Shown here one piece after another: positions 1-36,896 of a DNA stretch of 36,896 nt. The position numbers and the translations under genes are program-made. Positions within the stretch are counted from its first letter, which is position 1. Every line of letters begins with the position of its first letter. This DNA is from a virus. Its lineage: Duplodnaviria; Caudoviricetes. The stretch covers positions 1-36,896 of IMG/VR virus record IMGVR_UViG_3300012352_000720; one strand, given 5' to 3'. The notes beneath the pieces were generated by a model. It did not search any database. It was given only the letters and a program-made list of their open reading frames with translations, and was not told the DNA's origin.

Positions 1-77
1 GATCTCATAGCTCAATTGGTTAGAGCGCTACCCTGTCACGGTAGAGGTTGCGAGTTCAAGTCTCGTTGGGGTCGCCA
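1..77 (+). tRNA. trnD: tRNA-Asp(GUC)
   Basis: Cloverleaf: acceptor GATCTCA/TGGGGTC, anticodon arm CTACC-CTGTCAC-GGTAG, T-loop TTCAAGT, encoded CCA. Confidence 0.95.
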
Positions 78-81
78 ATAA

Positions 82-154
<73 letters not shown>

Positions 155-158
155 CTAA

Positions 159-240
159 GCCCGTATGGTGGAATAGGCAGACACAGCAGACTTAAAATTT
201 GCCATCGCAAGATGTATCGGTTCAAGTCCGATTACGGGTA
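159..240 (+). tRNA. trnL: tRNA-Leu(UAA)
   Basis: Acceptor GCCCGTA/TACGGGT, anticodon arm GCAGA-CTTAAAA-TTTGC, long variable arm CATC-GCAA-GATG. Confidence 0.95.
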
Positions 241-241
241 C

Positions 242-327
242 GGAAGATTGGCAGAGTGGTCGAATGCAGCGGTTTGCTAAATCGTAGTCCGAAAGGTCCA
301 CAGGTTCGAATCCTGTATCTTCCGCCA
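242..327 (+). tRNA. trnS: tRNA-Ser(GCU)
   Basis: Acceptor GGAAGAT/ATCTTCC, anticodon loop TTGCTAA, long variable arm, G73, encoded CCA. Confidence 0.93.
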
Positions 328-328
328 A

Positions 329-400
329 GCCTCCATCGTCTATCGGTTAGGACTCCAGATTTTCAATCTGGCAAGACGGGTTCAACTCCCGTTGGAGGTA
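329..400 (+). tRNA. trnE: tRNA-Glu(UUC)
   Basis: Acceptor GCCTCCA/TGGAGGT, anticodon arm CCAGA-TTTTCAA-TCTGG, T arm ACGGG-TTCAACT-CCCGT. Confidence 0.95.
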
Positions 401-415
401 CGATATTAAGGTTGC

Positions 416-577
416 GTTGCAGGTGTAGAGACTGACTCCCGACGGGGACAACTGGAGGTCAACGAGCTTATGTAAAGCCTCACATATCAGATTAATAAGT
501 TAGTTTGCTCGTAGACTTATTAATCGGCCCTACTGCAACATAGAAGTCGTCCCATTAAATTGGCGTTGGTACTTCTT
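416..577 (+). ncRNA. Candidate structured ncRNA A within tRNA cluster
   Basis: Closing stem GTTGCAG(416-422)/CTGCAAC(533-539), 11-bp hairpin 490-500/515-525, hairpin 455-459/477-481, loop-loop complementarity ACGAGC/GCTCGT, extra hairpin 542-576. Confidence 0.5.
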
Positions 578-592
578 ACAGGATAGGGTTTT

Positions 593-663
593 AGGGTCTA
601 AGTGTTACGGAAGCACTACCGTCTCCAAAGCGGTAAGCCTAGGTTCGACTCCTAGAGACTCTG
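593..663 (+). tRNA. trnW: tRNA-Trp(CCA)
   Basis: Acceptor AGGGTCT/AGACTCT, anticodon arm ACCGT-CTCCAAA-GCGGT, T arm CTAGG-TTCGACT-CCTAG; A instead of U at position 8. Confidence 0.9.
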
Positions 664-670
664 CAGGGAA

Positions 671-825
671 CCTCTTGTATGGCAGTATATAGTTTAGTTA
701 GCTACTAAACAGAACGTTGACTGTTTACGCAAGATACAGGGGCAACTAGGAGCCTACTGTACTAGTGTCGTCGGGGCACTCGGAGTAATGGCCTTACAGT
801 GTAGAATCTATAAACTGACCCGACA
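671..825 (+). ncRNA. Candidate structured ncRNA B within tRNA cluster
   Basis: Nested stems 672-680/734-742, 681-686/720-725, 692-698/704-710; second domain 766-774/815-825; possible pseudoknot ACTGTA(756-761)/TACAGT(795-800). Confidence 0.45.
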
Positions 826-828
826 TAT

Positions 829-899
829 TCTTCCTTCGTCCAACGGCAGGACTCCTGATTTTGGCTCAGGCAATCTTGGTTCGAATCCAGGGGGAAGAG
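829..899 (+). tRNA. trnQ: tRNA-Gln(UUG)
   Basis: Acceptor TCTTCCT/GGGAAGA, anticodon arm CCTGA-TTTTGGC-TCAGG, TTCGAAT. Confidence 0.93.
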
Positions 900-903
900 C
901 AAG

Positions 904-977
904 GCTCCATTAGTCCAATTGGTAGAGGCGCATGATTTAGGATCATGATGTTGTAAGTTCGAGTCTTACATGGAGCA
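904..977 (+). tRNA. trnL: tRNA-Leu(UAG), short variable loop
   Basis: Acceptor GCTCCAT/ATGGAGC, anticodon arm CATGA-TTTAGGA-TCATG, 5-nt variable loop, A73. Confidence 0.88.
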
Positions 978-999
978 CAATATATTGTACAATAGTATT

Positions 1000-1632
1000 A
1001 TGCCAGAAATTAATGAAAGTAATATAAAAGCTGCGGGATTTGAGTTTGAAAAGTTAGACCCTAACGTATTTCTTGTTAAAGATTTTATATCAGAAGAAGA
1101 GTGCCAGTTTTTTTATAACCTTGCAGAAGATAAGACCGAAGAGGATTGGCTAGGCGCTTACCTTGAAGGCATTAAAGATAGAGCCGAAGCAAGATATGGC
1201 ACTAGAGATCTTGAGGACACAAATATTGAAGTAACACATAACTGGAATGATAAAGTTATTTTTATTGCTGATACAATAAAGCAATTTAATTTAGATGCTA
1301 GGCTAGAGTCTTTATTTGACAAAGAGGCTAATTACTCATTCAGGCCATTTGGAATTATTCAAAGGCAGTATGTCGGCTCCGAGCTTGGTGGACATTATGA
1401 TCAATATGTTGATACCAGAATGAAGTGGGCATCTGTAGTTTATATAAACGATAACTACAATGGTGGAGAGTTTTACTTTAGCGAAAAGAAAATATTAGTT
1501 AAACCGCCAAGAAAATCTATGCTAGTTTTTCCAGCAACAGAAGAATACTGGCATGGGGTTAAGATGGTTGAAGAAGGGCCAACAAGATATGCAATGCCTT
1601 CTTTTATCTGGAGCGAACCAGGAATTTTTTAA
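1000..1632 (+). CDS. 2OG-Fe(II) oxygenase, prolyl-4-hydroxylase-like
   Basis: HYD...YINDNYNGGE...WHGV...RY motifs; start moved from 970 (inside tRNA) to ATG 1000, 6 nt after TACAAT. Confidence 0.88.
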   Translation: MPEINESNIKAAGFEFEKLDPNVFLVKDFISEEECQFFYNLAEDKTEEDWLGAYLEGIKDRAEARYGTRDLEDTNIEVTHNWNDKVIFIADTIKQFNLDARLESLFDKEANYSFRPFGIIQRQYVGSELGGHYDQYVDTRMKWASVVYINDNYNGGEFYFSEKKILVKPPRKSMLVFPATEEYWHGVKMVEEGPTRYAMPSFIWSEPGIF

Positions 1633-1750
1633 TCTTTGAAAAAAGATTCTCTACTCTACCTTCTGTAATACCAGTCTTTGTTTCATTCTTATAGTAATCA
1701 GATTGAAAGTATGGAGAAGTATAGACCTGCTTGAAATGATCTCTTGTCAT
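1604..1750 (-). CDS. Small hypothetical protein (MTRDHFKQV...)
   Basis: ATG at 1750 lies 9 nt after TGC-TATAAT (extended -10); upstream part of the listed ORF overlaps a structured RNA; 3' end overlaps the convergent oxygenase gene. Confidence 0.5.
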   Translation of the reverse strand: MTRDHFKQVYTSPYFQSDYYKNETKTGITEGRVENLFSKIKKFLVRSR

Positions 1751-1767
1751 AATAACTCTATTATAGC

Positions 1768-1854
1768 AAGAAACCCAACCAGAGGCGGATCCGATTGGGT
1801 TTTGCTGCACATAAGTGCAATGCAGGGAGCAGTATGCGGGATGCTTCAACCTGC
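1768..1854 (-). ncRNA. Candidate small RNA, three hairpins, last one terminator-like
   Basis: Starts 7 nt after TACAAT of a consensus promoter; stems GCAGG/CCTGC enclosing AGCA/TGCT, TGCAC/GTGCA, and a 13-bp stem with G-U pairs favouring the minus strand whose 3' arm runs into TTTCTT. Confidence 0.55.
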
Positions 1855-1860
1855 AAGATT

Positions 1861-1889
1861 ATTGTAGATTATTGTAGACCAAAAGTCAA
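1861..1889 (-). promoter_or_regulatory. Sigma70/SigA-type promoter
   Basis: TTGACT-N17-TACAAT on minus strand. Confidence 0.7.
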
Positions 1890-2083
1890 TCACTTTCTTC
1901 TTCATCAGAAAGATATGAAGGCAGCGGCCCTAGAAGATGTCCCTGCTCGTGATATGAAATCATTTTAGCTGCATCTTCTGCATTAAGTTTTATTCCTATT
2001 AATGTAAGCAGATCATATATTCTATGTAGCATGATGTAGGTTGCCATAGGCAGGTTGTCTTCAAGATTATTTTTATCTTCCAT
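1886..2083 (-). CDS. Hypothetical protein
   Basis: 65-aa ORF overlapping the stop of the upstream methyltransferase, GAGG SD-like site upstream. Confidence 0.7.
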   Translation of the reverse strand: MEDKNNLEDNLPMATYIMLHRIYDLLTLIGIKLNAEDAAKMISYHEQGHLLGPLPSYLSDEEESD

Positions 2084-2714
2084 TTAATTCCCTCTTAAAT
2101 ACTATAGCTTGGCCAGTCGGCAACTCTATTATACTACTTCTATTAAAAAAATCATTCATGGCTTTTCTTGCACCAGGAGTTTTATAGGATCCGTAGTCAT
2201 CGCAAATCAATACTCCGCCAATGCACAGTCTATCCCAAAAATAATTTATTGAGTCTCGAGTTGGCTCATACATATCAACATCAATATGAACGTATGAATA
2301 CTGTAATTCCTCTATCTGACTAAAAACATCTGGAATCCAGCCTTTGTAGATCTTTGCATTGTCTATGCCTTCTAAAGTCTTTAATGAATATTTCATTTCT
2401 ATATCAAGCTTTACTGCATCAAAATAATCTGTATCAAACTCTGTTTTCTTAGATACTCCTTCAAAAGAGTCTATCCCAATAAAATTCTGATCACATTTAT
2501 CCGCTACAAATAACATGCTCATTCCAGCATATACACCGCATTCTGCAAAGTTTAAATTCTTATCTCTTTGCTGGTCTGCCAGTTGTCTTAAAACGTAGAG
2601 TCTTGCGTAAAAAGCAGTATCTATATTGTTGCTTAAATTATAAATAGAGTCAAACTTTTTATATATCTCTACAAACTCATCATCTTCTGACCATCTACTT
2701 AGATATGATTCCAT
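2073..2714 (-). CDS. TylF/MycF-family SAM-dependent O-methyltransferase
   Basis: ECGVYAG, GIDSFEG, KGWIPD, YVHIDVDMYEPT, GGVLICDDYG motifs. Confidence 0.88.
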   Translation of the reverse strand: MESYLSRWSEDDEFVEIYKKFDSIYNLSNNIDTAFYARLYVLRQLADQQRDKNLNFAECGVYAGMSMLFVADKCDQNFIGIDSFEGVSKKTEFDTDYFDAVKLDIEMKYSLKTLEGIDNAKIYKGWIPDVFSQIEELQYSYVHIDVDMYEPTRDSINYFWDRLCIGGVLICDDYGSYKTPGARKAMNDFFNRSSIIELPTGQAIVFKRELNGR

Positions 2715-2832
2715 CTGGTCTTCCTATGTCTTCCCAAAAAATTTCTCTTCCCATATTATCTGTTATGGGGATTGGTCTGGATTCATTCTGTATCTCCTCA
2801 AAGGGAGACCAATTATTTCCGCAAAAGTCCAT
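2695..2832 (-). CDS. Small hypothetical protein (MDFCGNNW...)
   Basis: Shortened version of ORF 2695..2979 that tiles between its neighbours with short overlaps. Confidence 0.45.
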   Translation of the reverse strand: MDFCGNNWSPFEEIQNESRPIPITDNMGREIFWEDIGRPDGIISK

Positions 2833-3028
2833 TGACTGCTGCCTTAATTTTTCCATATGCTGTCTGACCCATAATATTCTTGTAGTCGCAAGAAAGGCAG
2901 TAAAGATATATTTCATCGTTTTGCCCCATATTGCAGAAAAGAGAGCCTTGATCCATTGGACATTCCAACTTGGGTACAAGGCCCTCTTCTGAAAGAGCTA
3001 TATATCTAGATACTATTTGTATCTGCAT
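2813..3028 (-). CDS. Small putative zinc-ribbon protein
   Basis: CPMD...C...CLSC; SD GAGG upstream of ATG; operonic with the lysozyme-like gene. Confidence 0.65.
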   Translation of the reverse strand: MQIQIVSRYIALSEEGLVPKLECPMDQGSLFCNMGQNDEIYLYCLSCDYKNIMGQTAYGKIKAAVNGLLRK

Positions 3029-3036
3029 TATTCCTC

Positions 3037-3600
3037 TTATGCTAGGTTATTCGGGAATAGCTTGAGCCATTCCTTAGCCTTTGGGGTTAAACCCTTCCAG
3101 CTTGACCAATCAGTTCCGCCATTGGTCATGTAGTACGTTATCTCTGCGTTTGTTACTGGGTCGAATAACTCAGTTTTAGTTTTCATGTTAAATTTCTCCT
3201 TAAACAATTCTAGTCTATCTGTTCCCAGACTTCCTATCATGTTAATTTGAAATATTCCATAGGAACTATCTCCAGTTTTTCTGTTTCCGTTATATGCAAG
3301 TGGTCGTCCATTAGATTCCCTCTTTGCGATGGCCCAAGCTTTTTTAAGACCTGTACCTTCAAATCCTACTGCCTTGAAAAGGTCTATAAGATCTTTATCT
3401 GTGAGTTGCTGCTTAGCCGTGTACTTTGCAGTACTTAGTCTATGCAACGTCGCTTGCTTTAATTGGTATTCAGTTTTTACTGCTGGTGCAGGTAATGCAA
3501 TTGCTGACTGCCCCTGGACAGGAAATAGAAATAATGTTATCATTACTATTGCTGTCCAGTGATGTACAACATCGCTTAACTGCTGTTTTATATTCTCCAT
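3037..3600 (-). CDS. Lysozyme-like / lytic transglycosylase (SLT-like) with N-terminal signal or TM segment
   Basis: AIAKRES (catalytic Glu), SYGIFQIN, LFDPVTNA, DWSSW; hydrophobic N-terminus; AAGGAGG 8 nt before ATG 3600. Confidence 0.85.
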   Translation of the reverse strand: MENIKQQLSDVVHHWTAIVMITLFLFPVQGQSAIALPAPAVKTEYQLKQATLHRLSTAKYTAKQQLTDKDLIDLFKAVGFEGTGLKKAWAIAKRESNGRPLAYNGNRKTGDSSYGIFQINMIGSLGTDRLELFKEKFNMKTKTELFDPVTNAEITYYMTNGGTDWSSWKGLTPKAKEWLKLFPNNLA

Positions 3601-3629
3601 TGGCATTTCCTCCTTTAGAGATAACGAAC

Positions 3630-3663
3630 TACAATCATAACATTGATTGTAAGTTACTGTCAA
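3630..3663 (-). promoter_or_regulatory. Promoter with overlapping palindrome
   Basis: TTGACA-N18-TATGAT with TGn extension; inverted repeat TACAATCA-N6-TGATTGTA at 3630-3651. Confidence 0.6.
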
Positions 3664-3683
3664 GTTAGTCAACTAGGATTTTT

Positions 3684-4673
3684 ATGCAAATTTCATTCTC
3701 TACGCTTAGATCAAACTTTAATAAGTCTGTTGGATACGGACATGCTGCAATTAATATAGTAGACGCATTAAATCAGCTAGGCCACGAAGTGCCGTATCAA
3801 GCTCCATCTGCACCAGTACAGTTAAATTTTTCTCAACCAACTCATTTTAAAATGCATAGAAATCAATATCAAATTGGATATACTCCGTGGGAATCAACGG
3901 AGCTTCCAGATGACTGGATGGAATACTTAGAGGCGTGTGACGAAGTGTGGACAACATCTAATTGGTGCAAAGAAGTCTTTGAGTCAAATGGTTTAAAAGA
4001 TGTAAAAGTTTTCCCTCATGGCATAGAAAGTTTCTGGGCTCCAAGAAAAAGAAAGCAAAAAGATGTAATTAGATTTTTACATATTGGAGAGCCAGCACCA
4101 AGAAAAGCTGGACAGATGACGGTAGATGCATTTGCTCATTTGTTTGGTAATGATCAAAGATATCAATTGACAATTAAAGCATATAAGAATAACACCACTA
4201 GAATTTATGACAACTATATAAATAAAGAAATAATAGGTTTACCAGATAGAGTTTACAATAACATAAATATAATCACTGATGACTTTAACGAGCAACAGAT
4301 GCTGGACTTGTATTATGAGCATGATGTGCTTATTTATCCAACATATGGCGAAGGATTTGGTTTTATACCGCTTCAGGCATTAGCAACTGGAATGCCAGTT
4401 ATATCAACATATGATTGGGCAGAGTATAAAGATTTTCTAGGACCCTTAAAGTTAGATTCAGAGCTAATAGACTCTCCATGGCAGCATCCTCACAAAGGAA
4501 AAGTCTTTGAGCCAAACTATCAACACTTACTTGAGCTTATGAGAGACTTTGCATTAAATAGCAAAGCATACTCAGGATACTATTACGCACAGGCACCAAA
4601 GGTTCACGAAAAATATAACTGGTTACAGTTGACCAATAATGCTTTCGATCATATCTTTAAAAAGTTCTCCTAA
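3684..4673 (+). CDS. GT-B fold glycosyltransferase (GT4-like)
   Basis: GYG N-terminal loop, YTPWES, RKA, YPTYGEGFGFIPLQALATGMPVI motif. Confidence 0.9.
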   Translation: MQISFSTLRSNFNKSVGYGHAAINIVDALNQLGHEVPYQAPSAPVQLNFSQPTHFKMHRNQYQIGYTPWESTELPDDWMEYLEACDEVWTTSNWCKEVFESNGLKDVKVFPHGIESFWAPRKRKQKDVIRFLHIGEPAPRKAGQMTVDAFAHLFGNDQRYQLTIKAYKNNTTRIYDNYINKEIIGLPDRVYNNINIITDDFNEQQMLDLYYEHDVLIYPTYGEGFGFIPLQALATGMPVISTYDWAEYKDFLGPLKLDSELIDSPWQHPHKGKVFEPNYQHLLELMRDFALNSKAYSGYYYAQAPKVHEKYNWLQLTNNAFDHIFKKFS

Positions 4674-4697
4674 ACCCTTCCTTGTTATAAATAGTTT

Positions 4698-4706
4698 TGG
4701 TAGAAT
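4698..4706 (+). promoter_or_regulatory. Extended -10 promoter for nrdJ
   Basis: TGG-TAGAAT in intergenic region. Confidence 0.5.
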
Positions 4707-4764
4707 TGTACTCTTACTTAAAAAACAATCAATCCGTTAGGCGGAAGAAAAGGTGTCACCAAAA

Positions 4765-6696
4765 ATGTCAAGAACTATTGAAAACCCTTATGAGAACTTT
4801 ATTGCTCTCTCAAGATATGCTAGATGGATTCCAGAAGAGAATCGTCGAGAAGTATGGGGTGAAACAGTAGATCGTTATTTTGACTTTATGCTTAATCACC
4901 TAAAGACAATGAATTATATTCCAGATGCAAAGATTGTTGAAGAAGTAAAGTCAGCAGTCTTTAATCGTAACGTTATGCCTTCAATGCGCTCTGTTATGAC
5001 GGCTGGACCAGCACTAGACAGAGACCATGTTGCAGGATATAACTGCTCGTTTGTTCCAGTAGACTCACCTCGTTCATTTGATGAGACAATGTATATTCTT
5101 ATGTGCGGAACTGGTGTTGGATTCTCCGTTGAGTATAAGTATGTAAACAAGCTTCCTGCCGTCCCAGACTCATTTGATAAGTCTACAACAATAATTACAG
5201 TTGAAGACTCAAAGCAGGGTTGGGCAAAAGCATATCGTGAACTACTTGCATTGCTTTGGTCTGGTCAAGTTCCAGCAATTGATGTAAGCAAGCTTCGTCC
5301 AGCTGGTGCACGTCTTAAGACAATGGGCGGAAGATCATCTGGTCCACAGCCACTAATTAATCTTTTTGATTTTACTATTGCTAAGTTTAGGTCAGCAGCT
5401 GGTCGTCAGTTAAAGCCGATTGAGGCACACGACATTATGTGTAAGATCGGTGAGATTGTTGTAGTTGGAGGAGTTCGTCGCTCTGCAATGATTTCTCTTT
5501 CAAATATTAACGATATTGAGATGGCACAAGCTAAAGCAGGAAACTGGTGGGAAAATAATTCTCAACGTGCATTGTCAAACAACTCTGTTGCATATTCACG
5601 TAAGCCAGATATGGAGCAATTTATTGCAGAATGGAAATCTCTTTATGACTCAAAGTCTGGGGAACGTGGAATCTATAATGTTGCAGCAGCGCAGGCGCAG
5701 GCAGCAAAGTATGGTCGTAGAAGCGCTGAAGTCCATTATGGAACAAACCCATGCTCAGAAATTATTCTTCGTCCTTACCAGTTTTGTAATCTTTCAGAAG
5801 TCGTATTACGTGAAGAGGATACAGTTGCGGATGTTTCAAATAAAGTACGTCTTGCAACAATTCTTGGTACATGGCAATCAACACTAACAGACTTCAAGTA
5901 CCTTCGTAAAATTTGGAAAGATAATACAGAAGAAGAGAGACTTCTTGGAGTTTCACTCACAGGACAGTTTGGCCACAAATTCTTCTCTGGTAAGGAAGAT
6001 CTTACAAAGCTAGAAGAAGTTCTTACTGGTCTTCGTGAATATGCAAGAACAATTAACTCAGAAGAGGCAGGGAAAATTGGGATTCCTGAGTCTGCAGCTA
6101 TTACATGTGTAAAGCCTTCTGGAACAGTATCTCAATTGGTCGGGGTTAGCTCAGGAATGCATGCATGGCATTCTGATTATTATATTAGAACAGTTCGTGG
6201 AGACAAAAAGGATCCAATCACAACATTCTTAACAGAGGTTGGAATTCCAGTCGAAGATGATGTTATGAAGCCAAATGATACATCTGTCTTTTCATTTCCA
6301 GTAAAGGCTCCAGAAGGTGCAATTACAAGAGATCATCTTACAGCAATTGATCACTTGAATATCTGGCTAGTTTACCAACGTGCATGGTGTGAGCATAAGC
6401 CATCAATTACAGTATCTGTAAAAGAAGATGAGTGGATGGAAGTAGGAGCTTGGGTATACAAGCACTTTGATGAGGTATCTGGAATTTCATTCCTACCACA
6501 CTCTGATCACACATACAAGCAGGCTCCTTATCAGGAAGTCTCAAAAGAAGAGTACGAAGATTTGGTATCTAGAATGCCAAAGTCCATTCGATGGGAAGAT
6601 TTGTCTTTCTACGAAACAGAAGACGGGACCAGCGGAACTCAAACCCTGGCCTGTACTTCGGATGGAAATTGCGAGATTGTAGATATTTCCGCTTAA
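4765..6696 (+). CDS. nrdJ: Class II (adenosylcobalamin-dependent) ribonucleotide reductase
   Basis: YNCSF, GTGVGF, VVVGGVRRSA, TNPCSEI, FCNLSE, CVKPSGTVSQL, C-terminal CTSDGNC; no beta-subunit gene adjacent. Confidence 0.93.
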   Translation: MSRTIENPYENFIALSRYARWIPEENRREVWGETVDRYFDFMLNHLKTMNYIPDAKIVEEVKSAVFNRNVMPSMRSVMTAGPALDRDHVAGYNCSFVPVDSPRSFDETMYILMCGTGVGFSVEYKYVNKLPAVPDSFDKSTTIITVEDSKQGWAKAYRELLALLWSGQVPAIDVSKLRPAGARLKTMGGRSSGPQPLINLFDFTIAKFRSAAGRQLKPIEAHDIMCKIGEIVVVGGVRRSAMISLSNINDIEMAQAKAGNWWENNSQRALSNNSVAYSRKPDMEQFIAEWKSLYDSKSGERGIYNVAAAQAQAAKYGRRSAEVHYGTNPCSEIILRPYQFCNLSEVVLREEDTVADVSNKVRLATILGTWQSTLTDFKYLRKIWKDNTEEERLLGVSLTGQFGHKFFSGKEDLTKLEEVLTGLREYARTINSEEAGKIGIPESAAITCVKPSGTVSQLVGVSSGMHAWHSDYYIRTVRGDKKDPITTFLTEVGIPVEDDVMKPNDTSVFSFPVKAPEGAITRDHLTAIDHLNIWLVYQRAWCEHKPSITVSVKEDEWMEVGAWVYKHFDEVSGISFLPHSDHTYKQAPYQEVSKEEYEDLVSRMPKSIRWEDLSFYETEDGTSGTQTLACTSDGNCEIVDISA

Positions 6697-6764
6697 TGAT
6701 ACAATAGTGTTATGGGCAAAACCCAAATCTCATGGCAACAGCGCTATGATAGGAGATGATATAT

Positions 6765-7007
6765 ATGGCCACCAAGAAATTTGACAAGGCTGATTTAAAT
6801 AAAGATGGGAAAGTAACTATGCAAGAACAGATTTTATCTGCATTAGGAACATACGGTAGAGCATTTCTTTCTGCTGCAATGGCTCTTTACATGACTGGAA
6901 ATACAGATCCAAAGGATTTGATCGCAGCAGGCGTAGCTGCAGTTGCTCCAGTAATTTTAAAGGCTTTGAATCCAAACGATAAGAGCTTTGGCTTCACCAA
7001 TAAGTAA
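6765..7007 (+). CDS. Putative holin with N-terminal EF-hand-like loop
   Basis: Two hydrophobic segments, C-terminal LNPNDKSFG; DLNKDGKVTMQE loop; AGGAG upstream of ATG 6765. Confidence 0.55.
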   Translation: MATKKFDKADLNKDGKVTMQEQILSALGTYGRAFLSAAMALYMTGNTDPKDLIAAGVAAVAPVILKALNPNDKSFGFTNK

Positions 7008-7023
7008 CAATTTAACGCTTAGT

Positions 7024-7065
7024 TAGAAATACTCTTGTGCTAAAATAGGTACAGGAGTATTTCTA
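7024..7065. promoter_or_regulatory. 17-bp inverted repeat with TAAAAT in the loop (terminator and/or promoter)
   Basis: TAGAAATACTCTTGTGC / GTACAGGAGTATTTCTA; TGC-TAAAAT at 7038-7046. Confidence 0.5.
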
Positions 7066-7080
7066 TTCCGTGGGAGTAAT

Positions 7081-7425
7081 ATGGCAGCGCAAAAGAATTT
7101 TGAAGTAGATCAAAATACCACATTTACGTTTGAGGTTCAATACTTAGACGAAGATTCAAATCCCATTCAATTAAATTTTCATCAAGCAAAAATGCAGGTT
7201 CGTGATACTCAAGGCGGAAAGAAATTAGCTTTTACATTAACAGAAGATGATGGAATTACAATTAGTCCAACAGAAGGCAAATTGTCTATTTCAATTTCAG
7301 CCGACAGAACCAATAAAATGTTTTATCCAAAATCAGCATACGATTTAGTTTTAATAGATCCCAGCGTAAACAAGACAAGACTCCTTGAGGGATATATGAC
7401 ACTAAGTAGATCGGTGACAATTTAA
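7081..7425 (+). CDS. Virion structural protein (baseplate/BppU-N-like Ig fold)
   Basis: DQNTTF...MQVR...YDL...RLLEG pattern typical of small phage tail accessory proteins; first gene of fibre cluster. Confidence 0.6.
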   Translation: MAAQKNFEVDQNTTFTFEVQYLDEDSNPIQLNFHQAKMQVRDTQGGKKLAFTLTEDDGITISPTEGKLSISISADRTNKMFYPKSAYDLVLIDPSVNKTRLLEGYMTLSRSVTI

Positions 7426-7862
7426 TGGGAACACGTTTAGTAGTAACCGAAAATAATCCTCTAGTAGTTGTAAGAGCTTCTGGAGCACCTGGAAGAACAA
7501 TTATTAGTGGAACTGGAAATCCATCAAATTCATTGGGCGTTCCAGGCGACTTCTATTTTGACACAAATACAACAAGATTTTGGGGTCCAAAATCAATAGA
7601 CACAAACACATGGAATATTTCTAATAGCTTTATCCTTGATAAAGAGATATCGCTAACTGTGGCATGGGAGCTATCCCAAGTCACAGGACCAGTAGATGGA
7701 GTTTATTCTGTTGCTATAACACATAATTTAGGATTTAACCCAAATGTGACTGTTAAGACAAGCGCAGGAGACGTATTAGAGACTGGAATAGATTATAATA
7801 ATACAAATACAATAACACTGACAATGGCGCAACCATTTTCAGGGACAGCACATCTGTCCTAA
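7425..7862 (+). CDS. Tail fibre-associated structural protein
   Basis: GTGNPSNSLGVPGDFYFDT motif; C-terminal ITHNLG domain similar to that of the next gene; TAATG overlap. Confidence 0.6.
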   Translation: MGTRLVVTENNPLVVVRASGAPGRTIISGTGNPSNSLGVPGDFYFDTNTTRFWGPKSIDTNTWNISNSFILDKEISLTVAWELSQVTGPVDGVYSVAITHNLGFNPNVTVKTSAGDVLETGIDYNNTNTITLTMAQPFSGTAHLS

Positions 7863-7875
7863 AAGGAGATAAGAA

Positions 7876-9525
7876 ATGGCAAGAAAATATGTAGTTAGTA
7901 TTGACCTCAACAAGAATGAGTTACTCAATGCTAGAATTCAAAATCTCAGCTCTGCGCCGTCAAGCCCAGTAGCTGGTCAAATTTATTACAACACAGGCAC
8001 AAATGTGCTTTACTTTTACAATGGTTCCGAATGGACACCAGCTTCTGGTTCAACAGAGGTAATTCAAGACGTCATTGGCTCATCTGTATTAGGTGGCACA
8101 GCCTTAACAGCAACATACAATGACTCAGCTGGAACAACAACAATCGATCTTGATAACACAGCAGTAACAGCTGGAGATTATGGGTCATCAACAGCAATTC
8201 CTACATTTACAGTAGACGCACAGGGTAGATTAACTGCAGCTGGCGAACAAACAATTTCAACAGACCTAGGTCTTTCATCAGACTCTGGAACTGGAACAAT
8301 TTCATTGCTATCAGAAACATTAACGGTATCTGGTGGAGAAGGAATTGATACATCAATATCTGGCAATACAGTTACTATTGCTGCAGAAGATGCAACATCA
8401 GCAAATAAGGGTATTGCAAGCTTTGATTCAACAGACTTTACAGTATCAAGCGGAAATGTAACATTAAATTCTGAGCGTGTACAGGATATTGCAGCAGGCC
8501 TATTAAATGGCGGAACTGGAATTGATGTAACATACAATGATGGAGCTGGAACTTTAACAGTAGATATTGACTCAACTGTTGCAACACTATCAGGCTCACA
8601 AACTCTTACAAACAAGACTTTAGGATCTGGAACAGTATTAGATGCACATCTAGATGCAGATAATAATAAGGTAACAAATCTCGCAGATCCAGTTGATGCA
8701 CAAGATGCAGCGAATAAGCGTTATGTAGATTCAGCGGTAGCTGGATTAAACTGGAAGCAGTCAGTAAATCTTTTAGCAACATCAAATATTGCAGATTTAA
8801 CAGATATTACAACAGTAACTATTGATAGCCATCCAGTAGATGTAGATCAAATTGGATATAGAGTACTTCTTACTGGACAGACAACTGATTCAGAAAATGG
8901 TATTTATCAAGTAGTTGCAGCAACTGGAAGCAATATAAGCTTTACTAGAACAACAGATGCAGATGCATACACAGAGCTTGTTGGAGCTTCAGTATTCGTT
9001 GTTGAAGGAACTGTTTATGGGTCAACTTCATGGGTTCAATCAAATCACTACCTAACTGACTTTACTGGTCAAGAGTGGGTACAGTTCTCTGGACAAGGAA
9101 CATATGTTGGATCAAACTCAATTGAGCTTGATGGAAACATAATTAATGCTACTGTAAATACAGCAGCGGGTCTAGATATAGACAGCAGTGGAATTAAGGT
9201 AGTCCTTGGAGAAGGTCTTGTATTCTCTAATGGAGCTGCGACAATTAATGCTGGAACTGGTTTTGATATAGCTACTGGCTACCTTAACTTCTCTGAAGGT
9301 TATGGAGTTAGAAAGTATTCAGTTTCAATTGGAGACGGATCAGCAACATCATATACAGTAACACATAGCTTAAATACTAGAGATGTTACTGCTCGTGTAT
9401 ATGAAACAGCATCTCCATATGCAGAGGTAGAGGTTGATGTTGAGCATGCAACAGCAGATACCCTAACAATTAAATTCTCATCTGCTCCTACATCAAATCA
9501 ATATCGAGTGGTAGTAGTAGGATAA
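7876..9525 (+). CDS. Tail fibre-like structural protein
   Basis: Thr/Ser/Gly-rich; [31 protein letters not shown] repeats, [17 protein letters not shown] motifs; strong SD AAGGAG. Confidence 0.75.
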
Positions 9526-9528
9526 TAG

Positions 9529-9966
9529 ATGTCTAAGAAATTCTTAACGCCTATAGTACCGCCAGCCTTGGAGTCAGATCCATCTGGTGGTACTGAGGGT
9601 GCTATTTATTTCAATTCATCAACAAATGCTCTAAAGTTTTATAATGGCACTAATTGGGTTGAGATTTCACAAGCTGGTGGAGCAACAGCTGCCAGCTCAA
9701 TTAGAACATTAAATGCAGCACCATCATCTCCAGCAGAAGGAGATGTATATTTTGATACCGTTGAAAATGTAATTAAAGCATATAACGGAGTTAGCTGGTC
9801 AGATGTCGGAGGTCCTAAAGCGTTATTGGACCACGTACATAATTACGACGGAACTGTTGGGTATATAAATTATGGTACATTTGTAGATACCTCCATTGTA
9901 TCCTATGACGCAGGAAATGCGTACTCAACACAATTTAATGATATACTTGACGGAGGTAACGCATAA
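9529..9966 (+). CDS. Tail fibre-associated protein with two internal repeats
   Basis: Two copies of P...EG.(I/V)YF......K.YNG..W; ends ILDGGNA. Confidence 0.65.
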   Translation: MSKKFLTPIVPPALESDPSGGTEGAIYFNSSTNALKFYNGTNWVEISQAGGATAASSIRTLNAAPSSPAEGDVYFDTVENVIKAYNGVSWSDVGGPKALLDHVHNYDGTVGYINYGTFVDTSIVSYDAGNAYSTQFNDILDGGNA

Positions 9967-11501
9967 TGGCAATTAGAATACAACTTAGAAGAGATACAGC
10001 CGCAAATTGGACATCGGCAAACCCAGTCCTGCTCGCAGGCGAATTAGGTATTGAAACAGATACCCTTAAGATTAAAATTGGTAATGGTAATAACTGGAAT
10101 GATATTACTAACTACTCAAATATAACACCAAGCAACCTAGACTCAACGTTAGAAGATTATCTTTTAGTCTCAGATCGTGGTGCTGCAAATGGTGTTGCTT
10201 CACTTAATTCAAGCACAAAAGTTCCAAATACACAGATTGACAGCACCTACTTTGCAACAGTTACAAGTGTCACAAGCGCAGTTAATACACTAGATGAAAC
10301 AATAACTGGCGAACTTGAAACTATTAATACTACATTAGGCGGAATTGCAACAGATATATCAGACATAAATACTGCAGCTGGAACATTGGCAAGCACAGTA
10401 TCTGGACATACAACAGATATATCAGATTTAGATTCAGCAAAAGCTCCTAAAGCTAGCCCAACATTTACTGGAGATGTAGTTCTTCCATCAACAACCACAA
10501 TTGGAGATGTTTCATCAACTGAGCTTTCTTATGTAAATGGAGTTACTTCTGGAATCCAGTCTCAAATAGATTCAAAGGCTTCCTCTACAGCTCTTTCAAG
10601 TCACGCTAGTGATACAACAGATATTCACGGAATTGCTGATACATCTGCATTAGCGACAAAAACATATGCAGACGATGCAGTTTCAACACATAATTTAGAT
10701 ACAACTTCTGTTCATGGAATTGACGATACAGCAGAGCTAGCTACTAAGACATATGCAAATAATGCAGTGTCTACACACAGTTCAGATACAACTTCAGTTC
10801 ACGGAATTGCTGATACATCCGTTCTTCTTACAACTGCTGGAGGAACTGTAGATGCTTTAACAATTACTGGAAACTTAACTGTTAATGGAACAACAACTAC
10901 AGTCGATACTGCAAACCTTGAAGTTACAGACTCACTTATTTACCTTGCGTCAGAGCAGTTTGATACAGATGCCCTAGACATCGGTATTTTCGGTGCATAT
11001 GGTGATGTGCAGACTGGACATTTTCACACAGGTGTTGTTCGTGATGCATCAGATGGAAAATGGAAATTAGTTTCAAATGCACCAGAGCCAGTAGATAATG
11101 CAATTGATTTTTCTGGAGTAACATACGATACCATAAAGGTAGGCGGAGTCGAATTTTCTGATGGAGCTCAGACAAAAGAAGGTGTTCCATCAAGAACTCC
11201 TATTATTAATAAAACATCATCATATACACTTTCAAATCTAACTGAAAGAGATTCTATGATCGAGGTCGCTTCTTCATCTGGAACTACAATTACAATTCCA
11301 ACAAATTCAGCGGTAGCCTTCCCAATCGGAGCCTCAATTGATATTTGCCAGACATCTACTGGCCAGGTAACAATTGCTGGAGATACTGGAGTAACAGTAA
11401 ATTCAACCCCAGGACTAAAGCTTAGAACCCAGTGGTCAACAGCTACATTATTTAAGCGTGATACAAATACATGGCTTGTTTATGGCGATCTGACAGCATA
11501 A
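9966..11501 (+). CDS. Tail fibre protein (Mtd-N-like N-terminus, 29-aa His repeats, C-terminal 'GDL' domain)
   Basis: IQLRRDTAANWTSANPVLLAGELGIETDT (Mtd-N/hyaluronidase-N-like); NGVASL; C-terminal TPGLKLRTQWS...WLVYGDLTA. Confidence 0.75.
   Translation: MAIRIQLRRDTAANWTSANPVLLAGELGIETDTLKIKIGNGNNWNDITNYSNITPSNLDSTLEDYLLVSDRGAANGVASLNSSTKVPNTQIDSTYFATVTSVTSAVNTLDETITGELETINTTLGGIATDISDINTAAGTLASTVSGHTTDISDLDSAKAPKASPTFTGDVVLPSTTTIGDVSSTELSYVNGVTSGIQSQIDSKASSTALSSHASDTTDIHGIADTSALATKTYADDAVSTHNLDTTSVHGIDDTAELATKTYANNAVSTHSSDTTSVHGIADTSVLLTTAGGTVDALTITGNLTVNGTTTTVDTANLEVTDSLIYLASEQFDTDALDIGIFGAYGDVQTGHFHTGVVRDASDGKWKLVSNAPEPVDNAIDFSGVTYDTIKVGGVEFSDGAQTKEGVPSRTPIINKTSSYTLSNLTERDSMIEVASSSGTTITIPTNSAVAFPIGASIDICQTSTGQVTIAGDTGVTVNSTPGLKLRTQWSTATLFKRDTNTWLVYGDLTA
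10602..10830 (+). repeat. Three 87-bp (29-aa) coding repeats H..DTT.(V/I)HGI.DT..L
   Basis: His codons at 10602, 10689, 10776, spaced exactly 87 nt. Confidence 0.85.
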
Positions 11502-11540
11502 ATAAATATAGTATAATAAAAATAGCAGATAGGGAAAAAT

Positions 11541-12809
11541 ATGAGCAAAAGAGCAGGTAGACACTCGTCTCAATCCAATGACTTTTTAGAGCCATCGGAA
11601 GTAACTGACTTATCTGCTTCAGATGTTGGAACAAATAGACCATATTTAGGGACAGCAAATACCACATCAGCTGCTTCAGCAGCTGGAACTGGCGCAGCTG
11701 CATCAATAACATGGAATTTGCCATCAACTTCACCTGCTGCTACTTCATATACAATTACAACTACCCCATCAACATATACAGTTCAAACTGGATCAAGTTC
11801 AACATCATATACTTTTCAAGGTCTAGCTTCAAATACATCATATACATTTACAGTAGTGGCAACTAATGCTTCTGGTTCTTCAGACGCAGTAACATCTTCA
11901 TCTGTTACACTAACAACAGTTCCAGCTATCATGTCAGCCCCCACAGCTACATCACCAAATGCTAATCAAGATGTAGTCTCTTGGACAGCTCCAGCAACTG
12001 GCGGAAAAGCAATTAGCGGATATACAATTAAATCTTCTGACGGTCCTACTTCTTCAGCAGATGCTTCAGCTACATCAAGAACAATTGATGAGACAGCTGG
12101 AACTTCGCAGACATATCAAATATTTGCAACAAACGGAAATGGAAATGCAGCATATTCAAGTAGCTCAAATAGCATTACTACAACATCGCCATTCTTTCCA
12201 CCATTCTTCCCACCGTACTTTCCATACTTTCCATACTTCCCACCGTATTTCCCACCATACTTCCCATACTTCCCATACTTCCCATACTTCCCACCTTCAT
12301 TCCCATACTTCCCACCTTCATTCGGGCCGTACTTCCCAGGATTTAAGGGTCCAAAGTGTATTGACGGAGAAACTAGAATCTTAACAGCTGATCGTGGATA
12401 TGTTCCAGCTAAGCTTATTGAGGTTGGAGATAAGGTTCTTACAATTGATCCAGCTGGTTTACCTGGAGAGAATATCTTAGATACACCAGTTAGCTTAGAT
12501 GTTAATTTAATCGAGCTCGAGGTAGTGTCAGTAGAAAAGGATATTAAGAACGTATTATCATTTAATAATACAGAAATATTCTACTCTGGAGCTCAGCCAA
12601 TTATTTTAAATGTAGACGATAAGTTTGTAAATGTCTTTGCTAGTGACATTGTTATAGGAGATAAGATTATTACTATAAACGTAGAAGATAAAACTTTATC
12701 TCACATGGTAGTAGAATCAATTCAGATTGATGAAAATAGAGATGTTTATGACATCAGAACTACTCCTTATCAGTGGTACATCGCAGAAAATAATATCGTT
12801 ATCTCTTAA
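11541..12809 (+). CDS. Two FN3 domains + Pro/Tyr/Phe repeat + C-terminal Hint domain protein
   Basis: FN3 motifs (ITW..P, GLASNTSYTFTVVATN; VSWTAPATGG..ISGY); PPFFPPYFPYF repeats; Hint from Cys273 (CIDGETRILT...IEVGDKV...VYDI). Confidence 0.82.
   Translation: MSKRAGRHSSQSNDFLEPSEVTDLSASDVGTNRPYLGTANTTSAASAAGTGAAASITWNLPSTSPAATSYTITTTPSTYTVQTGSSSTSYTFQGLASNTSYTFTVVATNASGSSDAVTSSSVTLTTVPAIMSAPTATSPNANQDVVSWTAPATGGKAISGYTIKSSDGPTSSADASATSRTIDETAGTSQTYQIFATNGNGNAAYSSSSNSITTTSPFFPPFFPPYFPYFPYFPPYFPPYFPYFPYFPYFPPSFPYFPPSFGPYFPGFKGPKCIDGETRILTADRGYVPAKLIEVGDKVLTIDPAGLPGENILDTPVSLDVNLIELEVVSVEKDIKNVLSFNNTEIFYSGAQPIILNVDDKFVNVFASDIVIGDKIITINVEDKTLSHMVVESIQIDENRDVYDIRTTPYQWYIAENNIVIS
12189..12338 (+). 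repeat. Coding low-complexity tandem repeat (PYF/PPYF)
   Basis: Includes 4 perfect CCATACTTC copies at 12255-12290. Confidence 0.9.
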
Positions 12810-12883
12810 TTTTATCAAGTAATAACGCTTGCTACTATTGTATCTTATAACTGCAAATGTTATAATAGTTGTCGGAGGCTATT

Positions 12884-13630
12884 ATGCAAAATAATCAAGA
12901 AGACTGGTTTGAAAAAGATAGAACAGAGTCCACATCTGTTAGAATGCCAGATAAAGATTTTAATGGTATTAGGGTTTCTAACCCAGGATTTGGCTTGAAT
13001 GTATATCACCATGCTTTTTCAAAAGATCAAATAGACAGATATATTTCTGTATTAAATCGCAGCCTAGGTAATAATGGTCCATTTGTATGGAATGAAGCTA
13101 AGGTTACAAATGATAATGTGCCAATTAAAAAGGCGAGGGACTGCGTAGACTTTAAGATGAACTTTAAGTCGCTTGGTCCAAAAAATCAATTAAATGCTGA
13201 GCTTCATGAAATTTATGAAGAGATATTCGACGGATTGAGAAAGTGTGTAGATGATTATGCACGATACTGGGGAATTAATGTAAACTTCTATGAGATATTT
13301 AACTTTGTTAAGTATGAAGGAGAAGGAAAGCACTTTAGGATCCATGCTGATGATGGACCTATGTATAAGTGTGCAGTTTCTGCAGTTATTTATTTAAACG
13401 ATGATTATGAAGGTGGAGAGATATACTTCCCAAGACTAGACAAGACAACTGTTAAGCCAGGATACGGAGATATAGCAGTATTCCCTTCAAACTATGCATA
13501 CGAACATGCATCGCTTCCAATTAAATCTGGAACAAAGTATTGTGTAGTCGTTATGATGGATATTAACGACTTAGCTCACAAAGATAACGCATATGGCGTT
13601 AGAATAAATCAGAACGGACAGGTATCGTAA
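12884..13630 (+). CDS. 2OG-Fe(II) oxygenase, prolyl-4-hydroxylase-like
   Basis: HAD...YLNDDYEGGE...HAS...KY; GGAGG before ATG 12884, TGT-TATAAT upstream. Confidence 0.9.
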   Translation: MQNNQEDWFEKDRTESTSVRMPDKDFNGIRVSNPGFGLNVYHHAFSKDQIDRYISVLNRSLGNNGPFVWNEAKVTNDNVPIKKARDCVDFKMNFKSLGPKNQLNAELHEIYEEIFDGLRKCVDDYARYWGINVNFYEIFNFVKYEGEGKHFRIHADDGPMYKCAVSAVIYLNDDYEGGEIYFPRLDKTTVKPGYGDIAVFPSNYAYEHASLPIKSGTKYCVVVMMDINDLAHKDNAYGVRINQNGQVS

Positions 13631-14313
13631 TGGATATTAATACTGAAAATAATAATGATGTCAATGTTACATGGAGTAGCAAAGAAGAAGTTGCTCCAGG
13701 TATCTGGGTTTATCATGACGTACTTAAGAAGGATTTAGATATTATCAATAGGATAGAGAATGTCCTTGGCGATACAGCAAATCAATATAAGTGGGAAGAG
13801 GCTTTTGTTGGATATAGACAAAGAATGCCAGAGTATAGAGATTGCGTAGACTTTAAATATAAGAAGACTGATATCGCTCAAGATCCATCAGAAGCATCAC
13901 TTAAGCTTCAAGACATTTGGCAAGACTGCTACGATGCCCAGTATGCAGCAGTACAAGATTATTCAAAGATGTATCGCATCAACAATTTAAGATATTGGGA
14001 AGCTTTTAACTTTGTTAGATATGGCGAAGGCCAACACTTCATGGAGCATCATGACCATGGGTACTCTTATAACTGTACTCTTTCATTGGTATCTTATCTA
14101 AATGACGACTATGAAGGTGGAGAAATTTTCTTCAGACTTCAGGGCCTAGACTACAAGCCAAAGGCTGGAGATACAGTATTATTCCCATCTAACTTTATGT
14201 ATCCGCATACAGCAAAGGTTGTAACAAAGGGAATTAAGTATTCATTAGTAACAATGCTTGACTATAGTGACAAGTATCACAAGCCAGAGTTTTATAGAGA
14301 AACTGGATCATAA
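13630..14313 (+). CDS. 2OG-Fe(II) oxygenase, prolyl-4-hydroxylase-like
   Basis: HHD...YLNDDYEGGE...HTA...KY; TAATG coupling. Confidence 0.9.
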   Translation: MDINTENNNDVNVTWSSKEEVAPGIWVYHDVLKKDLDIINRIENVLGDTANQYKWEEAFVGYRQRMPEYRDCVDFKYKKTDIAQDPSEASLKLQDIWQDCYDAQYAAVQDYSKMYRINNLRYWEAFNFVRYGEGQHFMEHHDHGYSYNCTLSLVSYLNDDYEGGEIFFRLQGLDYKPKAGDTVLFPSNFMYPHTAKVVTKGIKYSLVTMLDYSDKYHKPEFYRETGS

Positions 14314-15026
14314 TGTCGATACTTAAGGTATACAAAAGACATGACGATGCCTTAATTATAAATTCATTACCAGTTCAAAGAGACTGGATGGATGAGACTC
14401 CAAATAAGCATGCGTATAGATGCTATCCAGTTACAACTGCAAACACAGTTGGATGGACTTTATCTGCTCCATACGACATAAGCTTTACATGGGATGGCAT
14501 TAATGATACTAGTGGGGATCATATAGAGGTAATAGAAGGATCTGAGAATACTTATACTGGTAGAGGCCAGTCAAGCCTAAGCATTAATAGTGGTGTTGTT
14601 ATTACATCAGAAAAAGATATTAGTGTTTTAACAATTACACCTCAAAATTATTTTTATAAAGACTTTGAAGTAATATCCTCTCTGATCAGCACTTCTTTTT
14701 TAGACAAAGAATTCCCATTAGCGATAAAGGCTTTAACTCCAAATAAGGTTATTACAATTAAAGCTGGAGAGCCAATAGCTACAATAATACCAGTATCATT
14801 AACAAGGTTAAAAGATGAGTCAGTAGAGATACTAGATTTTATTGAGAGCGATGAATATAATGATAGAATAAGATCTTATGGTGATGCAGCTCAAGCTATT
14901 AATAAAACTGGAGAATGGACAGACTGGTATAGAGATGCTGTTAATGAAAAAGGTGAAAAGGTTGGAGAGCACGAAGTAAAAAACTTAAAGCTTAAAGTTA
15001 TAAATAATAGTAGATGGAAGAACTAA
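14313..15026 (+). CDS. DUF6065-like protein
   Basis: RDWMDET..HAYRCYPV..AN..GW...P.D..F.WDG and I.AGEPIA.IIP motifs. Confidence 0.65.
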   Translation: MSILKVYKRHDDALIINSLPVQRDWMDETPNKHAYRCYPVTTANTVGWTLSAPYDISFTWDGINDTSGDHIEVIEGSENTYTGRGQSSLSINSGVVITSEKDISVLTITPQNYFYKDFEVISSLISTSFLDKEFPLAIKALTPNKVITIKAGEPIATIIPVSLTRLKDESVEILDFIESDEYNDRIRSYGDAAQAINKTGEWTDWYRDAVNEKGEKVGEHEVKNLKLKVINNSRWKN

Positions 15027-15755
15027 TTGAATAAGATAGAGTTTATTGCTAATAGAGGCTTTTTAAGAAAAGACATAAACAGGTCTCCAATGTCGATCAT
15101 AAAGAATATGCCAAACTGGTTCAGACAAGCAGACAGATTTGCTAAAAACCCAAATACTGGAGAATTTTGGGTTGGTCCAGATAAAGGAAAGATTCCAACT
15201 TGGAAAGCTTGCCCAGCAATTTTTGATATAATGACAACTGGATATTCATATGTAACCCCATGTGACATTGAATTTTTCATTAATGATCATGGCATAATAG
15301 ATGTCAAAATACAGGATAAGTTCTTTGGCAATTTCTGCTCTCCTAGGCCTGCTATGCCACAGTTTGAGCATCCAGAGGGTTTCTATAGGGATCACTTTGC
15401 TTGGTTCCCAGAATGGGCTGTGAGGGTTCCTGAGGGGTATAGTGTGCTGTACTCTAGCCCATTTAATAGATATGACCTTCCATTTATGACCGTTTCTGGA
15501 ATTATTGATAATGACAAGGTTAATCTTCCAGGCTCAATGCCATTTTTTATTAGAAAGGGATGGACTGGGGTTATTCCAGCTGGAACACCTTATGCACAGC
15601 TTATTCCTTTTAAGAGAGAGGACTGGCAATCAGACTATGTGTATGAGTCTGATGATGTTATATTAGCTAAAAATATTGAAAACTCAAGTAAATATAGAGT
15701 TCCAGATGGAGGAGTCTATAAAAATAGCGTATGGTCAAAAAGAACATATGATTAG
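15027..15755 (+). CDS. DUF6065-like protein, second subtype
   Basis: P.WF, TWKACPAIFD.MTTGY...PCD, GIID.D, IPAGTPYAQLIPFKRE; TTG start abutting the previous stop. Confidence 0.55.
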   Translation: MNKIEFIANRGFLRKDINRSPMSIIKNMPNWFRQADRFAKNPNTGEFWVGPDKGKIPTWKACPAIFDIMTTGYSYVTPCDIEFFINDHGIIDVKIQDKFFGNFCSPRPAMPQFEHPEGFYRDHFAWFPEWAVRVPEGYSVLYSSPFNRYDLPFMTVSGIIDNDKVNLPGSMPFFIRKGWTGVIPAGTPYAQLIPFKREDWQSDYVYESDDVILAKNIENSSKYRVPDGGVYKNSVWSKRTYD

Positions 15756-15774
15756 AAAATGGTAAAATATATAT

Positions 15775-16452
15775 ATGGACAATAACTACTCAAATAATCA
15801 TTCAAATGATAGATTTTCTATAACTCCGTCAGGTTTCTTCGGTAATTCTGCTAGTAATATTCAGGCAAGAGAAGGATTCATGACAAGAGAAGAACACCAG
15901 TTTTTGCTAAATGCTGCAAAGAATATAACTCATTGGGATGTCACAGAGACTCACTATAATGAAGACGGAACGGTAATTTATGATTCAGAATACTGGAAAG
16001 ACCGTGTTGCAACTGGAAGATCTTTGGACCAGGAAGATCCAGAAATCAGTAGAGCTATATTAAGCCTTGTAGAAAGATTAAAAATAGAAGTAGATAATTT
16101 TTTCAATGTAGATGCTATCCCTACAAGTCCAGCAATTGTTAGATGGTTCCCTGGACAGTTGCAGATGCCACATGCAGATAAAGAATTACATGAAGGAGAC
16201 AATGCTGGAAAGCCTAATGATTTTCCATGGTACGACATTGCTGGACTATTTTATTTAAATGAAGACTATGAGGGTGGAGAACTATATTTCCCAAATCAAA
16301 ATATACAGTTTAAGCCAAAGCAAGGTAGCGCATACTTCTTCCCAGGAGACATGAATTACATTCATGGGGTTACAAAAATTGAATCTGGAATAAGATATGT
16401 TATTCCATTTTTCTGGACTATATTAAAGCATACTGGAGATAAGCAGCCATGA
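15775..16452 (+). CDS. 2OG-Fe(II) oxygenase, prolyl-4-hydroxylase-like
   Basis: HAD...YLNEDYEGGE...HGV...RY. Confidence 0.9.
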   Translation: MDNNYSNNHSNDRFSITPSGFFGNSASNIQAREGFMTREEHQFLLNAAKNITHWDVTETHYNEDGTVIYDSEYWKDRVATGRSLDQEDPEISRAILSLVERLKIEVDNFFNVDAIPTSPAIVRWFPGQLQMPHADKELHEGDNAGKPNDFPWYDIAGLFYLNEDYEGGELYFPNQNIQFKPKQGSAYFFPGDMNYIHGVTKIESGIRYVIPFFWTILKHTGDKQP

Positions 16453-17177
16453 TAATTGACAAGATTGATAAGTCAGCATTTATTTATTATAAAGATGAAC
16501 CTAATGATAAGGGTGTTTTAAATGTACCAGAAAATAAAATTGTCGAGATACCTAACTTTGTGACTGCAGAAGTTGCACCAAAGATGATTAAGTTTTTTGA
16601 AGAATGTGATGTTGATTGGGGAGACATTGCTTTTTACGGTTCCTCTGGAAAGGGTATTAAGGCTGACCCAGCATACCTAGAAAGCTTTGGACTTACTGGA
16701 ACATTTTTTTCAGACATTAAGGATAAATTTCAGGAAGCAGTAACAATAGTTTTTGATAGAGAAGTTCGTGCTAATACCTCTCATGCACAAAAGTGGGATG
16801 TTGGAGGCTTTGCAAGCGTTCATTCAGATAACTCAAATAACGATGGAGATCCTAACGCATTTGAGATAAATAAGTATGTTGCTATACTTTATTTAAATGA
16901 TGATTATGAAGGCGGAAATTTGTATTTTCCAGACCATGATATATCATTTAAGCCAAATGCTTATTCTTTATATACCTTTCCTGGCGGAGTGGAAAATCTT
17001 CACGGCGTTTCAGAAATAACTAAGGGCACAAGATACACTATGGTTTCTTTCTGGGATTTTGCAGATCTTGAATATGATGAAGCTACTATTGAAAGATGGA
17101 AAGAAGAAGAGCGTCAAGTAAGAATTGAGCAGGCAAAGCAAAAGGCAGAGTGGGAAAAGGGCAACAAGTATGCTTAG
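16449..17177 (+). CDS. 2OG-Fe(II) oxygenase, prolyl-4-hydroxylase-like
   Basis: HSD...YLNDDYEGG...HGV...RY; ATGA overlap. Confidence 0.9.
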   Translation: MIIDKIDKSAFIYYKDEPNDKGVLNVPENKIVEIPNFVTAEVAPKMIKFFEECDVDWGDIAFYGSSGKGIKADPAYLESFGLTGTFFSDIKDKFQEAVTIVFDREVRANTSHAQKWDVGGFASVHSDNSNNDGDPNAFEINKYVAILYLNDDYEGGNLYFPDHDISFKPNAYSLYTFPGGVENLHGVSEITKGTRYTMVSFWDFADLEYDEATIERWKEEERQVRIEQAKQKAEWEKGNKYA

Positions 17178-17763
17178 CTATGAAGCCCCACACGAGAAGA
17201 TACATGTTTATTATGACATGATTAGACCATCAATCATAGAAGATATAGAGTTACTTGATATTTTATCAGATCCGAACTCAACTATTCCAAAATGGAAAAC
17301 ATGGTATCCTTCTGGAGCAGAAGGACAAGAGTCACTTGCATTCGGGTATCAAAAAAGAATGACTGATCACTTGAGCCCAGACCGAAAAGATGATTCCTAT
17401 GCTGAAATATATTGGGAAATATTTAATGCAATAGTTTCTGCTTCTGAAGATTATGCATCTAGACACGAAATTGAGATTGGTAGATTAGCCCCATTATCAA
17501 TAAGTAAGTATAAGGCTGGAGCTTCAATGGGGAAGCATACTGACTCTAATGGCTCAGAAGGTCCACAGACAGTATCAGTGGTTTGCTACTTAAATGATAA
17601 TTATGAGGGTGGTCAGATTAGATTTGAAGATCAGGGTATAGAGATAAAGCCAAGAGCTGGCAGCATAGTAATATTCCCATCTAAGCCTCCATTTTTTCAT
17701 GAATCTATGCCAGTAATTTCTGGCTGGAAGTATATTTCTCCTGGATTTTGGAATATCCTATAA
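17170..17763 (+). CDS. 2OG-Fe(II) oxygenase, prolyl-4-hydroxylase-like
   Basis: HTD...YLNDNYEGG...HES...KY; ATG 17170 overlaps the previous stop. Confidence 0.88.
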   Translation: MLSYEAPHEKIHVYYDMIRPSIIEDIELLDILSDPNSTIPKWKTWYPSGAEGQESLAFGYQKRMTDHLSPDRKDDSYAEIYWEIFNAIVSASEDYASRHEIEIGRLAPLSISKYKAGASMGKHTDSNGSEGPQTVSVVCYLNDNYEGGQIRFEDQGIEIKPRAGSIVIFPSKPPFFHESMPVISGWKYISPGFWNIL

Positions 17764-17789
17764 CTATTCAGATGGTATAATTTATTATT

Positions 17790-18893
17790 ATGGCATCAAA
17801 TTTTCCTACATCTCTAGACGCTTTGTCTAACCCATCAGCTAGTACGCTTTTAAATCAGCCAGATAAAGCTCACAGTCAACAACATGCAAATTTAAATGAT
17901 GCCGTAGAGTCTCTTCAGGCACGAGTTGGCATAGAAGGCTCCTCAAACGTAAACTCTTTAGAGTATAGATTAAATGCAGTAGAAACAGCATCTGGATCAA
18001 ATACAATTGTTCAGGATACATCTACAGGATGGTTTACAGATAACCCAATATTGGCAGCAAATCAAGTTGGTATAGAGACAGATACTTTAAAGATTAAATT
18101 TGGTACTGGAGACAACTGGAATGACATCCAATATACAGCAGTAACCCCACCAGAATTAGAGAGCAGCTTGTCAGACTACGTTCTAGTCACAGATAGAGGT
18201 TCTGTTAACGGAGTAGCTTCATTAGACTCTTCAGGTAAAATACCAGACACAGAAATCCCATCGGGCATTACAAGAGACTCAGAGCTTTCAGCACATAATT
18301 CAGCAACTACTTCAGTTCATGGAATTACAAATACAGCGGAACTAGCTACAAAGTCTTATGCCGATACAGCTGCATCTAATGCAGTATCTGCATTGATTGA
18401 TTCAGCTCCAACAGCGCTTAATACTTTAAATGAATTAGCAGCAGCAATAAATGACGATGCAAGCTATGCTGCAACAATAACAACATCATTAGGGCTAAAG
18501 CAGGATAAGGTATCTGGAGTAACTGATACGGAGATAGGATACCTTGACGGAGTAACATCTGCAATACAAACACAGATTGATTCTAAATCTACCTCATTAA
18601 TTCAGTTTAATCAACAATCATCTTCTTATACACTTCAGCTCTCTGACAAAGATAAGATTGTAGAAATGTCAGGCGGGGGAACAATCACAATTCCAGCAGA
18701 AGCAACTTTAAACTTACCTGTAGGATTCTCTGTTGAAATTCTTCAAACTGGTTCATCACAAGTTACAATTGCTGGAAGTGGTTTTACTCCAAATGCTACA
18801 CCAGGATTAAAATTAAGAGCACAATGGAGCAGCGCCTCATTGGTTAAAAGAGGCTCTGACTTATGGATTGTTAGCGGCGATTTGAGCGCATAA
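17790..18893 (+). CDS. Tail fibre protein, paralogue of 9966..11501
   Basis: NPILAANQVGIETDTLKIKFG, NGVASL, one H...TTSVHGI repeat, C-terminal TPGLKLRAQWS...WIVSGDLSA. Confidence 0.75.
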   Translation: MASNFPTSLDALSNPSASTLLNQPDKAHSQQHANLNDAVESLQARVGIEGSSNVNSLEYRLNAVETASGSNTIVQDTSTGWFTDNPILAANQVGIETDTLKIKFGTGDNWNDIQYTAVTPPELESSLSDYVLVTDRGSVNGVASLDSSGKIPDTEIPSGITRDSELSAHNSATTSVHGITNTAELATKSYADTAASNAVSALIDSAPTALNTLNELAAAINDDASYAATITTSLGLKQDKVSGVTDTEIGYLDGVTSAIQTQIDSKSTSLIQFNQQSSSYTLQLSDKDKIVEMSGGGTITIPAEATLNLPVGFSVEILQTGSSQVTIAGSGFTPNATPGLKLRAQWSSASLVKRGSDLWIVSGDLSA

Positions 18894-20062
18894 TGGCCAG
18901 ACGTCTTAGAATTGCTAGAGGTTCTGGTGTTAGAAAGGTCACGGTTCCAGATCTTTCTGGGTTGACAAAATCAGAGTCAGAATCCATTCTTTCTTCTTTA
19001 GGACTTAATTATTCTTCAAGCTCTTCTAATACAGAAACATCTTCGCTTTCTAACAAGATATCTAGTCAGTCTATTTCAAGTGGGTCCACTGTTTTAATTG
19101 GATCTGAAGTATCTTTTGTATATTATAATTATGTTGCGCCACCATACTTCCCATATTTTGCACCAGCACCTCCTTACTTCCCAACATTTATTCCAGCTCC
19201 ATCATTTACCACCCCAGGATATTTATCTTCAAGAACATCAAGCTCACTTACTTGGTCATGGGCTGGAGAAAATTATCAATCATGGAAGCTTTACAGCGGT
19301 GGAACTGGAGAAATATTTGCATCTGGTGATGGTCAGGCAACCTCTGCAACTAGAAGTGGTCTTAACCCAAGTCAGTCATATACAGCAACCATTAGATTAT
19401 ATTCTTCAACTGGATTAAGTGGAGCTTCTACTTCTGATGCAGTTTCTGGAACAACCGAAGCTGCTGCACCAACACCACCAGACTTCACACCAGCACCACC
19501 AGACTTCACACCAGCACCACCAGACTTCACGCCAGCACCACCAGACTTCACGCCAGCACCACCAGACTTCACGCCAGTACCACCTTACTTTAAGGGCGGA
19601 AAGGGACCTGGATGTATTTATGCGGATACACGAGTTCTTACTAACGCAGGCTATGTCTATGCAAAGAATATTTCTGTAGGAGACAAACTTGCAACCATAG
19701 ATCCTGAAGGGCTGCTAGGAAATACAATTATAAATTCAAGTACAGATATTGATGTTAAATTAATTAATGTTGATGTTGTAAGCGTTGAAAGCAGCATTAA
19801 GGATGTTGTAGGATTTAATAATAGCCTAGCATTATATTCTGCAATACAGCCTATTATTATTGATCGTGACGGCAAGTTTACATATGTAAAGGCTGGAGAT
19901 ATTTCCATAGGAGATACAGTAATAGAGATTGATGCTGAGACAAAGGCTATATCAAATATAGTTGTAGAGTCAATTCAGACTCAAAGCTCAGTAGAAGTTT
20001 ATGATATCAGAACTACACCATATCAGTGGTATATAGTTGAAAATAGCATAGTGGTATCTTAA
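18893..20062 (+). CDS. PASTA + Pro-rich + FN3 + PPDFTPA repeat + C-terminal Hint domain protein
   Basis: VTVPDLSGLT...L...GL...SQS...G..V..GSEV (PASTA); SSSLTWSW...GLNPSQSYT (FN3); Hint from Cys241 (CIYADTRVLT...VYDI). Confidence 0.82.
   Translation: MARRLRIARGSGVRKVTVPDLSGLTKSESESILSSLGLNYSSSSSNTETSSLSNKISSQSISSGSTVLIGSEVSFVYYNYVAPPYFPYFAPAPPYFPTFIPAPSFTTPGYLSSRTSSSLTWSWAGENYQSWKLYSGGTGEIFASGDGQATSATRSGLNPSQSYTATIRLYSSTGLSGASTSDAVSGTTEAAAPTPPDFTPAPPDFTPAPPDFTPAPPDFTPAPPDFTPVPPYFKGGKGPGCIYADTRVLTNAGYVYAKNISVGDKLATIDPEGLLGNTIINSSTDIDVKLINVDVVSVESSIKDVVGFNNSLALYSAIQPIIIDRDGKFTYVKAGDISIGDTVIEIDAETKAISNIVVESIQTQSSVEVYDIRTTPYQWYIVENSIVVS
19475..19579 (+). repeat. Five tandem 21-bp coding repeats (PPDFTPA)
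   Basis: CCACCAGACTTCAC(A/G)CCAG(C/T)A x5. Confidence 0.95.
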
Positions 20063-20667
20063 TGGAATTAGTTTATGAAGAGCTTGCTCCTGGGATAATA
20101 GTTTTTAAAAATGTATTTCCAGAAGAGATACATTTAACATTAATACCAGAAATAGAAGAGGCAGCAGAGAGCGGACTTGCTCCATGGCACGAGGCTTCTG
20201 TAAGAGATAATGGTGCTAATAAGGTTAATAAGGCAGTTAGAGATAATAAGTCAACTTCCTTTCCATATTCATATAGCGCTGTAAATGCAGGTAGCCCCAG
20301 GGAGAACCTATTTGAAAAAATGTCCAGCCTATTCTGTGAGGGCTTAGATCCAATAGAAAAAAAGTATATGTCAATGTTTGGAATATCTTTTTATGATCAT
20401 GACTCATATACTGTCTTAAAGTATGGCATAGATCAAAAGTTTATCAATCACATAGACGATCACACTAATTATCCAAGAAGAATATCTATGGTCTATTATA
20501 TAAATGATGACTATGAGGGTGGAGAAATTGTTTTTCCAAGATTTAATGTTTCTTATAAGCCAAAGGCAAATGAGGTTATATTCTTTCCATCGTCATACAC
20601 TTATAACCACTCGGTTTTACCAGTAAAAAGCGGACTTAGATACGCAGTAGTATCTTGGATACACTGA
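20062..20667 (+). CDS. 2OG-Fe(II) oxygenase, prolyl-4-hydroxylase-like
   Basis: HID...YINDDYEGGE...HSV...RY; EELAPGI N-terminus as in 13630; TAATG coupling to the Hint gene. Confidence 0.9.
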   Translation: MELVYEELAPGIIVFKNVFPEEIHLTLIPEIEEAAESGLAPWHEASVRDNGANKVNKAVRDNKSTSFPYSYSAVNAGSPRENLFEKMSSLFCEGLDPIEKKYMSMFGISFYDHDSYTVLKYGIDQKFINHIDDHTNYPRRISMVYYINDDYEGGEIVFPRFNVSYKPKANEVIFFPSSYTYNHSVLPVKSGLRYAVVSWIH

Positions 20668-20705
20668 CTCTACGCTTTTTTACTGTATTCTGGTAGAATA
20701 TTATT

Positions 20706-22472
20706 ATGTCATATGCACTTCAAGTAATAAAAGATAGCCCGATAATGTTTCTTCCTCTGGATGAAACAGTTGGTCCAACTGCATATGATATTTCTGGATG
20801 CGGAAACCATGGGACTCATTCAGACGGAATAATATCTGGGCTTCTGCCACTTATTCCTGGCGGTGTAACTGGAACAAGAATAACTAATACAAAATATGTA
20901 GACTGCTCGCTAGTTAATAATTATTATGGTCAAGAGCAAGTTGTTTCATTTGCAAATGCTGGATTTTCTGATAATGACTTCTCCATGGAGATATGGATAT
21001 ACCCTAATTTTAATACAGCAGAGAACTTAGTTTTTGGCGATCAGGTAAATGATATAGGAATATCATGGCAAAAAGGAAATATAATATTTAAACTTCAGGA
21101 GGAAGTTCTTGAGTATACTGTTCCATATTACAAGAAAGCTCTGCATATTGTTGCGGTATATACTGTAAATTATATGGAGCTATATGTTGATGGTCAGATA
21201 GTAGCAACAAAAGAACTCAACAAGTTTAGATTTACTAATACTTATTTAAATTTATCTGTGGGGCCAACAGCAAACTCAAGCTCAACTTTTATAGCAGATG
21301 CACCAGCAGTATACAGATACGCCTTGTCTCAAAATCAGATTAAAAGACACTACGATCTTGCACAGCTTCAAATAAGCCCTATACAAATAGTAAATCCAGA
21401 TGGAGGAATCTTTTATCCGCTTTCTGATGAAAATACAAAAGAAATATATCAATTCAGCTATCCAGCAAACAGGTCATTTGACTCAATAATTCAAGATGGC
21501 ATATCTTATGATAGAATTACAAATTCTTTATATTTGACGCCAACTGATACTGCAGAAGCTGCTGAGGTAACACTCATAGAACAAATTGGAGTTCCTCTGC
21601 AGGATGATATTGTAAGAACAAAGATAAGATGGTTCGGAGATAACGGAATAGAGATAAGTACTAGTCTAGATGGAGAGACCTATGAGGTCTGCGAAAACGG
21701 CAACAGCATACCTCAATATGAAGCGGATGTTTCAGATGGAACTGGTGAGCTTTATATTAAAATAGTTTTTTCAAGCAGCGACGCATCAAGATATAATCCT
21801 GAGCTTTATAGTATGTGGCTTTCTTTTTATGATACAAGTAAAATATATGCAATTAATTATGGAACAAATATAGAGCCAGACTCTGCCTCGGCCATAATTC
21901 CTGGAGATATTAATTACCCAGTTTTATCTAGAGACTATAGAAATGGATTGCGTGTAAAAAATGACAACTCATTTTTTATGGAGTCTGATGTTGTTTATAG
22001 AAGCATTGAGTTTTTTTATACCCCAGCTAGCCTACTTGAAAGTGGACTTATTGTAGTTGAAAATGACACAGAAGACATAGTTGAGTATAGATGGTCTGAC
22101 TCTGGGACAATTGCTAGCGATGGCTTAGAAAGCATATACGTTAACGGAATAGACAAGAGCCTTGAGACTAGCATTTCTAATGTCTTTAAGGCTGGAGAAA
22201 TACATCATGTTGTTGTTAATATTCCAACCTATGAAATAGGTTCACGGATCAAGTTTAACAGCGGATATACGTCAAGCCCAATTTCCACTACAGAATCACT
22301 GTATAAGAATTTAGCAATGTATGAGACCCAGCTTACTGAAGCGCAAATAGAGGAACACTATAGCCTTTATACTTCAAGGCCTAGCGTAAGCGTAGACGAT
22401 AACGACATGACCGTGACAGAATCTGGCGTATCTCAGAATACAAATGACTGGATTGTTATTCAAAACGTATAA
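20706..22472 (+). CDS. LamG/concanavalin A-like lectin domain virion protein
   Basis: LPLDE..G..AYD.SG.GNHG, FSMEIWI, HIVAVY, LYVDG, AVYRYALS..QI..HY; second degenerate LamG domain at C-terminus. Confidence 0.72.
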   Translation: MSYALQVIKDSPIMFLPLDETVGPTAYDISGCGNHGTHSDGIISGLLPLIPGGVTGTRITNTKYVDCSLVNNYYGQEQVVSFANAGFSDNDFSMEIWIYPNFNTAENLVFGDQVNDIGISWQKGNIIFKLQEEVLEYTVPYYKKALHIVAVYTVNYMELYVDGQIVATKELNKFRFTNTYLNLSVGPTANSSSTFIADAPAVYRYALSQNQIKRHYDLAQLQISPIQIVNPDGGIFYPLSDENTKEIYQFSYPANRSFDSIIQDGISYDRITNSLYLTPTDTAEAAEVTLIEQIGVPLQDDIVRTKIRWFGDNGIEISTSLDGETYEVCENGNSIPQYEADVSDGTGELYIKIVFSSSDASRYNPELYSMWLSFYDTSKIYAINYGTNIEPDSASAIIPGDINYPVLSRDYRNGLRVKNDNSFFMESDVVYRSIEFFYTPASLLESGLIVVENDTEDIVEYRWSDSGTIASDGLESIYVNGIDKSLETSISNVFKAGEIHHVVVNIPTYEIGSRIKFNSGYTSSPISTTESLYKNLAMYETQLTEAQIEEHYSLYTSRPSVSVDDNDMTVTESGVSQNTNDWIVIQNV

Positions 22473-22534
22473 TTTGTCACAAACGTTGACAAAATCTGGA
22501 CTTTAGCTTAAAGTAATGGTAAACTTAGAATATT

Positions 22535-22891
22535 ATGGACCTTTCAGATATCAAAAGAACTAGCGTTATGATGAACGACGAGGAAACTCGTATCGGGACC
22601 TATGTATGGGAAATGCCAGACGGACGCTGGATTGGCGATGACGATGGAAACTTTTTATCTATAGCTTCATCAAAAGGCAATAGGTCTAAAATTGATGCCC
22701 TTGCTGATGTAGTCAGGTCATATGGCATTGATGTCGGACAGCCAAAGTTTTTGTCTGGAAGACGCAAAATTGATGATGAAGAATTTGAATATCAACAGCA
22801 GAGGCTTAAGTGGGGTCTTACTCCAGATCCTCTCGATATCGGTGTTTATAAAGAAGAAATGAATAAGTCAAACCTTGGTGGTGCTAGATAA
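22535..22891 (+). CDS. Hypothetical protein upstream of portal
   Basis: 118-aa ORF, TAATG-coupled to portal, preceded by TGG-TAAACT. Confidence 0.8.
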   Translation: MDLSDIKRTSVMMNDEETRIGTYVWEMPDGRWIGDDDGNFLSIASSKGNRSKIDALADVVRSYGIDVGQPKFLSGRRKIDDEEFEYQQQRLKWGLTPDPLDIGVYKEEMNKSNLGGAR

Positions 22892-24465
22892 TGAAATTTG
22901 TTGATGATGAAAATAATGAGTCACACGTATTAAATGCGTCAGACTTTCACATTCCGTCCGTAACTGTAAACAAAAGCTTAGATGAGTTTAAAATTGAGGG
23001 CGAAGAGCTTTTAAAGGTAGGCGGACTTAGCGCAAACTTTAGAAGAAAAGTAAGTCGTGATATTCAAAAGAGATTTGTTGGAACAGATGGAGCGGAAACC
23101 CAGCAGAACCTTCTTGCACAAGCAATTACTGGTTATGCTATGTTTGATCTTATTGAGCCACCATATAACCTAGATTATCTTTCAAGAGTATATGAAATTT
23201 CACCATACAACTACGCAGCAATTAATGCAAAGGTATTTAATATTGTTGGCTTAGGGTATGACTTTGTAGAAACAAGAAAAACTGTGGATGCAATTGATGG
23301 CATATCAGATTCAAAGCAGTTAGAGAGAGCTCGCAAAAAGCTAAATAAGTTAAGACAAGATCTTAATGAATGGCTAGAAGATTGCAACGAAGAAGAGACT
23401 TTTAAAGAAACGCTTATTAAGTTCTATACTGACGTAGAGTCTACTGGCAACGGCTACCTTGAAATTGGAAGAACTACATCTGGTAAGATCGGGTACCTTG
23501 GACATATTCCAGCAAAGACAATGAGAGTAAGAAGACTTCGTGATGGCTTTATTCAATTGCTTTATGGCAAGGCCGTATTCTTCAGAAACTTTGGAGATCA
23601 GGAAACTCCTAATCCAATTGCTGGCGGTCTAGACAGACCAAACGAAATTATTCACTTTAAGAAGTATACACCTACAAATAATTACTATGGCGTTCCAGAT
23701 ATTGTTCCTGCATCAAATGCTATGGCAGGTAACGAGTTTGCAGGAAAGTATAACCTGGACTATTTTGAAAATAAAGCGGTCCCAAGATATATTATTACAC
23801 TCAAGGGTGGAAGCCTTTCTCCAGAATCAGAGCGAAAGCTTCTTGAGTTCTTCCAGGTTGGACTAAAGGGAAAGAATCACAGATCTCTATATATTCCTCT
23901 TCCAGCAGATTCTCCAGATCAAAAGGTTGAATTTAAGATGGAGCCAGTTGAGGCTGGTGCACAGGACTCATCATTTAACGTTTATAGAAAAGCAAATAGA
24001 GATGAAATTCTCATGGCTCATAGAACTCCAATTAATAAAATTGGAACTCCAGAAGGAATTAACTTAGCTGCTGCTCGTGATGCAGATAAGACATTTAAAG
24101 AGCAGGTATGTAGACCAGCTCAAGACATCCTTGAAAAGAAATTAAATAAAATAATCAAGGAAATGACAGATGCCCTTGAAATTAAATTTAATGAATTGGC
24201 TCTTACCGATGAAGATACTCAGTCTAAGATTGATGAAAGATATCTCAGAATGAAGGTCATTGTTCCTAATGAAATTAGAATTAGAAAAGGCATGGTTCCA
24301 CTAGAGGGTGGAGATGAGCCAGTTGAATTAAAGCCACAGGCACAGGCAGAAATTAGATCTCAGGCAAATAGCTCAAGAGCTAGGGATCAAGAAAGATCTG
24401 CTAATTCTCCAGACGTTTCTGGAGAAGGTAGAAATGCTCAGGGCGATGGCAGACAAGTCGAGTAG
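22891..24465 (+). CDS. Portal protein
   Basis: D.ESTGNGYLEI, HIPA.TMR, EIIHFK, YYGVP, YFENKAVP, NEIR..KG..PLEGGD motifs. Confidence 0.92.
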   Translation: MKFVDDENNESHVLNASDFHIPSVTVNKSLDEFKIEGEELLKVGGLSANFRRKVSRDIQKRFVGTDGAETQQNLLAQAITGYAMFDLIEPPYNLDYLSRVYEISPYNYAAINAKVFNIVGLGYDFVETRKTVDAIDGISDSKQLERARKKLNKLRQDLNEWLEDCNEEETFKETLIKFYTDVESTGNGYLEIGRTTSGKIGYLGHIPAKTMRVRRLRDGFIQLLYGKAVFFRNFGDQETPNPIAGGLDRPNEIIHFKKYTPTNNYYGVPDIVPASNAMAGNEFAGKYNLDYFENKAVPRYIITLKGGSLSPESERKLLEFFQVGLKGKNHRSLYIPLPADSPDQKVEFKMEPVEAGAQDSSFNVYRKANRDEILMAHRTPINKIGTPEGINLAAARDADKTFKEQVCRPAQDILEKKLNKIIKEMTDALEIKFNELALTDEDTQSKIDERYLRMKVIVPNEIRIRKGMVPLEGGDEPVELKPQAQAEIRSQANSSRARDQERSANSPDVSGEGRNAQGDGRQVE

Positions 24466-24482
24466 TAGTAATCGACTACAAT

Positions 24483-24511
24483 TTGCCTTTTGAGATATAT
24501 CATAATAAAAT
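24483..24511 (+). promoter_or_regulatory. Promoter for protease/capsid operon
   Basis: TTGCCT-N17-TAAAAT, ATG 7 nt downstream. Confidence 0.6.
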
Positions 24512-24518
24512 TAAGCAT

Positions 24519-25829
24519 ATGAACATTGAAAAATCATTGTGGTCTTCAAATGGCGACGATATCACATTATCAGTTCCTTTCACAAAAGTTAACCGTGAGA
24601 AGAGAACGGTTTCGGGTTTTGCCACATTAGACAATATTGATCAAACAGGCGATGTAGTTTTAGCAGAAGCAAGCCTAGAGGCATTTGAAAATTTTCGAGG
24701 AAACATTCGTGAGATGCATGGATCAAATGCTGTTGGCAAGATGTTATCATTTAGACCAGAGACATTCTATGACTCAACAACAGGCGAATTCTATAACGGA
24801 ATCTACGTAGATGCATACGTATCAAAGGGTGCACAAGATACTTGGGAAAAGGTTCTTGATGGCACTCTTTCTGGTTTTTCAATCGGCGGAAAAATTAAGG
24901 AATCAGACAACGAAGTAAATAAGGCAACAGGACAGCCAGTAAGATTTATTAAGAAGTACGCATTGCTAGAGTTATCAATTGTAGATTCACCAGCCAATGA
25001 GCTTTGCAATCTATTATCAATTCAGAAGATGAATGGCGAATTCATATTCAAGGGTATTGCAGCAGAAACACAAACTGAAAATATTTTTTATTGTGCAGAA
25101 TCAAACAAAGTTTTTATGTCTACAGATTCTTCATACACATCTCCAGTAAGTGGAAAGCCAGCAGAGCTAATTGGCTGGGTTGAGTCAAATGATGTTAACA
25201 AAGCAAAAGAAATAAATAGAATTCTTGATTCGTATAAGCAGTCAAGATTAACGTTGCCTGATTCACAAATAATCGCAAAACAGGCAAACGCAGAAGGAGG
25301 TAATGAAGTGTCAGAAAACACAGAGACAACAGTAGTTGAAGAAGTTTCAGCTCCTGTAGAAGAAGCCCCAGTTGTTGCTGAAGAAGCGCCAGCTGAAGCT
25401 CCTGCTGAAGTAGCAGAAGATGCTTCTGCCGAAACTGTAGAAAAAGCAGCCGACGTATCTGAAGTTGAGGTTGATGAACCTGATTTTGCAAAGATGCTGG
25501 TCGATCTTAAGGGATTCTTTACAGAAACTCTTAATAAGGCAACAGAATCAAGCGCAGCGCAGGTCATTGATATCAAGCAGACTGTTGAAACATTCAGCAA
25601 GGGCGTAGATGCAAGAATTACAGATTTAGCAGAACAACATACAACACTTTCAAAGGCAATCGAGGACATTAAGAATACAATTAATGGCGTAGAGAAGCGT
25701 GTTGACGCAGTAGAATCAGAAACTGCAATTAAGAAGTCCTATGACCTTGGCGGGTCACAGGAAATGACAGTAAAAAAGTCAAAATGGAACGGTTCTTTTC
25801 TCGGAAACGTACAAGAAATTTTTAACTAA
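24519..25829 (+). CDS. Prohead protease fused to scaffold domain
   Basis: REMH, LSGFSIGG, ELSIVDSPAN (HK97/XkdF-type protease); acidic EAPA linker and coiled-coil C-terminus. Confidence 0.9.
   Translation: MNIEKSLWSSNGDDITLSVPFTKVNREKRTVSGFATLDNIDQTGDVVLAEASLEAFENFRGNIREMHGSNAVGKMLSFRPETFYDSTTGEFYNGIYVDAYVSKGAQDTWEKVLDGTLSGFSIGGKIKESDNEVNKATGQPVRFIKKYALLELSIVDSPANELCNLLSIQKMNGEFIFKGIAAETQTENIFYCAESNKVFMSTDSSYTSPVSGKPAELIGWVESNDVNKAKEINRILDSYKQSRLTLPDSQIIAKQANAEGGNEVSENTETTVVEEVSAPVEEAPVVAEEAPAEAPAEVAEDASAETVEKAADVSEVEVDEPDFAKMLVDLKGFFTETLNKATESSAAQVIDIKQTVETFSKGVDARITDLAEQHTTLSKAIEDIKNTINGVEKRVDAVESETAIKKSYDLGGSQEMTVKKSKWNGSFLGNVQEIFN
25308..25829 (+). CDS. Putative nested in-frame scaffolding protein
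   Basis: AAGGAGGT (25294-25301) 6 nt before an in-frame GTG inside the protease gene. Confidence 0.6.
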   Translation: MSENTETTVVEEVSAPVEEAPVVAEEAPAEAPAEVAEDASAETVEKAADVSEVEVDEPDFAKMLVDLKGFFTETLNKATESSAAQVIDIKQTVETFSKGVDARITDLAEQHTTLSKAIEDIKNTINGVEKRVDAVESETAIKKSYDLGGSQEMTVKKSKWNGSFLGNVQEIFN

Positions 25830-25849
25830 AAAAAGGTAGGTGAAAATAA

Positions 25850-26899
25850 ATGAGTAATGAATTATTAGAAAAGTCAGTTGCTGCTAATACAACAGCAACA
25901 TCTACCTTTGCTTCCACAACAGGTGGCACAGGTATCCACACTGGTTCCGAAGATGGAAACGGTGGTCTGCTTAACGCAGAACAATCATCTAGATTTCTAG
26001 ACTACATGTTCGACGCAACCGTAATTGGTAAGGTCGCACGTACAGTTCGAATGAAGTCAGATACAACCGAAATTGATCGTGTTGGAGTCGGCGAGAAGCT
26101 TATGAAGCTCGCTACAGAGGCAGATAACACAGGTACAAATGCTGCTGTTACTTTCTCAAAGATTTCTTTGACAACAAAGAAGCTTCGTCTTGACTGGGAA
26201 CTCTCAACAGAGTCACTAGAAGACAACATCGAAGGTGCAGATCTCGAAGATCACATTGCACGTATGATGGCAACACAGGCAGGTAACGACATTGAAGATG
26301 TTATCCTTAACGGAAATACAGCTCTTTCATCAGATGCACTTTATAAGTCATTTGACGGTGTTGTTAAGCTTGCAAAGGCAAATGGTCACGTTGTAGATGC
26401 AGCTGGTGCAGGAGTATCAAGAGCTTTGTTCAACTCAGCTCTCAAGGCACTTCCACGTAAGTACAAGCAGCGTCGTGCAGACCTTCGCTTCCTTTCAGGT
26501 TCAAACCTTATCCAGGACTTCCTCTATGCTAACAGCATCGGAACAAACCAGACAATCCCACAGGATATTGCTTCAAGCATCATCCGTGGCGATGTCCAGC
26601 CACTAGGCGGACCAGCTGGTTACGTTGCACCTTACGCATTCGGTATTCCAATCGTCGAAGTTCCACTTCTTCCAGAAGCACAGGACGGCGACTACTCAGG
26701 AGAGACAGGCAACCACGGTGATGTTCACCTTACATTCCCAAATAACATCGTAATTGGTGTTAAGCGTGATGTAACAGTTTACCGCTTCTTCTGGCCACGC
26801 AAGGACTCAATCGAGTACACACTTTACACACGTGTTGGTGTTCAAATCGAGCAGGCAGATGCTTGGGTCGTTGTTAAGAACGTTAAGGTAGCTTCTTAA
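25850..26899 (+). CDS. Major capsid protein (HK97 fold)
   Basis: GGLLNAEQS..F, ESLEDNIEG, ILNG, FDG; position after protease; codon bias of a highly expressed gene; terminator follows. Confidence 0.92.
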   Translation: MSNELLEKSVAANTTATSTFASTTGGTGIHTGSEDGNGGLLNAEQSSRFLDYMFDATVIGKVARTVRMKSDTTEIDRVGVGEKLMKLATEADNTGTNAAVTFSKISLTTKKLRLDWELSTESLEDNIEGADLEDHIARMMATQAGNDIEDVILNGNTALSSDALYKSFDGVVKLAKANGHVVDAAGAGVSRALFNSALKALPRKYKQRRADLRFLSGSNLIQDFLYANSIGTNQTIPQDIASSIIRGDVQPLGGPAGYVAPYAFGIPIVEVPLLPEAQDGDYSGETGNHGDVHLTFPNNIVIGVKRDVTVYRFFWPRKDSIEYTLYTRVGVQIEQADAWVVVKNVKVAS

Positions 26900-26919
26900 T
26901 TAGATAGCTATTACGAATC

Positions 26920-26953
26920 GCCCCCGAATTAATTTTCGGGGGCTTTTCATTTT
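26920..26953 (+). terminator. Intrinsic terminator
   Basis: GCCCCCGAA-TTAATT-TTCGGGGGC followed by TTTTCATTTT. Confidence 0.88.
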
Positions 26954-26998
26954 AATTTATCAATGCTATAATTAACATAACTAAAAGAAGGAGCAAGT

Positions 26999-27397
26999 AT
27001 GTCTTTTGACACATTAAAGTTAGCAGAATTAAAGCAAGTAGCAGAAGATTTTGCGGTTGATATTACAGGCTTAAAGAATAAAGAAACGATTATTGCAGCA
27101 CTATCAGAAGAGGGTGTAACATGGTCTATTTATTCAAAGACAAAGGAAGACCTTGAAGAGGCTGAGGACGTTATGGACGAAGTTCTCCCAAAGTTTGATC
27201 CAAAGGCTAGTCAGCCAGAGGACACAGTATTAGTAAGAATGACCAGGGCTAATTTCAGATATGATATTGTCGGTTATACATTTACTAAGGAACATCCATT
27301 TGTTGCAATGACAAAGGATAAGGCTCAAGCAATTTTTGATAAAGAGGAGGGTTTTAGATTAGCAACCCCATCAGAGGTTCAAAGCTTCTACAACTAA
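26999..27397 (+). CDS. Hypothetical protein, N-terminal HeH/Rho-N-like motif
   Basis: LKLAELKQVAE...I.GLKNKE.II.AL; SD AAGGAG; TGC-TATAAT upstream. Confidence 0.7.
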   Translation: MSFDTLKLAELKQVAEDFAVDITGLKNKETIIAALSEEGVTWSIYSKTKEDLEEAEDVMDEVLPKFDPKASQPEDTVLVRMTRANFRYDIVGYTFTKEHPFVAMTKDKAQAIFDKEEGFRLATPSEVQSFYN

Positions 27398-27410
27398 TCT
27401 AAACGCATAA

Positions 27411-28391
27411 ATGGCAGAGATATTAATAGATACAAATTCACCAATCAAGCACAGATTGTTTTGGAAGGGTGAGTCAGTAGATGCTGATACTTTGCCACAT
27501 GTTCATGTGTATGACATTACAAATGATCATACAATAGACCCACCTATAAATCCAGAAACACTATTAACAACATTGTATGCTGAGAAGGTAGAGACAGACT
27601 TTGGTGTTTATCAGGTCTTCCTACCTCTCAGCCTCACTAATAGAATCAGAGAATTTAAGTTTATCTGGAACTATGAGGTAGAAGGAAATGATGTTACCAA
27701 GGAAATTGAAGTTTATGTAAATAAGCCATATACTGATATTACACAGGCTATAGATGAATTGCGATTAGGAGCAGACCCAAGCGATCCATCATATAAAACA
27801 TTTTCAGACCTACAGCTTGCTGAAAGATATGCTAGAAATAAAATTGAAGAATTTACTGGACAGCAGTTTGCCCCACACGAGATGACATATGCTGTATATG
27901 GTGACAACTCAGACATTATAGCACTTCCAGAAAAAATGATTGAGATTCACAAGATCTACGCAAACGATGTTTTGCTTGTTGACAATCTAGAGGGAATAAA
28001 TAATTGGCTTTATGATCCGCAGGTAACAGAAAGCGGATATGGCCTCAGGGTTAATAGACAAAGCGTAATCGACAATACTGTTTATTCAGCAAACGGAATG
28101 GTACCTCCAGATGCAGCTTACTCGGGCAGAGCATTTTCAAATGGAGTAAGATACGTAATCGAAGGTCTTTTTGGCTGGACAGAAGTTCCTGCAAATGTAG
28201 AGCAGGCATGTATTGAATTAATGGGACATTACTTTGAAAAAGATAATAGCTGGAAAGATCATTACCTAAAGAAGGTATCATCTTTTGACTGGAATTTTGA
28301 GTATGACTCATCAGTGTTCTCTGGAACAGGCTGTATGTATGCAGACAAGCTTTTATCACAATATAAAATTTCTCAAATGGTTTTGATATAA
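27411..28391 (+). CDS. Head-tail adaptor/connector
   Basis: A...IEEFTGQ.F and FGW.EVP.NVEQACIEL motifs; synteny. Confidence 0.75.
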   Translation: MAEILIDTNSPIKHRLFWKGESVDADTLPHVHVYDITNDHTIDPPINPETLLTTLYAEKVETDFGVYQVFLPLSLTNRIREFKFIWNYEVEGNDVTKEIEVYVNKPYTDITQAIDELRLGADPSDPSYKTFSDLQLAERYARNKIEEFTGQQFAPHEMTYAVYGDNSDIIALPEKMIEIHKIYANDVLLVDNLEGINNWLYDPQVTESGYGLRVNRQSVIDNTVYSANGMVPPDAAYSGRAFSNGVRYVIEGLFGWTEVPANVEQACIELMGHYFEKDNSWKDHYLKKVSSFDWNFEYDSSVFSGTGCMYADKLLSQYKISQMVLI

Positions 28392-28392
28392 T

Positions 28393-28821
28393 ATGTCAAG
28401 CCTAATAACCTCAATGCTGCCTATGAAGCTAGATGTTTACAGGCAAAGCGATGCTCAGGATGAAAATACTGGAGCCATTAAAAAAGAATGGCATTTTTAT
28501 AAGACAGTTGATTGCCATGCAAAGGGTGTTATAAGCAATTCTACAACAACACGTTCTGGAGACAATCAGATATTTTCAAATAAGTATACAAATGAACAGA
28601 TGATTCAAGTTAGAACTATAGATAAGCTAACCTTGCGTGAAAAGGTTTCAAATATAAGAAACTCAGAAAATATTGTAATCTGGACAGAACTAGATTATCC
28701 AACTGATACCCCTACGGTATTTGAGCTAGTTGGAACAACACCAATCACAGACCCGTTCGGCAAAGTAATTGGATATAACTCAACATTAAAAAGATCGGAG
28801 AACCAGGTAATTGGATTCTAG
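28393..28821 (+). CDS. Head closure (stopper) protein
   Basis: Size, beta-rich pattern (DVYRQ...D.NTG....W), synteny. Confidence 0.6.
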   Translation: MSSLITSMLPMKLDVYRQSDAQDENTGAIKKEWHFYKTVDCHAKGVISNSTTTRSGDNQIFSNKYTNEQMIQVRTIDKLTLREKVSNIRNSENIVIWTELDYPTDTPTVFELVGTTPITDPFGKVIGYNSTLKRSENQVIGF

Positions 28822-29596
28822 CATTGCTCTAGTCCAAGCTGCAAGCGGTCTTCAAAGACTTATGGCTGGCAGCGCACCAGGCGTTATAAAGGATACTACT
28901 GTAGCACAGGTATCGGCTTTGCTTTATTATCAGTCCAGCGTAATATCAAAGCTGACAAGAAATAAGTCATTTATAAATAAGTTTAATAAAACAATATATG
29001 ATCAGCTGGATAAAGACTTTGGTCTCTACATGGATTCAAAAGCTAGAACTCAGCCAAAACAGCACCATCATTTATATGAATGGAAAAAGGTTGGCAATAA
29101 GAATAGTAGATTATTTTCTTTAAAAATGATTCCAAACAATGGACTTGGATTTTCTATATCTTATGAGTTTAAGGATTCAAGGTCCCTTGTGCCAACTAAA
29201 AAGGGTAAGCATAAGCATGTATTTAAAAACAAAGCATCTATTATGGAATCTGGAGAGCCAGTTGTAATCAAGCCAGTTTATTCAGAGCGACTTGTTTTTG
29301 ATGTTAGTGGCTACACAGTATTTATGCCAAAGGGTGCAAGTGTTACGGTTTCAAAGCCAGGAGGTCCTGGAGTAAAGAACTCATTTGCGATAGGATTCAA
29401 TTACTTCTTTAAAAGTAATCTAGTAAGCTCATCAATAAAGAAGTCACGATTCCAGGCAATATTTTCAGCAGATATTGCAAAGGCATTAAGGGTTCCAGCT
29501 GGAATTAAAAAGGTTCAATATAGCTTTTCAGCAAATACAATAGACATGCAAGCTGATCAGGCGCTTACTAGAGCATTTGGAGGAGGAGTATTATGA
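28811..29596 (+). CDS. Putative neck/tail completion protein
   Basis: Basic 261-aa ORF between stopper and terminator; synteny only. Confidence 0.5.
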   Translation: MDSSIALVQAASGLQRLMAGSAPGVIKDTTVAQVSALLYYQSSVISKLTRNKSFINKFNKTIYDQLDKDFGLYMDSKARTQPKQHHHLYEWKKVGNKNSRLFSLKMIPNNGLGFSISYEFKDSRSLVPTKKGKHKHVFKNKASIMESGEPVVIKPVYSERLVFDVSGYTVFMPKGASVTVSKPGGPGVKNSFAIGFNYFFKSNLVSSSIKKSRFQAIFSADIAKALRVPAGIKKVQYSFSANTIDMQADQALTRAFGGGVL

Positions 29597-30105
29597 CAGC
29601 TAATTACAGATTAGACGCAGCTTTTGAGGTAAGAAAGTTTCTCTGGGAGGAACTCGTAAGCAATAATATATTTGATGAAAACGAATACTATAGCGATAAT
29701 ATAGGAAGTGTAATTAATCCAATCATTCCAGTTCAACAACAGCCAGAATTAAATCAATTCTTAAATGGGAAAAAGCATATTGTTTATGACAAAATAGGTA
29801 CATCGGTAGAAGATAACTGGATGATCTCTTGCGATCAATTATTATTTACAGTTTATTCATCAGATATATTAGATCTAACAGAAATAAGAAACTTCATGAT
29901 TGATCTATTTAGAAGAATGGACGATTCAGCAAGGGACGTAAACGCCCTTGAGAGCCTTTCTGACAAGTTTAAGTTCCATAGCCTATATGTAGTAGACATC
30001 GGCCCAGTTGCGCCCTCAGAGGAGCTCCAGGGCCTTCTAGCAACCGATATAACAATAGAGGCCAAGTACTCACGCATATTAGACAATAATGGCAGATATT
30101 TATAA
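29593..30105 (+). CDS. Putative tail terminator protein
   Basis: Acidic 170-aa ORF immediately before the major tail gene; ATGA overlap. Confidence 0.55.
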   Translation: MTANYRLDAAFEVRKFLWEELVSNNIFDENEYYSDNIGSVINPIIPVQQQPELNQFLNGKKHIVYDKIGTSVEDNWMISCDQLLFTVYSSDILDLTEIRNFMIDLFRRMDDSARDVNALESLSDKFKFHSLYVVDIGPVAPSEELQGLLATDITIEAKYSRILDNNGRYL

Positions 30106-30106
30106 T

Positions 30107-30135
30107 TTGCCTTAGCACTAAATATATAATAAAAT
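30107..30135 (+). promoter_or_regulatory. Promoter for major tail gene
   Basis: TTGCCT-N17-TAAAAT, same boxes as at 24483. Confidence 0.6.
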
Positions 30136-30200
30136 TATCCTAAGAGGAAAGAGCCTAGCCAGCTAATTTAAATTTATAAACCACACAGGAGGTAGACACT

Positions 30201-30920
30201 ATGGCACAAGCCACAGGTAATGCTAAGAATATTCTAGTCGGTGCTTCACCACTATTCCTTTCTAGCACAGACATCACAGCAGAAAACTACATTGACAATG
30301 CTGAACCAGGTTCAGGTATTGCATCAGGTACAGATACAGTAGGAGTTCCATCATTCTCAACAGGAACATCTTACACAGATACACTTAACGGTGTAGATAT
30401 GGCAGCAGGAAAGTTCGGTTATCGTAACGTAGGTTACACAAATAACGGTCTTCAGATTACATACAACCCAACATACGATTCAGTAACAGTTGATCAGCTT
30501 CTCGATACAGCGAAGCTCTTCAAGTCTGCAATGGAAGTTATGATTGCAACAGAAATGTCAGAAGGTACACTCGAGAACGTTCTCGTTGTATTCGGACAGG
30601 AGTCAGATACTCTTACAGAGACTGGCACATCAGGAACAACAAACCACAAGAAGACACTCGGTCTAGAGGCAGGTGCTCTTGGAGCAGCTCCAACAGAGCG
30701 TCAGCTTATCGCTGTAGGTCAAGGACCAACATCACTTGGAACAAAGGCAGAGCGTGTATACTATGCACGTCGTGTTCTTTCAGTACAACAGTCACAGTTC
30801 TCACTTGCACGTAATACTCCAACCACATTCCCAGTTACATTCCGCCTTCTCCCATCAGGAGATAGCGCATATGCAGGCCAGGAATATGGTAAGATTATTG
30901 ACCGTGTTTTGGTAGCTTAA
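30201..30920 (+). CDS. Major tail (tube) protein
   Basis: NILVGA, VGYTNNGLQITY.P, VDQ, E.TLEN, FPVTFRLL; strong SD AGGAGGT; terminator follows. Confidence 0.85.
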   Translation: MAQATGNAKNILVGASPLFLSSTDITAENYIDNAEPGSGIASGTDTVGVPSFSTGTSYTDTLNGVDMAAGKFGYRNVGYTNNGLQITYNPTYDSVTVDQLLDTAKLFKSAMEVMIATEMSEGTLENVLVVFGQESDTLTETGTSGTTNHKKTLGLEAGALGAAPTERQLIAVGQGPTSLGTKAERVYYARRVLSVQQSQFSLARNTPTTFPVTFRLLPSGDSAYAGQEYGKIIDRVLVA

Positions 30921-30937
30921 TTAATTTAATTAATTGT

Positions 30938-30966
30938 AGAAGCCCCCGAGAAATCGGGGGTTTTCT
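30938..30966 (+). terminator. Intrinsic terminator
   Basis: AGAAGCCCCCGA-GAAA-TCGGGGGTTTTCT. Confidence 0.85.
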
Positions 30967-31024
30967 GCTTGTGTTAGTAAAATAAGTTTAGTATAATAAT
31001 AAAGACATATCCAAGGAGGATAAA

Positions 31025-31360
31025 TTGGCAACTACAGTATACGACGTAGAATTAATTAAACTACAAGACGACACAGAGGTATTTCTAAAGCCTCTAGCAA
31101 TTAGCTCATTAAGAAAGTTCATGAAGGAAATGGACAAGTTTGGTAAGGCAAAGACAGAAGATCAAACTCTTTCTATCCTAATTGATGCATGTGCAGTAGC
31201 ACTTGAAAAGCAAGCACCAGAACTTGTAGCAGATAAAGAAAAGCTTGAAGAAGCATTGGACCTTCCAACAATTTATCGTATCATTAAGATCTGTGGCGGA
31301 ATCGATCTTGAAAACCCAAACCTAGTAGCGGCAGCTCTGGAAGCAGCTGGGGAGATCTAG
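31025..31360 (+). CDS. Tail assembly chaperone (short form)
   Basis: Between major tail and tape measure genes; AAGGAGG before TTG start. Confidence 0.8.
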   Translation: MATTVYDVELIKLQDDTEVFLKPLAISSLRKFMKEMDKFGKAKTEDQTLSILIDACAVALEKQAPELVADKEKLEEALDLPTIYRIIKICGGIDLENPNLVAAALEAAGEI

Positions 31361-31689
31361 ATCTAGCCGCTTTAGAAGGAGAGATATTTCTTCTTGGTCA
31401 TTGGAAAAATTACCAAGAGCTTGAAGAAAGTCTTTCAATGCCAGAGATGGTGCAAACGTTTAAAGCAATGCAGAAAACTGAAGGAGATAAGAGAAAGTTC
31501 TTAGCATCACTTCAGGGTGTTGATCTAAATGAAGATAATGAGGAGGTAAAGACGTTCGACGACATACGAAGAAAAGCATTAGGAATTAATGCTAGCGCAG
31601 ATGATGTAGTATCCTTACAAGGATCATTCGCATCAGAAGCTGGATTCGGAGTCGGAGCTGGTCTTGGTTATATAGAAGTACATGGCTGA
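31312..31689 (+). CDS. Tail assembly chaperone, frameshifted C-terminal extension (long form 31025..31689)
   Basis: -1 frame reads ...SWGDLDLAALEGEIFLLGHWKNYQELEESLSMPEMV..., joining ORF 31438..31689, which has no clear SD of its own. Confidence 0.72.
   Translation, partial: KPKPSSGSSGSSWGDLDLAALEGEIFLLGHWKNYQELEESLSMPEMVQTFKAMQKTEGDKRKFLASLQGVDLNEDNEEVKTFDDIRRKALGINASADDVVSLQGSFASEAGFGVGAGLGYIEVHG
31315..31321 (+). other. -1 programmed frameshift slippery site C CCA AAC
   Basis: X XXY YYZ heptamer in correct phase; -1 frame open from 31312 to stop at 31689. Confidence 0.75.
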
Positions 31690-34600
31690 TGAGCAAATAG
31701 TAACGAATATAGTAGCTAACGCTGACTTTTCTGGTCTGATAACAGATCTAGCAAGAGTAACATCGGCGCTTAACAATTTGCAAAATCAAGCTGGAGCAAC
31801 TAATAAAGCTCTAGCAAATCAAATTGCAGTAATGAATCGCCAGTTTGGTGATACGTTAAGAAGCACTGGTCAGTTCACTACACACTTCGTTACTATTGGC
31901 TCTGATGTAGATAAGTTTGGAAAGAACTTAGACGCAGGCCGTGGAAAGCTCCGTGACTTTTATGGAGCATGGCAAGGATATCACAAGCAGTCCAATTCCC
32001 TCGTAAAAGATTTAGCTAAGCAACAAGTACAGCTACAGAACTCAATTCTTCAACCATTAGGCAGAAACGCCGATGGAATGATGCGATTTGCAGTACAGGT
32101 TCCAAGAGGCCTTGATGAAATAAAGAGCAAGAGCGCAATCGCAAGACAAGAGCTACAGATACTAAATAGAGTAGTTCAAGAAGGCGGAAACCAATTAATT
32201 AACTGGGGAAAGAATACTCAGTGGGCTGGTCGTCAGCTAACTGTTGGATTAACTGTTCCTATAGCTGCATTCGGGAAAGCAGCATCAGATGCTTTTAGAC
32301 AAGCTGATGAAGAGCTAACAAGACTTGTAAAGGTTTATGGAGATGTTGCTGGAACTTCAGCTGTTGAATTAGGCAAGGTTAGAAAAGAAGTTGTAGATAC
32401 AGCAAAGGAATTAGCTGCATCTATGGGAGCTGGATTTAAGGACACGCTAGCTCTTTCTGCAGATATTGCAGCAACTGGAAAAACTGGAACAGAGTTATTA
32501 GGATCAATTAGAGAAACAACAAGACTTGCAATCCTTGGTGAAGTTGATAGAACAGAAGCAATGAAGGCTACGCTTGCAATTCAATCAGCATTCAAGCAAA
32601 ATACAGATGAGCTTGCACAATCAATTAACTTTCTTAACGCAGTTGAAAACCAGACTTCAACATCTCTTAATGACTTAGTAGAAGCAATTCCAAAAGCTGG
32701 TCCAGTAGTGAAGGGTCTTGGCGGAAGTATTCAAGATCTTGCTTTGTATCTTACAGCTATGCGTGAAGGCGGAATTAATGCATCAGAAGGCGCAAATGCA
32801 TTAAAGTCTGCTCTTGCATCACTCATTAACCCAACAGATGTTGCTGTTGCAAAGTTTAAGGGTTTTGGAATAGACTTACTTGGAATTGTAGAAGGAAATG
32901 CTGGAAACGTAACTAATACTTTAATGGCTTTGCAAGGAGCTTTAGATTCAATAGATCCGCTATCAAAGCAACAGGCAATTGAGCAGCTCTTCGGCAAGTT
33001 CCAGTTTGCTAGAATGAATGCTTTATTTGAAAACTTAGGTAAGCAGGGATCTCAGACATTAAAGGTTTTAGACTTAATGAAAGCAAGTTCTGGAGAGCTT
33101 TCTGATTTAGCTGGTCGAGAATTATCGCTGGTAACAGAATCTGCATCTGGTAAGTACCGCAGAGCACTTGCAGAATTAAAGGCAGACTTAGCAACAGTTG
33201 GCGAAAAGTTTTTAACAATTAATACATATTTAATTAAATTTGTTGATAAGATTGTAGACTTTGCAAATAATCTTCCAGGACCAATCAAAGCAATATTAGG
33301 ATTCTTAGGTGGAATAACAGCCATTGCTGGACCACTTATCATGCTTACTGGTGTACTTGGTAACTTCTTTGGGTATGTAATTAAGGGAGTATCTCACTTC
33401 AAATCATTATTTAAGGGCGGAGAAGGGTGGAAGCTTTTAACGCCAGAAATTCTTGCAGCAAATAAAGCTGGAGACTTGGTAGAACAAACATTTTACTCAG
33501 ATGCAAAAGCAGCAGCGGTATTAAATCAAGCATTAAGAGATTTAACAGCACAGTATGATGCACTTTCAATAAGAGCTCAATCTGGTGCTATATCAATTAA
33601 TCCAGTTCTGACAAATATTTCAGCTCAGGCACAAGCTCAAGGGTTATCTAGAGTTGTTGATAAAAATCACCCATTAGTTGGAGAATACGGAACTAGAGCA
33701 AGCGCTCACATGGTTCCAAGAAATATTGATCAGCCAAGAACTATATTTGGATTAGTGCCATCATCAATTCCAGTAAATGCTGCAATTGGAGAAAACCCAC
33801 AGATTTATTCACAAGGAGACCTTCCTGATATTAAGGGAGTAACTTCAATTCCAGCAACTAGAACAATTGGCGGAGTAAAGCAATCAATGAATGTTTCTAC
33901 TGGAATTGTTGCATCTGAAGCCGCAAGACACCATGCTTTTACAGCAGCGCTTGCAATGCAGACAGAAGCAGAAATGAAGGCCCTTAAGCAAACATTAGCA
34001 ACAACTGGAACTGTATCGAGAGAGTTCATGGACACATTTGATGACCTGCTTCCAGTTACAAGTAGAATTACTGCAAATGCAGCCTCACAATCTGCAATGA
34101 TCGTGGCAGAATTACAGCAAGGTAAAATTACAGCAGCAGCAGCAAAGCAAAGAATTATTGAGTTGAACCTAGCTATTGAAAGAGAATTAGGTGCAGCAAC
34201 ATCTGCATATGCTGGGACAGTTGGAAGATCTATTAACTTAATAAATGTTCCAGGAACAAATCAGCCAGTACAAAGCGCAACTGGAAAATCTAATATGCGT
34301 GAAATGTTTAAAACACGTACTGGTGGAATATTTACAAGAGTAGCGGAAGCACTTAAGGTAAAGACATCTGGTGCTGGATATAACATAGAAACAACTAAGC
34401 TAAAAAGATATAACTCTGGTGGAGCAATCGAGTCTTTTGGTGCAAATAAAACAACTGTTTCTGGACCAACATCAATAAGCTATGATGATCGACTAGGAAG
34501 TGTACCACTCGGAGGCTTTGTATTAAATCAAAGCGCATCACTTGATCCAAATAATCAAGAATTAATTAAGCTTGCTCCTTACACATTTAATAATGGCGGA

Positions 34601-36896
34601 AATATAACAGCAGCATTAACTCCAGGAGAAGTGGTATTTGGGCCGAATTTACATAATATACCTGGTCTTTCAGATGCATTACAAGCTGCAAATAGTGGAT
34701 ATAATATTGGCGGAATGATTAATGAAAATAAAAATAGTTACGGTCCTAAATTTGGAGTAAGTCCTCTCGGCATGCTTTCCTATCAGCCTAAAGATTTAAT
34801 GAATTATTATACATCTGGTAAGTTAAGCAATTTTAGAAAAGGTTTAGCTCTTCGTGTAGCAGAAAGAAATCAAGCCAGATTAAATTCTTCAAGACATAGA
34901 GATGCTGGTGTTTTTGGATTAGGAAGTTATAGACATTATAGATGGGCAACAAGAACTCCTAGTGTAAAGTCATATATAGATCAATACTTAGAAAGTCTTC
35001 CTAGACAAGATAGAGCAAAAGCTGCAAAGATTATAGAAGATTTCGGTGCGGGCATTGTGGGTCAGGGTAAAGCTAGCAAGAAGGGTGGATCAACACAGGG
35101 AACAGGGAAAGACGCCCTTGTTATTGAAGAGAGTCATTTAACAGGACCACTTAACAAAAAATTAACAGACGCAGAATTGCCTGTCATAAACCCAGATATA
35201 AGAATACATAAAACTCATCTAACAAGAGCAAAGGTAAAAAATGGTATTAGGACAGTTAGCGATTATGTTGTTGATTACTTATCAAGATCAAACTTGCAGG
35301 CAAATCAAGGAACGCTTACTGTAGGCAATTTTATAAAAAATGAATTAAGCAGATCTGGTAAATACGATCATTTATTTAAAAGATCTGGATTACCAGAAGA
35401 CCAGTGGTCTGCTACTGAGTTAGCAATAGACGCAAAGCTAAGAAAGTCATTAGGCTTCAATCTTAGTAAAACAATTGGAGATGAGAAGGGCGACTTCATA
35501 TTCGAAAGAGATTTTATTCCTATTATAGATAGTGCTATTGTAGCAGGAGGCGGAAGCCAGAGATCTCTGAACACATTAAAAAATATAAAAAGAGTAAGGT
35601 CTAATAAAAAGTTTAATATGGGTGGACCAATTCCAGGATTCTGGCCTGGTGGTGGAATTGGTTGGGCTCAAAAGGCTGCATCAAATGCATCTAAGGGCAA
35701 AGCTTATGTCCGTCCAGGAACAGTAAAGGTGCCTGAAGGGAAACAAAATTCATTAACAAAGTCTATGATTATGAAATCATTAGGCGTAACTTATGGCAAA
35801 AATGAGGATAATGCTGGATGGGGCGCAAAAGCATTATCGATAAGCATGGGGTCAAAACTATTTGGAAAGACTGGACTTCTTCCAAATACACAGAACTTAA
35901 TGTATGCCAACTTAGTAGATCAAATTGCTGAGTCAAGACCATACGGATATTACAAAGCTAAGGATGGAACTCTTCTAAAGGGAATCGAAGTAGATACTAT
36001 TGATGACCTTGTTAGAATGGCAGCATCAAAAACATTATCAACAGGTGGCAAAAAGCTTTCTCCAATTGATAGAAAGATATTAAGGGAAAAGTTTGCATGG
36101 GATACAAAGGGTACAACTCCAGCAACATCCTATGTCCGTAAAACAATATTTGGATATAACCGTGGTGGGTATATTGGTGGCGGATCGATTAGAAAAAATA
36201 GATTTAACTATGGTGCTTTTATTCCTGGAAATCCAGGTATTGGATTAAAGAATGCAGCAACTGGCATAGATACCTCAATACATATTGCAACGCCAGACTC
36301 ACAATCCGAAATGAATACACAGGGCTCGCTTATTGCTGGTATGGGGCTTCAGAGTGCTGGATATATGGCAGGCCAAAATGAAAGTACTAAACAATATGCA
36401 ATGCCATTAATGGCAGCTGGAACAGCTATGCAGATGGCTCCAATGCTAAAGCCATTAACTCAAGCTATGTCTAAAATAAAAACAACGGGTGGCATGTTTG
36501 TAGCTCTTAAAAATATTGCTACAAAAGCTATGCTTGGAATTAGAACAGCAATAACATTTTTAACTGGTCCAATTGGATTAACTATACTAGCAGTAACTAC
36601 ACTTGCAACTATATTCTTAAAGTTAAAGAAAAATGCAGAGGATGCTGGTAAGGCTAATAGACTGGCATTTGGCGGTACAAAGGATTCATTTGCATCTGTA
36701 GGAATAAAGCAATATCAATCTCTTTCAGAAAAAATGGAAGAGCATGTAAAGAAAGTAGAGCTTGCAAAAGCTAAGATTGCTTCATCCTATAATTCATTTA
36801 CAAAGGTTAAAGGGCCTACTGGATTAACGCTAACAATTGAGCAGCTAGATAAGGCTGTTGACAATGCTAAAAAGAATCAAAAGGACTATGTAGAAG
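31682..36896 (+). CDS. Tape measure protein (3' end beyond window)
   Basis: MADEQIVTNIVANADFSGL...; WAGRQLTVGLTVP and TP901-like core; spot-translated segments up to about 36620 stay in one open frame; absent from ORF track, consistent with no stop in window. Confidence 0.92.
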   Translation, partial: MADEQIVTNIVANADFSGLITDLARVTSALNNLQNQAGATNKALANQIAVMNRQFGDTLRSTGQFTTHFVTIGSDVDKFGKNLDAGRGKLRDFYGAWQGYHKQSNSLVKDLAKQQVQLQNSILQPLGRNADGMMRFAVQVPRGLDEIKSKSAIARQELQILNRVVQEGGNQLINWGKNTQWAGRQLTVGLTVPIAAFGKAASDAFRQADEELTRLVKVYGDVAGTSAVELGKVRKEVVDTAKELAASMGAGFKDTLALSADIAATGKTGTELLGSIRETTRLAILGEVDRTEAMKATLAIQSAFKQNTDELAQSINFLNAVENQTSTSLNDLVEAIPKAGPVVKGLGGSIQDLALYLTAMREGGINASEGANALKSALASLINPTDVAVAKFKGFGIDLLGIVEGNAGNVTNTLMALQGALDSIDPLSKQQAIEQLFGKFQFARMNALFENLGKQGSQTLKVLDLMKASSGELSDLAGRELSLVTESASGKYRRALAELKADLATVGEKFLTINTYLIKFVDKIVDFANNLPGPIKAILGFLGGITAIAGPLIMLTGVLGNFFGYVIKGVSHFKSLFKGGEGWKLLTPEILAANKAGDLVEQTFYSDAKAAAVLNQALRDLTAQYDALSIRAQSGAISINPVLTNISAQAQAQGLSRVVDKNHPLVGEYGTRASAHMVPRNIDQPRTIFGLVPSSIPVNAAIGENPQIYSQGDLPDIKGVTSIPATRTIGGVKQSMNVSTGIVASEAARHHAFTAALAMQTEAEMKALKQTLATTGTVSREFMDTFDDLLPVTSRITANAASQSAMIVAELQQGKITAAAAKQRIIELNLAIERELGAATSAYAGTVGRSINLINVPGTNQPVQSATGKSNMREMFKTRTGGIFTRVAEALKVKTSGAGYNIETTKLKRYNSGGAIESFGANKTTVSGPTSISYDDRLGSVPLGGFVLNQSASLDPNNQELIKLAPYTFNNGGNITAALTPGEVVFGPNLHNIPGLSDALQAANSGYNIGGMINENKNSYGPKFGVSPLGMLSYQPKDLMNYYTSGKLSNFRKGLALRVAERNQARLNSSRHRDAGVFGLGSYRHYRWATRTPSVKSYIDQYLESLPRQDRAKAAKIIEDFGAGIVGQGKASKKGGSTQGTGKDALVIEESHLTGPLNKKLTDAELPVINPDIRIHKTHLTRAKVKNGIRTVSDYVVDYLSRSNLQANQGTLTVGNFIKNELSRSGKYDHLFKRSGLPEDQWSATELAIDAKLRKSLGFNLSKTIGDEKGDFIFERDFIPIIDSAIVAGGGSQRSLNTLKNIKRVRSNKKFNMGGPIPGFWPGGGIGWAQKAASNASKGKAYVRPGTVKVPEGKQNSLTKSMIMKSLGVTYGKNEDNAGWGAKALSISMGSKLFGKTGLLPNTQNLMYANLVDQIAESRPYGYYKAKDGTLLKGIEVDTIDDLVRMAASKTLSTGGKKLSPIDRKILREKFAWDTKGTTPATSYVRKTIFGYNRGGYIGGGSIRKNRFNYGAFIPGNPGIGLKNAATGIDTSIHIATPDSQSEMNTQGSLIAGMGLQSAGYMAGQNESTKQYAMPLMAAGTAMQMAPMLKPLTQAMSKIKTTGGMFVALKNIATKAMLGIRTAITFLTGPIGLTILAVTTLATIFLKLKKNAEDAGKANRLAFGGTKDSFASVGIKQYQSLSEKMEEHVKKVELAKAKIASSYNSFTKVKGPTGLTLTIEQLDKAVDNAKKNQKDYVE

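What the first reader, a model, noticed from the sequence alone, without database searches (positions are those of the whole stretch)
9966..20667. Candidate new system: Pro-rich/Hint 'substrate' proteins with dedicated prolyl-hydroxylase-like enzymes in the tail-fibre locus
Seen: two genes (11541, 18893) each encode surface-binding-type domains (FN3, PASTA), Pro-aromatic tandem repeats, a basic Gly linker (PYFPGFKGPK|C and PPYFKGGKGPG|C) and a terminal Hint domain. Each is immediately followed by P4H-like 2OG-Fe(II) dioxygenase genes: five plus two DUF6065-like genes after the first, and one TAATG-coupled gene after the second. Each is preceded by a paralogous fibre gene. Established: P4Hs hydroxylate polyproline-II repeats (collagen, extensin, chlorovirus PBCV-1 P4H); Hint domains form a thioester at Cys1 and can release or ligate the N-terminal part (Hedgehog, bacterial intein-like domains). 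Inference: a phage pathway that hydroxylates, possibly decorates further, and autoprocesses extensin-like virion appendages, with RiPP-like logic in which the Hint domain acts as a removable follower or enzyme-recruiting domain. I know of no description of this combination.
Basis: partly seen in the sequence, partly recalled or inferred. Interest (0 to 1): 0.9.

Follow-up and report, generated by a model that had tools for sequence, protein, structure and literature searches.

The report
Phage fibre repeats with matched hydroxylases
An uncultured phage follows each of two fibre genes with a protein ending in a proline-rich repeat and an intein-like (Hint) domain, then iron oxygenase genes whose type changes with the repeat type in related phages, so the enzymes likely hydroxylate these repeats, which would give a target for a common class of unexplained phage enzymes; no chemistry has been shown.

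Summary
In detail: fibre → FN3-FN3-(Pro/Phe/Tyr)-Hint → five oxygenases plus two DUF6065, then fibre → PASTA-(PPDFTPA)5-Hint → one oxygenase. In related viral contigs the enzyme set tracks the repeat. Pro-rich aromatic tracts carry the window's main cassette (102 of 105 genes). Low-Pro tracts never do (0 of 26); 21 of them carry a different oxygenase-like family. Relatives of gene 20062 lie behind Pro-rich tracts in 61 of 62 loci (59 Thr/Ala/Ser/Val-Pro type), and relatives of 15775 behind aromatic ones in 50 of 52. Best reading (0.6): the oxygenases modify the repeat of a fibre-associated adhesin. Linkage as a co-inherited block is the main rival. Nine literature searches found no description of the combination. 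The scan found this system before on at least 8 other genomes.

The parts
9966..11501 (+). Fibre gene 1: Mtd_N start, C-terminal ~110-aa tip domain
   Evidence: Pfam Mtd_N 8e-16; PHROG tail fibre/minor tail hits; tip domain ~48% identical to Gordonia phage minor tail proteins
11541..12809 (+). Repeat protein 1: FN3-FN3, Pro/Phe/Tyr tract, linker, Hint
12189..12338 (+). Pro/Phe/Tyr tract (residues 217-266), candidate substrate of the main cassette
   Evidence: sequence; shuffle test; co-occurrence
12357..12806 (+). Hint domain 1: Cys1, Ser B:7, Gln at B:10, Asp F:4, no His-Asn, no C-extein
12869..13630 (+). 2OG-Fe(II) oxygenase, HxD...H, Lys-type (start likely ATG 12884)
13630..14313 (+). 2OG-Fe(II) oxygenase, Lys-type; most widespread cassette gene (121 loci)
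14313..15026 (+). DUF6065 protein A; lacks the DxD motif seen in protein B
15027..15755 (+). DUF6065-like protein B; predicted dUTPase-like fold, keeps a DxD motif
   Evidence: model pLDDT 93; Foldseek and VIA Z 9.7, rmsd 3.5 A over 120 residues to S. mutans dUTPase
15775..16452 (+). 2OG-Fe(II) oxygenase, Arg-type; relatives follow aromatic Pro tracts
16449..17177 (+). 2OG-Fe(II) oxygenase, Arg-type
17125..17763 (+). 2OG-Fe(II) oxygenase, Lys-type (start likely ATG 17170)
17790..18893 (+). Fibre gene 2, paralogue of 9966 with the same tip domain
18893..20062 (+). Repeat protein 2: PASTA, short Pro/Tyr/Phe tract, FN3-like, (PPDFTPA)5, linker, Hint
19475..19579 (+). Five PPDFTP(A/V) units (residues 195-229), candidate substrate of 20062
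   Evidence: sequence
19613..20059 (+). Hint domain 2, 56% identical to Hint 1, same altered motifs
20062..20667 (+). 2OG-Fe(II) oxygenase of a separate subfamily tied to Thr/Ala-Pro repeats; closest solved relative is a bacterial prolyl 4-hydroxylase

Best explanation
The phage encodes two fibre-plus-partner modules whose partner proteins end in a proline-rich repeat and a Hint domain, each followed by 2-oxoglutarate/Fe(II) oxygenase genes that likely hydroxylate that repeat, and the modified partner likely serves as a binding protein on the fibre. Shown: the anatomy, the intact HxD...H iron sites, and the match between repeat type and enzyme type across relatives (Pro/Phe/Tyr tract with the main cassette; Phe-Gly-Phe-Ser/Thr-Pro tract with another oxygenase-like family; Thr/Ala-Pro tract with the 20062 subfamily). 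Inferred: (1) the repeat is the substrate, with 20062 the best candidate for a true Pro hydroxylase and the other five acting at other positions or residues (Pro, Phe, Tyr); (2) the protein is a virion appendage, because it follows the fibre gene and the same FN3 scaffold carries a Gly-rich domain in other phages; (3) the Hint is an optional cap that may cleave before Cys1 (about even odds given Gln at B:10), cannot splice, and is not what recruits the enzymes; (4) the DUF6065 pair is a dUTPase-fold accessory, possibly handling a nucleotide co-substrate for a further tailoring step.
For: Repeat-first: of 131 FN3 genes with enough downstream DNA (156 found), 102 of 105 Pro-rich ones carry at least 4 of 6 core genes and 0 of 26 low-Pro ones do; non-redundant 56 of 57 against 0 of 21. 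21 of the 26 carry another family with GWFN...H(D/E)H...HPH...RITIAYD motifs. Enzyme-first: 20062 relatives have a Pro-rich tract upstream in 61 of 62 loci with at least 900 bp upstream (59 aliphatic type) and downstream in 0 of 80; 15775 relatives in 50 of 52 loci with at least 5 kb upstream, all aromatic. Natural swaps at the second module: PPDFTPA with a 20062-type gene (window, L161); PPYDNT with different oxygenases (L003); pure Pro/Phe/Tyr with no oxygenase (L099, L102, L127, L129, L132, L133, L136); a Cys-rich partner with none (L002). The repeat class changes 5 times on the FN3 tree (at least 3 forced; shuffled mean 18.8), and low-Pro tips lack the core cassette. Closest solved relatives are prolyl hydroxylases: 3ITQ 1e-9, EGLN1, PBCV-1 5C5T. 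FN3 + Gly_rich_2 viral proteins are structural neighbours and occur in a related fibre locus without these oxygenases.
Against: Repeat and enzymes are adjacent, so block inheritance alone gives co-occurrence; loci are the best 80 hits of each scan and are kin. The P4H substrate Tyr (His-3) is Phe, Gln, Ala or Met in all six families and the matching Arg is only in 20062. Five enzymes are more than one tract of three residue types obviously needs. The dUTPase fold points to nucleotide chemistry. Aliphatic Pro repeats without a neighbouring 20062-type gene exist: L153, L246, L342; 55 of 57 (Pro-Thr)n-pattern loci lay outside this family and had no oxygenase downstream. Three Pro-rich genes have only 2-3 core genes (L023, L029, L067). 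A distant homologue of 13630 stands alone among replication genes in cyanophage syn9. For PBCV-1, no hydroxyproline was detected in purified virion proteins (PMC7019647, citing unpublished work).
Confidence: 0.6

Rival explanations
1. The cassette makes or modifies a nucleotide, nucleotide-sugar or small metabolite, and only travels with the repeat gene because both sit in one exchangeable block.
For: DUF6065 has a dUTPase fold with a kept DxD motif; P4H substrate residues are missing in five of six enzymes; relatives add dehydrogenase, epimerase, methyltransferase and radical SAM genes; Iyer et al. 2010 read cyanophage tandem dioxygenases as metabolite pathways (PMC2938197).
Against: Linkage does not explain three distinct repeat-enzyme pairings at two positions, nor the change of enzyme when only the second repeat changes (window against L003 against L099-type loci).
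Confidence: 0.2
2. The oxygenases modify other proteins (the fibres, other virion proteins or host proteins), and the repeat is an unmodified hydrophobic stalk or assembly element.
For: Bacterial-type P4H and EGLN relatives act on folded proteins (established knowledge, recalled); homologues occur without repeats in cyanophages; PBCV-1 precedent of no virion hydroxyproline.
Against: The fibre tip domain is highly conserved across loci with different cassettes (mean column identity 77%), whereas the repeat is what changes with the enzymes.
Confidence: 0.12
3. A true RiPP: the repeat is a core peptide that is modified, cut out by the Hint plus proteolysis and released as a small product.
For: Precursor-plus-tailoring-enzyme layout; linker and Hint are often near-identical between the two paralogues of one genome (19 of 20 loci above the median).
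Against: No leader, protease, exporter or recognition element was found in the cassette; large FN3/PASTA domains precede the tract; Hint is absent in about half of the genes; cleavage at Cys1 would leave the tract attached to the FN3 part.
Confidence: 0.06

Closest known systems
Chlorovirus PBCV-1 prolyl 4-hydroxylase (PDB 5C5T) and the virus's Pro-containing peptides (PMC7019647, passages)
   Same: [quoted passage not shown]
   Different: One enzyme, eukaryotic virus, role unknown, no hydroxyproline detected in virions. Here six enzymes in subfamilies that follow the repeat type, adjacent to the repeat gene, with a Hint cap and without the conserved substrate Tyr.
Predicted bacterial hydroxylase/sulfotransferase operons with collagen-like or tail-collar substrates, and the Syn9 tandem dioxygenase array (Iyer et al. 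2010, PMC2938197, passages)
   Same: Co-encoded repetitive protein proposed as substrate of linked dioxygenases; tandem oxygenase arrays in phages; sulfotransferase and Asp/Asn beta-hydroxylase genes also occur in some relatives here.
   Different: Those substrates are Gly-rich or tail-collar proteins in bacteria; the phage arrays were read as metabolite pathways; the passages read mention no Pro-aromatic tract, Hint or DUF6065.
Bacterial intein-like (BIL) domains, PDB 2LWY; Hedgehog Hint
   Same: Hint fold by profile (E 3e-11); Cys1 in 116 of 116 aligned domains; Ser/Thr at B:7.
   Different: Gln replaces His B:10 in both window proteins and in 82 of 145 family domains; no terminal His-Asn or C-extein in the window's subgroup; F:4 is variable in the family.
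Salmonella phage S16 gp38 adhesin with Gly-rich polyproline-II bundle (PMC13243192, passages; gp37-gp38 fibre-tip arrangement recalled)
   Same: Fibre gene followed by a partner with a low-complexity, PPII-prone domain; FN3 scaffolds related to 11541 carry Gly-rich domains.
   Different: No sequence relation to gp38 was tested; here the slot holds a Pro-aromatic polymer with modifying enzymes and an optional Hint.
Trimeric dUTPase / dCTP deaminase superfamily
   Same: 15027 model aligns at Z 9.7, rmsd 3.5 A, 120 residues, 13% identity.
   Different: About 240 aa with insertions; no sequence-level hit to any PDB chain; paralogue 14313 lacks the DxD motif.

Membership tests
2OG-Fe(II) oxygenase superfamily (six genes) | HxD...H facial triad and basic 2OG-binding residue | tested here: met
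   H, D, H invariant in the alignment; Lys in 12869, 13630, 17125 and Arg in 15775, 16449, 20062; PF13640 above cut-off for all six
Prolyl 4-hydroxylase | Closest characterised relatives are prolyl hydroxylases | tested here: met
   3ITQ at 1e-9 for the 20062 family and 4e-4 for 13630; only these two of six were searched
Prolyl 4-hydroxylase | Conserved substrate-contacting Tyr three residues before the first iron His (Cr-P4H Tyr140) | tested here: not met
   Conservation stated in PMC9676403; position is Phe (13630, 12869, 20062 families), Gln, Ala or Met
Prolyl 4-hydroxylase | Arg before the YLND strand, aligned to the Arg of 3ITQ (substrate role recalled) | tested here: inconclusive
   Arg in 51 of 52 parsed 20062-family proteins; not at that position in the other five families
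Prolyl 4-hydroxylase | Forms trans-4-hydroxyproline in peptides | not testable with these tools
   needs biochemistry
Hint superfamily | Hint fold with N-terminal Cys/Ser nucleophile | tested here: met
   profile hits 2LWY and inteins; Cys1 116 of 116 aligned, 29 of 145 gapped at that column; no structure model was made
Class 1 intein / splicing BIL | His B:10 | tested here: not met
Class 1 intein / splicing BIL | C-terminal His-Asn and a C-extein | tested here: not met
   proteins end IVIS and IVVS at the stop codon
Hint superfamily | N-terminal autocleavage activity | not testable with these tools
   needs expression
dUTPase | Trimeric dUTPase fold | tested here: met
   15027 model; trimer not modelled; the 14313 model failed (pLDDT 39)
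dUTPase | Five catalytic motifs and dUTP hydrolysis | tested here: inconclusive
   DxD in 80 of 81 15027-family proteins and a downstream Gln resemble motifs III and IV (motif labels recalled); no sequence hit to dUTPases; activity untested
RiPP | Short precursor with leader/follower required for enzyme recognition | tested here: not met
   precursors are 389-422 aa multidomain proteins; 51 of 54 Hint-less genes keep the cassette; no NCBIfam RiPP family hit
gp38-type fibre-tip adhesin | Binds the fibre tip in the virion | tested here: inconclusive
   gene order only; needs virion data

The most novel reading that the evidence does not exclude
These phages run a modular post-translational code for their adhesins: interchangeable repeat polymers (Pro/Phe/Tyr, Phe-Gly-Phe-Ser-Pro, Thr/Ala-Pro), each with its own oxygenase set, give extensin-like hydroxylated and further decorated appendages; a His-less Hint forms a thioester that releases or ligates the finished chain, and the dUTPase-fold DUF6065 pair is a new nucleotide-dependent tailoring enzyme.
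Probability: 0.2. Interest if true: 0.9.

Novelty: new variant of a known kind. Interest (0 to 1): 0.66.

Why it matters
2OG-Fe(II) oxygenases and 'prolyl 4-hydroxylases' are common in aquatic phages and are usually listed as auxiliary metabolic or stress genes without a substrate (for example PMC11706807, passages). This window holds two repeat types and two enzyme types side by side, so one genome supplies a cognate-versus-swapped test with small soluble enzymes and synthetic peptides. If true, it would show hydroxyproline-type chemistry on phage appendages, reassign a large enzyme class from host metabolism to virion maturation, give a first role to DUF6065 and provide new peptide hydroxylases.

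Tried and rejected
Complex prediction of three fibre-tip domains with residues 1-130 of 11541: no verdict (score 0.18, mark 0.32). Structure of 14313 from a 7-sequence alignment failed (pLDDT 39) and was not searched. Locus searches with the Hint alignment and the DUF6065 alignment found no usable pattern; single proteins or other alignments were used. An all-against-all BLAST timed out and was replaced by cassette genes only. The word-index search gave 1 homologue; the HMMER search gave 56. No match for 11541 among 50,697 annotated phage records. A single Hint sequence gave nothing significant in PDB; the DUF6065 profile gave no PDB sequence hit. A repeat-first DNA scan for (Pro-Thr)n covered 3 of 64 parts and gave only 2 loci with a tip or PASTA gene among 57 usable of 127, one with and one without the 20062-type gene: inconclusive. 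The prokaryote-genome scan gave 3 MAG contigs that look like phage DNA. Rejected: Hint as enzyme-recruiting follower; splicing (no His-Asn or C-extein); 'each Hint gene has a dedicated enzyme' as a general rule (seven second genes are followed directly by the LamG gene). The tree is the quick IQ-TREE run, the careful one did not finish. Longbotham et al. 2015 was not held.
Full report
Setting. The window is one 36.9-kb contig of a tailed phage: class II ribonucleotide reductase, portal, protease, major capsid and tape measure genes. The capsid protein is 59-63% identical to those of Streptomyces phages such as Sham, Faust and Gilson, so an actinobacterial host is likely (inference). The finding lies between the reductase and the portal gene.

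Observation. The tracts are far above shuffles. The Hint call was weak in Pfam but is firm by family profile (2LWY, E 3e-11).

Relatives. Three scans gave 160 loci (3, the best 80 of 429, the best 80 of 215, with overlap). Profiles built from the window's genes show a fixed order: fibre-tip gene, FN3-FN3 repeat gene, enzyme cassette, sometimes a second fibre and partner, then the LamG gene. Clustering of cassette genes gave two exclusive sets. Of 156 FN3 genes behind a tip gene, 131 had enough downstream DNA and a tract of at least 15 residues; 25 were dropped. Of 105 with at least 25% Pro in the tract, 102 carry at least four of the six core families (12869, 13630, 14313, 15027, 15775, 16449); L023, L029 and L067 have two or three. 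Of 26 low-Pro genes none does, and 21 carry one to four copies of another family with oxygenase-like motifs but no Pfam hit. Of the other five, two (L034, L089) are misclassified upstream copies with Pro-rich tracts whose cassette follows a second copy, and three have only a DUF6065-like gene. The non-redundant set gives 56 of 57 against 0 of 21. The counts include the window and repeated fetches of some contigs. On a quick tree of the FN3 part the repeat class changes five times (at least three forced, shuffled mean 18.8), so the sample holds few independent events, and repeat and cassette could move as one block.

Enzyme-first tests. The three relatives of 20062 in the first set each follow a Thr-Pro repeat protein. 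A scan with their alignment (best 80 of 376) showed a Pro-rich tract within 3 kb upstream in 61 of 62 loci with at least 900 bp upstream, 59 of them of the Thr/Ala/Ser/Val-Pro type, and in 0 of 80 downstream (37 of 37 non-redundant). A scan with 15775 (best 80 of 595) showed a Pro-rich tract upstream in 50 of 52 loci with at least 5 kb, all aromatic; the two misses start inside the repeat gene or its Hint. The window carries both types in the expected places. In the reverse direction, of 39 second-module or Hint genes with usable downstream DNA (44 listed), 2 of 3 with an aliphatic Pro tract have a 20062-type gene and 0 of 36 without one do. Counter-examples are L153, L246 and the distant virus L342, and (Pro-Thr)n-pattern loci of unrelated viruses mostly have no oxygenase nearby (55 of 57; the pattern can also match the non-coding strand). 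L003 has a PPYDNT repeat and different oxygenases. Seven second genes with pure Pro/Phe/Tyr tracts have no enzyme behind them, which fits shared use of the main cassette (inference).

The Hint. It is optional: among Pro-rich genes 51 of 51 with and 51 of 54 without it keep the cassette. Of 34 non-redundant Hint-less genes, 11 end in a Cys-rich tail, 5 have Cys in the repeat and 18 simply end. Cys1 is kept in 116 of 116 domains aligned at that column, but B:10 is Gln in 82, His in 45 and Glu in 14 of 145. [quoted passage not shown] The window's domains keep Cys1, Ser B:7 and Asp F:4 and lack His-Asn, so splicing is excluded on motif grounds and N-terminal cleavage is plausible but uncertain. 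Within a genome the two Hints are more alike than the median cross-genome pair in 19 of 20 loci, often with near-identical linkers; gene conversion or a shared processing signal would both explain that.

The enzymes. All six keep HxD...H and a basic 2OG-binding residue. The closest solved relatives of the two searched are prolyl hydroxylases. The substrate Tyr conserved in P4Hs (PMC9676403) is absent in all six, and only 20062 has the Arg aligned to that of 3ITQ. They resemble P4Hs but are not shown members. 15027 folds confidently (pLDDT 93) and matches dUTPases; it keeps a DxD motif that 14313 lacks. Its role is unexplained and is the best support for the nucleotide rival.

Location. Virion location is inferred from gene order, from the tip domain's likeness to Gordonia minor tail proteins, and from FN3 scaffolds that carry a Gly-rich domain instead of the tract (Pfam Gly_rich_2 scores under cut-off).

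Literature. Searches found no description of the combination; DUF6065 has no hit. The library lacks most subscription papers. Read as passages: PMC2938197, PMC9676403, PMC7019647, PMC11706807, PMC13243192; passages and section 4 of PMC4031507. Others were seen as listings only. The supplement of PMC2938197 was not read and may list related neighbourhoods. Eriksson 1999 and Longbotham 2015 were seen only as references. Earlier scan notes report the same system on at least 8 other genomes; I re-tested their central claim here. One note on a (Pro-Thr)n module found its oxygenase not consistently linked; my reverse tests agree that such repeats do not always have the enzyme next to them.

Verdict. 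A real, conserved module, a new variant of a known kind (viral prolyl hydroxylase with viral Pro repeats; predicted hydroxylase-substrate operons). Most likely the oxygenases modify the adjacent repeat (0.6). The RiPP-follower role of the Hint is not supported. Interest 0.66.

Noticed in passing
window 970-4673: A seventh 2OG oxygenase (970-1632), a TylF-like methyltransferase (2073-2714, minus), an SLT-type lysozyme (3037-3672, minus) and a GT4 glycosyltransferase (3684-4673) lie upstream; the glycosyltransferase is also in L002.
   Followed up: no
window 7876-9966: Further fibre- or decoration-like genes; 7876 hits both 'head decoration' phrog_2647 and a T7 tail-fibre N-terminal domain.
   Followed up: no
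L096:11203-12563, L063:11415-12068, L044:14145-14798: Oxygenase-like family without a Pfam hit (weak phrog_2696) that replaces the main cassette behind Phe-Gly-Phe-Ser/Thr-Pro tracts.
   Followed up: partly
L166:5760-11063, L207:5754-10970: 20062-type genes are preceded by a small Cys-rich DUF6171-like gene and followed by an NAD-dependent epimerase and unassigned genes, one with a faint NodZ hit: a possible glycosylation step after hydroxylation.
   Followed up: partly
L320:529-4383: Contig binned as Sediminibacterium carries the repeat-Hint gene and cassette with inserted TylF-like methyltransferase and radical SAM/SPASM genes; probably phage DNA in a MAG.
   Followed up: partly
L304:489-1731, L070:11329-12604: Sulfotransferase and Asp/Asn beta-hydroxylase genes inserted directly behind the Hint gene.
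   Followed up: partly
L081:2434-7506: FN3 scaffolds with Gly-rich domains in a related fibre locus, with one DUF6065-like gene and no P4H-like oxygenase in the held DNA.
   Followed up: partly
L098, L132, L133, L143: The ten residues before Cys1 are identical in the two Hint paralogues of one genome.
   Followed up: partly
L002:16908-17792, L004:11487-12572: The second fibre is followed by a Cys-rich partner with no Pro tract or Hint; in L002 the LamG-type gene follows with no oxygenase.
   Followed up: partly
P0005, P0007, P0011, P0023, P0025, P0027: The repeat-linker-Hint end is also fused to 700-970-aa proteins with other N-terminal regions, so it is a portable C-terminal module.
   Followed up: no
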